Shown: in pieces, positions 1 to 64,000 of the stretch | Position numbering within the stretch: position 1 is the stretch's first letter | How the letters are laid out: each line of letters begins with the position of its first letter | Origin: Cyanidioschyzon merolae | Lineage: Eukaryota | DNA: 64,000 nucleotides | Direction: 5' to 3' (one strand) | Assembly (NCBI GenBank): GCA_000091205.1 | Contig: AP006494.2 | Program-made: the position numbers and the translations under genes | Notes under the pieces: model-generated | Seen by the model: the letters and a program-made list of their open reading frames with translations, nothing else | Database searches by the model: none | What the model was told of the DNA's origin: nothing

Positions 1-413
1 AACTCCTTGCCGATTATTTGTACGCGATTTCAGTTGCCCCAGGCTCTGCGGAGTATGCGATCAAGACGCTGATGCATCCCGGAGCCTGGGCCCGTGCACC
101 CTTGATGGATCGCTTGACAGCGCTCTCACCGACGGTACCAGTGGTCTTTCTCTACGGAGCAAACGATTGGATGGATCCGGATGCTGCCAGGACCCTGATT
201 GACAAGGCGCGGGAACTTGGAAACGGAAATATGTGCCTTCAAATCGTACCGAATGCGGGTCATTATCTATTTATAGATAATCCGCAAAAGTTCAATGAGA
301 TATTTCTGCAGGCGCTGAGCCGTCAGATACTCGGATCCGCGGTCGTTTGTGCAGATGTTACCAACACGCAGCGCTCCATTTCCTCGTCCGTGCTGAACTC
401 GTCGAAAGCATGA
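1..413 (+). CDS. alpha/beta-hydrolase fold protein, C-terminal part (ABHD4/5-like); gene begins upstream of the window
   Basis: The frame is open from base 1. The C-terminal block ...VVFLYGANDWMDP...VPNAGHYLFIDNPQKFNE matches the catalytic-His region of ABHD-type hydrolases. Where the stop lies within 330-413 is uncertain. Confidence 0.55.
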   Translation, partial: LLADYLYAISVAPGSAEYAIKTLMHPGAWARAPLMDRLTALSPTVPVVFLYGANDWMDPDAARTLIDKARELGNGNMCLQIVPNAGHYLFIDNPQKFNEIFLQALSRQILGSAVVCADVTNTQRSISSSVLNSSKA

Positions 414-3400
414 ACGGAGAGTTTTGTTGGCTTGCATGCGGCGACCTCGGGGATCTTCAAGCAAAATCTTTGCAGTCCAAATCGATAGAAAACGCGGTTC
501 GCGTAGACAACCGTATCGGAGCCGGCATCACGGACGACGAGCCAAGCATGTCGCTTCCTGTACATATGCTCATCCACGGGTTTCTCGGTTCGCTGCCCCA
601 ATGCTATGTCAATACAGTGAACGTCTATGACGCGTTTCCGTCTTGTCCCTTGCTGTATTGCTTGCTGGACCCGAAGGGAACCTCCTTGCCGAGGATGAAG
701 ATGAAAGCAAGCATCGTTTCTGGATTGAATGCTCCCGCCAGAATCCACCATCCCCGCCGCTGCCGCCAGTTTTGCTTGCAGGTGACGTCCACGTGCGCGA
801 CGTTCTATCCGGTGCGGCTCGTTTCCGAGATCCGCTTGGCGCTCATGCTGCTCATGCTGCTCATGCTGCTCATGCTGCTCGTGATCCATCTGATGCAGGT
901 AACTCGTACAGCGCTCCCGGTATTCGGCACCCATGTGATGCTCAATCTGTGCTATGCGGCCATCGGGCTCCTCGCCAACAGCATCATCCAAATCGTCTGC
1001 AGGCTTAGTGAGGTGGCTCTGCTCTCGTGATCGCAACGGCGAGCCACTAACCATAAGCTCGAACGAAAGCGTTCGAGTGATCTTGTGGAACTGGCGGAAA
1101 GCGCTCCAACAAAGACGGGCGAGACCCGTAAACACCAGTGCCGGTAGTAGTCGCTCCCAAGCGCCACTGAGCTCCTCCAAAAGCCTCCGCCAGCAAAACT
1201 GTGACGTCGGTGGCGATCTCAGCAACCATATCAGCAGTGTGCGTACAAAGAGAACGGGCTGCACTTTCTTAGGACGCGCTTTTGGTCCTCGAATGGGCCA
1301 CAGCGAATGAGGGCGTCCAGCTTCATCGCTCGATGCGAGGTCGCGCGGCAACCAACCAGGACCGAGTTCGCTAACCAGTGTTTCAGCGAACATGTCCAAA
1401 AGCGCACTCCTGGTTATCACCCTACCTGAAAACCGATCTAAAATCGTACGCGCTGTCTGCACTTCGATACCGAAACAGAATGCCAGCCGGGGAGCGACGA
1501 CATCGCGACAATCAAAGCGCCCGTCATTGCGAATTCGGAGCAAGTTGCATTCGCTGATAAGTTTTTCTGTGACGAGTCTGGTCATTAGAGCTATTCTGTC
1601 GAGCTCGCTGCCCAGCGATATCACTTCGCACAGCGGCCTCGCAGCCGTATGCTGCAGGTAACGGTAGCGGTAGAGAGTGCGGCTCATGAGCTCAGCAACC
1701 TGCTCGGCAGTCTGCAGTGTGCCCCGTGCTACCTGATGAACAATAAATAACTCCCAGAATAGATCAGCGACAGAGTCTATGACTGGAGGCCAATTCGCCG
1801 GCAGCTGCATCAGTCCCTCAAGATGCGGTGGCACTAGGACCGAAACCGGACCTCTGCATATCCTGGCAAAGTAGCGACAACTCCAACGGAACAGGTTCTC
1901 CCGTGGGCGCGACGATGCCTGCGCAAAGCCGTTGCCCACCATGAATGCGAAGGCGTATTCATTGCCATCGCTCGGGAGCAGGAGTAATTCTCCGATCTCG
2001 ATGACTACGACGCGGACATTGGTGTGCCCCGGGGGTGCACCTGTCTCGTAGCTGGTACTCCTCGTGGGTAACCAGATGCCACGCTCGAGGAGCGCTCGCT
2101 CCGCGGCGGTTAACGACGCTGCCAAACGTGCAGGGCACTCACTGCGGTACGGACTCTGTCGCGCTAGCTCTGCCCCAAGTAAGAGCGCATCGCGCATGAC
2201 CGCGCAAACAGCGACGAATTGTGGTCCTCGAGGAGGCGCTATCCGACGAAATGCACGCCAGAAGCGCTTCGCCACCAGCCGAGGCCGGTTCAGAAGTGCC
2301 TCGTCCGCAGTGGTAATGAGCGGCGAAGCCTCACCCGGAGGTTGCCACTCAAACTGGAGCATTCGAGACGGATCCAGTCCAAGCCAGCGCAATACTTGGT
2401 CGACATTCTGGAAATGCTCCGAAAAAAGAACCTGCTCAGCTCTTGCCAGATTCATGAGCAAAAACTCGTAGCTTGGATCCCATGATACAGACTCGAGGTC
2501 GTCCAGAAGCCACAGTGGTGCTTGCACACGGAGCTGTTCCGACTGCATGCTATGCACGAGCGAGGCAAAGTGTTTGGGGTCACCGATCAGGAAGCGCGCT
2601 TCGTGCTCATCGTCGTCAGCGCATGAAAGTTTTCTATGCCACTGCGGATCAATGCTTAGCTCCGCACAGCGCAACTTGCAGCTTTGTACGAGTTGGCGAA
2701 AAACTTCACGATGCGAGCGATGTGGAGACACATAGCACACGAGGCGTTTTTCACGCGCTACCGTGAGGCAAGCCGCGAGGCACCGGATCCGTTCGGGCCG
2801 GAACGGTATCGCAAACAATACCCCAGGTCGCTGTCCCGGAGCGCAGTCCATCACCATTTTGAGATAGCCTGGAATCAGGGTCTCACAGGCCGCCGCTAGA
2901 CGACTAAAGTCGTGAAATACAAAGCGGCCGATCTCGGGGGCAATTCGGTTATCGTCAACTGGCCACGGGAGGTCGCGCAAACACTCAGCTTGCAGAAAGT
3001 CGTCAACCAGATGCTCTTCGGCGGCAATTCTCCAGAAAGCGACTGAGGTTCGCTGCCACGGTGGAACCGAACAGCATCCGACAAGGTGATATTTCGCTTC
3101 ACGGAGGACCAGGCGAGCAGCGAAAAAGGCTCTTTCACCAGTGGCATCCTCGAGGGATACCCAGAGCGCTTCCGTACTGTCGATACAGGAGCTATCCTGC
3201 AGCGCGATGCGACATTCGAAACGCAACGTGTCTGCTGAAACGGGTAGAAGCGCGCTCTCGAAGGCTATCCAGGAACGAACGGCACACTGCTGACGCCCCA
3301 GAGCGCTGCATAACACCGCGGGAGGCATCCAGTCGCCGACTGAAGGCGAAAAGCAACGCAGCGCCTCGGTTTCGCTGTGTTGCTCTGGCTGGCCTTTGCT

Positions 3401-5818
3401 GTTGTGCGTCTTACGGGGTTGCATGCCGGAGCTTGTGCTACCGCTCTGATCGTTGCTGCTTCCGCCCCTGAGGGCGCCTTGCAGAATACGCGTTTGTTGA
3501 TGCTCAAGTTTCTTGGCGAGTAGCAAGCTCAAACGCATGGGTACAGCCATTCCCAAGGTTGCAGAAAGCGCATGCACCGCACGCAGCATCCGCTGAGACT
3601 CTTCCAGTATCGAAGAGCAGTCCTGCGATAATGCGGGCGAAGAGCTTAGGCCCGTTGGCAGGACTGCGGCCTGCAACAATGCCGAGATTTTGAGGTCTCT
3701 GTCAGGATCCCAAAGCGGTATCAGTAGGCGCCAAGAGAACCTGCGCAACTCTCGGCTTTCGCTTTCCCGTGGTAGACTGAGGTTCCGAAGTGCAGGTGAG
3801 GCAACTGCGAGCAGATGGATCAACTCTGGGAGAGCGCCTGTTGGGTGAAGGTATGCCTCTATTGTCCGCAGCGTGTCGTAGGGAAGCATAAACGCAGAAG
3901 CCACGTTACCGCGAGCTGTTACAGTCATCTCTAGATTTTCGCCGTAGCGCAACAGCTCATTCCGGGCGAGCTCTTTCGCCACCGAATGGCAAAGTCGGAG
4001 CCGAACGCCCCAGAGGGAAACATCTTCTCCATCGGCAGGCCGCTTGCTCGCGAAATGCGGCATCCACTCGAGAGATGGATTCCGCAGCATTCGAACGAAG
4101 AGGAATGTGTATTTGAGCCACTCTGCTGCCTCTTCGACGGTGCTGAGGGAGCCGCCCGCAACTTCGGCCAACAAGCTATCTGCCAACTGCGGTATGAGAT
4201 GCGATTCTATGGGGGCCTTGTGCGCTACGACAGCAGCATACAGCGGCGCTTCCGGTTCGGTTGTGATGATCACGCCTACACCACGCTGGTGGAAGGGGTA
4301 GCGGCCCGCTCTGCCGAGCATCTGCAGGACGTGCAGCGGGGCGAGTTGGACAGTCTGACCCTCCTCACTGTCGTAGTACTGCGTGCCTTTGATGACGACC
4401 ACGTTCGCCGGCAGATTGACTCCCCATGCTAGCGTTGCGGTAGATATCATAATACGGAGGCTGCCCTGCAGAAACAATTGCTCCATGAGATGGCGGATTT
4501 CTCGCGGTAAACCGGCGTGATGGACTCCAATGCCTTTCTTCACCGTGGCGAGAATCTCACCAAAGTTTTTGAAATGCTCACGGATTGAAGGCGAAAGCCA
4601 TTCCGTTTCCCGCCTTTGTAGGATGGGAGCGTTTTCGCCGTCTGCAGCGTTAAGCAACCAGTGCGCGGTCTTCAGCGTATCTGCTCGCTCGTGAACGAAA
4701 ACCAAAACCTGCTCCATCTGCTGTACGGCAAATTTTTTGACCTGGAACCACAAAGCATGGTTCATAAGTTGATCGAACCGGGTCTTACTTAGAAGGCCAA
4801 CGCGATGGCGAAGTGCCACCAGGCGCAGCTCCAGGGGGCATGGACGTTCTCTCTCAGAGAAGACGAACACGCCCTCGTGAAGCCTGGCGCGAATGAAGAC
4901 CGCCACGTCATCGTAGTTTGGAAGCGTTGCGCTCAGGCCAACAAGCCGTACTCGATAGCCGAATAACGCTGTTTCATGGTGTAGACGAGCTACGCATCTC
5001 TCAAGGACGGGCCCTCTCTTTGGATCATCGAGAACGTGGATCTCATCAATGATGACAATCTTCAGAAAACGTAGCAAAGGACGTTCGTTGGCTCTTCTAG
5101 TGAGAACATCCCATTTTTCAGGAGTTGTCACCAGGATATGGGAGCGCCACAAGTCGCGATGACTCAGACGCTGCTCCCCGGTACACTCCGTTACCAAGAT
5201 TCCATAGGTTCGCAGGCGAGCGCTCAGCGAACGCTGAAGCTCCCCCACGAGCGCCCGCATTGGAGCAATATAAACACATTTGAACTCTTGCAGCTCGCCA
5301 CCGCATTCCTCGAATAGGGTGCGAAGAATCAGGGCAACGGCAATATCCGTCTTGCCGGACCCTGTTGGTGCGCAGACCAGAACGTTTCCATGCATCCGTA
5401 ACGCCCGAGCAAGAACGCTGGACTGGACAGGATTCAGGCTTGCTATATGCTGAAAGGCAGGTTTCATGTAACCCGCTAGATCATCGACAGCAAATGAACG
5501 ATCATTCAATAGCGCACTTTCAGTTGTCTCCGGCCTTTGAATGATCATTTCGCTCCACTCGGAAGCGTCACCGACCTGACCAAGAGCGCTCCGCGCCGCA
5601 GACTGTTCAGAGCATGTACCGCTGAACAAGTCGGCGCTAACAACAGGCAAAGCCGCCTTTCGTCGCACGGCTGCAGCACATATAACGCGGTATTCTGGAG
5701 TGTCTTGGAGTATAGCCTCCATGAAATGTGAGCTTTCGCCGGGAGTCGGGGGCGACACCTCGATACTTGCTAGTTCAGGTTCCTGAGGCATTCTGTTCGC
5801 CTCCAGCAAAGTTTCCAC
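323..5818 (-). CDS. Ski2-like DExH helicase of the Brr2/Mer3(HFM1) family, single cassette plus Sec63-like region and a long C-terminal extension
   Basis: Motif I is VLVCAPTGSGKT and motif II is DEIHVLDD..RGPVLE. The family signature LSATLPNYDDVAVF is present, followed by GVHHAGL, TATLAWGVNLPANVVVIKGTQYY and QMLGRAGR. Only one helicase cassette is present in 1831 aa. The C-terminal third has no recognisable domain and the exact 3' end is uncertain. Confidence 0.7.
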   Translation of the reverse strand: METLLEANRMPQEPELASIEVSPPTPGESSHFMEAILQDTPEYRVICAAAVRRKAALPVVSADLFSGTCSEQSAARSALGQVGDASEWSEMIIQRPETTESALLNDRSFAVDDLAGYMKPAFQHIASLNPVQSSVLARALRMHGNVLVCAPTGSGKTDIAVALILRTLFEECGGELQEFKCVYIAPMRALVGELQRSLSARLRTYGILVTECTGEQRLSHRDLWRSHILVTTPEKWDVLTRRANERPLLRFLKIVIIDEIHVLDDPKRGPVLERCVARLHHETALFGYRVRLVGLSATLPNYDDVAVFIRARLHEGVFVFSERERPCPLELRLVALRHRVGLLSKTRFDQLMNHALWFQVKKFAVQQMEQVLVFVHERADTLKTAHWLLNAADGENAPILQRRETEWLSPSIREHFKNFGEILATVKKGIGVHHAGLPREIRHLMEQLFLQGSLRIMISTATLAWGVNLPANVVVIKGTQYYDSEEGQTVQLAPLHVLQMLGRAGRYPFHQRGVGVIITTEPEAPLYAAVVAHKAPIESHLIPQLADSLLAEVAGGSLSTVEEAAEWLKYTFLFVRMLRNPSLEWMPHFASKRPADGEDVSLWGVRLRLCHSVAKELARNELLRYGENLEMTVTARGNVASAFMLPYDTLRTIEAYLHPTGALPELIHLLAVASPALRNLSLPRESESRELRRFSWRLLIPLWDPDRDLKISALLQAAVLPTGLSSSPALSQDCSSILEESQRMLRAVHALSATLGMAVPMRLSLLLAKKLEHQQTRILQGALRGGSSNDQSGSTSSGMQPRKTHNSKGQPEQHSETEALRCFSPSVGDWMPPAVLCSALGRQQCAVRSWIAFESALLPVSADTLRFECRIALQDSSCIDSTEALWVSLEDATGERAFFAARLVLREAKYHLVGCCSVPPWQRTSVAFWRIAAEEHLVDDFLQAECLRDLPWPVDDNRIAPEIGRFVFHDFSRLAAACETLIPGYLKMVMDCAPGQRPGVLFAIPFRPERIRCLAACLTVAREKRLVCYVSPHRSHREVFRQLVQSCKLRCAELSIDPQWHRKLSCADDDEHEARFLIGDPKHFASLVHSMQSEQLRVQAPLWLLDDLESVSWDPSYEFLLMNLARAEQVLFSEHFQNVDQVLRWLGLDPSRMLQFEWQPPGEASPLITTADEALLNRPRLVAKRFWRAFRRIAPPRGPQFVAVCAVMRDALLLGAELARQSPYRSECPARLAASLTAAERALLERGIWLPTRSTSYETGAPPGHTNVRVVVIEIGELLLLPSDGNEYAFAFMVGNGFAQASSRPRENLFRWSCRYFARICRGPVSVLVPPHLEGLMQLPANWPPVIDSVADLFWELFIVHQVARGTLQTAEQVAELMSRTLYRYRYLQHTAARPLCEVISLGSELDRIALMTRLVTEKLISECNLLRIRNDGRFDCRDVVAPRLAFCFGIEVQTARTILDRFSGRVITRSALLDMFAETLVSELGPGWLPRDLASSDEAGRPHSLWPIRGPKARPKKVQPVLFVRTLLIWLLRSPPTSQFCWRRLLEELSGAWERLLPALVFTGLARLCWSAFRQFHKITRTLSFELMVSGSPLRSREQSHLTKPADDLDDAVGEEPDGRIAQIEHHMGAEYRERCTSYLHQMDHEQHEQHEQHEQHERQADLGNEPHRIERRARGRHLQAKLAAAAGMVDSGGSIQSRNDACFHLHPRQGGSLRVQQAIQQGTRRKRVIDVHCIDIALGQRTEKPVDEHMYRKRHAWLVVRDAGSDTVVYANRVFYRFGLQRFCLKIPEVAACKPTKLSVHAFDEFSTDEEMERCVLVTSAQTTADPSI
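841..876. repeat. 9-bp microsatellite (GCTCATGCT)x4 encoding (HEQ)n in the helicase ORF on the minus strand
   Basis: Direct reading of gctcatgctgctcatgctgctcatgctgctcatgct. It translates as HEQHEQHEQHEQHE on the minus strand. Confidence 0.9.
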
Positions 5819-6648
5819 AAGGGAGCGTTTGGCAAGAGTCGAATAACAGCTGAAGCTTGCCGGCTTGTGCAGGCTGTCTGGAGCGTTTGCGCCGGGGTCC
5901 CGAATATGTGAACCGCTACGCCTCTGCGTTCGCAGAAAGCGGGCACTAGATCGCAGTCCCCGAGCAAGCTAAACGAGTTCCAATGATGTCTTTGAGAACG
6001 AATCACGAAGACTTTGTGTAAGTTGACTTCTAATCACGCCCCAACTTGAGCTGCAGGCGTGCCGCGCAGCGGCGAGTTTGTCCGAAACTGCGTACAGGCC
6101 CTAGCGTGCGTGCCAGTAAGCGCCGAACCCACAGTAGGACATGGAGCGTCCTCGCCGCATGTCCAAGGTTCACACACCGGACGTCGAACGCTTAAATTTT
6201 GCTATTTGCGTCCAGAACGTCGAATTTTCGTGCGAAGCGGCTCGTTTCAGTCACGGTAGCGTAAGACTGTTCTACGCACTTGAAGAGTACGTAGTTCTGC
6301 TGTGGGGGGCACTGCGCAAGAAAGCGCTCCAAAACTTGTGGGCTATTTAAGCCCATATAAGCTAATTTTAATCCCTAGAGTATATTATTGTCATAGAACG
6401 AGGATGCCCAGTAGCTGTTTGCCGGCATTTGCCGGCCGCTGATGATGACGTGCGTCGACAGCCGATTTCTTTCGATGCGCGGTGAGACAGCGTCATTGGG
6501 CAGTCGCGATTCATATTTTTCGAAGCAGTGTGTGGAGGTCACAGCGGCCCAGTGAGGCTGCCTCACGTCCCTAGGGTGACGCTTACTGCGAGCCTCGTAA
6601 GTACTTGAAGCGTGCGGCTGCTTTTTCAGGCGGGATACATACTGATTC

Positions 6649-7500
6649 TTGCAATTAGAGGACCTTCGCAAGTCGCTGTGGGCAATGGTTCACGTCAGTG
6701 ACCAAGTTGTTTACCTTATGGAGACGACGGGGTTACCTCTTTCGGTCATCTGCTTCCTGGGGCACCTTTTTGTTTTTCATCTGGGGTGTTTCCTGTTCGA
6801 AGTAATGGATCAAAGTGGCTGGCTCCTTGATTATAAGGAGTTTCGAGGAGACCAACGGCGGTACTGGGCACTTTTGCCCCAGGTGTGTTTTAACCAATTT
6901 TTTATTCTGCTCCCGTCGATGTACCTATGCGAGAAACTTGGAGTTGCGTTCGACAGCATTGACTCGAGACAGCAGCAACTCCGTCAGACTATCTGGCACT
7001 ACCTCTTTTACGCGGTCTGGATGACCATAGGACACGATATATTCTTTTACCTCGGACACCGATTCTTGCTCCATTCCAGCTGGGGTTACCAGCTTCTGCA
7101 GCACGATCTGCATCATTCTACCAAAGCAAGTATCGCTCTCAGTAGCATGTACATGGCCCCGAGCGACTATGTCCTGGAAATTTGCGTGCCGTATCTGGTG
7201 CCTTTGTGCATGCTCAAGGCAGATGCTGCTTTCCATTTCGTTGCCATTGCTCTGGGTAGCCTCGGGGGTATGTACGAGCATTCGGGCTACAATTTTTGCC
7301 CCTATTTTCCTGGACTCAGCACAATGGCGCATGGCATGCACCATACGCGATACAACTGCAGCTTTAGCGACGGCGTCGGTAGCTCAAATCTCATGGATGG
7401 GCTATTTAGAACAAGCTATGAGTGTGTGTATCCGAAATGGTCTGGCAAGAAAAGCATCAGGGAGTCTAAGGATGCTCAATGCACGTATGGGCTCAACTGA
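6649..7500 (+). CDS. fatty acid hydroxylase / sterol desaturase superfamily membrane protein
   Basis: Three histidine boxes (HRFLLH, HDLHH, HGMHHTRY) are spaced as in C4-methylsterol oxidase/cholesterol 25-hydroxylase-type enzymes. The N-terminus is hydrophobic. Confidence 0.7.
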   Translation: MQLEDLRKSLWAMVHVSDQVVYLMETTGLPLSVICFLGHLFVFHLGCFLFEVMDQSGWLLDYKEFRGDQRRYWALLPQVCFNQFFILLPSMYLCEKLGVAFDSIDSRQQQLRQTIWHYLFYAVWMTIGHDIFFYLGHRFLLHSSWGYQLLQHDLHHSTKASIALSSMYMAPSDYVLEICVPYLVPLCMLKADAAFHFVAIALGSLGGMYEHSGYNFCPYFPGLSTMAHGMHHTRYNCSFSDGVGSSNLMDGLFRTSYECVYPKWSGKKSIRESKDAQCTYGLN

Positions 7501-7746
7501 GTCCCTGGCTTGAATCTTTTCTCCGTTCTTGTGGATGGTGAAGTAGTTGTAAAACAGTGAGAAATTGAATCGCCCGAGATGGCGCATTTCTGCGCTTTGA
7601 CGGAATCGCGTATAGCAGCGAGCCCATACACAAGCGATGAAACTGGTTCTCACGGAGCCTACGCCCGAGATGATCCATTACCTAGTCGCGGCGCTGTGAT
7701 CTTTCCGTCCCTCTGAGCTCCGATTAATGTGTTTTCTGCGGGGAAT

Positions 7747-8487
7747 TTACGGGTACCTATTGCTGCGCCTTCGCAGAAGATGATCCAGTAACCACCCGCG
7801 ACGCTGTGATCTTCTTGTCCCTCTAGACTCCAATTCAGGTGTTTTTAATGTATAGTTTTCGTGACTCGGAGCGCTTGCTGCTTCCGGTGCTCCTCGAGCT
7901 CTTTTCTCAGGTCGATGGTGAGACTTTTCATCGGAAAATTCTGTAGTATCTTGGTTCTCCGGTTGACCACCGTACTCTCCGATCATTAGAAGCTTACTCA
8001 ATCGCGCTTGCAGGATGTCCTTTGCAACTTCACTATGTCGTACATGACGAAACCCGGTGCTCTCCGCCGCACCAGTGCCGCCGTTTGGATACCGGACGCC
8101 GTACAAAGAGGGCACGCGTGCGTCGTCCAACTGCACGTTCCTTGGCAGCGCCGCGAAACTTTCCTCAGCATCCAGCAACTTCCGGACAACCTCAACGGAA
8201 CGTTCGTGGACTCGGTGCAGGAAGCGTTCTGCACAAGAACCAGCCTGTTCCTCCGGGGGCAGACTTTGAGGTGACGGTCCCGCCAGTTTTCGGGGCGTTA
8301 CCGGTCGCTCACCGTTCTCAGTTGCAGCTGCGGGACGTCGCTGGTCTATCAGCTCCAAGGCCACAATGTTCCCGGAAGCTGCTTCCATACACAGCCGGCA
8401 GAGCTGCACTGCACAAGTACTTACGCACACACGCCCCCGACAATCGCTGGACGCAGCAAGTGCTGTCTGCTGCAAACAGGTGTACAT
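7747..8487 (-). CDS. hypothetical protein (246 aa)
   Basis: Single ORF with no recognisable motif. It sits just upstream of the left end of non-autonomous element #1. Confidence 0.25.
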   Translation of the reverse strand: MYTCLQQTALAASSDCRGRVCVSTCAVQLCRLCMEAASGNIVALELIDQRRPAAATENGERPVTPRKLAGPSPQSLPPEEQAGSCAERFLHRVHERSVEVVRKLLDAEESFAALPRNVQLDDARVPSLYGVRYPNGGTGAAESTGFRHVRHSEVAKDILQARLSKLLMIGEYGGQPENQDTTEFSDEKSHHRPEKRARGAPEAASAPSHENYTLKTPELESRGTRRSQRRGWLLDHLLRRRSNRYP

Positions 8488-8586
8488 GAAAATACGGGTT
8501 TTAGCGGTGCCCTCGTGGGTGCCCCGTTTGAACTAGAACAATCGATCTTTTTGATACAATCGTATACAGGGGTCTTACAATTTTTC

Positions 8587-10035
8587 AACTCGATCCTGTT
8601 TCACCTCCGTAGTGTTTTGCAGCAGGAGATCGAAATCTCTGTGCAATGTACCCTATAGGTCTTATACGAATCGCTTGTAGGATATATGCTTTACCATATG
8701 GTGCAAGGAGGCTTGGATTCCTCCAGCGGCTCAGTCATACCACAGTACTCTGATGCTCGAGGAAAACTGAAAGTAGCAAGTATATGCGCTCTGTGCGAAC
8801 TCCGATATTCTCAAAGACTGCTTGCGATCAACGGCACGGAAACAACCCGCTGATCACCTTAAGGAATGCAAGTATGATGACAGTAGCCGCCCTAGGTGTC
8901 TATGTTTCTCAACAGCATGTTCGTGTAGTCTGTAAAACACTGGGACAGAATCACAAAAAGTCTTGCTAAACGCACTGCCATCTTCCACCGGAATCGCAAC
9001 GACAGTGTTCCTGGAACGTCGCTATCCGTTTAAAGCGTAGGGATTTCGGTTTTGGTTTTACAGTCGACGAGACTTTTTTCGGGCGAAATGGACAGTACAT
9101 ATTTGAGTATTCGCGGAGAAGCGAGCCCGTTGTATACCCGACGGAACCCGAAGAGAACTCGGATATCATTATCTGTTCTAACTGCAGTGCATATACTTGG
9201 CGGCCTCAGTCCCGCCCTTAGACAAGGCTCAAATAATAGCACGCAATACGCCGAATCATAGAAGACTCTTCCCTGACATCTTGCGACGTTATTGTATTGG
9301 AAAACGTGGCATTGCGCCATTCCACTTGCGTTCGAGCTTTTGCAGAATCTATCGGGGTGGAGCTGTTTTTCATTCCGCCATTTACCCCGTGGCTCATCTC
9401 CATCGGAGGAGTGTTTTCTATCGTGAAACGGAATGACCGTTTCGCTGGGTGGATCGCTGAAGTGTTCAGCACACGGTAACACCGCGGCTATTTGTCTTTC
9501 TTCCACAAGTCCTTTTCCCTCCGGAAAGGTCTTCACGCCAGGACATCAACAAGTGCATTCATTCGAAGAAGTAAAAAATCCAAGAGAAAGCTATGGACAT
9601 GGAAGGCGAGGATCCTGGAAGCCGTGTGTCGCCGGCTTCGACCAAAAACGAAAAAATCCTCTCCTCGCCGACCATTGAGCGAAGAAGAGCAAATAACGAA
9701 GATGGAAAAGGGAGATATGCGAGAAATGGTGTTTGCCCAGCGGGACGATGACGAGGCTGTAGGCACACAAAGGGCATGAGTTTGAGGAGTCCTCGCAAAG
9801 ATGCGTTCAACCAGCGGCTAGAACCGCATGGAGTTCATGAACCGAGACTCGAAAGCTGCTACGAATATCAGGAGATATGCGGTGCTGAAGACGAGACCCG
9901 CGGGGCTGACAAGAGCGAGCCAACTTTCTGGGACAGCCTCTCAGACTCGAAGTGTGCAAGGAAAAGCTGAAGCCGATAGCAGGGACCCGGTCAAAGAAGG
10001 CCGGAACGCGTCTGTGAGTAAATATATACATTTAT
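8587..10035 (+). mobile_element. non-autonomous Fanzor-family element, copy #1 (~1.45 kb)
   Basis: It is collinear at nucleotide level with 48598-50035, and in reverse complement with 19285-20775 and 59400-60810. The 5' block 9540-9700 (aaaaatccaag...ggatcctgg...tcgcc) and the 3' block 9790-10035 (EFMNRDSKAATNIRRYAVLKTRPAGLTR... = degenerate RuvC-III) are shared with the long Fanzor copies. The right terminus is ...ggcgtctgtgagtaaatatatac. Confidence 0.75.
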
Positions 10036-10387
10036 CCTCATTGTTCTTGGGACATTTTTGAACATTTTGATCCCTTACCTGCCGCCGCGGTGCAATTTCG
10101 CAGCTCGAAGCTTATCGGAGTCGCCTAAATTCGCGTGCGACGTTTTTTGCGCGAGGTGCAAGTAAACTTCAGAAAAGCCACGAGTAATGCGTCATGATGC
10201 AGGACTTGCTCTTCCCTTCGTGACCACTGTCAACCATCTTTTCGCTGCAGACCATACCGCGCCAAAGTTGCGTTCGGGCTTAGCTTGCGCGCGGCTCAGC
10301 GGGCCTGCAGACCACCGGCGGCGGCGTTGCTCGCTGTCGCCTCGCGCGGCACGGACGCGTGCACCCAGCTTTGGACGGCATGCCAGC

Positions 10388-12034
10388 ATGGACTTGGGGC
10401 AACCCTCAGACACGAAGACCGAGGACTCATTAGGGAAAGATAAGGCGGAGAAAGGACTACAAAAGATCCGTAGGGCTTTAGTTTCTGTATCGGACAAGGC
10501 ATCTTTGCGAGAGTTTGCGCAGTTTCTGGTTGGCCACAATGTTGAAATCATATCCACGGGCGGTACGGCAGAGAAACTCCGCGGCTATGATGTGCCCGTA
10601 ATAGATGTCAGTGAGTATACTAGCTTTCCAGAGATTCTTGACGGGCGCGTGAAGACCCTGGTTCCTAAAATTCACGGAGGTATCCTGGGTGTTCGCGGTA
10701 ACGCCTCACACGAAGAAGCGATGAAGCTCCACAGCATCGAGTACATTGATCTTGTTGTGGTGAATCTGTACCCTTTCGAAGAGACGGTGCGAAACGACGG
10801 GAGCTATGAAGCATGCATCGAGAATATTGACATTGGGGGACCAACGCTCATCCGAGCTGCTGCGAAGAACCACGCGAGCGTAACCGTCGTCACTGACGTC
10901 CACCAGTACTCAGACGTTATGGCTGATATGAATGATCATGATGGGTGTACAACTTTGTCCCTTCGGAAACGCCTTGCGGCTGTTGCGTTCTCTCTCTGTG
11001 CGTCGTATGACAGCTCGATTGCGGCGTGGTTCATGGAGGGTCTCGGGAAGCCGTTTCCGGACCGAATTACGATAAGCGGACGTTTGAAGCAGCGACTGCG
11101 TTATGGAGAGAATCCTCATCAGCCAGCTGCGTTTTATATGGACATGAGAGGAACGATCTGTCCAGGCGTTGCAACGGCCGAACAGGTTCAGGGCAAAGAG
11201 CTTAGCTACAATAACATCCTGGATACGGATGCGGCGTTCCGTCTCGTGAGCGAGTTTACAGAGCCCGCATGTGCGATTATTAAGCATTCTAATCCCTGCG
11301 GTTGCGCCACTGGTGTCTCGACCGAAGATGCCTACCTGAGGGCTCTTGCCTGTGACCCGATTTCTGCTTTTGGCGGTATCGTTGCGTTGAACAGAAAGAT
11401 TGATAAAGCAGTTGCAGAGCAGATCACCAAGGCGTTCACTGAGGTGGTGATCGCGCCAGATGCATCCGCGGAAGCTTTGGAGGTTCTTTCTGAGAAGAAG
11501 GCGACCAGAGTTCTTCTCACGGGAGCTATGCCGGATCCGCGGGCGCAACTGCAGAGTTTTCGATCAGTCATGGGAGGCTTTCTTGTCCAGGCTCTGGATA
11601 CGAAGATGGTTACAACGGAGGAGCTCAAGATTGTTACCAAACGCACCCCCACGGAAAACGAAATGCGCGATTTGCTTTTTGCCTGGAAAGTTTGCAAGCA
11701 CGTCAAATCGAACGCAATTGTTTATGCTAGAGATGGAGCCACTGTCGGCATTGGCGCGGGACAAATGAGTCGCGTAGATGCATCGAGAATTGCAGCCTGG
11801 AAAGCGCAGGAAGCCTCGCGCCAGGCCGAGGAGGATACTAGTCGCACGGCTGGATCTGTCGTCGCCTCTGATGCCTTCTTTCCTTTCGTGGATGGGCTTG
11901 TTGCCGCGGCGGATGCCGGCGCAACCGCCGTGATTCAACCAGGCGGGTCCAAGCGTGATGCGGAGGTTATCGCTGCTGCCGATGAACGAGGGATTGCGAT
12001 GGTCTTTACCGGTATTCGACACTTTTTACACTGA
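10388..12034 (+). CDS. purH: bifunctional AICAR transformylase / IMP cyclohydrolase (PurH/ATIC)
   Basis: The N-terminal MGS-like domain (LVSVSDK...ISTGGTA...GRVKTLHP-like...VVVNLYPFE...[16 protein letters not shown]) and the AICARFT domain are continuous in one ORF. The start is placed at MDLGQ; the ORF track opens at 10187. Confidence 0.9.
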
Positions 12035-12057
12035 GATGCATTTCAAGGACTTGGTCC

Positions 12058-12651
12058 TCACCATTCCGTGAGGGCGTCATCTTCCGCATGGCTGCGCGCT
12101 TCCGTCGAGACGCTCGGAGGCTCGATACTCATACGCGCTGCGCGCAGTACGCGCAAAAGCGCCACTCGGGTCTGCAAGCATAAACGCTCTAGGTCATTTG
12201 TGTTGACGGCAACTGTTGTATCGTCCAATGGTATGTTTTGGATGTTGTCTGCCTCTCTGAGTCCATTCTCAAGGTCGTGCACAAGTCGCGCGTACGCAGA
12301 TTCCAGCTTTCTGTAGCTCGCTTGGAAGTTTCGCCATACTTTGGGAACGGTGGTTACTGCATTGTCTTCAGGCTCAGGCGCTTGAAAACTGGTCTCTCTA
12401 AAATCCCGAATCGAGCCGCAATTCTGAATCTCGCGTTGTAAGAGCGTGTGCATGTTTCGATAGAAGCCCACCTGGAACGCTAGATTGCGGCCTAGTTGAT
12501 GCCCATCTTGCCAGGCGCTTTCGAAAGCCAGTTCCCGTAGTTTTGCGTGCACGTTCCTAACACCTTGGACGATGGCATCCTGTTCCAAGCATCTTAGAGA
12601 GTCAAAGAACTCAAGCGACGCTTGCTGTTCGACAGCGTCGCTTCGGTTCAT
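12058..12651 (-). CDS. hypothetical protein (197 aa)
   Basis: Clean ORF convergent with purH; the stops are 23 bp apart. No motif recognised. Confidence 0.3.
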   Translation of the reverse strand: MNRSDAVEQQASLEFFDSLRCLEQDAIVQGVRNVHAKLRELAFESAWQDGHQLGRNLAFQVGFYRNMHTLLQREIQNCGSIRDFRETSFQAPEPEDNAVTTVPKVWRNFQASYRKLESAYARLVHDLENGLREADNIQNIPLDDTTVAVNTNDLERLCLQTRVALLRVLRAARMSIEPPSVSTEARSHAEDDALTEW

Positions 12652-13263
12652 GGTTCCACGGGTTTAGCGTCCAGGCACTCTTGGAACTCAAAGAGGCCAA
12701 GGTATTACCAGGACTGGTAATTCTTTCGGGAGATAGTTTCAGCAACTTGCACCACGCCTACGAACAGCAAGTTCTTCCGAGCCGGTGGGTTACCGGACAG
12801 GACTGGCAAGTCCAGCCAGACACGCCTGTCTGCGCCAACGCTCACAGTAGCCGGCGACTGGACCTCGGCTCCTCCACAGACGCTTTCTTGCGAGAGAAAC
12901 TGTCGAACAGGGTCCGGCTCCAAGTTATTTTGTGGTGTATAAATTTAGTGTACCTAGCCAGACTTTTCAGTTTGCTTGAACGCCAACAGTAACCAGGATA
13001 GAGAATCTAGCGCAATTGAAAAGGACCCTTGCACCTGAAACGCTGCAGCACGTTCGTAAACATGATATTATGAGCGATTCATCAACGGCCTCACGCTGAG
13101 CCTACGAGTCTAGAGTCCCTTTTATGAGCCGGATGCACAGACACTCGCACAAGTTGCAGCATCGTAAAACCGCTTATGTGCTCGATGGCATGCAAAACTC
13201 ATGAACATAGTGTCGACGGCGTGCAGTCTCAAACAGCGGCATTCGAAGAGCAGATTTTCGACT

Positions 13264-13836
13264 CTATCTTCTATACGATGCAGATACAAACGGCGTTTCC
13301 AGAAGGTTTTTTTGTAATGAGCCCGAATCGTGGTCGCTGGGTAGCGCTGGAAACGGCATTAAGCTCTGTCGATCATCCTGGTATCGTTTTAAGTACGTTG
13401 CTAAAGCTGTCGCCAGAATCCGCGGCACGTTCGAGCAGCGCATCATCTTGGATAACGTCCCTGGGACTGTTTGCACAAGCCCAGCACACGTTGCAGAAGC
13501 GAGTGGCATTGCGCAGAGCCGTGCAGCGTGTCGACTCCTCTGGATGCATTCAAGCAGGGGGGCTGTTGTAGGCCCTTGCCTTGAACTGATTGGAACACGA
13601 AGCGAAGGGTCGCAAGGCCGACGCTCGAGCATCTGGTTGACGGACAGGTAGCCCTGCTCCTGGCAGGGAAGCATTGGCGTCAATAAGCGCACTCGCTGAA
13701 CAAGGAAAGGCATAGCTTTCACGCGTGCGCCCTGTGTGCGATTTTTGACAGTCAGCATCTCAGCCGTATGCATCGAAGGCCAGAACACGAAGCGACGATC
13801 CATCCGTGGACGTGCTTCCAGCGTTGCATGAGACAA
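13264..13836 (-). CDS. hypothetical protein (190 aa)
   Basis: ORF only; no motif recognised. Confidence 0.15.
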   Translation of the reverse strand: MSHATLEARPRMDRRFVFWPSMHTAEMLTVKNRTQGARVKAMPFLVQRVRLLTPMLPCQEQGYLSVNQMLERRPCDPSLRVPISSRQGPTTAPLLECIQRSRHAARLCAMPLASATCAGLVQTVPGTLSKMMRCSNVPRILATALATYLKRYQDDRQSLMPFPALPSDHDSGSLQKNLLETPFVSASYRR

Positions 13837-14139
13837 GGGCTGTGCGCTCGCGTAGGTCGATCCAGATAAGGCCGAGTTTAAAAGGGATTACATGCTGCTG
13901 ACGCTTTTATCGGAAAAATATCGCAATTCGAGCTCCTACCGAAAATAAGATGACCGGCGCTCTGAAGTTCATTGCTCGCGGAAGCTCCATAGTGGGTCGC
14001 TCGGGCGCAGCGATGTGCGATGCCCATCCAAAGACCACAACACGGACGCGAACCTTGAAGCCCGCCTCAAACCAAAGCACATGTAGTAGCTAAAGGTGTA
14101 ACATAACTTCGCGTCTATTCGCGCTCGTAACGTTGGCGA

Positions 14140-14688
14140 TCAGCGATGAACGATCCCATCGTACTGGGCCTGGAAGAAACGGATGGCGTCTTCCTTTGAT
14201 ACCCGCTGGAGCGGCCCGACCGTCGAGCGGCAGCGCCTTCGGCGAGCAACACGTGCCCCCCGTCGCTTCAACACAACAACAAAGTCCATCCCAAAGATAC
14301 CAGTGGCTGGATCATATTTCAAACCGAGGTCGATGTGTTCTTGGATGCCAAACCCAAAGCAACCTGTATCCGAGAAGTTTGATTCGTGCAACTCATACTC
14401 TCGCACCCGAAGACCACGTTCCAACAGATCTAAAGCCTTCTGCCCTCGAATTGTAACGTGCGCAGAAATGCGCTCGCCGCGACGGATCCCAAACTGCCTT
14501 ATAGTCAGGCGTGCTCGAGAGGTGACCACAGCCTGGCCGTCAGGGTTCTCCTCAGTTGCGGTCAGTTGCTGGAGCACTCTGCAGGCTTTGGTCAGAGGAT
14601 CACCACTTGAGCCGACGCAGCAGTTGATAACAAGCTTATCCACTCTCAACTCCCGCATCGGGTTCTCCAGCTTCTTTGGGTTTACCAT
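14140..14688 (-). CDS. RPL11: 60S ribosomal protein L11 (uL5)
   Basis: [23 protein letters not shown]...[17 protein letters not shown]...[31 protein letters not shown] is near-identical in organisation to eukaryotic uL5. It is intronless. Confidence 0.93.
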
Positions 14689-16957
14689 CTTGATAACAGT
14701 AGGAGCGGTATGCTAAAGCGTACGCTTACAACACAGGAGTATACTAACGCCGCACGAGTCCGGGTAGCGACGATTCCCCGCCGATTGACTTTGGTACATA
14801 TCTTGACATTATGGTTTCATGGATCGGCACATGGCGCACAACGGAGGCGGCCGTAGCCGATCCGGCAGGTGCCTGATAGGAAGCGTCGACCTCAAAATTG
14901 CTGGTACACTGGCAGGCACCCGAAGTAGCTTCTGGATCCATGCGTTCTTTATCTGCCTTAACAGAAGGAACTTTATCGGGGTCGTTACCAGCGCATTCGC
15001 CCAATAGCTTGTACACATGTCCTGACGCTGTGATCACCAAGGTCTCGAAACGGAGCACGCGCGCCATTCCTGTTTATTCGTGCTCGTGCGTCCGAAAGCA
15101 TACGCCAGAGCGCCCTCGGCGGTCATCGACTGGGTCGGAAACATCGTGCCCCATTTGTGGGTTTTGTTGCATTCGTTTTCGCACTTTTTGAGCGTCGTGC
15201 CGAAGCTACTCTGAAGACTGTCCCGCGATGCAGTCTTGCTTTGCACGCCAAGGCACACCGGATTCCGGCATCCAGCGGTTGCTGGCTCGACAAATGGTGC
15301 TAGCTAGTGCTTTTTCCGAACAAATTTTCGATCGGGGGCTTCTGCACCATCTCGTTTTGTAATGCGCGTCCGTCACCATGATTTGCAAAGGCATATCGTT
15401 TGGGATGCTGCGCTAGAAGCCCTTTTTCATCCGAGTACGAATAAACGGAACAACATGAACTACTCGCATTATTCCTACCTTGAGATACGTTTTCGACCCC
15501 TCTCGTTAAATTTACGGCCTCGATATTCGATATACAGCTGTGGCGGCTTACGGATTCAAGATGTGGGTTTACGATCCTAGGTCGTTATTACGGAACGGCT
15601 TGTTTGCCTCTTCGCCGCTGGAAACCTTGATGTCACAGGAATCGACAAGAAATAGCAACGCTCGAACAAGATTTCCTTAAATAACCGGTATCCTTATAAA
15701 ATCCATACTGGAAGCTTCCACTCTTCTAATTTCCTTACGTATACCATATGCAAAACGTGCATTATTCAGGATTTCGATCCTTCTGTTTCAAAGCAGCTCA
15801 TTGGTGTACGAATGCTCGCCACTGGATTGACAAAGAGAAAACTCGACGTCGATCCTCGATGCCTTGTTCACAAGCTCATGCCGAAAGCTCTCTGGACTTG
15901 TCTTGCAAAGTAATCCTTTCTACTTGAAAAATGAATCCTCCAATTTTTGCGGCATGCGACGAAACAGCGTTCTACAAGAGCATGTGGTCCTTCACAAAAA
16001 CTGCCCTCGGACGCTCTCGTCTCATCTGTTTGCGTCGAAAGCGCTCTGGGACTCGTACTTGAGTTATAGCAGCGATCGCTTCCAATGGAGAGTGCATCAC
16101 AGTTTTGTAAGTAGCGAGTGCAGACAGATGATTATATCCGAGTTGGTCTCCAGCCTTGATTTTGTCTGCGGTACTTTTTTTCATCGTGAACAGTATCGGG
16201 TAGAAAAAGCTTCTATCGAATGGGACATCGTACGCTTTTGAGTGCAGCGGATAATGCACTCTTGGAACGCATCGTCCAGAGGAAGTCGGTGATCAGACCT
16301 TATGCCTCTGGGCACGGAAACGGAGGAGGATATCGAGGTGAACCTTCCGTGCCGTTCAAGGGCATACATTGACCTCTGAAGCGAGTCTTGACGTGGCATG
16401 GGGAGCTCTCGGAGGAGAAGCACGTATTGCGGGCCTATTGGAACACCTGAATACAGTCAAGTGTCCCCGTTGTGAAAGGCATTCCGACGCTGTATACAAA
16501 GAAGAGGGAAATAGCAAGTGAAAAGGCAGTAACAACTTTCGTCTGTGCAGGTGAAGCGTAAACAGCAGTCGGATGCGGCGAGATCGAGACTCTGAGGCAG
16601 GTGCGAACAACCGTGGACTACTGACAATAGAGCTTCAGCAAAACAGGCGTCTAGCGCGTTCAGAGCCGAAGATATGAGAGAGGGAGTTGGGGCAGCCGCC
16701 GACAAAGCCGCCAGGGGCTGGTGTTGACAATTGTGAGAAGAGGCCCAAAGTTTGGCGTGTATGCCCGAGTAACTGGATATATTCAATCTTATTCTGCTAC
16801 GGGTGTCGTTTGGTGCATGTATTCTGAACAGCGAAATGTCATAGACGCTTCCATATGCATATGCATTCATGATTCAGTCGATTTGCCCATGACGACAGGA
16901 ACGTGTCAGTGCCCTTGCGAACGCACGCTCTGCACGAAAAGCTTCTACCTTATTCCT

Positions 16958-19285
16958 TTATGGTGCCACTCGAAGGGCGTTCCCGGATGCTTTAGCGGTT
17001 GCCCTCTCACCTGAGACGTACATTTCATCGATGACATGGGCGTACTTTTCTTGTACGACACGGCGCTTAACTTTCAGGGTTGGGGTGAGCTCGCCGCCTT
17101 CCACGGTAAGCTCGGTGGGAAGGATTCGAAAGTACTTGATCGTTGCATACGACGGCAGTGTCGCGTTCACTTCATCGATGTAATGCTGAATCACATCAAT
17201 GATTCGCTTATCTCTGGAGAGTATATCGGGGCGAGACTCCGTAGATTCTATGCCAATCTTAGAGGTCAACGCCGGGAGCGCACCCTCATCTAGCGTAATC
17301 AGTGCAGTGCAGTACGGTTTTCCGTCGCCAATAACCACTACTTGGGCTATGCCGTCGAACGTTTTAAGCCGCGCTTCTGTTGGCTGAGGCGCGATGAATT
17401 TCCCGCCTGATGTTTTAATCAGATCTTTCAGGCGATCGGTGACAACAAGATAGCCGTCCTCATCGAAACTCCCAACATCACCGGTGTGCAAGAACCCAGC
17501 ATTGTCAATAACTTGGGCAGTACCTCGTGCATCATTGTAGTAACCAGCGAAGACGTTATCGCCTTTCGCGAGGATTTCTCCATCCGCACCAAGAACTACT
17601 TGAATCCCACGGAGGGGCAGGCCCGCGGTCCCCGGCTTGATGGCGCCTTTTGGCGTCAGCGCGATGACACCCGTGCTCTCGCTCTGGCCATACAGCTCCG
17701 CGATGTCGATACCTATGCTCCGGAAGAAGCGTGAGATCTCTGGATTCAGCGGCGCTGCTCCCGAGGCGAACGTATGACATCGATCGAGCCCAAGCAGCGT
17801 CAGGATTTTGCCAATGATGTGCTTCTGGTAGAGGCGCCACTGGACGGTGGTCCAGATGGCTGGCCGTTGTCCGCGTATGCTGTTGCGACACTCACCAATG
17901 GATGCGCCGTTTCGGAGTGCCTGGCTGATGACGGCGCGTCGAAGGAGCGCCTCCGAGGCGAAGCGTTGCTTGAGCGCGGACGCAAACTTTTCCCATACCC
18001 TTGGCACGCACAGGAACAGGGTCGGACGCACCTCCGCCAGGTTGTTCTTCACTGTAGCAAAGCTCTCCGCAAAATAGACGGCATTCGCATCATAGATAGC
18101 AAGCAATTCACCTTGAATGCGCTCCGCGATATGGCAGAGTGGGAGAAACGACAGTGTAATATCGCCGCCGTTTGAACCTACACAACGGGATATTTCCTCT
18201 GCAATGAAATAAAGGTTGCGATGTCGATAGCATGCTCCCTTGGGTTTTCCCGTTGTCCCCGAAGTGTATACGGTCATGCAGATTGCCGACGGCAAAATGG
18301 CTCTCGCTTGGCGTTCAATGTTCGTTGCTGCGCTCTCAAAGTGCCGTCGGCCTTTTTTCAATAGTTCGCTCCACGAAATATTTTTCCAGTGTGGTTTCCG
18401 ACCGCATCGAGGCGAAACTTCTCGTGTGGTATCATTCATGAGCACGACGAGCTGAAGCTCCCCAAGCATTTCCGCAGTATCTAGCAGCTTTGCGTACTGC
18501 ATTTCAGAGTCCACGAAAACAACTTTCGCTCGAAAATTCTCACAGACAAACGCAACTTGCTCCGCTAGATCGTTCGGATATAGACCGGTGGTACAGCCTG
18601 CAAGACACATGACCGCCAGGTCCGCGATAAGCCATCTGGGTGAGTTCGAACCCAAGATGGCAGCGTGGTCGCCGGCCTCGAACCCGCATTGCCTCAGGCC
18701 GTTAGCGATTTGACAAACCAGTCTACCGTACTCCTTCCACGAGATGGATACCCATCCGTCGCCTTCTTTCGATGCCAGGGCAGCAGAATCCGCACAGTTT
18801 CTCCGAATCCCATGAGCATTATCGAAAAAAAGGTTCAATAAGGTTTTCGTTCTAGTCTCCTCTTGAGTAAGCGCGAGTTGTGGGGGCTGCTCTCCCTGTA
18901 AACCGGGAGAAAGGAACGAGTCGCTTGGAGACCCTTCAGGATTCTGCGTGAAGATTCCTGCAAGGAATGGAGCTGCATTATTCGGCTTCTTCGAATCTTC
19001 AACCTTGCCTAACGTTCGCTCACGAGTTACCCGATGCGCCATGTTGTACGACCTAGACGCTGAGCCCTGAGGCGTCTGGAACGTGTTCTGTGCCCTGGGC
19101 TGCAACCACAGCGACGCAAGCGTGTCATTGCCGTGCTGTTCGCAATTTCCCTGCACGCCCAGGTGAAGGTTGCTGCTGAGCGATCGCATAGGCGCCGGCC
19201 CCGGTGTCGGGCTTGCTGCAGGGGTAACAAAAGCATAACCAGAGTCACTTGGCACGTCACTGGTACGAAAATGTTTCATAACCAT
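16958..19285 (-). CDS. long-chain acyl-CoA synthetase (AMP-binding family)
   Basis: It contains the AMP-binding motif YTSGTTGKPKG, LYGQSESTG and the fatty-acyl-CoA synthetase C-terminal region. The first ~80 aa are low-complexity, so the real start may be the internal Met near 19042. The annotated ATG directly abuts the right end of Fanzor-family element #2. Confidence 0.85.
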   Translation of the reverse strand: MVMKHFRTSDVPSDSGYAFVTPAASPTPGPAPMRSLSSNLHLGVQGNCEQHGNDTLASLWLQPRAQNTFQTPQGSASRSYNMAHRVTRERTLGKVEDSKKPNNAAPFLAGIFTQNPEGSPSDSFLSPGLQGEQPPQLALTQEETRTKTLLNLFFDNAHGIRRNCADSAALASKEGDGWVSISWKEYGRLVCQIANGLRQCGFEAGDHAAILGSNSPRWLIADLAVMCLAGCTTGLYPNDLAEQVAFVCENFRAKVVFVDSEMQYAKLLDTAEMLGELQLVVLMNDTTREVSPRCGRKPHWKNISWSELLKKGRRHFESAATNIERQARAILPSAICMTVYTSGTTGKPKGACYRHRNLYFIAEEISRCVGSNGGDITLSFLPLCHIAERIQGELLAIYDANAVYFAESFATVKNNLAEVRPTLFLCVPRVWEKFASALKQRFASEALLRRAVISQALRNGASIGECRNSIRGQRPAIWTTVQWRLYQKHIIGKILTLLGLDRCHTFASGAAPLNPEISRFFRSIGIDIAELYGQSESTGVIALTPKGAIKPGTAGLPLRGIQVVLGADGEILAKGDNVFAGYYNDARGTAQVIDNAGFLHTGDVGSFDEDGYLVVTDRLKDLIKTSGGKFIAPQPTEARLKTFDGIAQVVVIGDGKPYCTALITLDEGALPALTSKIGIESTESRPDILSRDKRIIDVIQHYIDEVNATLPSYATIKYFRILPTELTVEGGELTPTLKVKRRVVQEKYAHVIDEMYVSGERATAKASGNALRVAP

Positions 19286-20775
19286 CGAGTATATATATAC
19301 CTACCCGCAGACGCCTCCCAGCCTTTTTACCTCTCGACTGTTATATCGGCTTCAGCCTGGCCTCGTAGATCCTGAGCCTGAGTCGCTGCCTCACAGCATC
19401 GGATCGCGTCAGCGCCGTAGGTCTCGTCTTCATCGGCTGAAATCGATGGTGGCGTTGAGGTCTCGGTTCACGAACTCTGTGCACTCATGGCCTCTGGTGG
19501 AACTCATCAGTGCAAGGAGTCCTCGAACGCATGCCCTCTGTGCGACTAGGGTCTCGTCATCGACCCGTCGGGCAAACGCTTTTTCTCGCCTATCTACTGC
19601 CTTCCTCTCCTTCGTGCTTTTCGTCACTTGCTACTTTTTGCCTTCGATGGGTGATGAGAAGAGGATTTTTCCGTTTGTTTTCGGCAGCGGGCGATACCGG
19701 CCCTCCAGGGTCCTCGAATTCCATATCCATTCCTTTCCCTTGCATTTTTTCTTACTGCAAATGAATGCAATTCCCTACGCCTTTAGGTGGGGACATTTCT
19801 GGAGGGGGGTGGCTTTTGCGGAAGAAAGATGAATTATAGCCCGCTGTCGCCGTGTGCTGAAAGCTTCAGCGATTCGCACAGTTGAGCGATCTTTACCTTT
19901 CTCGATATGAAAGACTTATCTGATGAGGTTTAATCACGTAGAGTACGGAGAAATGAAAAGCAGCTCTACCCCAACACATTCGTCGAAAGCTCGAACGCAA
20001 GAGGAATGGTGAAATGCTGCGTCTGACCGTAGAGGGACGCCGCCAAAGGTCAGAGGAAAGTCTTCTATGATTCGACAAAGTGGGTGCTGTTGTACGTGCC
20101 TGCTCTACGGGTGAAGCTGAAGGAGCCAAATCAATCCACCGCAGCTCGAACAGAGGATGATGTTGTCGTTCTCATCGTGCTCGATCGGACCTAGAACGAT
20201 CTCCCTCTCCGCGAATGCCCAAACATGCACCGGCCGTTCCGTCCGACGCACGTCTCATCGACTAAAACGCACGAACTGACGTCTCTCTGCTTTATACGGA
20301 TAGCGACGTTTCAGGAACGCTGTCGATGCAATCACGATGGACGATGCCCTTGGGTGAGTTAGGACTCTTCTGCGACAGTGTCCCAGGGTTTCCAGGACCA
20401 TAGGAACAAGCTGTTGAGAAAACGGAGACACCTGTGACGGCTATGACCATATCCTTTGCTTTTCTTAAGATGATCAACGTGTCGTTTTCTACCATTGACG
20501 GCAAGCAGTCTCTAAAAATATCTGTATTTGCCACAGAGCGCACATACTTGTTTCTTCCATTGTTCCTCAATCATCAGAGTCCTGTGGTATGACGGACCTG
20601 AAGGAGGAATGCTGTCCTCCATGGACACTTCAGTAACGAACATACCCCACAGGCAATTCGTCTAGAATCTGCAGAGTATATTACATAGGGATCCCGATCT
20701 GCTGCGATGCAACGCACCAGGAGTGAAACAGAATCGAGTTGACAGTCTCCAGTTCTGGGACGGGGATAACCAGCG
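19285..20775 (-). mobile_element. non-autonomous Fanzor-family element, copy #2
   Basis: It is the reverse complement of copies #1 and #5 along the full length. The RuvC-III relic EFVNRDLNATIDF is on the minus strand at about 19430-19480. The right terminus ggcgtctgcgggtaggtatatatatactcg is immediately followed by the ATGGTTATG start of the acyl-CoA synthetase gene. Confidence 0.75.
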
Positions 20776-21092
20776 GCTATGGTCTAAGCTGTTGCAGCTG
20801 CGACTGCGTTCCAAATACCTATAAGCTCGGAGGCCGCCCTGGAACGTGCTACTGAATGAGCGCTTTAGAGGTAAGCTGAATGATTTGTTACGAGTCTGTT
20901 CCCTGTTGCGCTCTGTAGCGCCTCATGCGCGTTGTGTTACACCAAGCTGGGCGCACCAAGGTAAACGTGCACAGCGCCGCAAGGCACTGGAAACGAAGTT
21001 ACCGATCACGCCCTGGTGCAGGTCACTGGGGAAACTCAATCGATCGTAAAAAGTTGTTTTCCGAACAGAATAGACGCTCCTCGAACCAGTGT

Positions 21093-22268
21093 ATGAGCCT
21101 GGCTGGCGACTTACCACGTGTGCAAGCGTACACTTCGTCGAAGCTCTGGCGAGCCACGTACACCGTTGTCCTCAGCGCTGAGCGCGATGCAAGCGCGTCA
21201 GCAGCCAAGCTTGCTGCCTTTTCCAACGCCTGCAGCGATTCGACTTTATTGAAACTCGACTGTCTAGACGCATCGGAAACCTATCTTGCTGACGAACCCG
21301 AGCTCCGCAGGGCGGTCGAGGTCGAGCGCGGCCAAAGGGCCACTACCCTGGAGTCGTACTACACGAAACACTGGGAATGGAGCGGTGCGAAACATCTGCA
21401 TGTGGCTGAAGGGCCGGAGTTCTCAACGCAGCGGGACGGATTGCCTTGCGCCCATGCAGCCAGTCTGCCCGCAGACTGGCAAGTACAACCACCGCGAAAG
21501 TTGTTTGAGGACGATGAATTTATCGCGTACTCTAAACCCGCTGGGGTCCTGTCATCGACAGTTCTGTACATGGCCATGATGTCTGAGTCGCCAGAGCACC
21601 GACAAAGTGCACAGGCCTGGCGCCTAGCGAACCGACTCGACCGGGATACGAGCGGCATCTTACTCTTTGGAAAAACGCCTTTGGCGAATCAAGTCTGTAA
21701 TGCCCTGACCACAAGACGCTCAGGCAGCCTAGAGAAGCTCTATATCGCAAACTTGCACCAAGTGCAATGGAAACATATGCAGCATGATGATCAAATGCCA
21801 CCCATGTTTCAAGTTGGGTGTGTGCTACGGGTCATAAGTGGGCACGGCACCACAAGGCGGGGACTGCACCGTCTCTACCCTCTTGAATGCGTCGGGCAAC
21901 GTCTGCACGATCGAATGCGCCGTCCAGTTCGTATTGCAGAGACTTGGTTTCGCATCGAAAACAGGACGCCGCTTAAATCCGAGAATAGTCTTGTCGGTGA
22001 CTTGGAAGCACATCCAGCGATGTTGTACCGTGTTCTGTGTGCACCTGTCACGGGGCGGACACACCAGATCCGTCTCCATGCACATGCTCTGGGTATGCCT
22101 GTTCACGGCGACGTTCGTTACGGCTCTCTGAGTGATTTACAGGGAACAAACTGTCACCATTTGCATGCAGTCGCGCTCGCATTCACCACTTCAGAAGGCA
22201 GGAAAATTTATATCGAGGCGGAAAGCCCTGCGTGGTTAGATTTTTCGGGTGAGGTAGAGCATCCTTAA
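21093..22268 (+). CDS. RluA-family pseudouridine synthase
   Basis: HRLDRDTSGILLFGKT carries the catalytic Asp motif of RluA/RsuA-type synthases. The C-terminal H..LG.PV.GD region is also present. The ORF track opens at 20925. Confidence 0.75.
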   Translation: MSLAGDLPRVQAYTSSKLWRATYTVVLSAERDASASAAKLAAFSNACSDSTLLKLDCLDASETYLADEPELRRAVEVERGQRATTLESYYTKHWEWSGAKHLHVAEGPEFSTQRDGLPCAHAASLPADWQVQPPRKLFEDDEFIAYSKPAGVLSSTVLYMAMMSESPEHRQSAQAWRLANRLDRDTSGILLFGKTPLANQVCNALTTRRSGSLEKLYIANLHQVQWKHMQHDDQMPPMFQVGCVLRVISGHGTTRRGLHRLYPLECVGQRLHDRMRRPVRIAETWFRIENRTPLKSENSLVGDLEAHPAMLYRVLCAPVTGRTHQIRLHAHALGMPVHGDVRYGSLSDLQGTNCHHLHAVALAFTTSEGRKIYIEAESPAWLDFSGEVEHP

Positions 22269-23987
22269 ATGCCTTGCCTACGATGCGCGATGCTACGTGT
22301 AGACTGGAACGAGAGACGCTCTACGCGCTCAGCGTCCAGAGTGGCATTCGGGGTACGATCTGCTTCGAACTCGATCAGTGGGAATGGATTGGGGTCAAGC
22401 GGCAAGCGACATCGTGCATGCAAGCCGCTTCCCTGGAAGCAGATAAACTTCGCGCATGCCCGGGATTCCTGGTAAGACTCATCGATCTCATGTGGTAAAT
22501 ATCGTGAACACAAGGTCTATCGCTGGCCGACCGCCTTTGACGCATACGAGACGTGGATGTGTCTCATAGATTGGAGACGTGGACGAAAAACTTCACTCGT
22601 AAGTGTTTTGTGCAGCAGGCTCAACATCGAGCTGCCTCATATTTAGTAAGTTTGTCTGGTATGCAGACAGGTGCGAACCGCTTCAAAAATTCCAGCAATT
22701 GTCGCGTCGGACCTCGAGGCGTTTTGATGCGAACTGCACGAAGCTCTGATCAGCTTGTCGCAGCGTTGAATGGGCGTCATTGAACAGGGATTTCCAAAAC
22801 GCGTCATTGCTGTTGGCAACCAGAGCAGTGATCACCTCTCGCCCATAGATTCCCCCATGCTCTACCGACTCCAAACCAGTCTCTGCATTGGATAGAGGCC
22901 AGATCGACCTAGCAATGTCCCGAGCGCGACGCTCAAGTCGAACGCTTGCGGGTACGCTCCATGCGCCGCTGTTGGCGCTGCTGCCCTCGTGCAGACACAG
23001 AACAGCTTTGGATTGCCTTGAGAGGCATCGGCTCGTGGCACACCGGTCAGGGTGCGCATCCGGGATCCATGCGAGTGCTCTGTCTGACAGAAGTGCGCAC
23101 GTTTAGCCTGTGAACGTTTGACTGGCTCAGTGTTCTGGAACGGCTCGCCAGTGCGCCGCAGTGTTTCCTGTTCACGACCACGTATGGCTCATTGAGACTG
23201 AAAGCGCATGTAATTAAATGTTCTGAGCTCACCCGCACGAGTGAATAGCTGATACTTGGTGGCAAATGAGAGCCACGGCACAAGCCGGCGGCCGTGAGCG
23301 CGCCTGGACCGAACCCCGTCCTCGCGCCAAACCAGTCGCAATCATATTCTAAGCTTGTGTAAAGGCGGTTTTGTGACAAGTTGCACCTTAATGTGTATTT
23401 TCAAGCGGGAACGCTCGAAAATGCGCGTGGGAACAGCGAAAGATTTTGCGGCTGAATCGAGCACACTTCTCGCGTAGCACGAAGTAAGTGTCCACGATTC
23501 GCGTTCTGCCGGTGGAATGTTTTGACGCGGCAGTTTTTCATATCGAATTCAAACTGGAATACAGACGATGCTCCAGCGTCATTCTACCCATTTTAGATTA
23601 AAATGGGACGCGCTCCTTACTCGGGTGTCCAGGAGAAACGTTCGCTTTCATTCAATTATCGCAAGCCAGACATTTTGGGACAGTTTTGGAAGCAGATATC
23701 TTTTTCTCTCGCTCATATCCGAGTTTCCATCGCCGCTCTCTCCTCTCGCCGCGGCATCGTTATCGGCATTCAAAGGATGTCGGTGGTGAGTTTGAAGTTT
23801 CAACTTGGTTCTTTCCTGCTGTTTTTCACAGGTTTGATGCGCAGATGGTGGTCGCCATCTACGCTTCGCTTGCCCGTTTGATCGCCTTGTTATATAGCAT
23901 ACGTTTGCCTTTCGCAGCGGGTACACTTGGCTCAGTTCAGACGTTCCCGTACTTCCACCCCATTTCCTACACCCCGGGGGCTTCCTT

Positions 23988-24488
23988 GTGGTGCATAAAC
24001 GCTCACCTCATCGCTCAGCAAAAGTAGTTGACTGGTGCAATGGGCTTCCTGTGATGCGCTCCTCTGTTTCATGCCCAGTATTGTACGCTCCAATCACCGG
24101 CTTCTTCGCGCGAGCCATTTGGCGAGTACTCTGTCGGAGGCACCGTAAAGAGCATGGTTTCGCATTTGATACGGAATTTGTGGAACTCGATGTTGCCCAA
24201 AATGAAAAAGCACCGGAAGGAAGCCATAGGCTGGAGATCAAGTCGACATATCTCGATCCGTCTGCGCCCGTATCAGACAAAACGGTTGCGCATTATCCAC
24301 AGGAAGCCAGCGCTGCGATAACTCAACTCCGAGCGCGGGACCTGTTTGCTTTCAAACAGAGGAGGCGGATGCCTTTGGAAGCGTATCTCAAGACAGGCAT
24401 CGTGCTGCCGTTGAATGCCGTCTCCTTGGTGGCCAAAAATAAACAAATCTTGGTCCTTCTGAGCAGAATCGATTATTTGACGCGATAG
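23988..24488 (+). CDS. hypothetical protein (166 aa)
   Basis: ORF only. Confidence 0.15.
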   Translation: MVHKRSPHRSAKVVDWCNGLPVMRSSVSCPVLYAPITGFFARAIWRVLCRRHRKEHGFAFDTEFVELDVAQNEKAPEGSHRLEIKSTYLDPSAPVSDKTVAHYPQEASAAITQLRARDLFAFKQRRRMPLEAYLKTGIVLPLNAVSLVAKNKQILVLLSRIDYLTR

Positions 24489-25639
24489 TTTTAGAGAACT
24501 TTCAGTAAGAGTTCTTGAATATGTCCCCAATGGAGCAGGTCGAAGTTTTTCCTCGTCAATCCAGTGACGTGCATTGCTGCGTCCGTGGATCACATTGAAA
24601 GAGAAAGATCCAAAACTTGAAACGTATTTGATTTAAGCATGCCAAACCTGAGAAAAGGAGAAGCGTGGAGACTTGTACGTAAGCATTGAATGCTCGATTT
24701 CGGTCATTCGACGAGCCCTCCTTTGGGGGCATCGCAAATCATCTCGGATCCCGCAAATGAAAGAGTTCCGGCGGCTACAAGTCCAGGGAGCCACCCAAAA
24801 ACGCCTCCGAGAATCCCAAAACTATTATTGAATTCGTAAGCACGCATGGCTTCACTTCGAATGCCGAGGCCTTACATCCGAACAGAGTTCGAGAAATCGA
24901 AAACCATGAAGAGAGCGAGCAGTGCTCTCTTCCATTTTGATAGAACCCGGGTCATCGATGCCAAAAACTCGGTGCAGCACTTTCGGATTGTATGCAGCTA
25001 TGCACCCAGTTGCTTTCGAGAAAGCGTCCATTATGCTGCACTCTACCCTAAGGTTCCATTACCCATATTTTCTCTCGGAGGTAATGGTCGTTTTGTACGT
25101 TCTATGTGCGCCAAGTGCATGCCGTGAACATCCGCTGTATGGCCTAAACCGCTAGTGCGGATGCAGCATCGGGACAGTACGGCTTTGCCTTACAACTGAG
25201 GTCGTCGGCTCGAGGCGTGCTGCTCTTGACACAAGGTCGGGATTCATAATCATTCTGGGAGCCTGCAATCTGCGCTGATAGACGTCCTGCCTGCGACAGC
25301 GCGAAGCGATATACTAGGAGATGACTGCATCGTGGGCGACGCCCAGACGCAGCACATCCGCTCCTTGCCCCAGTATAAACGGCTTCGCAGACGAGCTGCT
25401 CAGGTCTCACTATAGCGCAAGCCACTGCCGAGTCTCACTGTAGCGCGAGCCAGGCAGCCTCGTCCGGGTTGCGGGATCTCCCTACTGGAAGGTATACTTT
25501 CGCGAATGCGGCAAACTTTTTCCTCTTCTCACTTTTACCGAAGAGGTGGGGATTGTTATCTCGTCGCTAGTTTGTGCCTAGTTTCTGTTCTTTTTTCTAT
25601 AATGCGCTCGATACGTGCACATCCATATCTCGCAGGCAT

Positions 25640-28168
25640 TAGACACGACGCATATCTCACCGCTGATGGGAAACGCGACCCCTCTCAGATGTAGACTCGC
25701 ACCGGAAACACGCGAAGCAGCATGTGGAGCATGCACTGTTGCTGGGGACGAGGTCCATGTACGACAACATCATGGTCTACCGATATTAAGCGTGTTGCTC
25801 TAACGCATGCTTTCTATTTGCGTTCAAGTCCTAGCAAAATATAGTGTTTGTTCGGAATTCTGCTTCAGCCCACATGCGAGCGTGTCCAAGAGTTTTTTCG
25901 TTTTTTTAGCATACGCGTTCGAAGTGCGCTCACTTTCAAAAATCAAAATTCAAGGAAAAGTTACGGACATACAAGTCCAGGATCCTGGAGGCCCAGTGTC
26001 GCCAGGTTCGACACGAAATGAAAAACAATGCTGAGTCCAGAGGAACAGGAGAAGACGAAGAAGCAGATGCAGGAGGCCAGGCGTCAAAAGCTGCATGAGA
26101 AGCGACAGTATGACGAGATGGCAATGGAAGCCTTTCTTCTACGTCAAATAAATGATCCGTACGAACAAAAGTTGCGAGAGGCTATCAGAAACCGTGTCGA
26201 GTCGTACTCCATGAGTATTATCAAGGCTTCGTCTTGGCTAATGCGTAAGGTGAGTAAGATGTACCATGACGTTACGGGCATCAAAATAGTCGAGGTTCCG
26301 GAGGAATTTTTCAACAAGACATTTGCTCGCCACCCCATGTTTGGCACAGAGTAGGCGTCGACGAGAAATGAGCGAGTGCATGCCCTCTACGAAAACCACG
26401 CTGAGTACCGCTTCAACGGTATTCGATACAGGGGTGATTCGCGTATTCACGAATAGGGAGCAATGCAGTGCGCTACGAACCTGAGGCACCAAATGATTAT
26501 GAACCTCGAACGTTTCGTGATTCGCTCCATCTTTGCGCTGTACCCGGGCCTCCCTCGTAACGGGATATGGAACACTACCAATGCCATCACAAACGGTTGC
26601 CAGCATGAAGATGAGATCGAATTCTTCAGCAAGCAGACATTGCACATTATCAGGAATGAAGATTCTGTTATCCGTGGGGCTGTTCAAGAGCACCGTGCGG
26701 TTCTTTGGCTGGTCAACCAAATAGAAAAGGTATCAGATATGAGAAAAGATGGAGAAGGATGTCGTCCCCTCATCCTCTGCTTTTTCGTGTTTTTGGACCG
26801 AGAAATCGAACGCAAGGCGGAGATGGAGCTGGGTGTGGGTAAAAAGGAAGAAGCAGAGAAACGGAAGGTTGCGCTTCTGAGGAAGCGCCTCAGTGTCGTT
26901 CCGTTGTTCAACATCAAGTCACATTTTGTGACAATCGACTCCGCAGCCCTTTACGTCACCATGAAGGAGATCAGTCCGGAGTTCGATGTGAGGAAGATAG
27001 AATTCACCGGTGAAAACCGGGAGACGTACTGTAAGAATATCTTTGATTTCAAACGTCTGAAAAAAATACGAAAAAGATATTCACAGGGACGATCGACAGC
27101 GATGGAGTATCCATATGCGTACCCTTTCGGCGCTTGAAGACAGATTGTCCTATTCCACCCTCGATATCGCCCGTGACGAAGCATGAGGATAGGAAGGAGG
27201 CGAATCTGGCGACGCAGGAGGTGCAGGAGAACGACTTTGTTGGAGGCGCGGGCCCTAGGAACATGAATATCATAACCACCGCTGCACCCAAGTGTGCGGA
27301 AGATGGAATCGACGGCAACATACGTTAGAAAGACATGCGTCTGTTAAAGCTCTCAAGAGCGAGATATTACCGAGATTCGGGAATAATGAATACGAGGAAA
27401 AAGACTGAGACGTGAAATGCAGGAGGGAATGAGCACTTGGAGGCGCTCAGCCCGGTACCTCTCAACGGAGCGGACTTTCAAGCTTTTCTAGAGTTCATGG
27501 AAACTCGTGCTGCTCATGACGAGGAGCTGTGGAAAGAGTGTACAGAGCACCGGCGGGCTCGTCAGCGTATGAACCTGTATAGAGGGGGCAGCATGCATTC
27601 GCCAAGATCATGAGTCAGTTGAGCGCCCTCAAGGAAGACGAGAGTCAAAAGCTCGTAGTAGCATATCTAGCAGGGCGCTGGGCACCCAACAAAGGTAGCA
27701 TACCCACTTCGTCGACGCGTGCCTACGTGAAGTGCGCACGCCGTTTTTTCCCAGTACCGATGGATGACTTTCGAAAATCCGACCCACACTACGAGTTGGG
27801 GGTGCATACTTCAGAGCTTAGGGATGGAGCGCAAGCAGCAGTGCACGAGAGCGATAGAAAAGTACGAAGAGCTGACGGAGCAGGAAACTGCACCGAGGAC
27901 CCGAGTTCGAGGTCTCCTTCCAACGGCGCGTTCAACCAGCAGCAATTAAATCAAGGAGTTCGTGAACCGTGACTTTCATGCTGCTATCAATTTAAGACGA
28001 TGTTCGGTGTTAAAGACGAGACCCGTAGGGCTGACACGCGCGATCCAACTCTGTGGGGCACCCTCTTAGTCTCAAGATGGTACAAGGAGAAGCAGGAACC
28101 GATCGCAAGCGCCTTGTCAAAAATGGCCGGAAATCGTCTTTGAGTGGGCGTGTCTAAATATACTCCAT
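25640..28168 (+). mobile_element. Fanzor (eukaryotic TnpB-like) element, long copy A, degenerate
   Basis: It is collinear with copy B from the left region (25640-25990 vs 42115-42440) through the protein-coding body to the conserved 3' block (27945-28168). The terminus is ...gtgtctaaatatactcc. Confidence 0.75.
26028..28066 (+). pseudogene. Fanzor/TnpB-like RuvC nuclease gene, copy A (multiple frameshifts and stops; RuvC-I Asp replaced)
   Basis: Segments in three frames are homologous to copy B: the N-terminal DPYEQKLREAI...FFVFLDRE, then [13 protein letters not shown]...NIFDFKRL. The RuvC-I region reads NDFVGGAGPRNMNIITTAAP, with GAGP where copy B has GADPG. The Zn-finger region is KCARRF and RuvC-III is EFVNRDFHAAINLRRCSVLKTRPVGLTRA. 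Confidence 0.7.
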
Positions 28169-28639
28169 GATTGTAGAACGTTTATCGTTTTGCAGAACAA
28201 GCTGAACAAACCTCACGGGATGCCGTCCCCGCTCCACGACTACGGACATACGTCAAGGCCGCAGCGGTTTGCGCGTTACCACTGCGCGTACTGCAAGTGC
28301 GTGCGCGACGGAGTCTGCACGACGCTTTGCGAACACGTTGGAGCTCTCTGCGTTCTATTGCTTCTCTCTGAAGGTGTTCACCTCACTATCGTTCTTTCCG
28401 AAAGTTTTCGCAGCAGCCTCTTGTTGCCTTTGAGAATGAGTCGGGATAACCAAGGTTTGCAACCACAAAGTCACAGCACGGCGTTCTGTGTGTTTGCGCC
28501 GTGGCCTCGAAACCGGAGTGCGGCCGGGACGCAGCGCGACCTGCGAGTCGGATGTCAGCGCTGGCCCCGTTTTTCCGCAGGTGGTGTCTCCATCTCCGCA
28601 GAACACGCCCAAAGGGAGAGGACGCTGAGGTCTCTGAAA

Positions 28640-29071
28640 ATGGCTGACATTGGCCGTAAAGGACCCGGCAAGATTGGAGGCAAGCCAGCAGAGTTCGCCC
28701 CGGGCACGGGAGCAGGTGCTCCCGGCGGTGACGAGTCCGGGGAACGAGAACGAGAAGGTGGGGGCGTTGCTGTCATCACAAAGACGAAGCCAGCCGTTCG
28801 AGAAAAAGAAAAGACGGCAAAAGAGCCGATGTGGCGTGTTTTACTGCACAACGATAATATTCACACGTTCGACTATGTTACACATACGCTCGTCAAAGTG
28901 GTGAAGACGTTGACCCGCTACAAGGCCCACCGTATTACAGTGCATGCTCACAAAGCCGGCGTCGCAACGGTTACAACGACCTGGAAACAACTCGCAGAAG
29001 AGTACTGCCAGGGACTACAACGCGAGGGCCTCACAAGCAGCATCATGCCGGACCACTCAGGTACACAGTGA
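28640..29071 (+). CDS. clpS: ATP-dependent Clp protease adaptor ClpS-like protein
   Basis: The core [26 protein letters not shown]...[28 protein letters not shown] matches the ClpS fold (YKVILHNDDYTPMEFV...). The start is placed at MADIG. The frame is open upstream to 28190 and contains a hydrophobic stretch. Confidence 0.7.
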
Positions 29072-29084
29072 AAGTGTCCCTTGG

Positions 29085-29357
29085 CTAGTTTGAACTGAGC
29101 GACTGCCGTTTCTGTAGTTCACGCTGTTTTTGAACTAAAAGCTCCTGTGTTTTTCGAAGGGCCTCCCGGCCGTTGACAAGCAACTCCAGGATTCTATCCG
29201 GTTGCGTTTCAAGACGACCCGCTTCAAACTCCTTACGGAGCGTCTCCGCAAGGATCTCTCGCCACGCCTTGCCCGATGGATGTTGCCAGGTGAAAGCTTT
29301 ACAAGTGCGGAGGCTTTCTCTGTACAAGCTTAGTGCTTCGTGCCGAAGTAGGCGCAT
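29085..29357 (-). CDS. LYR-motif (Complex1_LYR family) protein, 90 aa
   Basis: It has the N-terminal LSLYRESLRTCKAF...W pattern typical of LYRM/ISD11/SDHAF-type proteins. It is small and basic. Its stop lies 13 bp from the clpS stop, and the two genes are convergent. Confidence 0.55.
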   Translation of the reverse strand: MRLLRHEALSLYRESLRTCKAFTWQHPSGKAWREILAETLRKEFEAGRLETQPDRILELLVNGREALRKTQELLVQKQRELQKRQSLSSN

Positions 29358-29988
29358 ACCGCTTGCTGCGCAACGCGAACGCAGATGGCATTGCGCGCCC
29401 TTTCGTTACGTGACGACGAGCGGGCCCGAGCAGCGCCATACGGATTCGCGACACTTAGACATAGCTGCCCCACGTAATTACATGCGCGTTGGGGCGGCGG
29501 CATGTTTGCGCGGCGGCAGGAAATCGGTTATGGCCGCAAAATGCCTCTGCCGGGAGCTCGAGGGTAGAAATCGCGCATGCCTGAGCCGCACGCTCGCTGC
29601 TGCCGAGACGCGATTGAATGCCCGGCGAGACGCGCGGCGGCCTCGGTGCCAACCCAGGTTCAGAATTCAGAGTGCAAGCGCACGAGCGCGAAAAGCAATA
29701 TACACTTTTCTTTGGCAGTTTGACGCGCGGCTCCAGCGAGTTTGGGCGACTCTCTTGAAAGATTCACCCTCTTTGCACTAGCAGCCTTGGCACGTAGAGG
29801 TGTCAACAGTCGACTAAAGAGTAGTGCTGGCCGCTTGCACTAGAGTTCGTCGCGCCGCGAACGCACTCGGAGGAGTTCTATTGGCTTGGGCAGCCCGTTC
29901 GGTGTTGTTGGGGTTTTCGCGTTTCTCAGCGTGGAACTAGGGCCGTAAGCCTTCAAAATCATCGACTTTTGTTCGCGAGTTTACGGCT

Positions 29989-30573
29989 ATGAGTGGTAAC
30001 GAGGCACTTTCGTCAGCTCCACCGAGCTCGACAGGCGACGGTGCCCACGGGGGAGACTCCCTCAGCCACACTGCAAAGGATTCCCCGAGCGGAGCGACCT
30101 TAATAGGAGAAACGACAGAGCAGGGCGCCGCGAAACCCAAATCAAGTAGGCCGTTCCCGAATAGACCGAGCGAAAGTGAGCTGCAAAACTCCGTAGGCCT
30201 CATGGTGCGAAATATTCCCTTTGGAACGAGACAGGAGGACTTACTCGAGCTCTTTCGCCCATATGGTGATGTCATAGACATATTCATTCCCTGGGATCGA
30301 CAGCTTAGGCGGATCCGCGGTTTCGCTTTCGTTCGGTTGCAAACGCTCGAACAAGCGGAGGCAGCGATCGCGGCGTTAGACGGATCCACCATGCGTGAGC
30401 GCATCATTGCGGTGAAACGAGCCGAGTACGAGCGCGGTGAGGGCCCGGTCTCACAACACGCTGGGGCCAGTGACGGTCGAAGGGGACAAAGTAGACGCCC
30501 CAGGAGAAGTGACGGAAGAAGCACCCGTCGGCGTAGACCGAGGTCACGTAGTTTTGAAGGCGGGAATACGTAA
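29989..30573 (+). CDS. RRM-domain RNA-binding protein with C-terminal RS-rich tail (SR-like)
   Basis: RNP-2 is LMVRNIPF and RNP-1 is RGFAFVRL, within an ~80 aa RRM. The C-terminus is RRGQSRRPRRSDGRSTRRRRPRSRS. Confidence 0.7.
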   Translation: MSGNEALSSAPPSSTGDGAHGGDSLSHTAKDSPSGATLIGETTEQGAAKPKSSRPFPNRPSESELQNSVGLMVRNIPFGTRQEDLLELFRPYGDVIDIFIPWDRQLRRIRGFAFVRLQTLEQAEAAIAALDGSTMRERIIAVKRAEYERGEGPVSQHAGASDGRRGQSRRPRRSDGRSTRRRRPRSRSFEGGNT

Positions 30574-32541
30574 GCAACGAATGCCGCGCGCAGTCCAGGA
30601 CAAGCGGGTGATATTGCCACCGCTTCGTAGAAAAATGATTAGAAACTTCGTATGGGTTTGCTGAGGAAAATCCGTCACAAGCAGTTTAGGAAAGCCACCA
30701 TGGGTGAAAACGTCATGGTTCGGGCGTTTTGCATGCACTTTCAAAACTAGACAAGTGGATACATGTTGAAGCCGTTTCATAAAGAGCAATGGTCGACGTT
30801 TGGAGAATTTTCACTCGAGCCGCAGGAGATAACCTCCTCATGGGGGGTTGGGGTAATTCTGTTGAGTTTGCAGGGTGTATCGCAAGCGACAGCTTACAGG
30901 AGTGCCAGGACACGCGCATGTATGATGGGCATCACCCTCACCGCACATGTTGCTCCATCAAGGTGCAGTTTCTGTTTGAGGGAAACGAACACGTCGAGCG
31001 AACAACTAATGGAGGTGTATTTCATGATCGTGCTTTCGTCAAGGGCAAATGTTGCTGCCATTTGCAGCTCGTTCATGCGCTTTTGCACGTTCTAGAGTAT
31101 GCGCCGTCCTTTAAGCGGTATTTGTACTGTGCAGAGAGGATACACTGAAGAGTGCGCGCCCCTGTTTTTCAATGCGAGGCGTGCTCGTTTGCTGCACTTG
31201 AACAGTTCAGTGTAACGGGAAGACATTTGGAATCCATCTCAAGGGGATGCTAAACGCGTCCGTCCAGCACTCGCTTTTTGACCTGCTGACAAGGTCGCCG
31301 ATGCATCGAAAATCGCATAGATAGAGCTCGGCAAAGCGTTCACCGATTCTCTGTTAGCCGCCTAGTGGAATCCTCTTCCTCGCGTTTCCGTGACCAGTCG
31401 AGCGACCCCTGCATATGATGCTCAAAATCTGCACGTGTCTGCTGGTTCACGGTAGTGCATCTGGGCTGCACAGAAACGGTCTCCATGACAGATGGAGCGA
31501 ATTTTTCCGACGATGCCTGAGATTCGTTCGTGTCCGCTGCTTCAAGATTGTACATTTGCGTTCTCCGGAATCTGGCTCAGGGAAATTCGCTCTGCGGGGC
31601 TACAGAGAAGAAACGGAGCTGGCAAACGCCAGCGCTCCCGCGTCGCGAACGCCTCTCGTGCGATCCCAACACACGCTTGTGACTCGAAACTTCTCGGGCA
31701 CCCTGGTTTCGTGCCCGCTCGGCAGGGAGCCTTTATGGCTCAAGAACCTGTCTCCTCTGCAGAGCATGCTTCGTTCGTTGCTCGCCATCAAAAATGTTCC
31801 AACTGATGCGCTTTGCAGATCTATGCATAATGCACTGTTATAACTGCTTCGACTGTGCTGACATCGACGAAGAAAACATACCTGCGGAGGTACGTGCTGT
31901 ATTGTGGCTTCCCCAGCATTCTGCTTCCTCGTGTGACCTCGCAGTGCGAACCCTGGAATTGCACGCTTTGTGGCGAGCGACCTCGAGGGCAATGGTGCAT
32001 CTGCAACCACGATACATGGTTTCGCACCGAAGCCGAAGCGCATACGCTCCGCCTCGCCACCGTACCTGCAATATTCTATCGCCCTACCATCGTGGCATTT
32101 TGGCGCACCTTCCCGTACATTTGGGCACGCTCTAGTAAGTGCGACAGCGATGAACACCAACACATTAGCCGCATTGTCGCTCAAATCATGAGAAGGCTTC
32201 CGTATGCATCATATAACGCATTTGCCCTGGGCGAAAGAACGTTACCCACATTATTTCTAGTCAGAGTGCAGAGCCGAACGAAATTTTCATGATCAGAGAT
32301 GGAAAACTGGAGGACTCGATCCGAGCTTGCGACCTAGCCCACAACGCTTTATATGCCGCTGCAATGATCTTTGTATTTACAAAACATGGAAGAGCAGCGG
32401 GTACAACTTCCCATGCACGATTGGTGAAGGAAAGGCCTCGAGCGATCGCGTAAATGTACTAATCCATGTAAGTGCAATGGCGTAAATACCCGTTTCCTTA
32501 AAAATTACGCCGGAGACGAAACTCGCGAGTCAGCTATGTGC

Positions 32542-33213
32542 CTATCGCGCTGGTGCCGAGGCCAGATCTGGTGTCCATCGAGGAGATACTTGTTCTGCTC
32601 GCTCAGCATCGCGAAAGACCTTCTCGCGCAACATATCCAGCAACAAGTTGGGTACATGGTCAGCCCCATCTCCAATGACTTGCTTCTGTTTGGCCAGGAG
32701 CTGCTCTAACATGTGGCGCAGTGCAGTCTCCAGCTCCGCTGGTGCCTGTGGAGCCGACACGGCCGCTCCTTGTGACTCTCCATGCTCAGAGTCTGTATGA
32801 CGTGTCGCTTCAGTGACTGCGGATGCTTGAACAGCTCGCCGTCGGCTACTCAGCGAGGTTGTTCCAGGTGCCGCAATACGCAGCGCACGTGCGGCTCGCG
32901 AGCTCTGCTTCGCATGTTTCCGCGTGCCACTAGACGAAGACTGGGAAGCCGTGGGCTGCGTAACACAAGTTTCGACAGTACTCCCTCGATCGGTCCCCTC
33001 TAGGACGTAGCCTATCGTCTGTAGCTCCTCAGCGGTGAAAAGAGCACATAATCGCGTCGCTCTCAGTTTGCGAGGCATTCGAATCAACTGCGAGTGGAAG
33101 CTGTTCCTAACGAGTAGTACAGCATCTTCAACCGCTTTCTGAATCTCTGAACAACAAAGTTCGACTTCCCGTTCAATATTCTTGATTTCCAACGCTTTCT
33201 TCGAATAGTCCAT
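32542..33213 (-). CDS. hypothetical protein with Borealin/Nbl1-like N-terminal helix
   Basis: The start is placed at MDYSKKALEIKNIEREVELCCSEIQKAVEDAVLLVRNSFHSQLIRMPRKLRATRL, which resembles the Borealin N-terminal (..ILRLPKALREM..) segment. The ORF track extends it to 33819, which would overlap the divergent prephenate dehydratase gene. Confidence 0.3.
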   Translation of the reverse strand: MDYSKKALEIKNIEREVELCCSEIQKAVEDAVLLVRNSFHSQLIRMPRKLRATRLCALFTAEELQTIGYVLEGTDRGSTVETCVTQPTASQSSSSGTRKHAKQSSRAARALRIAAPGTTSLSSRRRAVQASAVTEATRHTDSEHGESQGAAVSAPQAPAELETALRHMLEQLLAKQKQVIGDGADHVPNLLLDMLREKVFRDAERAEQVSPRWTPDLASAPAR

Positions 33214-33488
33214 GGCTTCGTTCACCGCGAAAGCACAGAGCGGACCAATACCTCGAGAGACGCAGAGCGCTGCGTTCGCAACGGTCGTTTCCAGCGCCGC
33301 GCGCCCCGCAGCCTGCCCGTACGGCTGCACGCACGATTCGCTGCGTGCGCGATCTGCGGGCTCTGCGCCGTACGCCACCGTGCACGCGCCGCCGGGCGCT
33401 GCACGCTGTGCACTGGACGCCTCCAGGTGCAGTTTCTCTTGGCCTGCGTGCGAAACTGTGCCTGGAACTGCCGTATCGGTAAGACTTA

Positions 33489-34514
33489 ATGATTGAACTT
33501 GTCGTTCACTCGGATGGAGTGTCTTCACCGGACTGGAACGCTGGAGAGGTTCCGCTCCGCGTTGCATATCAGGGCGAGCCTGGGGCGTACTCGGAATCAG
33601 CTGCAATCGAGTACTTTGGGGAAAATCTCCAGCTGGTGCCCTGTGAGACGTTCGAAAAGGTTTTTGAGCTTGTTGAGAAAGACGGCGCTGATCGAGCTGT
33701 TCTTCCGATTGAGAACTCATTGGCCGGAACGATCCACCGCAACTATGACTTGTTGCTCCAGCATCAACTCCATATTGTCGGTGAGGTCGACTTTTGCGTG
33801 CGACACTACTTGCTGGCACTTGAGGGCGTCGAGTTGAAAGATGTGCGCGTTGTCCAGAGTCATCCGATGGCGCTTGCGCAGTGTGAAAAGTTCCTGTCCG
33901 AAAACGGACTTACCCGCGAAGTAGCGCTGGATACTGCAGGCAGTGCACGTCTCCTGCGCGATAAGGGCTATCGGGATCGTGCGGCTATCGCAGGGGCTCG
34001 TGCCGCGCAAATCTACGCTCTGAATATCTTGCGTGAAGATATAGAGGATGAACCTGAGAACTTCACGCGTTTCCTGATTCTGGCGCGAACGCCTTGCGCA
34101 GCGCCACCGCTTGGGGTACCGGCCAAGACATCGATCGCCTTCTCGCTGATCAACACGCCGGGAGCCCTATTCAAGGCGCTCTCGGTCTTTGCTCTCCGAG
34201 ATATTGATCTTACCAAAATTGAGTCCCGCCATTTGAGGTCCCTTCGACATCTGCGTTCCCGGGAGAGCGCGCAGCTCCGTGCAAGTTCGACGAACGGTAG
34301 GTCGGATACGCTTGCGTCCATTGCCAGCAGGGGAGTATCGGACAACGCCGACGTGGAGAACGTTCCAGATCGGCGTCGATGGGAGTACCTTTTTTACCTG
34401 GACATATCTGCCAGCCTCGCGGATACCAAAACGAATAACGCGCTTAACCACCTCGCAGAGATTACGACTTTCATCAGGGTACTGGGGAGTTACCGGCGTC
34501 ATTTGGCCGAGTAA
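33489..34514 (+). CDS. pheA: prephenate dehydratase (PDT domain + ACT domain)
   Basis: RVAYQGEPGAYSE..., then PIENSLAGTIHRNYDLL, then the ACT region with ESRHLRS and YLFYLDI. Confidence 0.85.
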   Translation: MIELVVHSDGVSSPDWNAGEVPLRVAYQGEPGAYSESAAIEYFGENLQLVPCETFEKVFELVEKDGADRAVLPIENSLAGTIHRNYDLLLQHQLHIVGEVDFCVRHYLLALEGVELKDVRVVQSHPMALAQCEKFLSENGLTREVALDTAGSARLLRDKGYRDRAAIAGARAAQIYALNILREDIEDEPENFTRFLILARTPCAAPPLGVPAKTSIAFSLINTPGALFKALSVFALRDIDLTKIESRHLRSLRHLRSRESAQLRASSTNGRSDTLASIASRGVSDNADVENVPDRRRWEYLFYLDISASLADTKTNNALNHLAEITTFIRVLGSYRRHLAE

Positions 34515-35629
34515 TGCATCGCCTAGTTCTCGGCGAAGGACTCGCATTGAACTTGTGGAACGCAGCGGATGCACGCAAAAGCCATGCGTCTTCTCCGCTA
34601 CAGCGTCCTGATCCGGTGCAGCGTTCGCGATATCGATTCTTGGCCGAAAACTTGCACAGCTTCAGACACGCTTCATCGCTCAAACGCGAATGAGCAAGAG
34701 CGGCCACGTCCGCTGCTCCTCGGTTTGATCGCTGGCCCCGATGACCAGGGGTTCCCTCCGCCCCAACCGCCCGTGTCCAGTTGCACTGCACGTAGGGACG
34801 TCCTTACGCTAATACGCGGGCCCTTGGCACAGAATCCATGGCGATTCTCAGCGTCCAGCGCGACCTCTTACGTTGTTGCCGACAGCGCGGCCGTATATAA
34901 GCACTGTGTCGCGCTCACAACAACAGCAACACCAACGCGTCCATGCTCATGTAGATGCCTTTTCGGCGGAGAAATTCGTCTACGGCCACCGATACATTTT
35001 GCGTAAAAGCATATCACAGAAAGCCCATCGCAAGTCTCGAACCTGAAAAGCCATCCAAGGTCCTCCATAGCCTCCGACGTAAAGCATGCCACAAGCACAT
35101 TGCGTGCTGTCGATTGGAGCACCTCGACAAGCAGCACGCATCCAGCTTTCGTGCGACCTCTAGGCGCCGCAAGCAAGGCCACGTTGCTGTGAAACTGCAC
35201 TGAATTCATGCAATGCCCGCGATAGACGCTGCACCTGTTGGGTTATCGGACAAAGGAAGCCTCAGCCTATCAAAAGGAGACTCATCTGGTGCTAGTTGAA
35301 CGTAGAACGCGCTGTGGAGAAACTGCAATACCTGTTGGGACGCCGTATTCGCGCCACCTCGGGTGCCGGGTTCAGTCGACGCACGACACGCACATTCGAC
35401 GCCTTCCGAGAATCGCGTACCGCTGCGCACCGCCGCGACGCTTCACGCCAGTCGCTGGACGCTGGGGCGGCGGCTTCCATGGACTCTCTGTCCGCTTTGC
35501 TGGGAAGCGGACACCGCGGCGGCGGCGGCGTCGATCAAAATCCTTGGGGTGGTACCCGGGTTTGTCGGCGGCGTCCGGAGCAGAAGCAAAGTCAATTCTG
35601 ACGTTGTGCTTTACGCGTGAACACTGCGT

Positions 35630-37705
35630 ATGTTGCGTTTCCTGCTACGTGCAGGCGCTCGTGCCCTGCACAGGGCGCCGGCGTTGGCTACGCTGAAGGT
35701 TCCCGAACCGGTGGTGGAACTCCGTCAGCCGTCGCTCCTTCCGCAGCGACGCCTTCGCTCAACAGGCGCTGTACAAGGCGATGTCGTTGGAATCGACCTC
35801 GGCACAACCAACTCGTGCGTTGCGATCATGGAGGGTAAGGCGCCACGAGTCATCGAGAATGCCGAAGGACAGCGCACGACACCATCGGTGGTGGCGTTCA
35901 CGTCCAGCGGTGAGAGGCTCGTAGGCATTGCAGCGAAACGCCAGGCAGTAACGAACCCAGAGAATACGATATTTGCCGCCAAGCGTTTGATCGGCCGGCG
36001 CTACGAAGACCCGGAGGTTCAACGCGATGTGAAAATCATGCCCTATAAAATCGTTCGTGCCGACAACGGGGACGCCTGGGTGGAGGCCCAAGGCAATCGG
36101 TATTCGCCAGCACAGATCGGTGCATTCGTACTGCAAAAAATGAAGGAAACAGCGGAGTCCTTCCTGGGCCGCACAGTGAATAATGCAGTGATCACTGTGC
36201 CAGCCTACTTCAATGACGCACAACGGCAAGCGACGAAGGATGCTGGTCGTATTGCAGGGCTCAATGTTTTGCGCATTATAAACGAACCAACAGCGGCGGC
36301 GTTGGCGTACGGTTTGGACAAAGCGGATGAAGGCAGAGTTGTAGCAGTGTACGACCTCGGTGGTGGCACATTTGATGTATCGATCCTAGAAATCTCGGGC
36401 GGTGTCTTTGAGGTGAAAGCGACGAACGGTGATACGCACCTCGGTGGCGAGGATTTTGATAACGTGCTGCTGAACCATCTGGTGAGCGAGTTCAAGAAGG
36501 ATCAGGGCATCGATTTGTCGCGAGACCGGCTGGCCCTGCAACGCTTGCGCGAAGCGGCGGAGAAGGCCAAGGTCGAGTTGAGCAGTACCATGCAGACTGA
36601 GATCAACTTGCCTTTCATAACAGCGGACGCCAGTGGACCGAAACATATGAACATGAAGCTCACCAGAGCGAAGTTTGAGTCTTTAGTGGACCATCTTGTG
36701 CAGCGCACACTGGAGCCCATGAAGCTCTGCCTGAAAGATGCGGGAATGTCTGCGAAAGATATTTCTGATGTGCTACTCGTTGGCGGTATGACTCGCGTGC
36801 CTGCTGTGCAACGGCTGGTTCAAGACTTTTTCGGTAGAGCTCCGAACAAGAGCGTCAATCCCGACGAGGTCGTGGCGATGGGTGCGGCAATCCAGGGAGG
36901 CGTTCTGCGCGGTGACGTCAAAGATATCTTGCTCTTGGATGTAACTCCACTCTCGCTGGGCATCGAGACTCTTGGTGGGGTTTTCACGAAGCTGATTCCG
37001 AGAAACTCGACGATTCCAACGAAGAAAAGTCAAGTGTTCAGCACCGCAGCTGATAACCAGACTCAGGTTGGTATCAAGGTTCTCCAGGGCGAGCGACCTA
37101 TGGCCGCCGAGAACAAACTCCTGGGACAGTTCGATTTGGTCGGCATTCCCCCGGCGCCGCGTGGTGTTCCCCAGATTGAAGTGATTTTCGATATCGATGC
37201 GAATGGTATCCTCCATGTCAGCGCTGTTGATAAGGGTACTGGAAAACGGAATGAGGTGGTAATCACGAGCTCCGGCGGCTTGTCGAATGAAGAGATTGAG
37301 AAGATGATTAAGGACGCTGAAATGCACGCTGAAGAGGATCGGCGGCGCCAAGCAGCTGTGGAGGCGAAGAACGAGGCAGATTCACTTTTGTACACTACAG
37401 AACGAACGCTGAGCGAGCACCGGGCCAAACTCAGTGCTACTGACGTGGAGACCGTCGAAAAGGCTGCACAAGACCTGCGTGCAGTCCTCGAGAAAGACGC
37501 TACCGCTGCAGATACGATACGCGAAAAGACGAAGGTATTGCAGCAAGCGGCCATGCGCATCGGCGAGGCAATCTACCGAGCCTCGCAGGCCTCGCAATCT
37601 ACTCAGCAGGCGCAACAGTCTCAAAGCGAGACCCCCGAGGCAGAATTCAAGGATGTGAACCAGGACAGTGACGAGAAGAAGCAGCAAGGCAAGGGAGGTT
37701 CGTAA
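35630..37705 (+). CDS. mitochondrial-type HSP70 (DnaK/mortalin-like) with N-terminal presequence
   Basis: An R-rich presequence is followed by [43 protein letters not shown] and a C-terminal lid. Full length in one ORF. Confidence 0.95.
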
Positions 37706-38219
37706 AACCGTGCGGCAAACGCGTGTACGTTCATTTTATCCCAGATCTCAGCACTGGGTACAGCGCTACTGTTCGGCATGCGGCGGCGTTCCTGGCCCAG
37801 AGCCTGGAGGCAGTCCATTTGCACGACGTTGCGGCGATACCGCAGTGCACGCTCGGTTCTTTTCGACTAGTTTCGAGCGTAAGCGGTCCTCAAGACTTGA
37901 AACATAAACAGGAGCGTTATTGAACTCGAGACACGACGCGCAGTGCCACTGCTGGCGAGCACAACGACGCTGTGCCAAGAGCACCGCCACGTCCCGCGGC
38001 GTGCGGTGCCATGCTAGGCAGCCGCCTCTGCGACCGCCCACTCTCCAGACAGTGCAGTGGCCACGCACAGCACTTGTTGCGATCGTCCTATGCTTTGTTC
38101 GTTCTCCTGTAGCGTATTGGCTCGATGATCCTAACCAGAGTGTCCAGATCTGCGAAAATCACTTGCTTCGGAGCTATAATAGCGCCGGCTCCCAAAATTT
38201 CGCCCGCGTTCCCGCTCCT

Positions 38220-38640
38220 GAACAGTGCCATACTTTTAGCGACTGCAACACACCGCCATGCACATCACAACGTCTCCGCAGACAGTAGTCGTCATCCGGA
38301 TCCCGTTGCACACGGATGCAGTGCAGAGGAACGATGCGCGCACCAGCAAACGCCTTTCAGAAAGCGAACGACGCCAGCGGTGTAGAGTAGTGGCGGCAAC
38401 CGCGCCCTGGACAATACGTCTCCAGCTTAGGTGCAGACGCCTCCTCGTCTTTCTCGACCGGCCACCTACTACTGCCTCCAACTTTTTCTCATATAGTTCC
38501 ACTTTGAGTGATTGTCCGACAAAATTCTCTCTGGTCAGCTCCGCAGGTCTTGTATCCATCATTGCACCAAGCCCGGAGACTAACCAACAAGTCACTTGCG
38601 GCCTTCCGAGAAAAGATAACGAATTAACGGTACATTAACG
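38220..38640 (-). mobile_element. Fanzor-family 3' fragment (#4), 5'-truncated at the LINE junction
   Basis: Its reverse complement matches copy B 44640-44905, including the C-terminal tail TRENFVGQSLKVELYEKKLEAVVGGRSRKTRRRLHLSWRR and ~100 bp beyond ggcgtctgcac. A degenerate RuvC-III remnant lies at about 38610-38635. Confidence 0.65.
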
Positions 38641-39334
38641 AAGAAGCAACACCAATAGAGGACTCTACAATAGGAAAAGAGACCCAACCAGATACGGAGA
38701 GGGAGGCACAAAGGCCTCATGATCCACCTAGATGCAAAATAACCAGAGAAAGCAGCTCAGGAAAGAGCCCGAAGAAGAAGAAGGCCAACGAGAAAAAATA
38801 GATGAATAGAAAAAAGAACTCCCGAACGAGCCCATCACAACTTGTTCCCCGAAAGAGCACCCCAGCAGGAACTCAAGAAAGCTGCCGCCAAACCAAGTCA
38901 CCTACTCACAGCGCTGAAGATGCGAAAAGCCGTGCATACAAATCTTTAGACCAATTGGCACGCGAGTATGTAGATGGGAATCAGAAGATTGCCAGAGAGC
39001 TGGGACTGCTTGCACCAGAACGTAACAGTTGCAAACCTCAGTACCTGAAACGACGTACCAAAACTCGGATTGATGAATGCCACCGACTCTATAAAATCGT
39101 CAACCGCACCGCCATACGCGCCAACGCCGGAGACAAGGAAGCGAAGGCAGCGCTACCGGTGCCACAGGCGCAACATGAAGAAGCTATCAAAAGAAAGAAG
39201 AAACTTTCCAGAGAAGACAAACGAGAGGATCGAAACCGCAGAATCGCCTCCCTGGCGAAATCTATGTTGGAGAGCACCAACGAAGATGAGACCTGGCGCT
39301 ACATTCGATCGAGACTGGACCCACCAAAAAGTGC

Positions 39335-40679
39335 TTGGGGCTCACACCAATCGTTTATAAGAAAGCGCTGAGGACGGAGAGTGCCTCAGTGAATGAGGCC
39401 TGGACGGACCACGGCACAGAATTACATGAAGACGCAACTGGGCACTGCCAAGACAGAATCTATTGGCACCAATGTGCTGCCAAACTACAGCGCCTCGAAC
39501 CGGTACCGGAATGGAACGACCCAATCTTCTGGCCTGAATCTGTTCGGACCCTGCTATGCTCAAGCAACCGCAAAACACCTGGCATCGACGGTATCTCTGC
39601 GGAGTGGATGATACTGGTGACCCCAGAAGACGGGACAACAGGGACACCATCGATACCAGATGAACTTGACACAAGCTTAGGCAAACGCCTTTTGGAGCTC
39701 ATTCAACGCATGTTTGAAGAGGCGTACATCCCGGATGTATGGAGGACTGCCGAGGTCGTACCGATCCTCAAAAAGGACTCCCACACATACACAGACATGA
39801 ACATCTACCGGACTATGCGCCTCATCCCGTCAATCATGAAGCTACTTTGCGCCATGCTCACGAACCGGATCCAGAGGCGCCTCGAGGAACGCAAGTTCTT
39901 CGCCCCAGAACAGGCTGGATTCCGGAGCCGCGAGGAGTGCATGAGCCATGCCCTGACCCTCATTGAAGTGGCGCAACGTCGCTTCATTAGCGACCAACAA
40001 CCAGCTTACGTATGCTTCATCGACTTCCAAAAGGCCTTGGACCCGGTCCCGCATGAGGCTCTATTTCTGAAGATGCAACGAGCCGGAGTCTCCGGAAAGT
40101 GCTTAGCGTTCTTCCGTGCGCTCTATGCAGACTCGTGGATGCGCATCCAACTGGGCGACTGCTCAAGAACCCCTTCCATAAGAATCCACCGTGGACTGCG
40201 ACGGGGCGACCCCACATCCCCGCTCCTTTTCAAAATCTTCATCAACGATCTGCTGAACATCTGCAGACAATACGGGCTTGAGGTGCCGTGGATAGACTGT
40301 GGAGATGCCCGATGAGGAGCCCTCACATAGGAACCGCCTCGCAGGCCGTCTATTTGCGGACGATGTCGTGCTGTTGGCACCCGCCCCGGGAACGCTTGCG
40401 GCTAGCATGGAACAAGTCAGCGCCTGGGCCGATCGCTGGGAGATGAGCATAGGAGCATCGAAGTGCGGCGTCATGGTCATCCATGGAGACTCGCAGAGCA
40501 TTCGCAATCGCTCGTGGCGGTTGCAGAATCAGGAAATTCCGATCGGGGAAAAATATCGCTACCTGGGGGTCTGTCTCACGCCGACGCTCGACGAAAAGGC
40601 ACACGTTGACGAGATGATCGCCAAGATGCATAGACGTACAGCGATCGCACGCCCAGTCCTATCCGACCTATCCCCTTAG
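39335..40679 (+). pseudogene. LINE reverse transcriptase domain (frameshifted)
   Basis: RT domains 0-7 are readable across ORFs 39335-40315 and 40299-40679. Confidence 0.75.
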
Positions 40680-40934
40680 CAATCCGTACCAGGGCACTAA
40701 GGATGTGTATCATCCAGCCTGCGACCTGGGGTGCTGAATGGTGCGGCATGAAGCACCCAAATGCCTCGCGTCTGCAGACAGCCGCCAACAGGGCAATGCG
40801 ACTCGTTGTAGTTGGATGCTCAATGCAGAGCAGAGCAACCAACCCGCTGGCACTCGGACTTGAACTCCAAATAGCCTCGATAGAAGCGATAGCGGCAGGC
40901 TGCCGGGCACGCATATGGGCCAAAAGGGCCCACC

Positions 40935-41954
40935 ATGTACACCTGGTTCAGTCGGAGTTTCATGCAGACCCCAACGCACCGCAAAAACACTTGGATGAAA
41001 TCAACGCAGATTTGGCTGAAGCGCCTCTTAGGAGACAACACGCTCCAATCGTTCCCCAGAAATATAGAATTCTCCCGTCTCCTGAAGCGAACGGTCCAAA
41101 CAACAGTACGGGAATGTAGACATGCAGTCAGTCGCGCGAGTGACGCCGGCTTGACTCTATACTGGAACTACAACCTAGCATACACATGCAAGTACTGGTG
41201 GGAGGCGCTGGGGTTCCCGGGACTTGCTCGCGGCAGCCAGTGGCTCGCCAAAATCCGCGTTGGTGGCTTCTGGCTGGCACCGGCTCTAAGCCGTATAGGA
41301 ACACCGGAATCGCACTGGGAATCACACTGTCCCTGCTGTGGAGACGAGATCCCCGAGACGATGACATATTTAGGCTTACAGTGCCCGCGCTGGAAACAGG
41401 AGCTGGACGTCACCGTGATATTCAAAGGCCGGACACTCACTTTGAGTGTAGCACTGGCAACTGATGGTCTGTTAACGGAGCCTCAGCGCTCATTAGTTGC
41501 GAACAAACTCACACTCTACCTTCTAGGCGGAAGGTCCAGCGAATCGGATGCGCACACGGGCCCAGTGCTCTCTGCGCCTACCTACTGGTGGGTGTCAAGC
41601 AGAAACCCGCATTGCCAACCGACAACAACGCATTCCATGCATGATCACGAAGGAGAGAGGCGGCTCCCAGGATTCATTCTAACAGTCAAGTTTCTCCAGC
41701 GTGTCGTGCGGCGAAGACAAGCCTGCATCCGCAGACTATCCAAGCACAAACTGACGATGAGACCGGATTCTACGTCGGGTGAACCATGCCTCGAGCCGAC
41801 GCCCTCTGTGGTATGGAAAAGCCGTTCTGTCTCCGTGCAGCGACCGCACCGGCGCTTTAGGCGCCATTGCTGTCGCTTTCGGCAGGCTCGGCACACGATA
41901 GGACGTATGAAACGACCAGAATATCCAAAACGAAGTACAGGTAATGTAACTTGA
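40935..41954 (+). pseudogene. LINE ORF2 C-terminal region with CCHC zinc knuckle
   Basis: CPCCGDEIPETMTYLGLQCPRW... lies downstream of the RT in the same element, after a frame break. Confidence 0.5.
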
Positions 41955-42493
41955 GTGTAAGGGGTTGATGGATACCTCACCGCGCACTGAAAAAACACAA
42001 AAAGAGAGAAAGAAAAGAAAAATGCGCACAATCGGAGAACGCTGGCACAAGGAAACGTTTTGTTCATTCTAAAAATCGCACTCGTTAAGCGCACCTGGGA
42101 GATCAGGCGGTCACCTGACACGACGTGCATGTCGCCATTGAAGGGAAACGCGATCCTGATCAGGAGCGTACTGCTCTACTGTACAAAATTTTATTTGCGT
42201 TAAAGTCGTAGCAAAATACAGTTTTTCAATTCATTTGTGTTTCAACCCTCAAACAAGTCTAGTCAAGTGTTTGTTCGCAGTATATTATATAAGGGTTCAA
42301 AGAGCGTTCTTTTTCAAAAAACTAAAAAAAAGGAAACCTATGAAAAAGCAAGTCGACGATCCTGGAGGTCCAGGGCCGCAGGCTGCTAGAAAAAAACAAA
42401 AACACTGCCGAGTCCAGAAGAAAATGAAGAGAAGGAGGACTGAAAGGGGAGGCTCTACGTCGAAGGCGGCAAGAAAGACAACTGTACGACGAG

Positions 42494-44760
42494 ATGGTGG
42501 TGAAAGCCGGTCTTCTTGAACATATCAAGGATCCGTACAGGGAAAAGTTGCGAGACGCTATCAAAAAACGTCTCGATTCGTACTCCAAGAGTATTGTCAA
42601 GGCGTCGTCAGGACTGATGCATGTGACGAGGGAGATGTATGAAGACGTGACGCACATCGGAACGGTCGAGATTCCGGACGAGTTTTTCGACAAGACCTTT
42701 ATTCGTCATGTGATGCTTGGTACAGAGGAAGCACGGAAGGAAAATGAGCTAGTGCATGCCCTCCACGAAAACTTCGCGGAATTCCGCTTCGAGGGCACTC
42801 GGTACAAGGGTGACTCGGATATGTACACATATGGGGCAATGAAGTACATTACGAACCTGAAGAACCATTTGACAGAGAACCTCGAACGTTTCATGAAACG
42901 CGTCGTGTTTGCACTCTACCCAGGCATCTCTTGCAATGGAAAATGGGCGATTATCAATGGCATCACGAACGATCGAAAGTATGAAGATGAGATCGAATTT
43001 GTCGACAGGAAGGCGCCGAGAGTGAGCGCGAAAGAAGCTTCTGCGATCCGCGCGGTTTTACAAGAGCATCGTGCGCTACTGGGGCTGGCGAATCCAACAG
43101 ACAAGATATCAGAGTTGAAAAAAGATAAGGAAAGATACTATCGCCTCGTCCTGCGGTATTTCGTGTTTCTGGATCGTTAACTCGAACGCTAAGCGGAGAT
43201 GAAGCTGAGTGAAGAGACAAATGAAGAGTGGGAGAGACGGAAGGCTTTCCTAATGGGGAAGCGCTTCAACGGCGTTCCAATGTGCAAGATCAAGTCACAT
43301 TTTGTGACTATCGACTCCGCAGTCCTTCATGGCATCATGAAGGAGATCAGTCCGGAGTTCAGTGTCAGCAGGGAGGAATTCTCCGGTGAAAACCGGGAGA
43401 CGCACTGGAAGAATATCTTCGATTTCAAACGCCTCTAAGTAAGCAAACAAAGGGTATTTACAGGGTTGATCGAAACAGATGGAGTAGCCTTGTGTGTACA
43501 CTATCGGCGCTTGAAGACAGATCGTCCAGCACCGCCCGTTACGAAGGATGGAGAAAAGGAGGAGGCTGGTCCTGCGACACAGGAGGTGGAGGATAATGTC
43601 CTTGTCGTTGACGCGGCGAAGGATGAGGATCAGAAGGAAGCGGGTCTTGCGATGCAGGAAGTGCATGAGAAGGACCTTGTCGTTGACGTCACGAAGTATG
43701 AAGATGAGAAGGAGGCGGAACCTGCGATGCAGAATGTGGAGGATAACGACCTTATCGTTGATGCGGCGGAGCATGAGGAAAACAAAGAGGAGGATTCTGC
43801 GACGCAGGAAGTAGAGGATAACGACCTTGTCGTTAACGCGGAGAAGCATGAAGAAACCAAGAAGGCAGGTCCTGTGACACAGAAAGTGCAGGGTAACGAC
43901 TTTGTCGTTGGCGCGGACCCTGGGAATACGAATATTATAGCCGTCGCTGTACCCAAGCGTGCGGAAGATGGTGCTGACGGTAACTTGCGTCAGAAAGACA
44001 TGCGTCTGTTGAGGTTCTCGAGAGCAAGATACTATCGAGAATCCTGTATAATGAATGCGAGGAAGAAAATCGTCAAATGGAATTCAGGAATGAAAGATCA
44101 CCTGGAAGCTTTGAGCGAGGTGACGAGTCGAGGAGCGGACTTTAAAGCTTTTCGGGAGTTCATGAAAGTTCGCGTTGCCCATTGGGATGCACTGGGGGAG
44201 GAGTATACCAAGCCCCCGGTGGGCTCGTTTGCGTATGAATTTGTATTTTGGGAAGCAGCGGGCGTTCGCGAATTTTTTCAATCAATTGAGTGCCCTGAAG
44301 GATGATGAAAGTCAGAGGCTCGTAGTAGCGTACGGGGCAGGGCAATGGAAGACCCAAAAAGGAACTACGCCAGCTCCAACGACGAGGGTGTACAAGGAGT
44401 GCGCAAGGCGTTTTGTTACAATACCTGTAGATGAGTTCCGAACATCGTATACACACCACGACTTGGGGTGTACACTTCAGAGCGTGGAGTTAGAAAAGTG
44501 CCCGCGGAGCCTTGAGGATATAAAAAAGTATGGACCGCTGACGGTAGAGCAAAATGGAAAGGATGTCGAAAGTTCGTGGACTACTTGCATTAATAAGTAG
44601 AACCAGTGATGGTAAGAAACGTATGGAGTTTGTGAACCGAGATTTTAATGCCGCTATCAATATAAGGAAATGTGCGGTGCTGGAGAATAGACCTCCAGAG
44701 TGGACAAGAGAGAACTTTATTGGACAACCTCTCAAAGTGGAACTATATGCGAAAAAGTTT
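42494..44760 (+). pseudogene. Fanzor/TnpB-like RuvC nuclease gene, copy B (two in-frame TAA stops and at least 3 frameshifts; introns not excluded)
   Basis: The N-terminal region is MVVKAGLLEHIKDPYREKLRDAI...RYFVFLDR. RuvC-I is [19 protein letters not shown] (43900-43950). It is followed by ...LVVAYGAGQW... and the Zn-finger-like region YKECARRF...GC...KCP. RuvC-III is MEFVNRDFNAAINIRKCAVL (44624-44665), and the C-terminal tail is TRENFIGQPLKVELYAKKFEEVVCGRSRKTRRRL. Confidence 0.75.
43563..43862 (+). repeat. 4 x 75-bp in-frame tandem repeat inside Fanzor copy B, immediately upstream of RuvC-I
   Basis: The units are [75 protein letters not shown] and [25 protein letters not shown]. The native fifth unit [21 protein letters not shown] follows. 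Copy A has a single unit. Confidence 0.9.
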
Positions 44761-44889
44761 GAAGAAGTGGTGTGTGGCCGGTCGAGAAAAACGAGGAGGC
44801 GTCTGCACGTCAGTTGGCGACGATTTGTCTATGGCGCCGGCCGCTACTACTGCACGCCGTTGGCGTCTTTCGACTTTCGAACGGCGTTG

Positions 44890-46959
44890 ATGATGCCCTG
44901 CGTTCGTATGAGGCGTTCGTTTTCGAAAATAGCGCTGTGTTCCGCTGCGGCTTTTGTTTCGTCTGCAACGGTGCTGTTGCTTGGCGGGTATGACTCGCGA
45001 TGGTACACCCCTTTGGTTGCGAGAGCGCACTCGGCTAGCGTGGCGTCTGTGGACCACGGGCCGTTGCCGGTGCTCGAGACGCCACCGCGTCGTCACGCGC
45101 AGCTGCGAGTGTTAAAAGAGAGCGGCATGCGTTATGAATCTGTCCAAAAACGGAAAGCCGAAGCTGGAGGCGACGGCTCATCAAAAGAGGCTATGAGTGC
45201 AGTGGTACCGAGCGCTTTGCCGGAAGACGGCCTCTTCGATATTCTCGTCGTTGGTGGCGGCGCGACCGGCTCCGGCGTTGCACTCGACGCAACGCTCCGT
45301 GGACTCCGAGTTGCTCTAGTAGAGCGGAACGATTTCGCGTCTGGCACGTCGTCTCGTTCGACGAAACTCATTCATGGTGGTGTCCGGTACTTGGAAAAGG
45401 CGTTCTTTCGTGCTGACCCTGCGCAACTAAAGCTCGTCTTCGAAGCTTTGCATGAGCGAGCGATCATGCTCCGTCAAGCGCCTCACTTGACACAACCGCT
45501 GCCGACGATCCTGCCGTGTTACAAATGGTGGGAGATCCCATTCTATTGGGCTGGGCTCAAGGCCTACGACTTTCTGGCCATCGCAGGCAATGGCGCGCTC
45601 TATATGAGCAAGTTCCTCTCGGCGGCGGAAGCGCGGCGTCAGTTTCCGACCCTTTCAGCGCGCCGTGGCCGGGACGGCGCCACCCTCAAAGGCAGTATTG
45701 TGTACTACGATGGCCAGATGGATGACGCGCGATTCAATGTGACGCTTGCAGTGACGGCGGCGCTACACGGGGCAGTGATTGCAAATCACACTGAAGTTTC
45801 GGGCTTGATCAAGGATGCCTCAACTGGAAAGGTCATTGGCGCAACAGTTCGTGATCGTTTCACCGGAGAAGAATTTCCGGTCTACGCGCGAGTGATTGTG
45901 AACGCAACCGGCCCGTTTGCGGATCGGATACGAGCGATGGACGAGGGACCTGAGGCGCTCGGTCCCCAACGCATGATAGTTCCGTCATCTGGGGTGCACG
46001 TTACTCTGCCCAGTTACTATTCTCCGGAAGGCATGGGTTTGATTGTACCAAAAACGCGCGACGGTCGGGTTGTCTTCATGTTGCCATGGTTGGGATCGAC
46101 AATTGCCGGCACCACGGATTCAAGCACGGAGATTACGGACATGCCACGTCCGCATGAGGCGGAGATTGAGTTTATCTTAGACGCGCTTCGTGATTATCTG
46201 AACGTGGAAGTGCGTCGAAAGGATGTTCAGAGCGCATGGAGTGGTATTCGACCGCTTGCAATAGACCCCAAAGCGAAGGACACACAGAATATCCTTCGTG
46301 AGCACACAGTCCACGTCTCTGGCTCGGGTCTGCTGACCATCGCGGGTGGCAAATGGACGACTTACCGAAAAATGGCACAGGACACTGTGGATACTGCTAT
46401 CAAAGTTGCAATGTTGGAGTCTCGCGTGAAGCACAAGTGCTTGACAGAGAAGGTCATCCTCACCGGAGGTCATACTTATGACCCGTCGTATTTCGCTTTT
46501 CTCACGCAGCACTATGAAAGAGTGAAATACTCTGTCAGTAAGGGTGCCAAACTCCAGACCACGACGCTGGACGTAGACATAGCGCAACATCTTGCTCGAG
46601 CCTACGGAGATCAAGCTTACAAGATCTGCGATATTGCGAGCAGGGAAGATGCTGGTTACGGCAAACGCATTGCGCATGGCTACCCGTATATTGAAGCAGA
46701 GGTCGTGTACGCAGCTGAAAACGAATACTGTGAGACAGCCCAGGACTTTTTGGCGAGACGCTCGCGTCTTGCGTTTCTGAACGCCCGGGCGGCGAAAGAG
46801 GCGCTTCCCCGCATCGCTGAGATTCTCGCTGAGATCCACGGCTGGAGTCGCACCCGCTTGCAGACGGAAATGAAGGAGGCAATGGAGTTTCTCGAGACGT
46901 TTGAGTCCGGTCGTACGACTGGTGAGGTCGGTGAACAGGTTGAAGCAGTGGCCGCATAA
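44890..46959 (+). CDS. FAD-dependent glycerol-3-phosphate dehydrogenase (mitochondrial GPD2/GUT2-like)
   Basis: An N-terminal presequence is followed by DILVVGGGATGSGVALDATLRGLRVALVERNDFASGTSSRSTKLIHGGVRYLE and the C-terminal G3P-oxidase domain. The ORF track fuses it in-frame to the Fanzor 3' end. The start is placed at the first Met after the element, and MRRSF at 44911 is an alternative. Confidence 0.85.
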   Translation: MMPCVRMRRSFSKIALCSAAAFVSSATVLLLGGYDSRWYTPLVARAHSASVASVDHGPLPVLETPPRRHAQLRVLKESGMRYESVQKRKAEAGGDGSSKEAMSAVVPSALPEDGLFDILVVGGGATGSGVALDATLRGLRVALVERNDFASGTSSRSTKLIHGGVRYLEKAFFRADPAQLKLVFEALHERAIMLRQAPHLTQPLPTILPCYKWWEIPFYWAGLKAYDFLAIAGNGALYMSKFLSAAEARRQFPTLSARRGRDGATLKGSIVYYDGQMDDARFNVTLAVTAALHGAVIANHTEVSGLIKDASTGKVIGATVRDRFTGEEFPVYARVIVNATGPFADRIRAMDEGPEALGPQRMIVPSSGVHVTLPSYYSPEGMGLIVPKTRDGRVVFMLPWLGSTIAGTTDSSTEITDMPRPHEAEIEFILDALRDYLNVEVRRKDVQSAWSGIRPLAIDPKAKDTQNILREHTVHVSGSGLLTIAGGKWTTYRKMAQDTVDTAIKVAMLESRVKHKCLTEKVILTGGHTYDPSYFAFLTQHYERVKYSVSKGAKLQTTTLDVDIAQHLARAYGDQAYKICDIASREDAGYGKRIAHGYPYIEAEVVYAAENEYCETAQDFLARRSRLAFLNARAAKEALPRIAEILAEIHGWSRTRLQTEMKEAMEFLETFESGRTTGEVGEQVEAVAA

Positions 46960-48597
46960 TGACGTGAGCGCAGAGCGTATGTATTTCAAAAGTATCATCT
47001 TCTTGATCGACGAGACTGGCAAGTCACCTTGGTAACTAGGAGCGAGCGCGTGCCCTTTTACCCAGTCCCTGGTTCCAAACTGGAAACGATCGGGCGTACG
47101 GATGGATTTCGTATGCGTTGAACAGCGTCGCTGGTGCTTAGGCTTGGAGCGTTCGTCCTCATGAGCTGCTGAATGCTCTGCGATCAAGATATCTGTAAAC
47201 ATATCGTGCATGAGTGGCTGATCATGCGTGGCACCGAGAGCGCGCTGCAGCTGGATGAACCTGGAATCGACAAGCTGCGGTCTAGCTTGCACGCGGTGCC
47301 GCGCTAGAGTATCCTGGGTTCTTGGCAGCTCTCGAAACTGAGTTTGTACTGGACGGGAGACTCCCGAAGGCGGACACGTTAAGAAAAAGTAGCTCGCTGG
47401 CTGTACCGGACATTGACACTGCTTTTCCTGTTTCTCAGTGCCAAGAAACGAGTAATAGACAATAACGCGCATTTCCCTGAGTTGCTATCGTGGTTTTCGG
47501 CACCAGGCTGAGCCGACGGCTGAACACACGAGCACGACAGTTGACCCTGCTCCCAGAATCCTGTGCATCGATGCATCACCGCTGCGCTGCGCACTTGTTC
47601 GCCATCATTTCTTCTCGGGATCGAGCGCATTCCCAGGCGCATCTTTCGCTTGAACATGCCAGTCGCAGTGCAGTAACGAAACTGCATGAAATGGACGCGC
47701 ATGGGAAGCGCGATGTTCACGAGAGCGTCGTCACGCGCTGCGCCTTGTCAAAGGCAGATGCGATCAGTAACGCGACAAACGTTTTACGATCGTGGAGTAT
47801 GTCTATATATGTGTAGACCCGCCCCTAGACGCCCCCCGGCCTTTTGCGACCGGTCTCCTGTTATCCGCTTCAGTCTATGCAGACACACTTCGCGCCTGAG
47901 AGGCTACACCATGGAGTTGGATGGACCCAGCTCCTTGGGTCTCGTCTACAGAATCACACATCCTCTGATACCGATTGCGGCGTTGACTGCTCTACGTTCA
48001 CGAAGTCCTTGCGTGCAGTTCTGTTAGTTGAACTCACTATTGCAAGGGTTGCGAGGACATGTGCCCTCTGTGCCACTACAGTCTCCTGTACCTCCACTGT
48101 TCTTCTTCTTGTTTGTCACTTGCTCTCCTTGGCTCTATGGTCGGCGAGTAGAGGATTTTTCGGTTTTTTAATCGAACCCGGCGCCACCGGGCCTCCATGA
48201 TCTTTGACTTTTATATTTGTAACTTTCACTTAGATTATTTATTCTTTTTAAATGAACGCACTTCGAGAGCATCTGTTATAAACCGCGACAAAGAACTTGG
48301 TGACGCGCATCTGAGGGATGGAACACAATTCAGATGAAAGACCGCAAGTGTGCACAACGAGTGCAGTTCGTTTGTGCGCGGGGCCCTTTGGAGGTAACTG
48401 GTACAATATGTATTCTTTTCTTGCGTATTTCAGAGCAAACGATATGTCTGTTCGCACCATCGCATCCGCGCATGCGCCTTCGCGGAATACCGGGTTCAGA
48501 AGCTCTTCTCCTTTATCTTTTGGGACGAAATAGACAACTCTTCTAGTCTTTTAACTCAGTTTTGGTCCGCGCACGCTGAATGGAATAGAATGCTATT

Positions 48598-50035
48598 TGG
48601 TAGTGGATAGCACGAGATCGACGTCAAGATGCAATGCACCCTATAGATCGCAGACGAATTCAGTATAGGATATGTATTCTATGCTGACCAGTACACGGAG
48701 CACTGGATTCCTCTTTAAGATCAGTGATACTACAGTACTCTGATGGTTGAGGAACACTGAACGAAAGAAGTGCATGCGCTCTGGGACAAGAACCAATATG
48801 CCCACGGCGTGCTTGCGATCAATGCTAGGAAACGACCCGTTGATCACTTTAGGGAACGTAAAAGTGCCGATCGTAGTCGCCACGGGCGTCTCTGTTTCTC
48901 AAAGGCTTGTTTGCGTGCTCCTGGAAACACCGGGATACAGTCGCCTAGAAGAATCCCAGCTCACTCACTACCACCATCCACCGAAAGCTGAACGACAGCG
49001 TTACGGGAGCGTTGCGATCTGTGTAGAGTACAGGGACGTCGATGGGTCCCAGTCGATGAGACATCCCTCGGAAGATACCATCGAAGCGTATAAGGATATT
49101 CGTGGAGCAGGGCACCTATTGTGCGCACCATCAAACTCGAAGAGACTAACGACATCATCGACTTTTCTAGCAGCAGTGGACTCATTTGGCAGCCTCACTT
49201 TCGCTGCTAGAGAAGCTCCATCTAACAGCACCAAACTCTTTGCCGAATCATTGAAGACTTTTCCCTGACGTCCGGCGACGTCATTCTATTAAACAACATG
49301 GAATTTTACCATTCCACTTGCGTCCGAGTATTTGCCCGTACTCTCGAAGTGTAGAGCTGGTTTTCACACCCGAGTACGCTCCATGCTTCAACCCATCGAA
49401 GGAGTGTTTTCTGCTGTGAAACGTAATGATCGCTCCATCGGGCGAATTGCTGACGCGTTCTCAGCGCACGGCGACGCGGGGACACATGTGGCCTCTCTTG
49501 CACAAGTCCTACCTCCTCCGGTGATGTCCTCACCGACGAGCATAGACAAGTGCGTTCATTTGAAGAAATAAAAAATCCAAGGGAAAGTCATGTAAATGGA
49601 AATCGAAGATCCTAGAGAGGCATCATCGCCGAGTTCGACAAAAAAATCCTCTTCTCGCCAAACATCAAGCGAAGAAGAACGACTGAGAAAGGAGAAAAAG
49701 AAGAAGAAGGCAGGAGATAGACCAGAGAAATGCTTGCCTAACCAGGCGATGACGAGATTGTGGCGCCACAGCGAGCACGACTTCTAGCAATCCTTGCATT
49801 GGTGAGTTCAACCGGCGTCAATGCACGCAAAGAGCTCGTGAACCGAGAATTCAACGTCGCCATCAGTATCAGACGATTTTTGGTGCTGAAAACGAGACCC
49901 ACGGAGCTAATGCGATCCAACTTCGTGGGCAGCCCCTCAACTTCGAAGAAATACCTGAATAAACTGAAACCGATTGCAGGCGGGCGGGGGGTCAGAAAAT
50001 GCCCGGAGGCGTCTACATGCGGGTATCTATATTTA
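48598..50035 (+). mobile_element. non-autonomous Fanzor-family element, copy #5
   Basis: It is collinear with copy #1 throughout. The 5' block lies at 49520-49700 and the 3' block at 49835-50035, with ELVNREFNVAISIRRFLVLKTRPTELMRSNFVG. The terminus is ggcgtctacatgcgggtatctatattta. Confidence 0.75.
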
Positions 50036-50273
50036 CTCTCTGTGGTCTTGAAACGTTTACCGTTTCAATGCTCACACATATTGCAACAGCCATATCGCGT
50101 CATCGCACAGGCGATGTGTCCATCGGCAACGCCTAGCTGTTGATCAAACGATCCGGCGGGCGCGATATGCCACCCTCGGAGTGCGATCAAACATCCAGGC
50201 TCACAGGCGGACGCTGCGAGTGTACTTCCCTCGCAAGCCGCTGAGGTGTGCCTAGCGCTCGCTTTGAAGCAGT

Positions 50274-51413
50274 ATGCAGCCCAAAGGATTATTGCGAATA
50301 TATCGCAAGTTCTGCACAACCGTGACGTCACCGGTGGGGTCTACAGCTAGCACCGTGCCAAACTGGGAAAAAGTTGTTACGGACGCCCTGGATCCTCATG
50401 TTCAGGTTCGCTCAGACTGGAGTAGAAGAGACGTAGAGGAAACCTATTGGCAGCCGTTGCACCAATTGATCTTCCAGGCAGCCGCAGTTCATCGTGTTGC
50501 TTTCAAGGCTAACCAGGTGCAAAAGTGCACACTGCTGTCCATCAAGACCGGAGGATGCCCGGAAACCTGCAAGTACTGCTCCCAGTCTGCGGCGTACAAA
50601 ACGGACGTGAAGGCAGAGCCGCTTATGCAGGTCGAAGAGGTGCTTCGCGAGGCGCGCCTTGCGAAGGAGCGAGGCTCGACGCGTTTCTGTATGGGAGCAG
50701 CGTGGCGAGGCCCAGCACAGGTGGGTCCCCGTCAGTTCCAGCGGGTGCTCGACATGGTCCAGGGCGTGCGGGCGCTGGGCCTTGAAGTATGCGCCACACT
50801 CGGGTTGCTGAACGCTGAGCAAGCAAAGGCGCTGAAAGAGGCAGGCTTGACGGCTTACAATCATAACCTGGACACAAGCCGAGAATTCTACAGCACCATC
50901 ATCTCCTCACGGTCGTTTGAGGACAGGCTTGCAACTATTAGGCATGTTCGAGCCGCTGGCATTCAGGTCTGCTGCGGCGGAATTCTTGGCCTCGGTGAAT
51001 CCCACGCCGATCGCATCTCGCTCCTGCAAACGCTGGCGACGATGCAACCCCATCCCGAGTCTGTTCCGGTGAATATGCTTGTGCCGAGCAAGGGCACGCC
51101 ACTGGAAAGTTCGCAACCGATTCCGTTCTGGGACTTGTGTCGTATGATCGCTACAGCTCGTATCCTTATGCCAGCGAGCATGGTACGCCTCAGTGCGGGT
51201 CGTATTTCGCTATCAGAAGCGGAGCAAATGATTTGCTTCATGGCGGGTGCGAATAGCATTTTCACGGGCGAGAAACTGCTCACCACCCCGAACAATGATC
51301 TTACAGAGGATGACGCTATGTTCAGACGCCTCGGTTTTGAGGGAAAACCACCGTTCGTTGAAACACGACGAATACCGTCCTCTGCGAAGCCGCAGATTTC
51401 CCTAAGCCAGTAG
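50274..51413 (+). CDS. bioB: biotin synthase (radical SAM)
   Basis: The radical SAM cluster motif is CPETCKYCSQS. Conserved BioB blocks GAAWRGP, VCATLG, YNHNLDTS and CCGGILGLGES are present. Confidence 0.9.
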   Translation: MQPKGLLRIYRKFCTTVTSPVGSTASTVPNWEKVVTDALDPHVQVRSDWSRRDVEETYWQPLHQLIFQAAAVHRVAFKANQVQKCTLLSIKTGGCPETCKYCSQSAAYKTDVKAEPLMQVEEVLREARLAKERGSTRFCMGAAWRGPAQVGPRQFQRVLDMVQGVRALGLEVCATLGLLNAEQAKALKEAGLTAYNHNLDTSREFYSTIISSRSFEDRLATIRHVRAAGIQVCCGGILGLGESHADRISLLQTLATMQPHPESVPVNMLVPSKGTPLESSQPIPFWDLCRMIATARILMPASMVRLSAGRISLSEAEQMICFMAGANSIFTGEKLLTTPNNDLTEDDAMFRRLGFEGKPPFVETRRIPSSAKPQISLSQ

Positions 51414-51747
51414 GTGCACTTAAAGATGCTCTGAATACAACAACCGCTATCCTGTTGGGCAAGAACGGCTCGCAGGAGCGAAGCGGTCGCGCGAAAAGCA
51501 CTGGTTCTGTAGACCTTGTGGGATCCCCGGCAATACAGAACCCGGAGTGCGTCGCCCGCTGGTGTCGTAAACAACGCGGCCCTCGAGATGTTCCAGAGGT
51601 TTACGGCGAGAGCTGCTTGCCGGTCGTTTTCCGTAGGCCGACCCGGCAATGCTGCTCAATGCAATGAACAGAGATTCAATTCTAGTTTGAGGGTTATACA
51701 AGGTGTACGTCGCTGCAGCACAGCTGGAACGAGTCCATGCAGTGGCA

Positions 51748-51790
51748 GCGTCCGCGAGGCGTCCGCGAGGCGTCCGCGAGGCGTTCGCGA
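51748..51790. repeat. 11-bp tandem repeat (GGCGTCCGCGA) x ~4
   Basis: Direct reading. It lies in the short interval between the bioB and Nudix gene 3' ends. Confidence 0.85.
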
Positions 51791-51814
51791 TGGGCGGCAG
51801 GCAGGCCGCTTCCA

Positions 51815-53596
51815 TTACTGATGCGATGCCATTCTTTGACGGAGTGCTGATTCCTCAAACGTCGTCGAGTCCAAATCGTTGATAAAGCTCTCTATCGGAG
51901 GTGACGTGGAACGATTGACGCTGATATCGGGCAGACGTAACGGATTGGCGGTGTCGCCCACCGAGGCATGCGGGCTCTCCGTTGTTGAGGCGCTTGTGAC
52001 GTTGCCGGATGGATCTGGGGAGCTCGACCAGGTGCGATTTTCACTAGAATGCACGGATTCGCCGTCGTTGACTTCCTGTCGCACGGTGGATTCCGCATTC
52101 GCAGGCAACCTGCTTTCTGAGGTTTCAGATGCCGCTGCTATCATCTTTGAGCTGTTGTTGGCTTCTTGCTTTTCGATGAATGTGCGTAATGCGATCAGCG
52201 TATCTTCGGTGAAGATTCGCCCGCCACTTTGAGACATGACATCGTCAATACTGACGAGTTCAACGAACTCGACCTCTTCAGCTTGCGGCCTGATTCGCTG
52301 TCGCGGCTCTTCGAAAGGATCAAAAATGGCCACGTAGACCTGGCCAAACACTCGCGTCAGGTCCGACTCATATCGGATTGGTCCGACCGGCTCGAGCGCC
52401 AAATCAAGGCCGAGCTCCTCGGCGAGCTCTCGTCGGGCTGACTCTTCGTAGCTCTCACCTGCCTGAACAACACCGCCTGCTGCTGCATCATACATGCCGG
52501 GATGAATGTCTTTGGTTGGTGTGCGCTTCTGAATGTAGATTCTATCTCTCTCCGGATTCAACACCAGGACGTAGGTGGCACGATGCCATAGATTCTCTCG
52601 CCGCATTTCAGCCCTGGTCACGACCCGAAGCGGTTCATTGAACTCGTTCGTTACAATGACGCGCTCGCGACTAGCCTCTAACGCAGCATCCCTTCCAGCC
52701 GAGACGTTCGCTGCAGGGGGTTCTTGCCAAGCGGAGCTACTAAACAAAGAAGCTGACAGAAGATTCGATGCCCTGGTACTTTCATCAAGACTGTCGCTTG
52801 TGCCATGTTTGGTCCATTCCAGGGCCATGGAGCGCTGCTCTACCTCCGTCAGCGTTACGCTGGCATCGCCATCGCCCTGCCTCAGGAGAGAAATAGACTG
52901 CTGCTCTGACTCTATAACTGAAACAAGTCGACTTTTTGACGTCGACTCCCAAGTTTCCTCTTTTCCTTGGGATCCAAATCCAGTATCCTGTGACTCGTTC
53001 TCAACAGCTGCGCTATGCCGAAGCGCTGAACCTGATGCGTCAACCTGAAGGCCCGTAGAACGCTCTGGAAATGTCTCAGGAACGAGCTCCTTTCCTGCGG
53101 TGGAAGCATCCGACTCTGGCACCGAAGGTCGTCTCTCACCAACAAGAGCATCACTTTGAAGTGCTATTGTTTCCCTCCAGGAAGGACGAGGCTGACCTGC
53201 AGAGCCCGAAAGCGACTCAGATGAGGTCGCCAGCAGCTCGCTCGAATCACTCGGATACGCAGCAGAAACGTCCTGGCTCGCTGAGCTAACGTTAGCCGAG
53301 GCCTGGTCGTCAGAAACGGCTTCGCTGCGCCGACGCTCGCGGCGGTTACGGTCCCACCGTCTGGCCTCCCGGAGTAACCAGACAACAGCGAGAAACCCCA
53401 CTACACTCGTGAAGCTTCCGCGTTGTCTTTGGCGGCTGGGCCCCGTCGACTGTCCCCGCTCTGAACTTTCCTGACCTCCGCGCCGTTGTTTCCGTTTCCT
53501 TGCCCTATGTGTACTTGTCCCAGCGGCAGCAGCAGCAGCAGCGTTGTCTGGCTCTTTCTGTGCTTGCGAGCGGTTATCGTTCTCCATAAGGCTCAC
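51815..53596 (-). CDS. Nudix hydrolase domain protein with long low-complexity N-terminal region
   Basis: The Nudix box is GGVVQAGESYEESARRELAEELGL, within a ~150 aa Nudix fold near the C-terminus. The N-terminus has poly-Ala from a (CAG)n tract at about 53521-53546, plus an S/E-rich region. Confidence 0.65.
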   Translation of the reverse strand: MSLMENDNRSQAQKEPDNAAAAAAAGTSTHRARKRKQRRGGQESSERGQSTGPSRQRQRGSFTSVVGFLAVVWLLREARRWDRNRRERRRSEAVSDDQASANVSSASQDVSAAYPSDSSELLATSSESLSGSAGQPRPSWRETIALQSDALVGERRPSVPESDASTAGKELVPETFPERSTGLQVDASGSALRHSAAVENESQDTGFGSQGKEETWESTSKSRLVSVIESEQQSISLLRQGDGDASVTLTEVEQRSMALEWTKHGTSDSLDESTRASNLLSASLFSSSAWQEPPAANVSAGRDAALEASRERVIVTNEFNEPLRVVTRAEMRRENLWHRATYVLVLNPERDRIYIQKRTPTKDIHPGMYDAAAGGVVQAGESYEESARRELAEELGLDLALEPVGPIRYESDLTRVFGQVYVAIFDPFEEPRQRIRPQAEEVEFVELVSIDDVMSQSGGRIFTEDTLIALRTFIEKQEANNSSKMIAAASETSESRLPANAESTVRQEVNDGESVHSSENRTWSSSPDPSGNVTSASTTESPHASVGDTANPLRLPDISVNRSTSPPIESFINDLDSTTFEESALRQRMASHQ

Positions 53597-54067
53597 GAGT
53601 TCAACAGATATGCGCAGCTCGTGCGCCCGATTTCGAATTGAAACGCTCCGAGATTCCGTTCTGCGGTGCTGTGCCCGGCGCCGCCCGGTACCCCTTTACG
53701 TGTGTCGACCCGGCGGCCGTTCAGGCGCTGCAAAGCGGGTGCATCTCTCCAGGGCACCGGATTTCCCTGTTTCGCAGTTTGTTGACACCCAGAAGGGATG
53801 TTTCCGTTTGGTCGCTTGATATCAGCGCTCGGAGTAGCATCCATCGTTCCTCGCCCTACTTCCAAATTCCACTACCGACAGTCGCCCTCAGAGGTGCTGG
53901 TGATTTTCCACCTTATATCGTGCGTCAAGTGCCCGTCGTGAGCGGCCTCGATAGCCTGTATAGCGCAAGCGCGAATACAGTACGTAAACGGAACGGCTTT
54001 GTCATACTGCTGAAGGCGTGGGCTCGAAGTACAGGGAGCGGGATGCACCACCGAGGCAGGCGTCTGC

Positions 54068-54195
54068 CGTGGGCTCAGTATCCGCAGGAACGCTGAACAA
54101 ATTGAAGCCCCGTTTCCGCAGGCAAATACTGTGCTGAAGGCTTAGGCTCAGCATCCGCAGGAACGCTGAACAAATTGAAGCCCCGTTTCCATGGA
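54068..54195. repeat. two ~48-bp direct repeats (..catccgcaggaacgctgaacaaattgaagccccgtttcc..) separated by ~35 bp
   Basis: Direct reading of 54068-54115 and 54150-54195. Intergenic, upstream of the RING-protein gene. Confidence 0.8.
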
Positions 54196-54935
54196 GAAAC
54201 ACCGCGGTCAATCCAGATATACGAATTAGGCAACCCCGAGTGACGGCGGGCGCTTCTGTCGTGTCCGGTGGCCTGGTGAACCTCCGAAGAAACCTGGGTG
54301 GATGACTCAGTATTGCGCCACGAAACGCGGCAGCAACGTGTTGGCAGCGGCGGTACTCGTTGGAGGCAACTCTTGAGAGCAGCGTTGCCGGTTTTCTATC
54401 CATGCGCGTCGTGAAACCATCGAGCTGTGCAGTTCACCAGGAAACGGCAAGAATATACGAAATCGAAAAGTTTATGCAGGCGTGCTTTCTGTACTAGTCT
54501 TTCGGATGTAGTGCGGGCAGCGCGATGACCGTCGCTCTCTCTGCTGGGCAGCTGCCGCGGCGCATCTGCACTGAACTGCTTGCTCACACGCTGGGTGACG
54601 CCTCGACGAAGGATGCAGCTGCGCTTCCGTGACTGAAAGGCCACCGACTGCAGCGATCGAGTCGTGCGCTAGTGCATTTGCGTGACGCCCCAAGCTCAGC
54701 GCTGAATACATCATTAGGTTTCTTGGCAGACATGGTCAGCCATTTGTGCACAGGCTCATTGAGATCGAAATCGCAGGTGTCAACCGCGCGCTCATTTGCC
54801 GCCAAATACAGGCGCGTGGTGCGGTCGCCAGACGAGTGCTGGAGCAAGCAGCAGCTCGCAGGGGGAGCTCACGGATCAGGCGCTTCTCCAGTCGCCACTT
54901 TGCTGGTGTCAGTATAACAGCAGGATCAAAGGAAA

Positions 54936-57191
54936 ATGGTCAAGTTGCCGACTTTGAGACGAAGCATTCGAGACCAAGTTCGACGGCTGCGTAGTCTACA
55001 GAGGTCGGAAAGTGTTTGCGACGCTAACCGCCTGAAGGCACTGGAGAGCTTTATGGACGCCGTGGAGGCGGCGGATGTTGAGATGCTCTTTCGTAAAGGC
55101 GACTGGGACATGGTAATTTTCGCTTTAAATGACATTATTTGGAACGCTCCGTTAGAGGTAGCTGCACGGGGCGCGAGTGTGCTCAGTCGCACGAATCGCC
55201 GGTTGCTCGCAGTGCACGGCGCTCTCCACGAGCAGCCTCCTGGACGAGCTTTGACCACACCCATTCTCGTCGCAGAACGAAGCGAGCGTCTCACAAGGCT
55301 TGCAGCATTTGCGCGCACCCGCGTTCTTACCTTGCCGGTGCTCATACGCCGCCTTTTTCGAGCTGTGCTCGACGCTCCAGCTGCAAACTCGGAAGCATGC
55401 ACGCTGCTCCAGAATGCCGTTTTCTCCTGTCTCAGTACGAATTGCGGCACACAAGATGCGCAGCATTCGCAGATTTCCCTAAGCTCTCGACTCAGTCAAC
55501 TGATATATTCCCTGGTATGCTTTGCGTATGAGGTGGATCAGGCATCTCTGGATGTCCTGTTGGATCACGTCTGTGCGATTTGGAGGTCTGTTGCTACAGA
55601 GCCTTCCGGCTGGAATGCCCCGCTTCCGTGGATGCTGGAAGCACCCTCATCGATAACAGATGCCTTTTGGGCGTCATCGGCTCCGTGCTTGGAGCGGCAG
55701 TGCGACATGGCTACGGCCTCTGTACATGCTGTTCTCGCCGCTCTGTTGAGCGATATGAAACTGGCGGCGGATGCGCAGCGACGACTCCTGTACCGAATTC
55801 ACTCGATGATACAGGAGCTGCGTGCGGCCAGAGATAGCTTTCACGTCGCCCCAGTCTCTTCGATACCATACGCATCCGAATGGTTCTTCGAAGCGCTGAC
55901 CACGCGGCTTGTCGATGAGCCCCAGCTGGTCTGCTTAATCCTGTCGAAATTATGTGGCTTCGAGGACGACAATCCGGATACAAGCGCGATGCTTTTGGTC
56001 AGTCAGACGCAGATGAGATGCCTGGTACGCACGATCACGTTACGACATTTGCTGCGGCAGGCAGAAGCCTGCGAAGCAGCCGCACGCATTCTCCTTCTGC
56101 TACTAAGCTCCAGCGTCGTCGTGAAGAATTTAGAAGCTTGCGACTTTGCGTTGTGTATATTCGTGGCATGCCTTATGCTGAGCGACGCCAGAAATTACCC
56201 CGGAGTGCACCAAAGCCGGTCTGTCGCGGCAACGAATGGGCTCGAAGATAGAACAACGGTTCAAGGCGAGAACTGGAGACATCAGTACGGCGATTTGTTG
56301 CTGAGCGCTCTTGTTTCGGTGTTCGGCGATACGCAGCTGCGACCCGTACTGCTTTTCAACATGCTACACTACAGGTGCTCGAAAGCGATGATCAGATTTC
56401 TCGGAACTGGCGGTGAAATCAATATCCGCGACGCTTTCGCGGTGTCTGTTCTGCGAGATGAACAGCATATCGCCGCTCAGGTGCAAGCAGCGCTCGGCCA
56501 GACTCGAGAGCGACTCGAATCGCTCTTCGCTGAGGAGCCTGTACCAGAATACAATGAAGCCTTTCCACAGATTCGAAGCGCCCTGCACGCTGCTGCTTCT
56601 GCTGTGGAGCAAGGAGTCCGCAGTGCCTGCACCGCGAGCGCGATCATGAAGCAAGGCGAAGCGGGTGCCGGATGCGTCTCCATCTCGTCGGTCTCGGAGG
56701 CGACGCGCCCATCCATGGCATCGTGGGCGTGGACGGCAGCTTTGAGCGTGTATGCTCGGGAATATCAAGACGCTGCACCGCATTTCGCCGATGCCTCGCA
56801 CGCTTCTGACTTTTCATGTTCGCCGGCAGACGTTTACGCTGCGCTCAATACGTTGCACGGCCTATTGGCCGAAGAGATCGTTATCGAGGCCCGCAAGGCA
56901 ACAGATGCTGCATGGCGATACGAGCGCTTGCGAATACAGAAAGCAGCGGAGCTGGAAATTCTACGCAAATTGCTTGACGAAGCTGATGCCGCGAAACGTG
57001 AACTCGAACAAAGCACTCAGTGTCCGGTCTGTTTCGAACGCCTACACGCCCCGTCGGCGCTGGTTCCATGTGGGCACGTGCTCTGCAAAAGCTGCTTCGT
57101 CACCTTAACGACAACACTTGAGGAGCACCTCTGCCCTACATGTCGTCAAGTCTTCGATCCGATTTCGGCACTACGCATCCACTTGAACTAG
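54936..57191 (+). CDS. RING-finger (C3HC4) protein, probable E3 ubiquitin ligase, 751 aa
   Basis: The C-terminus is CPVCFERLHAPSALVPCGHVLCKSCFVTLTTTLEEHLCPTCRQ. The N-terminal 650 aa are helical with unknown domains. Confidence 0.6.
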   Translation: MVKLPTLRRSIRDQVRRLRSLQRSESVCDANRLKALESFMDAVEAADVEMLFRKGDWDMVIFALNDIIWNAPLEVAARGASVLSRTNRRLLAVHGALHEQPPGRALTTPILVAERSERLTRLAAFARTRVLTLPVLIRRLFRAVLDAPAANSEACTLLQNAVFSCLSTNCGTQDAQHSQISLSSRLSQLIYSLVCFAYEVDQASLDVLLDHVCAIWRSVATEPSGWNAPLPWMLEAPSSITDAFWASSAPCLERQCDMATASVHAVLAALLSDMKLAADAQRRLLYRIHSMIQELRAARDSFHVAPVSSIPYASEWFFEALTTRLVDEPQLVCLILSKLCGFEDDNPDTSAMLLVSQTQMRCLVRTITLRHLLRQAEACEAAARILLLLLSSSVVVKNLEACDFALCIFVACLMLSDARNYPGVHQSRSVAATNGLEDRTTVQGENWRHQYGDLLLSALVSVFGDTQLRPVLLFNMLHYRCSKAMIRFLGTGGEINIRDAFAVSVLRDEQHIAAQVQAALGQTRERLESLFAEEPVPEYNEAFPQIRSALHAAASAVEQGVRSACTASAIMKQGEAGAGCVSISSVSEATRPSMASWAWTAALSVYAREYQDAAPHFADASHASDFSCSPADVYAALNTLHGLLAEEIVIEARKATDAAWRYERLRIQKAAELEILRKLLDEADAAKRELEQSTQCPVCFERLHAPSALVPCGHVLCKSCFVTLTTTLEEHLCPTCRQVFDPISALRIHLN

Positions 57192-57359
57192 AATTCGCAG
57201 CCCAAGGGACGGCATTGGTACGCCCTGTCTGGGCCGCCTCATCACCAATTTCCAAAGTCGAACGTTCGACAGAAGCCGAGCGATCCCGAACCCTAGTACA
57301 CGGAGCGTGTGCATGGCGCATCACTCATTTTTAATCTAGTCCAGAATCAAAACTTGCCC

Positions 57360-58544
57360 CTAGACCACACCAAGACACCTGAGCATAATAGCATTCTGTG
57401 CGTGCATTCGATTTTCTGCCTGCTGGAAGACAACGGACTGTGCGCACTCCATGACTTGATCGGTTACTTCACGGCCTCGCTCGGCTGGTAGGCAGTGCAT
57501 GAAAATCGTATCGCTTACGCCAGTGGCCTCCAGGAGCTCCATCGAAATTTGATAACCAGCAAACGCCCGCTCACGCTCAGCGATCTGATCCTTTTGGCCC
57601 ATGCTCGCCCAGACATCCGTGTAAATCACATTCGCTCCTAACACCGCAATCTGCGGATCGTGTATGATCTCTACCCGACTGCGTCCGGCTGCTCGCGCGC
57701 GGCGCACCAGGTCCGCGTTGGGCTCAAAGCCCGGCGGGCAACAACAAATGAATTCAAACGGAATGCAGCAGGCCATTTCTAGCCAACTATGGACAATATT
57801 GTTCCCGTCGCCAATATACACAACGCGCTGGTTCTCCAGCGACCCGCGACACTCCATGATTGTCAAAGCGTCCGCCATGATCTGGCACGGATGGTTCCAG
57901 TCAGTGAGTCCATTGATGACTGGCACTGATGCGTAGGCTGCCAGCTCAAGCAAGTCCTCATGCGCATACAGCCGCGCCATGATAATGTCATTAAACCTGG
58001 AGACAACTCGTGCGATGTCTTTGGTTGCTTCCCTTTTGCCGATACCGATCTCATCGCCCAGCAGCAAAGCGTGGCCTCCCAACCGGTAGAAACCGGTCTC
58101 GAAAGAGATGCGTGTGCGTGCGGAGGGTTTCGCAAAGATCATAGCAAGCGTCAAACCGGCGAGCGGTTTCGCACCAGAGAAAACCTTGCCTTCCTTGAGA
58201 TCGCGCGCAAGTTGAAGAGTGCTCATGATTTCTTCTGGAATCCAGTCAGTGATGGCGAGAAAGTGGCGTTTTCCGCCCGGAAGTGCGTGCACAGTGCCCT
58301 TTGTATCCCTGCAAGCCAGCGACAGGGAGGAAGCACGTGACACTCGCTGTGCCCCGCGCGGAGTTAGGATCTGCCTTCTGGTGCGGTAACCCACTGGGAC
58401 CACAAGACATTTATGCGGAAAACTCTGAGTTGAGAGAAGTGCAGACGTCGTTATAAAACCCAGTACAGTCATAGAGAGCGTGTCGCAGATCCCCTGCAGT
58501 TGGAGCCGGTAGCGCAACGCGCACAGCAGTGGCGAGCGCCGCAT
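57360..58544 (-). CDS. ornithine carbamoyltransferase with N-terminal presequence
   Basis: The carbamoyl-phosphate site is STRTR (..KPSARTRISFE..). HPCQ, the ornithine-binding DVWASMG and HCLPAERG are also present. Confidence 0.9.
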   Translation of the reverse strand: MRRSPLLCALRYRLQLQGICDTLSMTVLGFITTSALLSTQSFPHKCLVVPVGYRTRRQILTPRGAQRVSRASSLSLACRDTKGTVHALPGGKRHFLAITDWIPEEIMSTLQLARDLKEGKVFSGAKPLAGLTLAMIFAKPSARTRISFETGFYRLGGHALLLGDEIGIGKREATKDIARVVSRFNDIIMARLYAHEDLLELAAYASVPVINGLTDWNHPCQIMADALTIMECRGSLENQRVVYIGDGNNIVHSWLEMACCIPFEFICCCPPGFEPNADLVRRARAAGRSRVEIIHDPQIAVLGANVIYTDVWASMGQKDQIAERERAFAGYQISMELLEATGVSDTIFMHCLPAERGREVTDQVMECAQSVVFQQAENRMHAQNAIMLRCLGVV

Positions 58545-59399
58545 CGGCAGCTATATTGATCGACTGGCGCTGTGAAGCAGCAGCGCTTTGCTTTTGCTCC
58601 GTTGCTGATTCTGCTGCGGAAACGTTGACGGACGCGTCTCAATGCTTGTTCATCGAATGGGCGCATTAGTCGCTGCTCTGACATACAACACAGATTCCCC
58701 ATGTTGTTCAACGTTGACGATGCATTCGATAGGGCAAGTGGCGGCACCCCGGAGACCCGCCTCCGCGCAATGGCGTGCATGGACCGCGTTCTTGATCTTG
58801 CCAATCAATGAGCTTCAGCGTGTGTCGCAGTTCATGGATGAGTGCCGATCGACAAGAAAAAGTTCAAGCCATACTCATTGACGTATCCGTAAATGTCACC
58901 GCATTCGGAATCTCTCGAAGCACAAGAAAGCAAAATCGCATCCGGGAGATGCTGGTTCGATCCATCGAGCTCAAGTCACTTTACTTGCAACGCCAATACG
59001 GACACCGTCTGGCATAGCAGAGTCCCGTCGACGGCAGACAGGCTGTATTCTATGCACCAAATCATGCCACCAGCGCCGAAGAGACCCATTCCAGCGTCTG
59101 GTGTACGACGTCTCGAAAACCGAGGTCATCCGTGATGCGGCAAAGCCGTTCCGCTTCCGTCTGCGCCCGCAGCAGGTACTCACGGCAACTTCAGCACCTG
59201 GAGGATCATAGGAATGAACCATGATCCTTAAAGGAAAGTATGGGTGGTTGCTGGTGAAGAGCTTTACGATCAAGTGAGCCATAACTGACGTTCTCCTGGA
59301 CGTCGATGGCCATGGAGCACAATCGAGGATGCCCAGGTTCCCGTGAACGATGCGACATCTGCATTTGCACACATGTCAGTGAAACAAGAAATGTCCCAC

Positions 59400-60810
59400 G
59401 ACCACTTATTGTAAATGAGTACCACAAGCGCACACGCCTCACAGCTTTTTCTGACCGGCCGCCTGCAATTAGTTTCAGTTTCTGCTTGTACACATCGAGC
59501 GTGAGAGGCTGCCCCACAGGTTTGCCTCGTGTCAGCTCTGCGGCTCTTTTCTGCAACACCACAAATCGTTTGATATTGATGACGGTGGTAAAGTCTCAGT
59601 TCACGAACTCCATGCGGGTATTTTCTCTGGGAGAACCTATCAGTGGAAAGAGTCCTCGAACTCGTGCCATTTTGTGCGGTGGCAGCTATACGCGCTTTTC
59701 TATCGCGAAAGCGCTCCGCTGCCCTCTCTCGAACTCGAACTTCTATAGCATACATATCAGCTCATTCCCTGTTTTTTTGCATGAACTACTTCTTCATGCC
59801 CTTCGGTGAGGACGTTCCCGAAGGAAGCAGGACTTGCGGAAGAGAGACCGCATGTGTCTCGGTGTAATCGCGTGTCTCCGTGTGTTGAACGCTTCAGCGA
59901 TTCGCCCAGTGGAGCGATCGTCACGTTTCATAAAGACAATGCTCATTAGATGCGGTTGAACCACGGAGTGTATAGACGAACGTAAAGCAGCTCTATTCTC
60001 GGATAGATTCGGCAAAAGCTCGAACGCGATTGGAACGGTTAGATGCGACGTCGCCCAATAGAATGACGTCGTCACGGTTCTCGAGACAAGTGTTCAATGA
60101 TTCGACAAAGTGGTTGGTGCTGTTGTATGGCCTTTCTCTACGGGCGAAACTGAGTCCGCCAAATGAGTCCACTAAAGCTAGAACAGATGATGATGCCGTT
60201 GGTCTCTTCGCGTTCGATGGTAGGCACAACGGGCGCCCTGCCCCGCGAATACCCATGTACGCTCCGAGCGCTTTATCCGAAGCAAGTCTCATCGACTGGC
60301 AAAACAAATCGACGTCCATGTGCTTCATTCGGATCGCAACGTTCCAGGAACTTTGCTGTGGGTGTGATTTCGGTGGAAGATGGCCGTACATGACATTGGT
60401 CGTCTTTTTTGTTACTGTATCCCAGTGTTTTCAGGATCACACGAACTAGCCGCCGAGAATCAGAGATGCACGTGACGACTATAATCCTCTGCTTTGCTTT
60501 CCGTGAGGTAATCAAGGAGTTAATTTTTTGTACAATTCATCGCAAGCAGTCTTCAAGATTGTCGGTTTTCGGCACGGAGCACATATACTTGTTTCTTTCA
60601 GTGTTCATCAAGCATCAGCGTGCTGGAGCGTGACGAATCTGAAGGAGGCAAAGCAGCACTCCCAGCGCTCTACAGTAAAGAGTATATATCCTACCGGAAA
60701 TTCGTCTACGATCTATCGAATACATTGCATCATGATGTCGACCGCCTGATGTATATTGTGAAAAAGCATCCGATTCCATACAGCGGGATGAAAGTAATAG
60801 AGTTGAAACA
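59400..60810 (-). mobile_element. non-autonomous Fanzor-family element, copy #6
   Basis: It is the reverse complement of copy #5 along about 1.4 kb. The RuvC-III relic at about 59575-59615 reads MEFVN*DFTTVINI. The tail is KPVGQPLTLDVYKQKLKLIAGGRSEKAVRRV. Confidence 0.7.
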
Positions 60811-61122
60811 CTGGAGAAGAGAATGAGCGGTGGCACTCATAAACGCTGCACTGCGCTCGATGCGCGACGCAACAGCGCGGCGTCGACGTCATCTGCAGTG
60901 CACGATGCTGGCGAGCCACGGAGCTGCGGAGACGTCTGCTTGCTCTACGCTTACCGACCAGCCGACCGACCTACATACCGGGACACCGGTGTCGTCATCG
61001 TGTCGACGAAACGTAGCGGGCGTCGTGCGTGCAGCATCAGAGCGCACGTTCTACCGGAAAGATCACGGAGCATATGAAGCTGCTGGGCGTTTGGTGTGCG
61101 CAAATAGCTGTGTGAGTGCTCT

Positions 61123-61563
61123 TTGCTCTTTTGTGGACAGCTTGAAGGTGGAGCAGCCTCCTGGTGCTTTCAGATGTGCGTGGAACAAGACGAATCTATG
61201 ACAGCTGCTCACCATGCAGGCGAGGAAAATTATGGGTTGAATAGTTCTAGGGAGCTTGGAGACGCTCTCGGGGCGACAGAGGATGAGGCGGCGCGCGTGC
61301 GGCTCTTACTGGCTGCGACAGTGCAGGAGCCTGTGACGTGTCCGCCGGCAGCGCACACCGCGGATGCCGGCTCTGCTGGTTCGCAGCCAGCACGTCGATC
61401 CTGGCGCTACCGTTTATCGGTTTGGTGGTATCGCTACAAGGTATTTACCTTGTGGGTGGTTCTCGAACCGAGCGAAGTTGCAGTCACGCAGACGATTTTG
61501 TGGTCGACGATACTCGTCATTGGGTATCGAGTTCTGATGCGTATTTGGCGTTTTCTCCGATGA
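61123..61563 (+). CDS. hypothetical small protein with C-terminal hydrophobic segment
   Basis: ORF only. The C-terminal ~40 aa are hydrophobic (LSVWWYRYKVFTLWVVL...ILVIGYRVLMRIW). Confidence 0.15.
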   Translation: MLFCGQLEGGAASWCFQMCVEQDESMTAAHHAGEENYGLNSSRELGDALGATEDEAARVRLLLAATVQEPVTCPPAAHTADAGSAGSQPARRSWRYRLSVWWYRYKVFTLWVVLEPSEVAVTQTILWSTILVIGYRVLMRIWRFLR

Positions 61564-64000
61564 CGGTTCACGTGTTGGCGCCGTTTCCATCTGGCGGCTG
61601 TTGTGGGAATCCAGCAGCAGACAAGTCCGTGACGGTATTGTTGGCAGAGCTTGCATCGCATGCTAACCCATGATCTCGGTTGACAAAGGTGGGCGCAGTT
61701 TTGCAGTAGTCTCATCGCGACATGGAGTACAGATTGAAATTGAATGAATGGGCATGAATCAGGATTACATGTGCTAAACCGTGCCTGATGACTCTCATGC
61801 GAAACCGTTTGTGCGGGGCTTCCCATCGAGCGCACCAAACAAATGGCAAGCCGCTTCTCGAAAATGCCCAGCTCGAGGTTTTAGTGCGGACACTGAGTCG
61901 CTCAGAGGCTGCTCGTGTGCTTTCAGGGCACTGATTCGGTGCAAGGAGCGAGCGTTCGGAGTCGTCGACCGCCGGCTGCGGGACGGTTCGTTCCGAGCGC
62001 CGTACCGGGCGCGTGCAGGCTCTATGGTGCCGAAAATAGCGGCAAAAATGCGAAACACGGACTTGTGCAGCGCTCTGGTTGGATACGAGCGAGATCGCCG
62101 GGATCGACGCTGGACGCCACCGATACTGGTGTTGCAGGTTGCGTTTTCGAGCGCCGTGCGTTGTGCACCAAGCAGTGAGTTGCAGAAAAACCGTGCCATT
62201 GCACCCTTTTTGTTGATGTTTGCTTCTCTCGCATCTATTCAACAAAAGCGGTTCATCCTGTAGGTTGGATAAAGATCGCGGGAGGACTTGATGCCATCAC
62301 TGGCACGTTACGGAAAACGACGTTACTTGTGCAGATCAGTGATTCTATGGTCAACAGATGGACGAGCCACCCTTCTCGTCGTTCTTATCGTGTACGCGGT
62401 GCTCCAGAGAACAGCGCTTACCAAACGCTATCTACCCGGCTGTGCCCTCGTCAACTCAATCGACTCTGTACGCACTCAGACGTATAGAATCAATGACCCC
62501 ACCGGATGAGAAGATTCTATTCGATTGATACGAACGGTGATAATGCTTCGCTGATGGACCCACAAGAAAGCACGTTTCTCTTGGAGGCCGTCACATGTCC
62601 AACAACACAGCATCGATTTCGTAGTAAGACGTGGACGCGTCTTCCAGTCGAGATGGGCGTTCGTCTCACTCGTTGAGACTTCGTTCGGGATAAACAGCAG
62701 ACCCGTGTATGGGTACGCAAAGAGGCGCAAACCTCTGTTCGTAAAGAAGAGACAGTCGGGTATTCCGAGAGCGTGAGCCCTCGCGGCGTTTCAATTGTTT
62801 GTTCGGCTAAAAAGTATCTAACGGACAGGATCGTTCGGCAGTTCATCCTTCCAGGCAGCACCTCCTGGCTCGTCCCCCGCAGCTTATTCCGTCTTGATCT
62901 TAGACAACGTCGCTCTCCGTCACGAAAAGAAAAGCCGCCCAGGAGAACGCGGCAGAGGCTAACGTTGAGAGACTCTTCATGCAAGCTTATCCTCTAGGGT
63001 TTCAACCAATCGAAGGTGTCGCGTATCTCATCAGACCCCATTTCTATGATCACGAATAAATACACGAGTCGTTTGCATCCGCGATTGTGAAGCGCGTACG
63101 GCCGTTCTTGATCAACAGGTCTCTCTCTATACGCTACTAGCTACAAAGTGCTGTGATGCTCGTCTTCTCGAGCGCGTGAGGACGCTGAAACGCTCGCTTG
63201 AGTCGGTGGACGCGCTCGCGATGGACACGGTGATAAAAAGGTACTTGGGGAGTCGAAGAAACAGAAACAGAAGGGACGGGCTTCGGCGCCACAGTGCACA
63301 CTTTTCGTCCGTATCACGCGATAAACAACGGATCTAGAAGCTACCGAACTCAGCAGCGTAAAGAAGAAGGCTGAAGATAAGAAGGAGAAGCAATCAACGG
63401 ACATAGATGTCGAAGATCTTGCCCCGAAAGAGGTTAACGATGGACTGGAGAAAAACTGACCGAGCTTATAGATCAGTCTGGAACCGTTTTCCACGCCGCC
63501 CTTGGAAAACAAATCAACAGGGGGGGTCTTCCAAATAGTAATAAGTAGGACCTGCTAGGGATCGCATGGCTGCTTCTCACTTGAGTAAGTCTCATCTTGC
63601 CGCTCCCACGATGACACGGCTCTTCAGGCAACTGATCGTTAGAGTCCCCGACTCTGGGCTGTCAGTTGCCTACGTACTACTTGAATTATTCGTTCAAAGC
63701 TTCCTACGACGGCAGAGCTGAGGCTCAGGACAAAAGCTGTAATTGCGCCTGATCTTTGGATTCGGGGTTCAGTGTATGTGCTTCTCGGAATACCTTGACG
63801 CATCGCAGCGCCACCTTGGCGTGCGGAACGTCGACCGGGCAGTCGGCAGATTCGATCCTATCGAGCATCGAGGCTCATTTCCGACCAGTCAAGGTAGACG
63901 AAGAGAAAGACTTCATGTTGAGCATGGATACCAGGTTCAAGGGCATCGCAGCCGTTACCATTCCACTTATTCAAGAGGACGGAGCCAAAGACGTGAAGAG

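Follow-up and report, generated by a model that had tools for sequence, protein, structure and literature searches.

What are the short elements that resemble the Fanzor elements of the red alga Cyanidioschyzon merolae at their edges, but have a different core, and how did they spread? In the 64,000 nucleotides of C. merolae DNA that we analyzed (contig AP006494.2; "the window"), there are four of these short copies: c1 (8576..10075, + strand, 1500 bp), c2 (48542..50076, +), c3 (19252..20751, -), and c4 (59371..60815, -). We think it quite likely that they are fossil copies of a cut-and-paste transposon of the Tc1/mariner superfamily (DD34E, DDE_3) that once carried a Fanzor1 gene, most of which is now lost. 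The copies were located by self-BLAST and a four-way alignment, and their ends were refined from their terminal inverted repeats (TIRs); c4 was also compared by BLASTN to CMe-1A, the Fanzor element of this genome. They span 1445-1535 bp, about 900 bp of which is a transposase pseudogene in each case. A preliminary description of this DNA had reported four collinear copies near these places, and both the self-BLAST and the alignment agree with it, but the pairwise identity is 68-71% rather than 75-80%. Its count of four also missed a 588-bp relative at 47759..48346 on the - strand. All four short copies lie in intergenic gaps that adjoin housekeeping genes.

Within the copies, identity is uniform (0.60-0.70), and in the flanks it drops to about 0.4, which is the chance level, so the boundaries are real and the flanks were not duplicated. 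The family is interspersed, as had been proposed, and does not consist of segmental duplications. It is also larger than the window suggests. We scanned metagenomes with a 6-sequence alignment of decayed copies as the query, and contigs from hot springs proved to come from the same species (99.3-99.7% identical to the window DNA). After duplicates were merged, the 80 metagenome loci represent about 30 distinct copies, whose flanks are unrelated, plus orthologues of two of the window copies: the locus of c1 (L011, L025, and L083; 99.3-99.7% identical) and the locus of c4 (L046, L047, L051, and L073; 99% identical). There are at least 32 dispersed loci, each about 78% identical to the consensus, and none is intact. 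An open transposase reading frame is present in 0 of 32 copies, and the longest stop-free stretch is 89-271 amino acids. Divergence among the copies at the three codon positions is 0.324/0.307/0.282, with no excess at the third position. The preliminary description had proposed looking for dN/dS < 1 among the copies, and these values give no sign of purifying selection. The copies probably decayed neutrally. We therefore give almost no weight to the idea that they are segmental duplications or conserved host sequence, such as a gene family or a regulatory module. Their location beside housekeeping genes would be compatible with that idea, but it is refuted by the unrelated flanks, the roughly 30 further loci in other contexts, the stops and frameshifts in every copy, and the missing codon-position signature. 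Furthermore, the content of the copies is transposase, Fanzor, and TIRs.

Judging from its sequence, the core is a transposase gene of the DD34E Tc1/mariner type that is degraded but still full-length. In c1 it occupies 8646..9543 (+), and its roughly 298 codons are interrupted by frameshifts and stops; it starts with MYPIDRRRIACRIY and ends with ..SFFxKSFSLRxG, like the intact relatives P0002, P0005, and P0010. The Pfam family DDE_3 (PF13358) matches the 4-copy consensus with E = 8.2e-13 (48.9 bits, as compared to a cut-off of 28.6) and the 32-copy consensus with E = 1.5e-20 (74 bits). The earlier guess that the core might be the relic of a cognate transposase was correct, and these matches place it in the DDE class. 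The single copies each lack one or more residues of the catalytic triad, which is restored in the consensus (DETCFGRNG, LLLDNVAFHH, and NPIEGVFS). The gap between the second D and the E is 34 residues in the repaired consensus and in six intact relatives (P0002, P0005, P0006, P0007, P0010, and P0012), and when a profile of these relatives is run against the PDB, it matches the Sleeping Beauty catalytic domain as well as SETMAR and Mos1. For the N-terminal helix-turn-helix region, the DNA-binding family HTH_Tnp_Tc3_2 reaches just 20.6 bits on the consensus, which is under its cut-off of 31.5, but it reaches 33.3 bits on the intact relative P0005 (where HTH_33 gives 28.9).

The terminal inverted repeats of the elements also point to this kind of transposon. 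The left TIR of c1 (8576..8604, +; TACAATTTTTCAACTCGATCCTGTTTCAC) was placed by a sharp rise in consensus support and by its match to the TIRs of two composite elements with intact genes, L009 (Logan SRR32481250) and L010 (SRR14578319). The right TIR is at 10047..10075 (+; TTGGGACATTTTTGAACATTTTGATCCCT). The consensus sequences are TATAGTCTTTCAACTCAATTTTGTTTCAC for the left TIR (from 32 copies) and GTGAAACATTTTTCGTTTCACTGACCATA for the right TIR, and consensus support climbs and drops sharply at the proposed ends of the element. When the left TIR is compared to the reverse complement of the right end, 18 of 29 positions are identical (score 18, p = 0.006), and the identity between the two TIRs in the consensus is just 64%. 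Also, the inner motif of the right TIR (GAAAAATGTTWCAC) is common to the TIRs of L009 and L010 (p <= 0.0005). Tc1/mariner elements are expected to have a TA target-site duplication. L009 and L010 have TA at both ends, and the ends of our consensus read TA/TAGTC...GACCA/TA (slashes mark the element's ends), although the five positions on the left flank (-5..-1, TTATA) are conserved while the right flank is noisy, and the duplication is not separable from the TIR. The elements had been likened to PATEs (IS200/IS605 type), which lack TIRs and have subterminal hairpins that a Y1 HUH TnpA recognizes. Instead, their ends are the inverted repeats of a DDE transposon, and neither these elements nor L009 and L010 contain an HUH/Y1 gene.

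What is left of the Fanzor gene lies downstream of the transposase. The Fanzor in the window is CMe-1 of C. merolae, as identified from the published CMe-1 protein. Two conserved blocks had been noticed in the short copies, and the core was thought to lie between them, but in c1 the core is 5' of both (the "5' block" is at 9573-9655 and the "3' block" at 9771-10014). It had been supposed that the "5' block" precedes the Fanzor ORF, but it consists of a 20-nt leader and the opening ~49 codons (MEKEVEDPGGP...) of the CMe-1 protein. This N-terminal remnant of c1 (9593..9762, +) runs from the ATG through ~49 codons to a deletion junction, which we placed by reading alignments, it begins like the CMe-1 protein, and BLASTN matches it to CMe-1A 885-969. 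The "3' block" is the final ~80 codons of Fanzor, with the RuvC-III motif MEFVNRDFNAAINIRR, and it runs into the right TIR. In c1, this C-terminal remnant and a short tail occupy 9763..10046 (+), with the RuvC-III motif MEFMNRDSKAATNIRR and a BLASTN match to CMe-1A 2841-3083; this is also a candidate region for the omega-RNA scaffold.

Most of the Fanzor gene was lost in two independent deletions. First, in c1, c2, and c3 (type I), a clean internal deletion of ~1.78 kb removes CMe-1A positions ~1052-2832. Second, in c4 (type II), everything is gone from just past the transposase stop to CMe-1A position 2737, so that the end of the transposase is joined to position 2737 and the N-terminal remnant is missing. 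The "5' block," which was described as a ~100-bp block in all four copies, is absent from c4. Nor did the core replace the nuclease gene: in type I copies the nuclease has the internal deletion, and the transposase is upstream of it, an order that intact composite elements also have. Matches of the short copies to CMe-1A are confined to 785-813, 885-~1052 (885-969 by BLASTN), and 2737/2832-~3086. RuvC-I and RuvC-II are deleted, so that only ~49 codons from the N-terminus and the end with RuvC-III are left, and the junction is out of frame. The final 240-350 nt of Fanzor and the right end are present in both types.

L009 and L010 give an idea of what an undamaged element would look like. Each encodes a 298-amino-acid transposase and, directly after it and in the same orientation, a Fanzor1 protein (624 and 687 amino acids, respectively), between TIRs at 3-36 and 3349-3382 (L009) or 374-402 and 3657-3685 (L010). 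As reconstructed, the transposase of C. merolae shares 47% identity with that of L009 (E = 4e-91), and the Fanzor of L009 is 39% identical to CMe-1 (E = 6e-149). The TIRs of L009 and L010 are 29-34 bp long and have the inner motif AAAATGTTACAC in common with the C. merolae elements. On the other hand, both genes are open in L009 and L010 while the C. merolae copies are broken, and in L009 and L010 the genes are 83-224 bp apart and there is a 3' UTR of 180-250 bp, whereas the C. merolae Fanzor ORF runs into the TIR. Because no C. merolae copy in the window or among the metagenome loci combined an intact transposase with a full-length Fanzor, we infer the composite ancestor from the two types of deletion and from L009 and L010. 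It would have had a left TIR, a transposase, a Fanzor1 of the CMe-1 type whose ORF ran into the right TIR, and the right TIR. The DDE transposase would have bound to the TIRs, cut the element out, and inserted it again. Derivatives that had lost most of Fanzor presumably went on spreading, as they retained the TIRs and, at first at least, the transposase, and their Fanzor 3' end may have given omega-RNA to Fanzor produced elsewhere. The family would then have died and decayed neutrally.

Could the short copies instead be nonautonomous, MITE-like or "ghost" partners that moved only in trans and were kept for a guide-RNA module of Fanzor? This was the view of the preliminary description. Near codon ~268 of the transposase, or ~30 codons before its end, about 22 of 32 copies have an out-of-frame 31-nt spacing, and most of these also have an in-frame TGA there. 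A G-run in the middle of the gene also carries a +1 indel in 20 of 32 copies. Given that these lesions are common to copies, the masters that were amplified may already have been defective, and given the C-terminal lesion, mobilization in trans is possible. However, the mid-gene indel does not follow the division into deletion types I and II, so it may have arisen by recurrent slippage, and we put no weight on the idea that the +1 copies are a trans-mobilized subfamily. Nor does a full-length transposase gene, which fills 60% of a 1.5-kb element and whose D, D, E triad is restored in the consensus, fit with a MITE-like element. If MITEs are short (under ~800 bp), noncoding, bounded by TIRs, and derived from an autonomous element, then the 588-bp relative fits and the short copies do not.

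As for the guide RNA, the end of Fanzor was kept in both deletion types, and the last 321 nt of the short-family consensus are predicted to fold somewhat better than shuffled sequences (z = -2.5), as is CMe-1A (z = -2.25), versus z = -0.3 (a transposase segment) and +0.7 for internal controls. For the 3' UTRs of L010 and L009, z is -3.1 and -1.7, respectively. There is also a published precedent in the ghost Spu-1 loci, which have inverted repeats and omega-RNA but no Fz ORF (PMC10432273). From these folds, it is plausible that the short copies retained a guide-RNA module. But there were just two deletion events, too few to give statistical weight to the fact that both spared the 3' end; conservation of the Fanzor 3' remnant does not exceed that of the rest of the element (0.79 vs. 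0.80), all of whose segments are equally conserved; and a scan of the elements matched no Rfam family (a tRNA scan was likewise empty). Overall, we are doubtful that the short copies were ghost partners, although we take the idea seriously, and we favor a transposon that carried its own transposase.

The Tc1/mariner reading also bears on the long Fanzor copies. Long copies A (25012..28201, +; CMe-1A 55-3010) and B (42067..44865, +; CMe-1A 638-3145) are members of CMe-1A by BLASTN. They have all of the RuvC and zinc-finger motifs but are frameshifted, and B has a 75-bp tandem expansion at 43537-43917. The short copies are not collinear with the 3169-bp CMe-1A consensus, which comprises part of TE-N2, the Fanzor ORF, and a tail. 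Nevertheless, the left TIR is found within the CMe-1A consensus at 785-813 (27 of 32 positions match, with a score of 44 versus 16.8±2.5 for shuffled sequences). Within copy A there is a Fanzor-only unit (25840-28201, +) that is bounded by a left TIR (25840-25868) and a right TIR (28173-28201). Thus the claim that short and long copies have both termini in common holds for the TIRs but not for the blocks that were named as termini, which are Fanzor coding sequence. Copy B has a left TIR (42217-42245) and a CMe-1A-type tail, without the right TIR. Leader motifs on either side of the transposase gene match the leader of CMe-1A, which is what a clean deletion of the transposase would produce, and the 588-bp relative has a left TIR, a CMe-1A-type leader, the type I Fanzor deletion, and a right TIR, with no transposase. 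As the long, Fanzor-only copies have the left TIR of the short ones, it looks as if a single composite transposon gave rise to both kinds of element by reciprocal deletions.

It is tempting to go further and suppose that these elements formed a two-component system, in which Fanzor-deleted elements donated transposase and transposase-deleted CMe-1A elements donated nuclease and omega-RNA, and each helped the other in trans. The short elements and the ~150 Fanzor-only copies of CMe-1A would then be a split pair from one Tc1-like composite that depended on each other via shared TIRs. Besides the TIRs and the leader motifs, both families are multicopy and of similar age (~78% identity to the consensus, versus ~80% for CMe-1A; PMC3627910). 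But the CMe-1A consensus, like copy B, lacks the right TIR and extends ~785 bp beyond the left TIR, so most of the ~150 CMe-1A copies were probably not spread by the DD34E transposase. We consider such a partnership to be quite unlikely. Nor is there support for the idea that CMe-1A spread inside the 3' region of a non-LTR retrotransposon, as its passenger: the window's LINE-like copy has only consensus positions 1-271 and 457-534 in common with CMe-1A and lacks 636-784 and the tail at 3086-3169.

Neither composite Mariner-Fanzor1 elements nor derivatives without the nuclease are new, and neither is the mechanism. Elements with a Mariner transposase and Fanzor1 were described in Pythium ultimum (PUl-1 and PUl-2) and in Phaeocystis globosa virus (PGv-1) by Bao & Jurka 2013 (PMC3627910), and autonomous Mariner/Tc1-Fanzor associations by Jiang et al. 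2023 (PMC10530073). The inferred C. merolae element has the same gene order as the PUl-1/PGv-1 type (TIR, DDE transposase, Fanzor1, TIR) and the same DDE_3 superfamily, and Fanzor-only derivatives with the same TIRs exist in both cases (PUl-4 and long copy A). The C. merolae copies differ in that all are dead and their Fanzor is internally deleted, and the PUl-1 transposase is not a close relative, as tblastn gives a weak match at the PPYSPxxNP motif only.

Bao & Jurka also described the CMe-1A/CMe-1 Fanzor1 family and TE-N2_CMe in C. merolae, and they reported CMe-1A without TIRs, a determinable target duplication, or a known transposon class (PMC3627910). The short copies are from the same genome and Fanzor lineage and are of similar age, but they have a DDE_3 gene and a right TIR and lack TE-N2 and ~1.8 kb of Fanzor, while CMe-1A has no transposase. 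The short copies and the left TIR in CMe-1A tie this Fanzor family to a DD34E Tc1/mariner-type transposon. In a literature search that did not cover Repbase, we found no description of a Tc1/mariner family in C. merolae. If the split-pair reading were true, the Fanzor family of C. merolae would be assigned to a transposon class (Tc1/mariner, DD34E) for the first time. Although all of the copies are dead, a small and genetically tractable genome contains a natural series (transposase with gutted Fanzor, Fanzor only, and neither) that should help in studying the contribution of Fanzor to a DDE transposon.

Finally, consider the ghost Spu-1 loci of Spizellomyces punctatus (Saito et al. 2023, PMC10432273), which are ~550 bp, noncoding, and well conserved, outnumber the copies that encode Fz, and have omega-RNAs that were shown to work. 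The short copies are similar in that they have the inverted repeats of a Fanzor element at their ends, have lost the Fz ORF, and have kept the right-end region, which is the source of the omega-RNA in the ghost loci. But they are 1.5 kb, contain a transposase pseudogene, are heavily decayed, and have only a candidate omega-RNA region. The 588-bp element, which lies head-to-head with c2, is a closer analogue of ghost Spu-1 than the short copies are.

The four short copies in the window (c1 8576-10075 and c2 48542-50076 on the + strand; c3 19252-20751 and c4 59371-60815 on the - strand) are interspersed repeats whose boundaries are genuine. When the c1 region was compared with the window by BLASTN, three more collinear matches came up, as the preliminary description had proposed, as well as partial matches within two longer repeats, and a four-way alignment is collinear across about 1.45-1.5 kb. 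Identity along this alignment is nearly uniform, at 0.60-0.70 per segment, and falls to about 0.4 in both flanks. The flanks are not duplicated, which rules out segmental duplication. Pairwise identity is 68-71%, rather than the 75-80% first estimated.

The core of these copies, which had been suspected to be a transposase relic, does derive from one: a stitched translation of the four-copy consensus matches Pfam DDE_3 (E=8.2e-13). Database searches with the core translation gave two classes of match: numerous decayed ORF fragments from hot-spring metagenomes, and intact transposases of 294-298 aa with HTH and DDE_3 domains (P0002, P0005, P0007, P0010, and P0012). A profile of the intact relatives matches the Sleeping Beauty catalytic domain, SETMAR, and Mos1 in PDB. 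The complete gene starts at MYPIDRRRIACRIY and ends at ...SFFxKSFSLRxGP (8646 to ~9543 in c1); it precedes both Fanzor blocks, although it had been described as lying between them. Once the polymorphic indels in a 32-copy alignment were repaired, the consensus transposase regained D, D, and E with DD34E spacing, scored 74 bits against DDE_3, and was 47% identical (E=4e-91) to the transposase of L009, an assembled contig with an intact composite element.

Frameshifted ORFs in the long repeats encode NRDFNAAINI and a 16-residue motif. Among the supplementary sequences of Bao & Jurka 2013 (PMC3627910), the sole match to these motifs is CMe-1, the Fanzor1 protein of Cyanidioschyzon merolae. Its repeat consensus, CMe-1A, is 3169 bp with an ORF at 906-3110; about 150 copies, ~80% identical to the consensus, were reported without TIRs, with the TSD undetermined and the class unknown (PMC3627910). 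Long copy A (25012-28066, +) aligns with CMe-1A 55-3010 at 79-80% identity, and long copy B (42067-44865, +) with 638-3145 at 84-88%. The short copies match only 885-969 and 2841-3084 (2737-3084 for c4). Hence their "5' block," which had been placed upstream of the Fanzor ORF, comprises 20 nt of leader and the opening Fanzor codons (MEKEVEDPGGP...), and their "3' block" encodes the C-terminal end of the protein, including RuvC-III.

One metagenome scan with the short family yielded 80 loci, which clustered into about 30 distinct copies with differing flanks. Some of these loci, including those of c1 and c4, match the window at 99.3-99.7% across 2-7.7 kb, so they are from the same species. The contigs concerned (L011, L025, L046, L047, L051, L073, and L083) come from several JGI metagenomes. 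The exact products of three housekeeping ORFs of the window are not on record despite this similarity, which implies that its strain differs slightly from those sampled. In the 32-copy alignment, consensus support jumps at TATAGTCTTTCAACTCAATTTTGTTTCAC and drops past GTGAAACATTTTTCGTTTCACTGACCATA. The ends form a 29-nt inverted repeat (p=0.006 against shuffles), and their inner motif GAAAAATGTTWCAC matches the TIRs of L009 and of L010, a second contig with an intact composite (p<=0.0005). As read from the consensus, the ends would be compatible with a TA target-site duplication.

The Fanzor gene was deleted twice, independently. In type I (c1-c3 plus about 12 loci), CMe-1A ~885-1052 is retained and the match picks up again at ~2832; because this junction is out of frame, it encodes no mini-Fanzor. 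In type II (c4 and about 10 loci), the transposase end is joined straight to position 2737. Because each type retains sequence that the other lacks, both must have arisen from a longer ancestor, implying that the full composite was once present in the C. merolae lineage. None of the at least 32 loci (the roughly 30 clustered metagenome copies plus c2 and c3) combines the transposase with a full-length Fanzor. Such composites are intact in L009 (TIRs 3-36 and 3349-3382) and L010 (374-402 and 3657-3685): downstream of the transposase in the same orientation, 224 bp and 83 bp away respectively, are genes for proteins of 624 aa and 687 aa that are plainly Fanzor1. Between the L009 Fanzor and CMe-1, identity is 39% across about 650 residues (E=6e-149). 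The layout is that of PUl-1, PUl-2, and PGv-1, which join a Mariner transposase to Fanzor1 (PMC3627910), as noted again by Jiang et al. 2023 (PMC10530073).

The long copies carry the same left terminus. CMe-1A 785-816 is identical to the left TIR of the short family at 27 of 32 positions (score 44; shuffles 16.8+-2.5, maximum 30). This TIR, in a consensus reported as TIR-free, is about 90 bp 5' of the Fanzor ATG. Copy A has both TIRs (25840-25868 and 28173-28201), which bound a 2362-bp Fanzor-only unit; copy B (left TIR 42217-42245) and the CMe-1A consensus lack the right TIR and have a different 85-bp tail. Furthermore, the CMe-1A leader shares with the short copies both TATAGCAG(G/A)AG, which immediately precedes the transposase ATG, and AAGTGCGTTC..., which immediately follows its stop. 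Such motifs are what would remain had the transposase gene been cleanly deleted. Given the common left TIR and leader motifs, the short and long elements look like reciprocal deletion derivatives.

The progenitor had a complete transposase gene, and the copies have since decayed. No copy has an open transposase (0/32). About 22 of the 32 share one out-of-frame 31-nt spacing ~30 codons before the end of the gene, mostly with an in-frame TGA, and 20 have a +1 indel within a run of Gs, which does not track deletion type. Identity to the consensus is 0.66-0.80 in every segment, the Fanzor remnant (0.79) being no more conserved than the transposase (0.80). Nor is dN/dS < 1 indicated among the four window copies, as divergence in the transposase frame (0.324/0.307/0.282 at codon positions 1/2/3) gives no sign of purifying selection. 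The short copies may have been moved by their own enzyme, possibly truncated at the C terminus, or in trans.

Fanzor and TnpB omega-RNAs are transcribed from the right-end region of the transposon and may overlap the ORF (PMC10432273). In C. merolae the Fanzor ORF extends into the right TIR, and an omega-RNA made from this end would therefore overlap the part of the ORF that the short copies still have. Fold z-scores (-2.5 for the last 321 nt of the short consensus and -2.25 for the CMe-1A 3' end; -0.3 and +0.7 for internal controls; -3.1 and -1.7 for the 3' UTRs of L010 and L009) weakly suggest a putative guide-RNA module there. The region has no Rfam match.

Both the composite Mariner-Fanzor1 architecture and nuclease-less derivatives have been published; the 134 ghost Spu-1 loci lack an Fz ORF yet have IRs and a functional omega-RNA (PMC10432273). 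The short family implies that CMe-1 belongs to a DD34E Tc1-like transposon with TIRs. Among the papers searched, which do not include Repbase, we found neither a description of this family nor that classification of CMe-1, and to that extent both seem to be new. Their significance is modest.

Several other features stand out. A 588-bp element (47759-48346, -) has a CMe-1A-type leader and both TIRs, and its Fanzor junction is that of type I, but neither gene remains; this MITE-like double-deletion derivative is head-to-head with c2 and about 195 bp away. A MITE survey is reported to have found none in C. merolae (PMC3964958). A degraded non-LTR retrotransposon (38800-42062, +) has RVT_1 (E=2e-14, ORF 39335-40315), an FADD motif at 40299-40679, and a CCHC-like one at 40935-41954. 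Its 3' end consists of TE-N2_CMe in reverse complement, so TE-N2, which makes up the initial ~535 bp of CMe-1A, may be a LINE 3' end. At 42040-42070, this terminus meets copy B precisely at CMe-1A position 638, the boundary between TE-N2 and the Fanzor part, in the orientation opposite to the consensus. CMe-1A consists of TE-N2, 150 bp, and a TIR-Fanzor unit that lacks the right TIR. Beside the 5' side of the retrotransposon is an isolated fragment (38351-38567, -) of the last 220 bp of CMe-1A (2950-3169, 83%), and a 170-bp TE-N2-like piece (72%) is at 53855-54027 (+). The sequence GACAAAACGTTTACATTGACCAT, with which the CMe-1A/TE-N2 consensus begins, resembles the right TIR region of the short family, and among the metagenome loci (L034-L036, L042, and L059-L064) TE-N2-type sequence is inserted in one short copy and directly abuts the right end of another. 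Within the copy B Fanzor ORF, about five units of a 75-bp tandem repeat (43537-43917) expand the acidic stretch at CMe-1A 2117-2197. At 44554-46959, the C-terminal Fanzor frame of copy B continues stop-free into a mitochondrial-type glycerol-3-phosphate dehydrogenase ORF, which puts the end of copy B <~100 bp from the start of that gene; the read-through is probably a coincidence.

Follow-up and report, generated by a model that had tools for sequence, protein, structure and literature searches.

The closest described relatives of the repeats studied here are the Repbase elements CMe-1A and TE-N2_CMe of Bao and Jurka (2013, Mobile DNA 4:12), who included the CMe-1 protein in their Fanzor1 alignment and gave the Fanzor1 motif as D-X(125,275)-[TS][TS]-X-X-(zinc finger)-X(5,50)-RD, which we read as the RuvC I, II and III catalytic residues. 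The same family, as a 'WSV486-related interspersed repeat' of 3.2 kb with 253 copies and transcriptional activity, was described by Nozaki et al. (2007, BMC Biol 5:28, PMC1955436); it is the WSV repeat of the genome paper, with ~250 copies described as randomly distributed that make up ~5% of what is one of the most compact free-living eukaryotic genomes. The Mariner/Tc1-type Fanzor1 carriers PUl-1 and PGv-1 (Bao and Jurka 2013) have the order terminal repeat, DDE transposase, Fanzor1 and terminal repeat, which the composite form of the family described below seems to share, and no gene-orientation bias is reported for them. We analysed a stretch of 64,000 nucleotides from chromosome 12 of Cyanidioschyzon merolae 10D (the window).

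Promoter-proximal accumulation with avoidance of coding sequence and 3′ regions is known from Tf1 in S. pombe, Ty1 and Ty3 in yeast and TRE5-A and TRE3 in Dictyostelium, while P, Mu, mPing and Hermes prefer the 5′ ends of genes. Fixed distance and orientation are found for TRE5-A and Ty3. Such orientation-specific elements are, however, retroelements tethered to Pol III factors, whereas the window family appears to be a DNA transposon at Pol II protein-coding genes, and promoter-targeting retroelements insert 100-400 bp upstream, whereas the end of the window family lies 0-100 bp from the start codon. Outward-facing promoters that drive an adjacent gene, with only one orientation being productive, occur in the bacterial insertion sequences IS10, ISAba1 and IS1/IS2/IS5. 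Here, in contrast, the arrangement would be eukaryotic and fixed genome-wide, perhaps at 4-5% of nuclear genes, and the promoter activity of the element end is putative. The Fanzor family itself is already known; its bias towards gene starts appears to be unreported.

Family Membership and Architecture

The repeats in the window are members of the CMe-1A or 'WSV repeat' Fanzor1 family, together with a shorter relative carrying a decayed DDE transposase and an internally deleted Fanzor (Table 1). In BLAST, copies A and B match the 3169-bp consensus published for CMe-1A with 79-88% identity, A over positions 55-3010 (79-80%) and B over 638-3145 (84-88%), and the short copies match it only at 885-969 and ~2840-3084. 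The size of 3.2 kb, the Fanzor1 ORF and the predominance of truncated ORFs are shared with published CMe-1A. Not in the published description are the ~10-13 nt by which the ends exceed the consensus, the imperfect inverted repeat that the two ends make up, a DDE_3-like transposase remnant in a composite form, and the strongly non-random placement of the copies relative to host gene starts.

Table 1. Elements, element fragments and the overlapped host gene in the window.
Feature	Position	Strand	Basis and remarks
Copy c1, short type	8511-10066	+	Self-BLAST, alignment
Copy c2, short type	20800-19256	-	Alignment; locus of the original prediction
Copy A, full-length CMe-1A with short-type tail	24956-28195	+	Consensus positions 1-3010, 79-80% identity
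Solo CMe-1A 3′ fragment	38336-38567	-	Consensus 2950-3169; points at HSP70 3′ end, not co-oriented with a gene start
Inverted CMe-1A 5′-region pieces	41517-41953	-	Consensus 92-271 and 457-534; directly upstream of copy B
Copy B, 5′-truncated CMe-1A	42067-44895	+	Consensus 638-3169, 84-88% identity
Mitochondrial glycerol-3-phosphate dehydrogenase gene, G3PDH (BAM80805, 689 aa)	44890-46959	+	
Truncated short-type copy	47774-48342	-	Fanzor N-terminal stub and 3′ tail, without transposase part; points at G3PDH 3′ end
Copy c5, short type	~48485-50070	+	Self-BLAST, alignment
Fragment like CMe-1A 5′ region / TE-N2_CMe	53855-54027	+	Consensus 84-254, 72% identity
Copy c6, short type	~60853-59393	-	Self-BLAST, alignment

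All window copies are frame-broken. In c1, an imperfect terminal repeat is followed by the remnant of a DDE_3-like transposase with a broken frame, by the N-terminal stub of Fanzor fused to its C-terminus (with what remains of NRDxNAAxNI), by the AT-rich box and by the closing terminal repeat. The underlying architecture of DDE transposase plus Fanzor1 was found in metagenome element L079 and is internally deleted in c1, c2, c5 and c6. Copy A has a fragmented Fanzor ORF and a tail made of the AT-rich box and the terminal repeat ...CGTTTATCGTTTTGCAG. Copy B (terminus ...GAACGGCGTTGATGATG) contains a five-fold 75-bp tandem expansion at 43542-43916, and its Fanzor stop codon TAG is mutated to TAT, so that the frame is open into G3PDH. 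RuvC motifs including NRDFNAAINI were found in copy B spread over three different frames, and they are intact in the CMe-1A consensus protein and in a 747-aa ORF of metagenome element L035; an ORF of at least 650 aa occurs in only one of 44 sampled metagenome elements. The Fanzor ORFs P0042 and that of L035 had no match in a local Pfam copy at E-value cut-offs of 0.1 and 0.01, and a phmmer search of the Fanzor protein against PDB gave nothing at E<=1. For many Fanzor homologs PF26935 is precomputed in the protein database; the local Pfam copy did not return it.

The stitched c1 translation matched DDE_3 (PF13358) with E=2.7e-5 and 24.5 bits, which is below the 28.6-bit Pfam cut-off; c2 reached E=0.04 and c5 gave no match. 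The terminal inverted repeats are imperfect and ~25-30 nt long, with CGATGACAAAACGTTTACATTGACCATGG at the 5′ end and CAnTGAAACGnTAAACGTTnCAnGACCAnnGAG as the reverse complement of the 3′ end (compared by eye, unscored), and copy-specific matches between the repeats exist, e.g. in c1. The terminus ...GTTTCACTG is similar to the CAGTG with which Tc1 elements end. After the ...CACTG terminus the flanks read AC, AC, AC, AT, AA and CT in copies that are ~30% diverged from each other. Compared with PUl-1 and PGv-1, the DDE_3 match of the window family is sub-threshold, and no TA or other target-site duplication and no target motif was recognised at either element end. We propose that the window copies are fossils of one old C. 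merolae DNA-transposon family that carried a Fanzor1 gene and, in its composite form, also an IS630/Tc1-like DDE transposase.

Position of the Window Copies Relative to Host Genes

Host genes were identified by Pfam and their starts taken from the C. merolae 10D annotation. According to the original prediction, all six complete copies lie on the strand of the next host gene and upstream of its start, and self-BLAST, BLAST against CMe-1A, Pfam and the 10D starts bear this out. The rule is one of complete copies, however, since the two truncated minus-strand 3′ fragments are directed at the 3′ ends of HSP70 and G3PDH. Several of the predicted distances needed correction. The 3′ end of c1 lies ~121 bp, and not 150-350 bp, before the purH ATG (10187), and ~24 bp separate its 5′ end from the start codon of a 246-aa ORF that runs divergently (7747-8487, minus strand). 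Copy c2, located in the divergent spacer between the acyl-CoA synthetase gene (ACS, minus strand) and a pseudouridine synthase gene (plus strand, 20925), had been thought to end at the ACS start with the string ggtaggtatatatatactcg. This string is present as quoted, but the alignments carry the element ~28 nt further (ATGGTTATGAAACATTTTCGTACCAGTG); its AT-rich box is at 19285-19300 and its terminal repeat continues to ~19256, and therefore the annotated ACS start codon at 19285 (BAM80796, 775 aa) falls within the element. Copy A, given an end at 28168 and a gap of 20 bp to the following ORF, ends at 28195, with that ORF open from 28190 and a gap of 240 bp to ClpS (annotated start 28436). That copy B ends at the start of G3PDH holds, with the end moved from ~44905 to 44895: the annotated ATG is at 44890, so that the terminus overlaps or adjoins the first six codons of the annotation, and the ATG conserved with Cyanidiococcus is at 44908. 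Two annotated start codons of the window, those of ACS and G3PDH, are thus within element sequence. Copy c5 does precede bioB (ATG 50274), in a tandem context with G3PDH upstream, at ~204 rather than ~240 bp, and the ~850 bp given for c6 agree with 850 bp to the ORF ATG of OTC (58544) and 920 bp to its annotated start (58472).

A TATA-like insertion target, which the original prediction had considered, is rejected by the criterion that the prediction itself had set, since the TATATA-like string is element and not target sequence: a conserved AT-rich box (consensus GGTATTCATTTAC) is located 40-48 nt inside the terminus of every copy with a short-type tail, the elements extend ~28-45 nt past it, and CMe-1A-type tails (e.g. 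copy B), the commonest type, are entirely without an AT-rich or TATA-like box. Likewise, GATTTTTTT at the 5′ end and TTTGTTGTTGGTG at the 3′ end look like conserved flank but are best taken as parts of the element that the Repbase consensus lacks, and no common motif was seen in the flanks beyond the last element nucleotides.

Orientation and Distance Bias in a Metagenome Sample

For the window alone, the view that six of six co-oriented copies are unlikely by chance was overstated, as the probability is ~1 in 8 and not 1 in 64, because c1, c2 and c6 lie between divergent genes, where co-orientation is automatic. It holds in a wider sample, which comprises 44 independent elements, each at least 1.9 kb long, on related metagenome contigs and was chosen for near-full-length Fanzor coding capacity and not as a census of 10D. 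Here 39 elements were co-oriented with the next host gene and five were not (p=7e-9 against 47% expected from random intergenic positions). Against a null of 75% for 'promoter regions only' the count by itself is marginal (p=0.02), and the case rests on the asymmetry of distances. Measured to the first in-frame ATG, which is possibly upstream of the true start, the 3′ end of co-oriented elements had a median distance of 83 bp; it lay within 150 bp in 26 of 39 (null 7%) and less than 50 bp away in 14 of 39, several of these at 0-20 nt. The downstream ORFs are different, genuine genes, and short-type copies behaved alike (eight co-oriented, one not). At several loci the host start codon 0-20 nt from the element end is fixed by the position of a Pfam domain or by a Cyanidiococcus ortholog, and therefore no host promoter is left between element and ORF. 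In L020, for example, the COPI_assoc domain starts at residue 16 and the ATG lies 6 nt after the end of the consensus; in L085 the TPT domain starts at residue 15 and the corresponding distance is 16 nt. In contrast to the published description as random, about nine in ten full-length copies in the sample thus abut the 5′ end of a co-oriented gene, often without host promoter DNA.

Both neighbours could be called at 29 sites, of which 20 were divergent, seven tandem co-oriented, two tandem anti-oriented and none convergent. With repeat-free spacer medians of 769 bp (divergent), 1326 bp (tandem) and 734 bp (convergent), elements are enriched in promoter-containing spacers over 3′ spacers of equal size. 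Small genes can escape a gene finder based on codon usage: a gene on the strand of the element intervenes in three cases first called 'opposite' (Rpr2 in L033, glyoxalase in L079, ClpS in the window). The 'opposite' count might still be slightly inflated, and L035 is doubtful. In the five to six exceptions the 5′ end itself is often 28-105 bp from a start codon, which means that the 5′ end must also be tolerated there.

Orthologous Sites and Strains

At the four sites for which Cyanidiococcus orthologs were retrieved (c1, c2, B and c5), the orthologous spacers are without element homology. Intergenic DNA of Cyanidiococcus is too diverged for exact junctions, with the exception of G3PDH, where the first residue of the ortholog corresponds to window position 44908, which places copy B 12 nt before the start codon. 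Among close relatives no polymorphic empty site was found, and B, c5 and c6 are arranged alike in all of 16 contigs with an identical or >90% identical bioB; for a homing-like mechanism, the third explanation of the original prediction, the comparison speaks neither way. The last 200 bp of the element showed no extra conservation between strain orthologs (1.2% differences vs 0.4-1.7% elsewhere in the element).

Origin of the Gene-Start Bias

The account that we favour, tentatively and at a level somewhat short of probable, combines an insertion bias for start-codon-proximal DNA with orientation-dependent survival through a 3′ end that supplies a transcription start. Insertion would be strongly biased to a few tens of nucleotides upstream of host start codons, i.e. 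to the transcription start site or 5′UTR end of promoter-containing spacers, and the survivors would mainly be insertions with the 3′ end facing the gene. This end would be transcribed outward, in view of the guide-RNA read-out and of the TATA-like box of the short-type tail, ~40-48 nt from the terminus, and could therefore replace the displaced host promoter and 5′UTR. For their guide RNAs, Fanzor and TnpB elements need transcription that crosses the right end and enters the flank; for Fanzor, this guide-RNA layout was reportedly worked out by Saito and colleagues in 2023. We infer that host transcripts start inside the element and that orientation is set by selection rather than by the integration machinery. 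Of the three explanations in the original prediction, the supply of promoter or 5′UTR sequence by the element appears to be the best supported, if only indirectly. If the tail indeed supplies the transcription start, a few hundred C. merolae genes would depend on transposon-derived promoters, with a bearing on promoter choice and gene models in this model alga. This would also be a concrete host-level effect of Fanzor elements beyond RNA-guided cleavage, and the outward read-out required by guide-RNA biology would give a reason for their tolerance at gene starts.

We consider it unlikely that integration is directed, with the machinery of transposition delivering the element in one fixed orientation to sites a few nucleotides before start codons and with selection playing a small role, whether by tethering to the Pol II initiation complex, through single-stranded DNA exposed by transcription, or in a step involving Fanzor and its guide RNA. 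The many insertions within 50 bp of a start codon speak for such directed integration, as selection alone should tolerate promoter-sparing positions further upstream at least equally, and so does the lack of copies in convergent spacers in spite of their equal size; orientation-specific precedents in compact genomes are Dictyostelium TRE5-A and yeast Ty3. However, the transposase remnant is DDE_3-like, and cut-and-paste DDE transposases with terminal inverted repeats are normally orientation-blind, in ~15% of copies the orientation is opposite or the neighbour convergent, no common motif was seen in the flanks, and a guide RNA derived from its own position cannot specify new, unrelated targets. 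A reading in which fixed-orientation integration is itself directed to the nucleotides just upstream of Pol II start codons, by transcription coupling or RNA guidance, and the 3′ end acts as a portable promoter plus 5′UTR seems to us improbable; if it held, ~200 C. merolae genes (~4-5%) would be transcribed from a Fanzor element.

Geometry could in principle produce the pattern, since a preference or tolerance for short, mostly divergent promoter spacers would make co-orientation and ATG proximity automatic. Divergent spacers harbour three of the six copies in the window and 20 of the 29 sites classified in the metagenome sample, the count of 39 in 44 departs from the 75% null with no more than p=0.02, tandem sites alone (7 vs 2) are non-significant, and in several exceptions the 5′ end is also near a start codon. 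Yet within divergent spacers the 3′ end was the nearer one in 17 of 20 cases (p=0.0026; medians 65 vs 462 bp), and in divergent and tandem spacers combined it is the 3′ rather than the 5′ end that faces the nearest start codon (24 vs 5, i.e. 24/29; p=0.0005). Insertion points are also not uniform within the spacer but skewed towards its edge (KS p=0.0016), and in L068 two head-to-head copies between divergent genes both point outward, each 3′ end being 37-142 bp from its gene. Geometry as the only cause is thus disfavoured and very unlikely.

Equally small is the chance that the elements sit in 5′UTRs and are part of one long transcript from an intact upstream host promoter, with intron-like removal or reinitiation, which would need the sense orientation. 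The ancestral spacer is indeed kept in full beyond the 5′ end of the element (median 462 bp, compared to 405-859 bp in orthologous Cyanidiococcus spacers), and element transcription has been reported (PMC1955436). Nevertheless, the numerous upstream ATGs in a leader of 3 kb would prevent the host ORF from being translated, and copy B is parted from HSP70, its nearest upstream host gene, by a further 4 kb of other transposon sequence. Removal as an intron is rejected: a pyrimidine tract plus CAG (TTTGTTTTCAG|GGG) ends only 4 of 27 aligned CMe-1A-type tails and CAG is absent from most, the 5′ end (GATTTTTTTCGATGAC...) has no conserved GT donor, and C. merolae has only ~26 intron-containing genes (PMC5405695).

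Further Features of Tails and Fragments

With regard to a putative structured guide RNA (omega RNA) at the 3′ end, two hairpins precede the terminus, with 79.8% of cells paired; covariation is not significant, as 38 of 500 shuffles scored as high, and the registers in which the two tail variants fold differ. Solo 5′ fragments similar to TE-N2, considered as a control, were mixed and, at ~6, too few. The window fragment at 53855-54027 is located in a divergent spacer between a NUDIX gene (minus strand) and a RING gene (plus strand). The arrangement of inverted 5′ pieces upstream of copy B is repeated in many metagenome copies.

The CMe-1A family and its copies in the window

Self-BLAST of the window revealed two groups of repeats, namely four copies of ~1.5 kb with a mutual identity of 68-70% (c1, c2, c5 and c6) and two long copies (A and B), in which six-frame translation detected Fanzor/TnpB RuvC motifs scattered across frames and broken by stops. 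Judged by sequence, these repeats are the CMe-1A family exactly as in Bao and Jurka (2013), who gave ~150 copies, a 3169-bp consensus and a 734-aa Fanzor1, with TSDs 'not determined', no TIRs and classification unknown (PMC3627910). This 3.2-kb element appears in Nozaki et al. (2007) as the WSV486-related repeat, with 253 copies counted, and their genome paper described the distribution of copies as random (PMC1955436). The family and its Fanzor gene were already known; beyond the 2013 description, it has imperfectly repeated termini, ends that extend past the consensus and an association with a DDE_3-like transposase (a weak DDE assignment). No published report of copies lying head-to-tail at host start codons was found in the searchable literature.

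Gene identities in the window were assigned by Pfam on long ORFs, and exact protein matches identified the annotated 10D proteins from purH (BAM80793) through ClpS (BAM80798) to bioB (BAM80806), which assigns the window to chromosome 12 (859,119 bp; size from PMC1955436) of C. merolae 10D. The gene order is helicase (-), fatty-acid hydroxylase (FAH, +), purH (+), RPL11 (-), acyl-CoA synthetase (ACS, -), pseudouridine synthase (+), ClpS (+), RRM protein (+), borealin-like protein (-), prephenate dehydratase (PDT, +), HSP70 (+), G3PDH (+), bioB (+), NUDIX (-), RING (+) and OTC (-).

Features of the window and of related metagenome loci (L-numbers). Extents of CMe-1A copies and pieces are from BLAST of the CMe-1A consensus against the window; distances are based on corrected element boundaries and annotated 10D starts.
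Feature	Position (strand)	Content	Relation to genes or neighbours
c1			3' end ~121 bp short of purH start
c2			annotated ACS start codon inside element
A	24956-28195	full length	3' end 240 bp short of annotated ClpS start
B	42067-44886, or 44895 with end extension	consensus 638-3169	ends at 44895; annotated G3PDH ATG 44890 within terminal motif
c5			3' end ~204 bp short of bioB start
c6			3' end 850-920 bp short of OTC start
Truncated 3' pieces	38336-38567 and 47774-48342 (both -)		face 3' ends of genes
Inverted CMe-1A 5' pieces			upstream of copy B
CMe-1A 5'-region fragment (TE-N2-like)	53855-54027		
Tandem 67-nt units	54072-54211	two units, 84% identical, 73 bp apart	NUDIX/RING divergent spacer, directly downstream of fragment 53855-54027
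Tandem 75-bp units	43542-43916	five units; consensus ~2117-2196; acidic 25-aa repeat	in copy B Fanzor ORF
Non-LTR retrotransposon remnant	38802-41950 (+)	RT ORFs, e.g. 39335-40315, 40299-40679	between solo Fanzor 3' fragment and copy B
Other dispersed repeat	15817-15914 and 16017-16465	unrelated to CMe-1A	between RPL11 and ACS 3' end
Stretch without annotated 10D gene	22268-24956	~2.7 kb; just two short repeat patches, 24176-24267 and 24605-24692	pseudouridine synthase gene to copy A (BAM80797 then BAM80798)
10D starts in transposon-derived sequence	19256-19285; 44890-44907		ACS BAM80796; G3PDH BAM80805
Fanzor-G3PDH ORF	44554-46959	801 aa	copy B into G3PDH
L068 pair	6554-12254	two full-length CMe-1A copies, head-to-head	between divergent host genes; each 3' end 37-142 bp from gene start
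L079 composite	8962-12221 (+)	DDE_3-like transposase remnant, near-full-length Fanzor (consensus 869-3082), short-type tail	glyoxalase-family gene adjoins 3' end
L035 ORF	906-3149 (+)	intact 747-aa Fanzor1, all three RuvC motifs	

At the corrected boundaries all six complete copies are co-oriented with the downstream gene, as the original prediction had stated. Its further claim, that six of six is unlikely by chance, was too strong for the window by itself: c1, c2 and c6 lie between divergent genes, where either orientation counts as co-oriented, so that the test is confined to A, B and c5 and the chance is ~1 in 8.

Element ends and architecture

Alignment of the 3' ends of c1, c2, c5, c6 and A revealed that conservation runs well beyond the boundary first proposed, and the 'TATATA-like flank' that had been read as a possible insertion target is the window version of the element's internal AT-rich box, 40-48 nt from the terminus. 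The consensus of this short-type tail is ...GGAGGCGTCTGCG-GGTATTCATTTACyCTCCATGGTCGTGAAACGTTTTCGTTTCACTG, and its final ~30 nt match the CMe-1A 5' end CGATGACAAAACGTTTACATTGACCATGG imperfectly, in inverted orientation. Copy B and most metagenome copies carry the other tail, that of the Repbase consensus. Conservation outruns this consensus by ~10-13 nt at either end (27-40 copies), giving an extended 5' end of GATTTTTTT/CGATGAC... and an extended 3' end of ...GAAAGGCG/TTTGTTGTTGGTG.

Translation of the first kilobase of the short copies gave an IS630/Tc1-like transposase with frame breaks and with VDET..., IIxDN...H and FLPPYSP-like strings. Its Pfam DDE_3 match (E=2.7e-5, 24.5 bits) is below the 28.6-bit cut-off, which makes for a weak assignment. 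It is followed by ~60 Fanzor N-terminal codons fused to the last ~90 codons. Since L079 carries the undeleted form, the short copies appear to be internal deletions of a transposase-plus-Fanzor element, and the L079 architecture is the likely progenitor of the 1.5-kb copies. Such an architecture is already known from other Fanzor1 carriers.

Orientation and distance in metagenome copies

The sample was drawn from 80 metagenome loci matching the consensus protein, from hot-spring samples also holding 10D-identical genes. Repeats were masked by paralog-level BLAST depth, and genes were called with a dicodon model trained on long non-repeat ORFs. Every 3' end was mapped, orthologous sites were pooled on flank similarity, and downstream proteins were checked to be mutually different, which left 44 independent elements, each 1.9 kb or longer. 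Three 'opposite' calls were amended where the model had overlooked small same-strand genes. Twenty downstream ORFs were ordinary host genes by Pfam.

The next host gene was co-oriented in 39 of the 44 elements and not in the remaining 5, compared with 47% at intergenic positions drawn at random from these loci. The 3' end lay a median of 83 bp from the first ATG (interquartile range 29-226), within 50 bp in 14 and within 150 bp in 26 co-oriented copies, the latter combination being expected at 7% of random positions. Complete short-type copies were co-oriented in eight cases and not in one. Sites with both neighbours known comprised 20 divergent, 7 tandem co-oriented and 2 tandem anti-oriented spacers and no convergent ones; repeat-free convergent spacers match divergent ones in length. 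In 17/20 divergent spacers the 3' end lay at the shorter distance from its gene (3' median 65 bp, 5' median 462 bp; p=0.0026), and over divergent and tandem sites together the 3' end was nearer in 24 and the 5' end in 5 (p=0.0005). Within spacers, insertion points concentrate near the edge (KS p=0.0016).

Only 1/44 sampled elements retained a Fanzor ORF of 650 aa or more, which marks these elements as fossils. The sole intact ORF, that of L035, and likewise the 752-aa protein record P0042 on a 49-kb contig, are candidates for an active or recently active element.

Empty sites and start codons

In Cyanidiococcus yangmingshanensis the genes on both sides follow one another as in the window (helicase, FAH, purH, a 196-aa gene, RPL11 and ACS; borealin, PDT, HSP70, G3PDH, bioB, NUDIX and RING), and no CMe-1 homology was found there at the c1, c2, B and c5 sites. 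Its spacers measure 1013 bp for FAH-purH (2687 bp in the window), 859 bp for HSP70-G3PDH (7185 bp) and 1575 bp for G3PDH-bioB (3315 bp). The Cyanidiococcus G3PDH N-terminus, MRRSFSK, corresponds to window position 44908, and host similarity upstream of it (CTGCGTT) begins at ~44897, so that 12 nt separate the end of copy B from the conserved start codon. In two metagenome loci the consensus end lies 6 nt (L020) and 16 nt (L085) from the first ATG, which must be the true start, since the Pfam domain begins at residue 15-16. On this sequence evidence, such loci have no room for a host promoter or 5'UTR between element and ORF.

For the two RefSeq/GenBank 10D start codons in transposon-derived sequence, the true starts are probably downstream, at M33 or M82 in ACS and at the MRRSFSK codon in G3PDH. 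ACS is called from M82 in other strains, and that of Cyanidiococcus is shorter by 39 aa.

A proposed insertion bias with orientation-dependent survival

The data require that start-codon-proximal DNA be strongly preferred and that orientations with the 3' end toward the gene be favoured by ~5:1. We favour a reading in which insertion would be biased to start-codon-proximal DNA and survival would then depend on orientation, with the 3' end toward the gene. Orientation-dependent survival is suggested by the DDE type of the associated transposase, which normally imposes no orientation; directed, orientation-specific integration, which we regard as unlikely, would be the better account of the extreme closeness to start codons. 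Biased insertion with orientation-dependent survival further draws on the outward transcription of the 3' end that TnpB/Fanzor elements require to produce their guide RNA, and on the TATA-like box of the short-type tail, which is suitably spaced from the terminus. However, the common CMe-1A tail lacks this box. Between strains, no extra conservation of the last 200 bp relative to the rest of the element was found, and covariation in hairpins near the terminus was not significant. The asymmetry between 3' and 5' ends speaks against geometry alone, which is improbable, and a host-promoter trap or splicing is likewise improbable, as the element ends lack splice signals.

Other repeats and gene models

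The Fanzor stop of copy B is mutated from TAG to TAT, which joins the Fanzor C-terminus and G3PDH in one ORF; this chimera is labelled 'glycerol-3-phosphate dehydrogenase' by metagenome pipelines (P0100, P0102), and L022 has a comparable read-through ORF. The stretch without annotated genes before copy A is unusually long for the C. merolae genome. The non-LTR remnant is probably one of the genome paper's 26 class I elements, and the gene call immediately upstream of the copy-B ortholog in L001 matches RVT_1. Against the metagenome loci, the dispersed repeat downstream of ACS had a BLAST depth of 4 or more at the paralog level. Many independent metagenome copies (loci L020-L099) contain 1-3 additional units at the position of the 75-bp segment of copy B, which thus expands recurrently.

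Follow-up and report, generated by a model that had tools for sequence, protein, structure and literature searches.

Two long copies of a Fanzor gene, which we call A and B, lie within a 64,000-nucleotide stretch of Cyanidioschyzon merolae DNA (hereafter, the window). This raises the question of what kind of element copy A represents, whether any part of it can still function, and how it came to share the window with copy B. We are highly confident that copy A is an old, inactivated, near-full-length insertion of the transposon CMe-1A in the nuclear genome of C. merolae 10D, and that A and B are insertions of separate sublineages.

CMe-1A was described by Bao and Jurka (Mobile DNA 2013; PMC3627910) as a Fanzor1 family of C. 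merolae with about 150 copies, each about 3 kb long and matching a consensus of 3169 bp at about 80% identity, in which terminal inverted repeats (TIRs) are absent and target site duplications (TSDs) were left undetermined. The same paper (PMC3627910) identified the 5' 635 bp of CMe-1A as a separate element, TE-N2_CMe, reported that a few copies are still intact and that an intact protein of 734 aa, CMe-1, is encoded by the consensus of the roughly 150 copies, listed a C4 zinc ribbon within the family motif, and remarked that the coding capacity of the family had lasted unusually long. The supplementary files of that paper (PMC3627910) supplied both sequences used here, the DNA consensus and the CMe-1 protein of 734 aa. 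Copy A is 79.5% identical to the consensus over 2942 aligned bases and copy B matches consensus positions 638-3145 at 86.3% identity; both copies are therefore members of the published family. The host is also the one from which CMe-1A was described, as open reading frames in the window exactly match PurH (BAM80793.1) and ClpS (BAM80798.1) of C. merolae 10D.

The assignment to Fanzor1 was evaluated independently of the published family. A Pfam search with the open reading frame pieces of A and B and with a repaired B protein returned no match, and the repaired B protein on its own gave one marginal match in the PDB, to SpuFz (E = 0.95). The family could be identified only after homologues had been collected and profiled. 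A database search with the same protein recovered 76 homologues, nearly all of them from hot-spring metagenomes. When a profile built from 20 of these homologues (profile A2) was compared with 177,635 PDB sequences, only Fanzor1 chains matched, with E-values of 9.5e-19 for PpFz, 3.6e-15 for SpuFz, and 8.8e-5 for GtFz. The fold was modelled on an intact relative that is 72% identical to B (P0001), not on copy A, and the resulting AlphaFold model (pLDDT 76, pTM 0.70) had only Fanzor1 structures among its first seven Foldseek matches (E = 3e-16 to 3e-13), followed by Cas12, Cas12f, and Fanzor2 at E-values above 0.01. We found no evidence that contradicts the assignment of copy A to CMe-1A or to Fanzor1.

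CMe-1A is a TIR-less element of about 3.2 kb whose sole gene encodes a Fanzor1 protein, a eukaryotic relative of bacterial TnpB. By analogy with characterized members of the family, the 3' end of an active copy would be transcribed into a guide RNA, which the protein encoded by the same element would bind in order to cut matching DNA at a single RuvC site. This site would be composed of the Asp of RuvC-I, a Glu that has moved to DEFRTS, and the Asp of RuvC-III.

Copy A proved longer than the 25640-28168 given in the initial annotation: its homology to the consensus spans 25012-28066 and its tail extends to about 28196, which moves the start about 630 bp further left. Consensus positions 55-726 correspond to 25012-25681 (80.2% identity) and positions 735-3010 to 25789-28066 (78.9% identity), and no match to the initial 54 bases of the consensus is detectable 5' of 25012. 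The element is organized as follows.

25012..28196, + strand: copy A, a degenerate near-full-length CMe-1A (Fanzor1) transposon copy, delimited by the consensus match and a 3' tail common in the family
25012..25603, + strand: 5' non-coding module resembling TE-N2_CMe (the first ~635 bp of the consensus), aligning to consensus 55 to ~637
25682..25788, + strand: private insertion of ~107 bp relative to the consensus and copy B, located at a gap at consensus 727-734 and also seen in the A/B alignment
25963..28069, + strand: what is left of the Fanzor1 reading frame (four frame segments totalling ~700 codons), defined by frameshift-aware alignment to an intact relative
28070..28196, + strand: 3' non-coding tail, defined by alignment A1 and end mapping, where the end of a guide-RNA scaffold is expected

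The identity of the 5' module with TE-N2_CMe follows the statement of Bao and Jurka (PMC3627910). Among the metagenome loci, this module occurs both fused to Fanzor bodies and apart from them, and within the window it recurs without a Fanzor body at 53855-54027. An inverted repeat linking the ends of copy A was looked for and not found. Its 5' terminus is degenerate, which precludes a TSD search for this copy, and neither a definable 5' terminus nor a TSD was found for the element as a whole, in agreement with the 2013 paper (PMC3627910). At the other end, the tail of copy A departs from the type found in the consensus and B past position ~28139; up to 28196 it follows a subtype that two metagenome copies and the window's short derivatives share, and B does not.

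Copy A, although it no longer makes protein, could still act as RNA or DNA, its 3' end supplying a guide RNA in trans to an intact Fanzor1 or the element influencing the ClpS gene that begins directly behind it. The 3' ~250 nt persist in every short derivative, and the 3' block and its terminal hairpins are conserved among family members, including a 10-bp terminal stem in B-type ends (CGTCGTTCGA-CTT-TCGAACGGCG); most hairpin variants are compatible with G-U pairing on the + strand. From the end of copy A it is 24 bp to the first ClpS ATG, and 3' ends of the family generally lie just upstream of co-oriented host open reading frames, with 21 in the same and 6 in the opposite orientation, a count in which gene starts are the first ATG of open frames and orthologous loci are only partly corrected for. 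However, the consensus fold obtained with RNAalifold from 7 window copies and from 30 de-duplicated 3' ends is weak, covariation in three hand-specified hairpins does not exceed that in shuffled controls, and an Rfam search for a guide RNA returned no match. Copy A has also diverged by about 28% from every other copy, so that any guide scaffold in it is probably degraded as well. We therefore regard a surviving RNA or DNA role of copy A as quite improbable, and favor its reading as an inactivated insertion.

The following active-site motifs can be located in the protein-coding part of copy A.

27236..27274, + strand: RuvC-I motif, FVGGAGPRNMNII, in which Gly (GGC at 27251-27253) stands in place of the catalytic Asp
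27652..27681, + strand: canonical RuvC-II position, LVVAYLAGRW, which has Gly/Ala in place of the Glu found in most TnpBs
27760..27780, + strand: alternative catalytic Glu motif, MDDFRKS in copy A versus VDEFRTS in B and the consensus
27962..27997, + strand: RuvC-III motif, VNRDFHAAINLR, with the Asp kept

A rearranged Fanzor active site has been described (PMC10530073), and the layout of the C. merolae family conforms to it, with LVVAYGAG at RuvC-II and the Glu moved about 40 residues downstream to VDEFRTS. In copy A, MDDFRKS lies 36 codons downstream of LVVAYLAG, compared with about 45 residues in the Fanzor1 layout, and the RuvC-III signature RD.NAA.NI is represented by VNRDFHAAINL at 27962-27994. 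Two catalytic positions have changed. The loss of the RuvC-I Asp, already noticed in the initial annotation, is borne out: copy A reads ENDFVGGAGPRNMNII where B has Asp, through a single change from GAC to GGC at 27251-27253. This Asp is present in B, in the consensus, and in nearly all relatives, and is nearly invariant in the family alignment; the Gly in copy A thus fits a dead member of the family and not a non-member. In addition, the alternative Glu, which is likewise nearly invariant in the family alignment, has become Asp through a change from GAG to GAC at 27766-27768.

One motif is missing from the entire group. The CxxC...CxxC zinc ribbon is absent from A, from B, and from the whole C. 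merolae-like clade, in which HHxxxC... takes its place, and is also absent from the published CMe-1 consensus. Consistent with this, Pfam PF07282 (the TNB domain, with the C4 ribbon between RuvC-II and RuvC-III) found no match in A, B, or the relatives P0001, P0048, and P0053, and this Cas12f1-like TNB domain was scored only by the distant relatives P0072, P0075, and P0076. Given the absent ribbon, the nuclease competence of intact CMe-1A members should be considered putative.

Lesions in the reading frame were called by frameshift-aware protein-to-DNA alignment against an intact reference, supplemented with codon-level checks.

26028 (-1), 27062 (-1), 27586 (-1), 27800 (+1), + strand: frameshifts in copy A
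26352, 26454, 27326 (TAG); 27413 (TGA); 27947 (TAA), + strand: in-frame stop codons in copy A

The ancestral ATG of copy A is now ACG (25963-25965), the frame ends at a TAG at 28067-28069, and its conceptual translation shares 65.6% identity with the protein of the consensus. The N-terminus had been thought intact, which is incorrect because the start codon is lost and the leader (..DPGGPVSPGS..) is thrown out of frame with the body by the -1 shift at ~26028, in an A-rich run. The open N-terminal stretch comprises only 108 codons, read from a private ATG at 26028. The shift at 26028 falls on the same A-rich spot as a shift in B. Across copies, the spacing from leader to body ranges from 127 to 134 nt (127, 128, 130, and 134 were seen), and other copies have the in-frame values of 129 or 132; the A-rich stretch that separates the body from the DPGGP leader thus appears to be an indel hot spot. 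The frameshifts at 27062, 27586, and 27800, the five stop codons, and the Glu to Asp change at 27766-27768 had all escaped the initial annotation.

Could copy A nevertheless be expressed as a functional protein through introns, programmed frameshifting, or stop codon readthrough? The -1 offset between leader and body in the A-rich run recurs in B and in the otherwise intact metagenome locus L001, which could suggest slippage. The dN/dS ratios are also below 1, at 0.48 for A versus B, 0.45 for A versus the consensus, and 0.33 for B versus the consensus, values that are indicative only, since they were counted by the simple Nei-Gojobori method on alignments that are saturated and frameshift-repaired. 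Set against these observations are nine separate lesions of different kinds that are spread over the gene, the lost ATG, and the substitution of two catalytic residues. Moreover, the offsets at the A-run vary and other copies are in frame, as expected of an indel hot spot and not of a conserved signal. We also considered programmed -1 frameshifting at the A-run of the N-terminus and rejected it, as the spacing varies among copies and several of them are in frame. C. merolae is reportedly very intron-poor (Matsuzaki et al. 2004), which counts against introns that bridge the lesions. That copy A still yields a functional protein is, in our judgment, scarcely credible. As an inactivated insertion, copy A can no longer make its protein, given a missing start codon, four frameshifts, five stops, and the substitution of two of the three catalytic residues.

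Copy B, in the same window, provides a comparison.

42067..44890, + strand: copy B, comprising the CMe-1A Fanzor body, a 5' module that has been rearranged, and an array of five units, defined by the consensus match and with ends mapped on 71 related loci
42399 (-1), 42440 (-1), 44214 (+1), 44554 (+1), + strand: frameshifts in copy B
43178, 43190, 43436 (TAA), + strand: in-frame stop codons in copy B

An open reading frame upstream of B (40935-41954) had been a candidate for a reverse-transcriptase zinc-binding domain and was dropped, as it has no Pfam match.

Alignment of A and B with blastn yielded 72.5% identity between 25812-27251 and 42189-43616 (E = 0) and 70.2% identity between 27178-28023 and 43843-44693 (E = 1e-99), and a global alignment of 2273 bases gave a p-distance of 0.288 and a K2P distance of 0.37. 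The proposal that 25640-28168 and 42115-44905 are collinear is therefore upheld, with about 71% DNA identity over 2.27 kb and not in short patches. It was also correctly observed that the two TAA codons that interrupt B at 43178 and 43190 are sense codons in A (GAA and AAG), where A reads VFLDREIERKAEMEL. The claim that the two copies carry independent lesions is supported: the nine lesions of A and the seven of B lie at different codons, with the exception of the A-rich N-terminal stretch, in which both copies are out of frame. The further claim that A and B descend from a functional progenitor gains support from the intact consensus protein, the two sets of lesions, and dN/dS ratios of 0.33-0.48. 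A consensus of A and B alone, which had been put forward as a way to restore the frame, is unneeded given the published consensus and would keep the N-terminal frame offset. A and B are thus Fanzor copies derived from a functional progenitor, and A is catalytically dead at RuvC-I.

A and B also differ in their flanks and 5' modules, and the idea that they arose by segmental duplication of host DNA or as assembly artefacts, which their position on the same strand of the same 64-kb window might invite, is effectively refuted since homology stops at the element ends, the flanking genes are unrelated (ClpS beside A and glycerol-3-phosphate dehydrogenase beside B), the element ends are found again at dozens of other, unrelated loci, copy A is about equally distant from all fetched copies (72-74% identity), and the structure of B is reproduced at the same locus, with 99.1% identity, in an independent metagenome contig.

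With A and B taken as two separate insertions, their divergence can be divided into two phases. The dN/dS ratios imply that part of it arose under selection for the protein, in agreement with the 2013 remark on long-lasting coding capacity (PMC3627910), and the value of about 0.45 for copy A fits descent from lineages that were once functional. Purifying selection would have acted while the gene was active, and the remaining divergence would reflect neutral decay after insertion. Both insertions are far older than the divergence of strains: B is 99.1% identical at its locus in the metagenome contig, whereas A and B differ by a K2P distance of 0.37. A full-length frame persists in just one type, L001, among the 71 related metagenome loci, and most relatives are pseudogenes. 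No close DNA relative of A with the same Asp to Gly change was present among the fetched copies. Two metagenome open reading frame fragments, P0040 and P0044, share this change with A, and common descent is not demonstrable for them.

A structural difference between the two Fanzor bodies lies immediately before RuvC-I.

27170..27250 (approximate), + strand: single acidic unit of 75 bp (25 aa) directly preceding RuvC-I in copy A, matching each of the five units in B

The array in copy B consists of 5.0 copies of the 75-bp unit (43542-43916), and TRF detected no tandem array in the corresponding region of copy A. The count of one unit in A versus B had been given correctly in the initial annotation, and what needs revision is its implication of a loss in A, as one unit is the state of the consensus. 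Because the consensus carries one unit, copy A displays the ancestral number and the array of B an expansion. The number of 25-aa units among relatives extends at least from 1 to 5, with one in P0037 and P0040 and five in B, and the equivalent region is predicted to be disordered in the P0001 model (pLDDT below 30).

Taken by itself, copy A is an ordinary pseudogene of a family that has been known since 2013. It matters little alone, as one of about 150 decayed copies in a long-finished genome. Its value is that of a fully annotated example of Fanzor1 gene decay, with a tabulation of the catalytic and structural residues that are lost first, and the present analysis corrects the boundaries of the element, the supposedly intact N-terminus, the lesion count, and the direction of the change in repeat number. 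The absence of the zinc ribbon throughout the clade is relevant to the testing of Fanzors from thermo-acidophiles as editors. A more far-reaching proposition is that the C. merolae Fanzor1 proteins form an unusual branch that has lost the canonical zinc ribbon but has long been under purifying selection, and that their elements are preferentially inserted or retained immediately upstream of co-oriented genes. We consider it rather unlikely. If true, it would point to targeted insertion at the 5' ends of genes or to a regulatory side-effect, of which copy A in front of ClpS would be one example.

Finally, we compared copy A and its family with known systems, from the most distant to the closest. 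CMe-1A resembles bacterial TnpB of the IS200/IS605 and IS607 elements in that a single RuvC nuclease is carried by a mobile element with a guide RNA expected at the 3' end. The homology is distant, and CMe-1A differs in its eukaryotic nuclear host, its much larger N-terminal half, its rearranged catalytic Glu, and the lack of an adjacent TnpA-type transposase and of demonstrated subterminal structures of the IS200/IS605 type.

The solved Fanzor1 nucleases (SpuFz1, 8GKH and 9CEU-9CEZ; PpFz, 9CF0-9CF3; GtFz, 9CER-9CET) have the same fold as the P0001 model, with target-normalised TM-scores of 0.5-0.7. They share with the C. merolae family the RuvC-I DPG strand, a Gly at the canonical RuvC-II position, the Glu relocated to DE(F/Y)(R/K)TS, the RuvC-III motif RD.NAA.NI, and a basic N-terminal leader, despite a sequence identity of only 12-14%. 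The solved proteins possess a CxxC...CxxC zinc ribbon, whereas the C. merolae clade has HHxxxC..., and the C. merolae family, unlike the solved Fanzor1s, carries a disordered acidic 25-aa repeat in variable number before RuvC-I. Guide RNA and activity are also putative in the C. merolae family, in contrast to the solved proteins.

The closest known system is CMe-1A as published. Copy A differs from it by the lost ATG, the four frameshifts, the five stops, the Asp to Gly and Glu to Asp substitutions, the private insertion of about 107 bp, the missing first 54 consensus bases, and the other subtype of 3' tail past ~28139. The two have in common the host, a TE-N2-like 5' module of about 635 bp, one Fanzor1 open reading frame, one 25-aa unit before RuvC-I, and the lack of TIRs, and the identity of copy A to the consensus (79.5%) fits the value of about 80% reported for copies of the family.

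The RuvC-I Asp-to-Gly change of copy A, the decayed Fanzor1 copy of CMe-1A, also appears in two metagenome ORF fragments, P0040 and P0044 (HFVVGAGPGNTNI), each of which carries one repeat unit and some A-like residues. A is not nearer to these fragments than is copy B, the partner CMe-1A copy in the window. Judged from these sequences, the change may have been inherited within a sublineage rather than being private to A; if so, mobilization in trans would be implied.

The window also contains five short derivatives of the Fanzor element, each about 1.45 kb or less, along with other features of the family.

Features of the CMe-1A family in the window (consensus, the published 3,169-bp CMe-1A sequence)
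8585-10072, + strand: short derivative
19250-20742, - strand: short derivative
48609-50078, + strand: short derivative
59373-60785, - strand: short derivative
47757-48263, - strand: short derivative
38347-38567, - strand: solo B-type 3' end without a Fanzor body, similar to the consensus and B
44554-46959, + strand: 801-codon open frame from B into the glycerol-3-phosphate dehydrogenase gene, no stop between
44855-44888 and 38349-38382 (- strand): B-type terminal stem, found at about 40 loci
40843-42066: rearranged 5' module of B, with a counterpart in metagenome locus L001 (4413-5671)
53855-54027, + strand: TE-N2-like 5' module fragment standing alone, matching consensus 84-254 at 72%
27781-27960 and 44448-44630: region between RuvC-II and RuvC-III (zinc-ribbon position)

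In each short derivative, an unrelated 5' block of about 970 bp is fused to roughly 80 bp from the 5' region of Fanzor and about 250 to 290 bp from its 3' end, the latter including RuvC-III remnants. All five have the A subtype of 3' tail, and together with A and B they occupy about one fifth of the window. The solo 3' end shares 82.7% identity with consensus 2950-3169 and about 80% with B (44672-44888). A 10-bp stem closed by a 3-nt loop (CGTCGTTCGA CTT TCGAACGGCG), with one G-U/G-T pair on the + strand, is conserved in B-type termini within a few bases of the element's 3' end; an additional TGGTGC directly downstream is common to about 10 copies. Loci L056 (4942-4965) and L058 each contain a tail-to-tail pair of family members on opposite strands, one with a B-type and one with an A-type 3' end, about 22 bp apart.

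We evaluated the orientation of host genes at five 3' ends in the window (28196, 44890, 10072, 19250, and 50078) and at loci L003-L063. A long host ORF just downstream is co-oriented with the element in 21 cases and lies on the opposite strand in 6, with none within 800 bp in 8, orthologous loci being only partly merged and gene starts approximate. The gap to the first ATG, subject to the same approximation, is often below 200 bp. Such pairs include A with ClpS, B with glycerol-3-phosphate dehydrogenase, and one short copy with PurH. The 801-codon frame begins in the RuvC-III region of B (..VNRDFNAAINIRK..), and its dehydrogenase part matches Pfam DAO and DAO_C; the orthologous metagenome locus L013 is likewise open from this region into the gene.

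Several distinct classes of 5' junction occur repeatedly among the loci. Upstream of B, consensus 92-271 is inverted at 41953-41774 and consensus 457-534 at 41594-41517, both embedded in a 1.2-kb block carrying a 339-codon ORF (40935-41954) for which a Pfam search returned no match. This block adjoins the Fanzor body in reverse orientation at L001. Next to the stand-alone module fragment, a 46-bp sequence is directly repeated, at 54072-54117 and at 54145-54190 (98%).

We compared the zinc-ribbon position of P0001, P0048, and P0053 with that of P0072, P0075, and P0076. In every C. merolae-like member, the published consensus (Bao & Jurka 2013, PMC3627910) among them, HHxxxC... takes the place of the canonical CxxC...CxxC ribbon. 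The latter three proteins, distant relatives from the same homolog set, retain the ribbon and match Pfam PF07282.

Follow-up and report, generated by a model that had tools for sequence, protein, structure and literature searches.

The Fanzor1-bearing, transposase-less family CMe-1A of the red alga Cyanidioschyzon merolae was among the founding Fanzor families described by Bao and Jurka (2013; Mobile DNA 4:12, PMC3627910), in which ~150 copies of ~3 kb, ~80% identical to their consensus and lacking TIRs, were reported. The other described systems of interest here are the structurally and biochemically characterised Fanzor1 proteins of Spizellomyces (SpuFz1; 8GKH, 9CEU-9CEZ), Parasitella (PpFz1; 9CF0-3) and Guillardia (GtFz1; 9CER-T) and the TnpB proteins of IS200/IS605 and IS607 elements (e.g. 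ISDra2 TnpB, 8H1J). Features of Fanzors include a relocated catalytic Glu, an NLS and a 3' guide RNA (PMC10530073).

The window analysed, a 64,000-nt stretch, is part of a nuclear chromosome of C. merolae 10D, and the preliminary description had placed the element on a eukaryotic chromosome among nuclear housekeeping genes; six ORFs of the window are identical to proteins BAM80793-80808 of the 859,119-bp chromosome. Positions 42075-44888 (+), hereafter copy B, are very probably a dead copy of CMe-1A, the two being equated by description. They share the host species, a Fanzor1-type protein, a length of ~3 kb, a multi-copy state (copies ~70-85% identical to one another), the lack of TIRs, recognisable TSDs and transposase, and a majority of decayed copies with few still open. 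The finding holds, but this family has been on record since 2013. At least 17 related loci have an upstream module joined to their core, which probably represents the 635-bp TE-N2_CMe portion of the consensus as published; copy B differs in lacking this module, its core starting straight after a LINE poly(A).

The ends of copy B were set by comparison with 71 recovered related loci (metagenome and red-algal contigs), which replaced the originally proposed extent of 42115-44905. The 5' junction at 42075 is the exact alignment start in 14 of ~55 alignments to related loci with differing upstream contexts, and the 3' end at 44888 is sharp, being the exact stop of 17 alignments with unrelated flanks beyond ...TTCGACTTTCGAACGGCGTT. 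No TIR or TSD was seen at copy B, and a TAM was not readable from the 5' flanks of the related loci, which represent several unrelated contexts. The neighbours are a LINE on the 5' side, a repeated family present at many loci with RVT_1 in its ORF 39335-40315 (E 2.1e-14), and a mitochondrial-type G3PDH gene on the 3' side. The LINE-poly(A)/ATCGCGCTCGG junction recurs at loci L023, L031, L020 and L016/17. The features of the region are as follows.

25601-28060, +, copy A, a second long copy, more diverged and more decayed; 3' end approximate
38349-38567, -, fragment C, final ~220 bp of another family member, 5'-truncated
38611-42074, +, non-LTR retrotransposon (LINE) whose A-rich 3' end touches the Fanzor core at its 5' side
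42075-44888, +, core of the Fanzor1 element (copy B), 2814 bp including 300 bp of tandem-repeat expansion
42340-42342, +, candidate ancestral start codon (MKKQVDDPGG...) with a basic NLS-like tract; uncertain
42446-43177, +, N-terminal half (REC/WED-like, helical), frame 2
42494-43180, +, ORF MVVKAGLL...FVFLDR, inside the N-terminal half
43178-43180, +, nonsense codon TAA; GAC (Asp) in paralogue L001
43190-43192, +, nonsense codon TAA; AAG (Lys) in L001
43436-43438, +, nonsense codon TAA; AAA (Lys) in L001
43542-43916, +, tandem repeat of 5 x 75 nt (25 aa, acidic), directly before and into RuvC-I
43895-43951, +, RuvC-I motif (19 residues), frame 2
44213-44217, +, frameshift 1, C-run longer by one C, taking frame 2 into frame 0
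44319-44348, +, RuvC-II position, LVVAYGAGQW, frame 0, without the canonical Glu
44424-44450, +, relocated catalytic Glu motif PVDEFRTSY, frame 0; Glu codon GAG at 44433-44435
44448-44619, +, degenerate zinc-finger segment (YTHHDLGC ... RGLLALISRTS), second Cys pair gone
44551-44554, +, frameshift 2, A-run longer by one A, taking frame 0 into frame 1
44623-44664, +, RuvC-III motif MEFVNRDFNAAINI, frame 1; catalytic Asp codon GAT at 44641-44643
44680-44888, +, candidate omegaRNA scaffold, putative, overlapping the ORF end and reaching the right end
44830-44832, +, family stop codon site, consensus TAG; TAT in copy B and the orthologous metagenome locus L014
44864-44886, +, terminal 10-bp hairpin within the candidate omegaRNA region
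44889-44908, +, 3' flank, would-be guide-encoding sequence

To place the element, the near-intact paralogue P0001 was compared with the window by tblastn, which returned 42443-44724 in three collinear pieces (73-86% amino acid identity, E = 0) covering 739 residues. Eighty homologues were found, with E down to 0 and the nearest 60-86% identical. Frame-repaired copy B alone gave nothing significant in Pfam and PDB sequence searches (PF07282 E 0.066, contacted solely by the RuvC-III stretch; PDB none), so membership depends on links by way of close paralogues and of the family profile; distant members do pass the PF07282 gathering score. A profile built from frame-repaired copy B and 26 relatives (27 sequences) matched the Fanzor1 structures of PpFz1 (9cf0, E 2.5e-20), SpuFz1 (8gkh, 2.6e-17) and GtFz1 (9cer, 8e-7), and nothing beyond these three. 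The structure modelled was that of P0001, a paralogue 73-79% identical to copy B (AlphaFold pLDDT 77.7, pTM 0.72), and its top Foldseek matches were the seven Fanzor1 PDB entries (E 2e-15 to 3e-13, target-normalised TM 0.5-0.69). The Fanzor/TnpB identity proposed earlier is thus borne out by profile and fold, and narrowed to Fanzor1. The P0001 model has the same overall fold as SpuFz1, PpFz1 and GtFz1, with a long helical N-terminal half and the same catalytic residues at RuvC-I (Asp), in DEFRTS (the relocated Glu) and at RuvC-III (Asp). Sequence identity to them is only 12-14%, however, and the C. merolae clade lacks most zinc-finger cysteines and has a variable acidic 25-aa tandem repeat ahead of RuvC-I; copy B, in addition, is a pseudogene.

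Every peptide motif quoted in the preliminary description was found on the + strand, distributed over three frames. DPYREKLRDAI lies at 42530-42562 and ...FVFLDR ends at 43177; the two are in frame 2 and span ~216 aa, not the ~330 aa first given for the N-terminal region; in total, ~365 aa plus the 100-aa tandem-repeat expansion precede RuvC-I. The part of the P0001 model homologous to the N-terminal half is mostly helical (pLDDT 80-95), and relatives carry Pfam DUF8286 (precomputed). In the repeat (TRF period 75, 5.0 copies, score 372), the number of 75-nt units differs among family members, with one in copy A and several in P0001 and P0009, and the corresponding residues in the model of P0001 are disordered (pLDDT <50). 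The RuvC-I Asp (codon GAC 43916-43918; D375, invariant across the 27-sequence alignment A1), the relocated Glu of VDEFRT (E547, invariant in A1 and paired with DEFRTS/DEYKTS of PpFz and SpuFz) and the RuvC-III Asp (D616, invariant as are N618 and A620) are conserved family-wide and all kept in copy B. At the RuvC-II position AYG is invariant in A1, and replacement of the canonical Glu is a Fanzor hallmark (Jiang et al. 2023, PMC10530073). The quoted YKECARRF.../VDEFRTSY stretch was located at 44424-44450 (frame 0). The zinc finger had rightly been called degenerate: in A1, CxxC...CxxxC is retained by distant members but not by the C. merolae clade, and copy B has lost the second Cys pair. With the Cys ligands largely gone across the whole clade, intact members too might be atypical in catalysis or structure. 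The candidate ATG at 42340 is out of frame with the body in copy B and likewise in L001; relatives at ~42% identity begin MPPKGKRKK..., ~75 aa ahead of the conserved xVVK motif.

The copy B insertion is common to the close environmental strain loci L014 and L075 (98-99% identity), whereas in the sister genus Cyanidiococcus (L074) the syntenic spacer between DnaK and G3PDH is 857 bp long with no Fanzor or LINE homology found in it; on this comparison, copy B is a lineage-specific insertion. Its 3' end lies one base ahead of the annotated G3PDH ATG (BAM80805, 44890), and the change from TAG, the stop-codon consensus of alignment A4 (43 3' ends), to TAT at 44830-44832 lets the last frame continue into G3PDH. 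The resulting in-frame 801-aa fusion of the Fanzor end and G3PDH is called G3PDH by metagenome gene callers. These observations, with the arrangement kept in L014 and L075, would fit retention of the element through a present role of its 3' part as promoter, 5' UTR or even N-terminal extension of G3PDH. We consider such co-option unlikely. NCBI annotates a 689-aa form, and 98-99% identity between strains is expected from recent common ancestry alone. Moreover, the Cyanidiococcus orthologue begins at the Met equivalent to the conserved ATG at 44908, behind an unrelated 857-bp spacer, and the extension is therefore not ancestral.

Copy B is a pseudogene, as judged from its lesions relative to open paralogues. 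Three in-frame TAA codons are present (43178, 43190 and 43436) where two had been counted, and the several frameshifts claimed are real but number exactly two in the body, each a 1-nt homopolymer insertion (copy B AAGCCCCCGG versus AAG-CCCCGG in L001, and GCAAAATGG versus GCAAA-TGG). The C. merolae genome is known to be extremely poor in introns. The alternatives first offered, decaying or intron-containing, can be separated, since the stops are substituted sense codons and the frameshifts single-base insertions, which argues for decay and not introns. A functional gene from which stops and frame changes are spliced out is accordingly very improbable: every TAA sits in otherwise collinear coding sequence 85-94% identical to the open paralogue L001, no inserted segments or GT...AG boundaries occur around the lesions, and the peptide is unbroken across each of them. 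It is true that Fanzor genes of other eukaryotes have acquired introns (PMC10530073) and that the upstream module of some related loci has an exon/intron-like ATG...GTGAGT...CAG, but copy B lacks that module. With three TAA codons, two insertions, a lost stop and an out-of-frame candidate start, the pseudogene is unable to make the protein; a near-complete frame is retained in only 1 of 71 metagenome loci.

The TnpB-like RuvC-III motif, and a sole Pfam contact with PF07282 (the Cas12f1-like/OrfB zinc-ribbon family), might instead suggest a prokaryotic IS200/IS605 or IS607 insertion sequence acquired by recent horizontal transfer or contamination. The family does share with such TnpB proteins the RuvC core, the RDxNAAxNI motif and the lack of TIR/TSD, and in both the guide RNA would be expected to come from the element's 3' end. 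This origin is nevertheless scarcely credible. The best profile and fold matches are all to Fanzor1, matches of the P0001 model to TnpB, Cas12f and Fanzor2 being marginal (~E 0.06; for 8H1J, E 0.065 across 273 columns). RuvC-II lacks its canonical Glu, the N-terminal half is far larger, and the element encodes no transposase, with no TnpA found within or beside copy B. Furthermore, it is multi-copy across red-algal contigs and sits in a eukaryotic nuclear genome, between host genes and a LINE. Accidental resemblance in non-coding DNA, to which the non-significant single-sequence Pfam and PDB searches might point, is refuted by the tblastn match to P0001, the 80 homologues and the agreement of profile and fold on Fanzor1.

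Judged by homology with the Fanzor1 and TnpB systems already characterised, an intact CMe-1A-like element would encode a ~650-750-aa RuvC nuclease with Asp (GADPG), relocated Glu (VDEFRT) and Asp (NRDFNAAINI) as catalytic residues. A non-coding omegaRNA would be transcribed from the ORF 3' end out across the right end, and its guide (3' tail) would thereby be copied from flanking DNA. The ribonucleoprotein would then cut guide-matching DNA beside a transposon-adjacent motif, which is thought to promote retention or spread of the element. Conservation along the element is highest at the 3' end (mean column identity 84% over the 43 3' ends of A4), where the candidate omegaRNA of copy B lies; helices drawn there by hand are paired in 82% of cells versus 32-56% when slid. 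Covariation in these helices did not rise above shuffles, RNAalifold gave only 3 pairs, fold z-scores were weak (-1.64 and -0.66), and an Rfam search of the region returned no match. The same terminal region is represented in fragment C, which is 80% identical to 44672-44888, and copy A shares 45-51% amino acid identity with P0001.

Fanzors, the eukaryotic relatives of TnpB and Cas12, are RNA-guided nucleases that attract interest for genome editing. Three-frame translation of copy B, a long Fanzor1 element on the + strand at 42075-44888, gave a continuous Fanzor-like polypeptide with two frame changes, in the following segments.

At least 42446 to 44215, + strand, frame 2: RRRRQERQLYDEMVVKAGLLEHIKDPYREKLRDAI...FVFLDR, then the 19-letter RuvC-I motif
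44217 to about 44553, + strand, frame 0: RWARLRMNLYFGKQRAF...LVVAYGAGQW...PVDEFRTSYTHHDLGC
From about 44554, + strand, frame 1: MERMSKVRGLLALISRTSDGKKRMEFVNRDFNAAINIRKCAVLENRPPEW...RRRLHVSWRRFV

All of the motifs quoted in the preliminary description were present, and tblastn with the near-intact paralogue P0001 covered 42443-44724 in three collinear segments of 73%, 74%, and 86% identity. Basic tracts (KKTKKKE... and RRRRQER), candidates for the N-terminal nuclear localisation signal of a Fanzor1, were noted upstream of MVVK. Taken alone, the repaired copy B sequence was too divergent for Pfam or for phmmer against the PDB: the five raw ORF pieces and the stitched protein gave no significant Pfam match (best PF07282, Cas12f1-like_TNB, E 0.066, 11 residues, NRDFNAAINI only), the stitched protein gave no phmmer match in the PDB, and only a family profile succeeded. 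A search of a 5.8-billion-protein collection yielded 80 relatives, many of which were fragments at 60-86% identity. Apparently complete relatives of 610-702 aa were found at about 41-43% identity (e.g. P0049 and P0053), together with more distant ones at 24-37%, two of which (P0077, 30.0 bits, and P0079, 29.3 bits) passed the PF07282 gathering threshold of 26.3 bits.

The family profile, built from 27 of the relatives' sequences including repaired copy B (protein alignment A1), matched three sets of solved structures, all of them Fanzor1, from Parasitella parasitica (9cf0, E 2.5e-20), Spizellomyces punctatus (8gkh, E 2.6e-17), and Guillardia theta (9cer, E 8e-7). The structure was modeled with AlphaFold2 for the paralogue P0001 rather than for copy B (pLDDT 77.7, pTM 0.72), and the seven best Foldseek matches to this model were again all Fanzor1 (E 2e-15 to 3e-13, target-normalised TM up to 0.69), whereas TnpB, Cas12f, and Fanzor2 gave E values of about 0.06 or worse. 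The assignment to the TnpB/Fanzor nucleases is thus supported by the Fanzor1 profile matches, by the fold matches of the P0001 model, and by a rearranged catalytic site, the parts of which are listed here with the neighboring landmarks of copy B.

43542-43916, + strand: five 75-nt units encoding acidic 25-aa repeats (TRF score 372)
43916-43918, + strand: intact codon of the RuvC-I Asp in GADPG
44433-44435, + strand: intact codon of the relocated Glu in VDEFRT
44448-44619, + strand: zinc-finger segment (A1 columns about 820-890)
44635-44664, + strand: RuvC-III NRDFNAAINI, with an intact Asp codon at 44641-44643

The RuvC-I Asp, in the G.D.G strand motif, is invariant across the 27 sequences of A1, as are the D, N, and A of RuvC-III (motif RDxNAAxNI). 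At the RuvC-II position, LVVAYGAG lacks the canonical Glu, and an invariant Glu is found 34 residues further on, where VDEFRT aligns with DEFRTS of the P. parasitica protein (PpFz) and DEYKTS of the S. punctatus protein (SpuFz). In Fanzors the canonical RuvC-II Glu is typically replaced by an inert residue, and a different conserved Glu is present tens of residues further along (Jiang et al. 2023, PMC10530073); the arrangement read from the alignment of the copy B family is this rearranged Fanzor-type site. Between the relocated Glu and RuvC-III, the segment that corresponds to the CxxC...CxxC zinc finger is there with most of its metal ligands gone, reading THH(D/E)LGC...RGLLAL(I/V)S in copy B and in all close members of the C. 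merolae clade (A1). The cysteines are lost stepwise, from CxxC...CxxxC in distant relatives through HHxxGC...WC in the clade at about 42% identity to HHxLGC...AL in the C. merolae clade, and this last clade may no longer bind zinc. The 75-nt repeats run into the first RuvC-I strand (NDLVVDA and a 10-letter sequence) and vary in number, with one unit in copy A, the second long Fanzor1 element of the window, and differing numbers in P0001, P0002, and P0009; the P0001 model predicts disorder for this stretch (pLDDT below 50 at residues 374-471). A 184-aa antisense ORF at 43295-43849 (- strand) has a periodic sequence that is the reverse strand of this repeat and is no gene.

Comparison with the open paralogue L001 identified the following lesions.

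43178, + strand: nonsense TAA (Asp in L001)
43190, + strand: nonsense TAA (Lys in L001)
43436, + strand: nonsense TAA (Lys in L001)
44213-44217, + strand: 1-nt insertion, an extra C in a C-run
44551-44554, + strand: 1-nt insertion, an extra A in an A-run
44830-44832, + strand: family stop lost, TAG in the 43-sequence alignment of element 3' ends (A4) and TAT in copy B

The count of two in-frame TAA codons and several frameshifts given previously was accordingly revised to three TAA codons and exactly two 1-nt insertions relative to L001. The sole plausible start, ATG at 42340 (MKKQVDDPGG...), is in another frame than the body, and there is a TGA at 42425. Copy B is a pseudogene with no intact ORF. 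It had been described as either decaying or intron-containing, and only the first of these holds: the lesions are point changes within collinear coding sequence, and none looks like an intron.

Six long ORFs of the window were exact matches to C. merolae strain 10D proteins (BAM80793-BAM80808) of an 859,119-bp nuclear chromosome. Copy B sits in the intergenic spacer that separates mitochondrial DnaK (35630-37705) from the gene for FAD-dependent glycerol-3-phosphate dehydrogenase (G3PDH; BAM80805, 689 aa, ATG at 44890 in the NCBI form). Because TAG has become TAT at 44830-44832, the last frame runs past the end of the element and into the G3PDH ATG in phase, joining the Fanzor RuvC-III and C-terminal tail to G3PDH in an 801-aa ORF (44554-46959, + strand). 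Metagenome pipelines label this 801-aa (or an 823-aa) fusion as glycerol-3-phosphate dehydrogenase, and the 801-aa "G3PDH" should be treated in annotation as the product of a lost Fanzor stop codon. No NCBI protein accession was found for any Fanzor piece; their only records are ORFs without names in metagenome assemblies of JGI, ENA, and Logan. The orthologue of copy B in a metagenome (L014), whose 97-99% identity extends through the two flanks, shares the second frameshift and the lost stop at a minimum, and copy B was therefore already dead in the common ancestor of the strains.

The ends of the element were mapped from 71 related loci obtained by a scan of metagenome contigs. The 3' end is sharp at 44888, where 17 alignments of the copy B 3' part stop exactly; beyond ...GTCGTTCGACTTTCGAA(A/C)GGCGTT, the flanking sequence is unrelated from locus to locus. 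The 5' homology begins at 42075 (ATCGCGCTCGGTGAGCGC...), where 14 alignments start exactly, with several unrelated sequence classes upstream. Given the sharp 3' end and the 5' junction, the core was defined as 42075-44888 (2814 bp; 2514 bp once the extra tandem units are subtracted), which corrects the boundaries of 42115-44905 assigned from the sequence alone. No inverted repeat joins the core ends, and the flanks ...TTCTAAAA (left) and GATGATGC (right) have no common sequence and no duplication. The contexts found upstream of the 42075-equivalent were as follows.

Class 1: a shared module of at least 170-420 bp, joined at the 42075-equivalent in at least 17 loci
Class 2: an A-rich LINE 3' end (poly(A)), in copy B, its orthologue L014, and the paralogous loci L023, L031, L020, and L016/17
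Class 3: T-rich sequence, common to related loci and copy A
Others: unique contexts, including a reversed LINE fragment in L001

With the 5' flanks in several unrelated contexts, no TAM or target-site motif was readable in them. Copy B lacks the shared upstream module and has the LINE poly(A) in its place. In the module of L005, L036, L063, L070, L073, and others, the sequence ATGGGCAGTAGC...TTCTAC|GTGAGT...GCTGCAG was seen about 60-250 bp upstream of the 42075-equivalent. It resembles the start codon of a short first exon together with the beginning of an intron, and such an exon might be the reason that L001, the best-preserved copy, has no in-frame ATG before the body.

By tblastn, the window contains seven Fanzor-derived pieces, namely copy B, copy A, fragment C (a short reversed 3' piece), and four short pieces running from RuvC-III to the end. 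These and the repeats that adjoin or contain them are listed below.

About 25601-28060, + strand: copy A, of a diverged subfamily (45-51% aa identity to P0001, about 72% nt identity to copy B)
38349-38567, - strand: fragment C, the isolated last 220 bp of a Fanzor element, 43 bp from the LINE 5' end
38611-42074, + strand: LINE (non-LTR retrotransposon), with RVT_1 (E 2e-14) in ORF 39335-40315 and a CCHC-like C-terminal ORF at 40935-41954
8621-9983 (+ strand), 48609-49980 (+ strand), 20686-19269 (- strand), and 60785-59434 (- strand), also 47817-48263 (- strand): repeat family of about 1.4 kb

Copy A shows heavier decay than copy B, and its upstream sequence at 25300-25600 is common to the "type 3" loci L018, L049, L050, L053, and L071. 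The four repeats of about 1.4 kb are about 68-70% identical to one another, and their 3' parts are the four short RuvC-III-to-end pieces; the last ~480 bp, preceded by a first part of ~940 bp, looks like an internally deleted Fanzor, in which a short 5' piece is joined to RuvC-III and the 3' end.

The A-rich tail of the LINE directly abuts the Fanzor core, and the same junction is found in several paralogous metagenome loci, and other Fanzor copies are preceded, at a distance of a few hundred bp, by reversed LINE 3' segments. Base for base, the core 5' end is set against LINE poly(A) in at least five independent paralogous loci, against the upstream module in at least 17, and against the reversed LINE piece in L001. 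Among the metagenome loci, 5'-truncated copies with an intact 3' end that are not cut by contig ends number at least eight distinct cases, and 3'-truncated copies are essentially absent. The invariant 3' end, the sharp 5' end adjoining repeats, and the occurrence of 5'- but not 3'-truncated copies are the basis for a reading in which the Fanzor core is functionally coupled to the LINE or spreads in a 3'-anchored, 5'-truncating manner, a reading that we regard as improbable. Were it correct, LINE target-primed reverse transcription might be initiated at breaks made at the ends of Fanzor elements, or a transposase-less Fanzor element might be mobilised by LINE machinery; either would provide a mechanism for a family that has lacked a known mode of transposition since 2013. 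An association of Fanzor1c with LINEs was noted by Jiang et al. 2023 (PMC10530073). Transduction of the Fanzor core at the 3' end of a LINE was rejected because no poly(A) follows the core 3' end. A canonical Helitron, considered for its lack of TIRs and TSDs and its subterminal 3' hairpin, was discarded since the element begins with ATCGCG and ends in GGCGTT, where a Helitron would have TC...CTRR, and since its 3' flanks show no specificity for T.

On the model of TnpB and Fanzor systems, an omegaRNA would span the ORF 3' end to the right end of the element, with the guide read from the flank, so that the guide of copy B would be GATGATGCCCTGCGTTCG..., where G3PDH begins. Conservation within the element is highest over its last 330 nt (mean column identity 84% in A4). 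Single copies repeatedly fold so that CAGTAGT pairs with ACTACTG in a long-range helix and a terminal hairpin of 10-11 bp forms at 44864-44886, and the consensus can adopt a helix and hairpin of this kind too. RNAalifold on 32 of the 3' ends gave only 3 pairs, and a Python alifold run was similarly poor. In a hand-built proposal of four helices, one of them mis-registered, 82% of cells pair versus 32-56% when slid, and covariation for this structure was not above that of shuffles. Fold z-scores of the 3' region were -1.64 and -0.66, and Rfam gave no match over 41500-45500. Because the RNAalifold pairs number only three, covariation does not exceed shuffles, the z-scores are weak, and Rfam has no match, the putative omegaRNA at the copy B 3' end is something we infer by analogy rather than report as a result.

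A single C. merolae Fanzor1 family, CMe-1A, was described by Bao & Jurka 2013 (PMC3627910), with about 150 copies, some still intact, that are about 80% identical to a consensus of roughly 3 kb, without TIRs, with TSDs undetermined, of unknown classification, and with a 5' 635 bp identical to TE-N2_CMe (PMC3627910). Fanzors were again reported in Rhodophyta by Jiang et al. 2023 (PMC10530073). The present elements resemble CMe-1A in host, in copy number and divergence (71 related loci, mostly at 70-89% nt identity, plus the seven pieces of the window), in a length of about 3 kb (copy B core 2514 bp without the extra repeats), and in the absence of TIRs, determinable TSDs, and a transposase. Judged by the published description, everything found fits the membership of copy B in the CMe-1A family, already catalogued in 2013, and the CMe-1A consensus would in the simplest case consist of the shared upstream module followed by the copy B core. 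The Fanzor is the only ORF family within the element, with no TnpA-like ORF or Pfam match in 42075-44888. TnpB elements of IS200/IS605 and IS607 have a TnpA partner and the canonical RuvC-II Glu, and copy B is without both. Fanzor2 proteins are compact, at about 400-500 aa, and nearest to IS607 TnpB/Fanzor2 structures, whereas the copy B family measures about 650-750 aa, and the Fanzor2 ApmFz2 (9b0l) matched the P0001 model with E 0.065 and a query-normalised TM of only 0.13.

As a pseudogene copy of a family catalogued in 2013, the locus adds no new system. Its added value is descriptive and consists of base-precise core termini, the list of copy B lesions, the clade-wide loss of zinc-finger cysteines, the variable disordered 25-aa repeat, and the recurrent junction of the core 5' end with a LINE tail. 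C. merolae is a genetically tractable thermo-acidophile, so an intact family member could suit the study of a Fanzor1 in its own host.

In Cyanidiococcus yangmingshanensis (VWRR01000015.1, 258920-268956; locus L074), the gene order PDT - mtHSP70 - G3PDH - biotin synthase - NUDIX is kept. There, 857 bp separate DnaK(HSP70) from G3PDH, compared with 7.2 kb in C. merolae; this shorter spacer shows no homology to the LINE or to Fanzor, and no similarity to its C. merolae counterpart is left. Because the Cyanidiococcus spacer is short and free of LINE and Fanzor sequence, the 7.2-kb C. merolae spacer is taken to be the product of lineage-specific insertions. The Cyanidiococcus G3PDH starts at the Met equivalent to window 44908. 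The G3PDH-biotin synthase spacer of the same locus is also without the ~1.4-kb repeat found at 48609-49980 in the window. Elsewhere in the window, at 54072-54211 (+ strand), two adjacent 67-nt direct repeats, 84% identical and spaced 73 nt apart, lie just upstream of a RING-domain gene at 54936.

Follow-up and report, generated by a model that had tools for sequence, protein, structure and literature searches.

The 3′-terminal block of decayed Fanzor1 transposon copies in Cyanidioschyzon merolae: coding tail, right end and a candidate site for a guide-RNA scaffold

Organization of the 3′ block copies

The window, that is, the whole 64,000-nt stretch of DNA that was analysed, contains eight copies of a shared 3′ block, as recovered by self-BLAST and MAFFT alignment and by tblastn with the CMe-1 protein, of which residues ~610-734 were matched at every copy. 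The preliminary description had listed seven; all seven of its places were recovered by self-BLAST and MAFFT, and the copy it had missed lies at 47762..48010 on the minus strand. Frameshifts, stops or deletions are present in all eight, so that every copy is a pseudogene.

Two kinds of right end can be distinguished. The A-type end, which matches the end of the CMe-1A consensus, is carried by two copies, 44615-44905 and 38351-38567(-), and the B-type end by the remaining six. The proposal of two terminus subtypes was therefore sound, and each of the two right-end haplotypes forms a terminal hairpin of its own. The first of these subtypes had been thought to stop at ‘tatata’; conservation in fact runs ~45-50 nt beyond, via TACTC..TGGTCGTGGAACRTTT.TCGTTTCA.

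The more complete A-type block belongs to a CMe-1A-type copy at ~42067-44895. Its coding part (44615..44829, plus strand) is a pseudogene remnant of the Fanzor1 C-terminus, ~residues 664-734, with 88% BLASTN identity to the CMe-1A consensus and 83% identity in tblastn over residues 641-734. Here the RuvC-III motif EFVNRDFNAAINI (44626-44661, plus strand) is followed by RPPEW..NFIGQPL and then by the tail. The former stop codon (44830..44832, plus strand) reads TAT instead of the TAG of the consensus, a change that has joined the reading frame to the downstream host ORF for G3P-dehydrogenase. The non-coding right end (44833..44895, plus strand) consists of what is left of a hairpin close to the stop codon, the core CGCTACTACTGCACGC (44842-44857, plus strand) and the terminal hairpin CGACTTTCGAACGGCG (44871-44886, plus strand), with which the CMe-1A consensus ends; past 44886 there are ~9 more semi-conserved nucleotides, TTGATGATG. 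The other A-type copy is a 5′-truncated 3′ fragment at 38351..38567 on the minus strand, a shorter interval than the 38220-38640 first assigned to it. It corresponds to consensus positions 2950-3169, with 82.7% identity to the consensus and 80% to the stretch 44672-44888, and it starts downstream of the RuvC-III motif, so that the generalization that the block begins in RuvC-III fails for this copy.

Four of the six B-type blocks lie in short elements: 9771..10072 (plus strand) in 8585-10072, 19256..19555 (minus strand) in ~19256-20742, 49769..50073 (plus strand) in ~48574-50073, and 59375..59772 (minus strand) in ~59375-60785. In the first of these, decayed C-terminal codons lead to an in-frame TGA directly after CGTCTG, then to a TATATA stretch and a right end that extends to ~10072; in the second, the right end overlaps the apparent ATG of an acyl-CoA synthetase ORF. 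The block at 27903..28198 (plus strand) is part of a long copy, ~25012-28198, whose Fanzor1 gene is full-length but disrupted and has lost the RuvC-I Asp. The copy that had been missed lies in a solo internal-deletion derivative at ~47762-48342.

The short copies had been described as having lost all the rest of the ORF; the 5′ UTR and ~20-40 N-terminal codons are still there, and four of them additionally have a decayed DDE_3 transposase gene upstream. Among the six ORF-less copies that retain the block, five have a common deletion junction and so represent a single event, and the sixth is truncated. Retention of the block in ORF-less copies is thus the outcome of a single internal deletion that was later amplified, together with one truncated fragment.

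Family identity

By sequence, the copies fall into two groups: the Fanzor1 family CMe-1A, already published, and a sister subtype that is associated with a transposase of the DDE_3 (Tc1/mariner-like) kind. CMe-1A, or CMe-1, is a Fanzor1 element of the red alga Cyanidioschyzon merolae with a Repbase consensus of 3169 bp (Bao & Jurka 2013, PMC3627910), and the consensus ORF stops 59 nt short of the consensus end. The long copies of the window match the consensus with 79-88% BLASTN identity over 2.3-2.7 kb (84-88% for 42067-44865 and 79-80% for 25012-28066), the fragment at 38351-38567 with 83%, and the B-type blocks with 66-73%. The window shares with CMe-1A the 734-aa Fanzor1 and the 3′ end, and an identity of ~80% to the consensus agrees with the published description (PMC3627910). 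Unlike that description, six of the eight window copies have a B-type right end, and four of those are joined to a DDE_3 remnant. No terminal inverted repeats (TIRs) were reported for the CMe-1A family, which was left unclassified (PMC3627910), and a guide RNA has not been described for it so far.

The catalytic residues RuvC-I Asp, RuvC-II Glu and RuvC-III Asp occur in the order typical of TnpB and Fanzor proteins; this holds for the consensus as well as for the fragments that remain of the 42067-44895 copy, and the RuvC motif NRDFNAAINI is found in the same two places. A profile of the clade aligned by hhalign with canonical green-algal Fanzor1 (probability 96.8%, E 2.8e-10, 263 columns), with RuvC-I and RuvC-II in register. 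The Pfam TNB domain matched the CMe-1 clade weakly (E 0.23-0.51), and a PDB profile search with the clade found nothing. CxxC pairs are absent from CMe-1 and its relatives, in which there are only scattered His and Cys residues, such as THHELGC...EKC; a C4 zinc ribbon between RuvC-II and RuvC-III is part of the motif of Bao & Jurka, who still classed CMe-1 as a member (PMC3627910). A full 734-aa ORF was encountered at none of 80 metagenome loci, the longest being 569 aa.

Association with a DDE_3 transposase

Upstream of the deleted Fanzor gene of the first short element lies a decayed gene for a DDE_3 (Tc1/mariner-IS630-like) transposase (8585..9550, plus strand), and equivalent transposase parts are present in the elements 19256-20742(-), 48574-50073 and 59375-60785(-). 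The four-copy consensus restores ...IPPYTPWFNxIGGVFSIVKR and matches Pfam PF13358 with E 1.6e-11. Metagenome relatives show the same arrangement: in L088 and L090, Fanzor1 is preceded by a DDE_3 gene that points the same way, with the gene order unchanged, and three relatives (L087, L088 and L090) are organized as TIR, DDE_3, Fanzor1, 194-263 nt of non-coding sequence and TIR, with TIRs of 28-41 bp. Mariner/Tc1 elements that carry Fanzor1, such as PUl-1, are known (Bao & Jurka 2013, PMC3627910), and Fanzor1c is associated with Mariner/Tc1 (Jiang et al. 2023, PMC10530073). The order of PUl-1-like elements, transposase and then Fanzor1 between TIRs, is intact in L087, L088 and L090 and persists as pseudogenes in four window copies; the latter differ in that Fanzor1 is internally deleted and in that no TIRs or target-site duplications stand out clearly.

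These arrangements bear on the view that the right end acts at the DNA level only, as a transposase-binding or terminal-repeat end, and that no guide RNA is made, for example because a clade lacking the zinc ribbon is not RNA-guided. The TIRs of the relatives do enclose both DDE_3 and Fanzor1, the B-type right end of the window copies is weakly similar to the reverse complement of the CMe-1A left end (scores of 17-19 against 12.7+/-2 for shuffles), the clade has no CxxC pairs, and an RNA-type signature (covariation, G-U bias) is missing. Against this, all Fanzors tested to date bind RNA from that region (PMC10432273, PMC10530073), the non-coding sequence between stop codon and TIR in the relatives is well beyond what a TIR needs, and the family consensus still has a complete RuvC triad. 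A right end that works purely as DNA is accordingly considered unlikely.

Coding content and conservation of the block

The block comprises the last ~70-95 codons of Fanzor1, with the RuvC-III motif and the C-terminal tail, the stop codon, and a non-coding right end of ~55-65 nt. Coding sequence for the Fanzor1 C-terminus makes up ~74% of 44615-44905, the tail motif RP-x-x-L-x-R..GQPL is kept at the protein level in homologues of 31-43% identity, and the reading frame of the block is restored by the consensus of the four short copies. The likeness between copies reflects common descent and past purifying selection on the protein.

The notion of a specially conserved block was not borne out, the copies sharing no more than 58-80% identity. 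Within the four short elements, identity is 66.7% in the coding part of the block, 57.7% in the right end and 69.2% in the upstream transposase-like part; the block has decayed at the rate of the rest of each element, and it stands out solely as the one segment found in every copy. Conservation by codon position was determined with 59 further copies from metagenomes, giving 0.912, 0.925 and 0.827 at positions 1, 2 and 3, and 0.808 in the 3′ UTR. Third positions in the block (0.80-0.845) are conserved no more than those elsewhere in the element (0.80-0.87, with one window at 0.91), and the 3′ UTR, at 0.81, lies at the neutral level of the element, the 5′ non-coding sequence of which scores 0.78-0.85. 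The whole-element profile yielded no excess conservation at synonymous or 3′ UTR sites, the exception being a 16-nt non-coding core, CGCCACTACTGTACAC, at ~0.9 against a background of ~0.81. This core is complementary over 9 bp, at long range, to CAGTAGTGG in the tail codons.

RNA structure of the block

The preliminary description had viewed the whole block of ~250-290 nt, which starts in the RuvC-III codons and reaches the end of the element, as an omega-RNA scaffold under RNA-level selection, retained for that reason in the six ORF-less copies. Its position resembles that in TnpB: in ISDra2-type TnpB, which goes back to the 2021 work of Karvelis and of Altae-Tran, the scaffold reportedly does overlap the nuclease ORF, being made up of its 3′ end together with the right end, and the adjacent flank supplies the guide. 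In the window, however, the overlapped codons vary in ordinary coding fashion, the protein motif being kept in distant homologues, and known Fanzor guide RNAs come mainly from non-coding sequence after the ORF (PMC10530073), the RNA extending further downstream of the ORF than in TnpB of IS200/IS605 (Jiang et al. 2023, PMC10530073).

Folding gave a divided result, in that the fold of the 266-nt consensus block is somewhat superior to those of its shuffles (z = -2.5, 3/200) and that of the window copy itself is not (z = -0.77). RNAalifold returned no conserved secondary structure for 56-59 copies and just four invariant pairs in the UTR, and a search of the block against Rfam gave no match. Hairpins of the consensus pair like shuffles (80.3% vs 80.4%; covariation 0.095 vs 0.107), and G-U pairs are not favoured over A-C in them (23:25). 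The long-range stem between tail codons and UTR core, which would suit a scaffold, is disrupted in roughly half of the copies by G3050A, a change that no second substitution compensates. The hexamer taken earlier for a partly compensatory hairpin (CGCGGG, CGTAGG, TCCAGA and so on) represents a pair of variable codons flanked by an invariant Pro and by Leu/Arg; it can pair with CTGGAG 7 bases upstream, in A-type copies only. Something of that hairpin survives, as the 6-bp CTGGAG/CTCCAG helix pairs at 70% across the eight window copies with weak, borderline covariation (5/500 shuffles), but 60 A-type copies contain no compensatory change. All of these covariation tests are weakened by the fact that the majority of the compared copies are pseudogenes.

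The arguments for a 250-290-nt RNA scaffold therefore do not bear it out: most of the block is coding, with a tail conserved as protein, and its retention goes back to one deletion and one truncation. Three grounds for giving the scaffold up had been named at the outset, one of which concerns transcription across the right end; the two that can be judged in silico, synonymous sites and conserved structure, both came out against it, which leaves a scaffold that spans the whole block very unlikely. The terminal-hairpin haplotypes, the conserved core, the fold z-score of the consensus and the CTGGAG/CTCCAG helix nevertheless suggest that, towards its end, the block may have been under a degree of constraint as nucleic acid.

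Exaptation of the right ends as promoters or 5′ leaders of neighbouring host genes, and hence their persistence upstream of genes, is hardly credible. By estimate, the right end is followed within 0-450 nt by an ORF on the same strand in about six of the eight copies (among these ORFs are purH at 10187, that of the acyl-CoA synthetase, the ClpS-like one at 28190, G3PDH at ~44893 and one at 50274), and B-type ends carry a TATA-like run with a similar run in relatives. Six of eight is, however, indistinguishable from the ~50% that chance alone would give where genes are closely packed, the right end decays no more slowly than the other parts of the element, and both elements checked are missing at the orthologous sites in related species, where the genes work without them.

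The right end as a candidate guide-RNA source

The block is very probably the 3′-terminal module of old, inactivated copies of Fanzor1-bearing DNA transposons, namely CMe-1A and a sister subtype with the order DDE_3 transposase, Fanzor1, this subtype being present here mainly as internal-deletion derivatives. That these are Fanzor1 elements with the block at their 3′ end, adjoining the right end, had been correctly recognized. Hallmarks of an omega-RNA are a transcript that continues for ~15-21 nt beyond the right end, association of the RNA with the nuclease, and cleavage that depends on guide and TAM. As far as position goes, the block does fit an omega-RNA locus, ending at the transposon right end as in characterised TnpB and Fanzor systems (PMC10432273, PMC10530073). 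By analogy with these, the most likely source of a guide RNA would be the post-stop right-end segment and not the whole block, and in the 42067-44895 copy the only realistic site for a candidate Fanzor guide-RNA scaffold would be 44833..44895.

In active ancestors, transcripts would have passed the stop codon and the right end and entered the flank, and a guide (omega) RNA would probably have been processed from them. The scaffold of this RNA would be the post-stop segment, perhaps extending back into the weakly constrained tail codons, and its guide the first ~15-20 nt of the flank, which would steer Fanzor1 to matching DNA next to a TAM. The ends in the window would be relics, at most ‘ghost’ guide loci for an intact Fanzor1 that may be encoded elsewhere in the genome.

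A precedent is provided by SpuFz1 of Spizellomyces punctatus (Saito et al. 2023, PMC10432273), likewise a Fanzor1, whose transcripts reach 14-15 nt into the flank, in a genome with many ORF-less loci that retain the ends and the guide-RNA region. The idea of ‘ghost’ retention in ORF-less window copies thus has a parallel, yet it cannot draw on repeated losses here, given the single deletion event and the one truncation. In S. punctatus the RNA was sequenced, guidance of cleavage was shown and the copies are well preserved, whereas the window copies are decayed, and their non-coding segment measures ~55-65 nt and lacks covariation support.

A more specific version, possible but rather doubtful, is that the ~55-70 nt after the stop codon may form an unusually compact Fanzor1 scaffold (stop-codon hairpin, core CCACUACUGUACAC and terminal hairpin, maybe pairing back to the tail codons), with the ORF-less copies as ‘ghost’ loci whose guides derive from the 5′ regions of host genes, and with mobilisation by DDE_3. 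The alga C. merolae is haploid, has a tiny genome and can be manipulated by homologous recombination. If a compact scaffold and DDE_3 mobilisation were true, the classification of CMe-1A would be settled, and these properties of the alga would make it a native system for studying the role of Fanzor in its host.

Copies of the repeat and their family

The repeated 3′ block at 44615-44905 (+) is Fanzor1 C-terminal coding sequence followed by a short right end, and it belongs to inactivated copies of an already described transposon family. The preliminary description counted seven copies; the repeat itself is real, but self-comparison of the window yields eight related copies. Two of these are long (~25012-28198 and ~42067-44895, both on the + strand), four are about 1.5 kb in length (8585-10072 (+), ~19256-20742 (-), ~48574-50073 (+) and ~59375-60785 (-)), one is a 3′ fragment (38351-38567 (-)), and the one previously overlooked is a solo internal-deletion derivative of about 0.55 kb (~47762-48342 (-)). 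The eight are no more than 65-80% identical to one another, and each is disrupted by frameshifts, stops or deletions. Internal deletion also gave rise to the short copies, in which the Fanzor 5′ UTR and some 20-40 N-terminal codons lead directly into the last ~90 codons. In the 0.55-kb copy the 5′ UTR and N-terminal codons are joined to the 3′ block, and this copy is arranged head-to-head with the 48574-50073 element.

The family is CMe-1A, a Fanzor1 family described in Cyanidioschyzon merolae by Bao & Jurka 2013 (PMC3627910), whose roughly 150 copies are ~80% identical to a consensus of 3169 bp; the family was reported to lack TIRs and was left without a class. Against this consensus, taken from the supplement of the same paper (PMC3627910), the two long copies show 79-88% identity and the 38351-38567 fragment 83%. 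The consensus encodes a 734-aa ORF at 906-3107, has its stop at 3108-3110, and continues for just 59 nt. Fragments of the 42067-44895 copy, including FVNRDFNAAINI, keep the RuvC-I/II/III order of TnpB/Fanzor proteins. When a profile of the clade was compared with canonical green-algal Fanzor1 from that supplement, hhalign returned a probability of 96.8% (E 2.8e-10), with the RuvC-I and RuvC-II motifs in register. Pfam gave nothing significant for the reconstructed Fanzor and a PDB profile search with the clade gave no match; Fanzor1 membership therefore rests on the hhalign comparison and the literature. The canonical CxxC zinc ribbon is missing from the CMe-1 clade.

Two further repeats are present in the window. 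In the 42067-44895 copy, a 75-bp unit is tandemly repeated about five times within the Fanzor ORF (43537-43911) and encodes acidic 25-aa repeats in the linker preceding RuvC-I; a similar expansion is seen in a near-intact metagenome protein (P0136, 752 aa). The first ~635 bp of CMe-1A correspond to a separate repeat, TE-N2_CMe of Bao & Jurka, and fragments matching it occur at 41517-41953 (-), 53855-54027 (+) and 25012-25681 (+), one of them inverted and just upstream of the 42067-44895 copy.

Anatomy of the 3′ block

Of its 291 nt, 215 (44615-44829 (+)) are coding and correspond to approximately residues 664-734, with RuvC-III at 44626-44661 (+). The former stop codon (44830-44832 (+)) is TAG in the consensus and TAT in this copy, and the non-coding right end extends from 44833 to 44886 (+), where the consensus ends; beyond 44886 there are about nine more semi-conserved nucleotides and then host sequence. 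A tblastn search with CMe-1 matches the block in all eight copies, between residues 609 and 734, at 43-83% identity, and merging the four short copies into a consensus recovers the reading frame ...VRGLLALMSSTSGNNRMEFVNRDFNAAINIRRFVVLKTRPAELTRANFVGQPLRLEVY.... The two terminus subtypes reported earlier are real, the A-type being the CMe-1A end and the B-type a distinct one. In the B-type an in-frame TGA directly follows CGTCTG in two copies, and then comes the TATATA run at which the element had been taken to end; for the B-type that terminus is misplaced, with conservation continuing for ~45-50 nt beyond it.

Conservation and coding constraint

The block had been thought to be specially conserved at the nucleotide level, which is not borne out. 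Pairwise comparison of the four short copies gives mean identities of 69.2% for the transposase-like part, 66.7% for the coding portion of the block, 57.7% for its right end and ~37% for the flanks. The block stands out simply as the sole segment still present in every copy.

A metagenome scan recovered 80 loci with CMe-1A-type 3′ ends; all of them lack the complete ORF, 569 aa being the greatest length reached. Conservation was analysed in 59 non-redundant copies, where majority-base conservation at codon positions 1, 2 and 3 is 0.912, 0.925 and 0.827, and 0.808 in the 3′ UTR. In a pile-up of the whole element, third codon positions score 0.80-0.87 over nearly the whole ORF (one window reaches 0.91) and 0.80-0.845 within the block, and the 5′ non-coding region scores 0.78-0.85. 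Synonymous and UTR sites of the block thus vary as much as neutral sequence of the element does, and the conservation of synonymous sites that an overlapping RNA had been expected to leave is not seen. The copies form a star-like phylogeny with a mean distance of 0.20 and hardly any clusters, so that the bias among codon positions reflects selection at the protein level; for the same reason, subfamily clustering to strip private mutations was unsuccessful. Distant intact homologues (P0175-P0178, 31-43% identity) retain FVNRDFNAAINIRRC..L..RP-x-x-L-x-R...G..L as protein, and the hexamer formerly read as a compensatory hairpin is two variable codons of the RP-x-x-L-x-R motif.

RNA structure of the right end

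Tests for a conserved secondary structure (RNAalifold, covariation and G-U changes) likewise speak against an RNA scaffold. With 56-59 copies, RNAalifold predicts no structure in consensus windows 2990-3169 and 3030-3169 and just five near-invariant pairs, located in the coding part, in window 2880-3169; on the 3′ UTR it returns only four invariant pairs. Folded copy by copy, the 3′ UTR does only slightly better than its shuffles (mean z = -0.72), and folding of a 266-nt consensus gives z = -2.5 and that of the window copy z = -0.77. Two hairpins are present in the consensus, one at the stop codon (UAGGGCG..CGCCACUA) and one at the terminus. Together they are 80.3% paired, versus 80.4% in shuffled controls, with covariation of 0.095 versus 0.107, and among changed cells G-U is not above A-C (23:25). 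Two haplotypes of the terminal hairpin occur, with five linked differences and each folding in its own register; in the A-type these are CGTTTTTCTTTTGAAAGGCG and CGTTCGACTTTCGAACGGCG at consensus 3150-3169 (window 44867-44886). The latter forms a perfect palindrome of 7 bp, possibly the product of a single template-switch (quasi-palindrome correction) rather than of selection.

A non-coding core of 16 nt, CGCCACTACTGTACAC, reaches a conservation of ~0.9 and has a complementary sequence, CAGTAGTGG, in the tail codons. The long-range stem that the two would form (3043-3051/3124-3132) was rejected as a supported structure: half of the copies have a G-to-A change that disrupts it and is not compensated, and the B-type lacks the stem. 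The CTGGAG/CTCCAG helix, which holds the hexamer of the preliminary description, pairs fully only in the A-type; among the eight window copies it is borderline (5 of 500 shuffles) and of a kind that arises in 5-25% of unconstrained alignments, and in 60 A-type copies breaks are seen with zero compensation. At gathering thresholds, a scan of the whole window against Rfam gave no hit.

Relatives and the DDE_3 transposase

In the four 1.5-kb copies a decayed gene for a DDE_3 transposase of Tc1/mariner-IS630-like type (PF13358, E 1.6e-11) lies upstream of the deleted Fanzor gene, at 8585-9550, 19606-20742 (-), 48574-49560 and 59781-60785 (-). Intact relatives (metagenome loci L087, L088 and L090) are organized as TIR-DDE_3-Fanzor1-(194-263 nt non-coding)-TIR, with TIRs of 28-41 bp and the DDE_3 gene at 871-1284 in L088 and 412-1599 in L090. 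A fourth relative, L091, has a 197-nt 3′ flank, and neither a DDE_3 gene nor TIRs were found in its short contig. When the ends of the short window elements were searched for TIRs, no direct or inverted match was significant. Structure in the 3′ UTRs of the intact relatives is not clearly above that of coding controls; the 3′ UTRs of distant relatives align too poorly with the CMe-1 3′ end for homology to be called, and a 12-mer that they have in common is within chance expectation. Whereas CMe-1A was described in 2013 as unclassified and lacking TIRs, the tie to DDE_3 and the TIR-bearing relatives are new, and they would classify the family; this side observation is of specialist interest only.

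In many copies (L014, L026, L036, L065, L081, L085 and other loci), the 40 nt upstream of the CMe-1A left end (CGATGACAAAACG...) are first rich in G and C and then rich in T (...GGCG.C....TTTTCTTTC), and this flank resembles the right-end sequence of the element in direct orientation. A target/TAM preference, an under-called left boundary, or an end-to-end arrangement are possible explanations.

Genomic setting and host genes

The window has a G+C content of ~50-58% and long ORFs without introns on both strands. Its purH is 99% identical to proteins of hot-spring metagenomes, 82-84% to Cyanidiococcus yangmingshanensis and to assembly GCA_041825655.1, and 72% to Cyanidium, which points to a Cyanidioschyzon-like red alga as the source. 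In the two relatives compared (purH protein 82-84% identical), the intergenic regions orthologous to 8585-10072 and 19256-20742 (L003-L006) are short (~570 bp upstream of purH) and hold no element; these two insertions are therefore lineage-specific, despite ~30% divergence among copies. Two short direct repeats, at 7657-7845 (79 nt, spacing 110, 76% identity) and 54072-54211 (67 nt, spacing 73, 84% identity), appear unrelated to the Fanzor elements.

Some host ORFs seem artificially lengthened into element ends. Because the Fanzor stop is lost at 44830-44832, an 801-aa ORF (44554-46959 (+)) fuses the Fanzor tail to a mitochondrial-type G3P dehydrogenase, and an acyl-CoA synthetase ORF (16958-19285 (-)) has its apparent start within the right end of the 19256-20742 element, with 775 aa versus 694-736 aa in orthologues. 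Such continuation of host-gene ORFs into element ends warrants caution about annotation artefacts.

By our estimate, about six of the eight right ends (~10072, ~19256 (-), ~28198, ~44895, ~50073 and ~47762 (-)) lie 0-450 nt upstream of an ORF on the same strand, and in B-type ends a TATA-like run is found ~45-50 nt short of the terminus; L087, L088 and L090 have a similar run. Exaptation of right ends as promoters was set aside, since in so compact a genome the orientation bias does not differ statistically from chance, and since the ends lack conservation.

Prospects for a guide RNA

In the SpuFz1 Fanzor system, transcripts extend 14-15 nt past the right end, and 134 ORF-less ‘ghost’ loci retain the guide-RNA end (PMC10432273). 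According to Jiang et al., Fanzor guide RNAs come from non-coding sequence on the 3′ side, directly next to the right end, and reach further downstream of the ORF than those of TnpB (PMC10530073). In the literature searched, no paper linking red algae to Fanzor guide RNAs was found. The omega-RNA interpretation of the block is partly supported, as to position and family only, and the in silico tests named beforehand as refuting came out negative for an RNA scaffold. By analogy with these systems, active ancestors likely produced a guide RNA from the last ~60-130 nt of the block; the scaffold would plausibly be the right-end segment after the stop, to which some of the tail codons, where codon periodicity is weakest, may also belong, rather than the whole block.

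As it stands, the finding is routine repeat annotation, namely eight dead copies of a published family. It would gain weight if an intact CMe-1 Fanzor1 elsewhere in the genome took its guides from these ends; C. merolae would then be a convenient organism in which to test the native role of eukaryotic RNA-guided nucleases.
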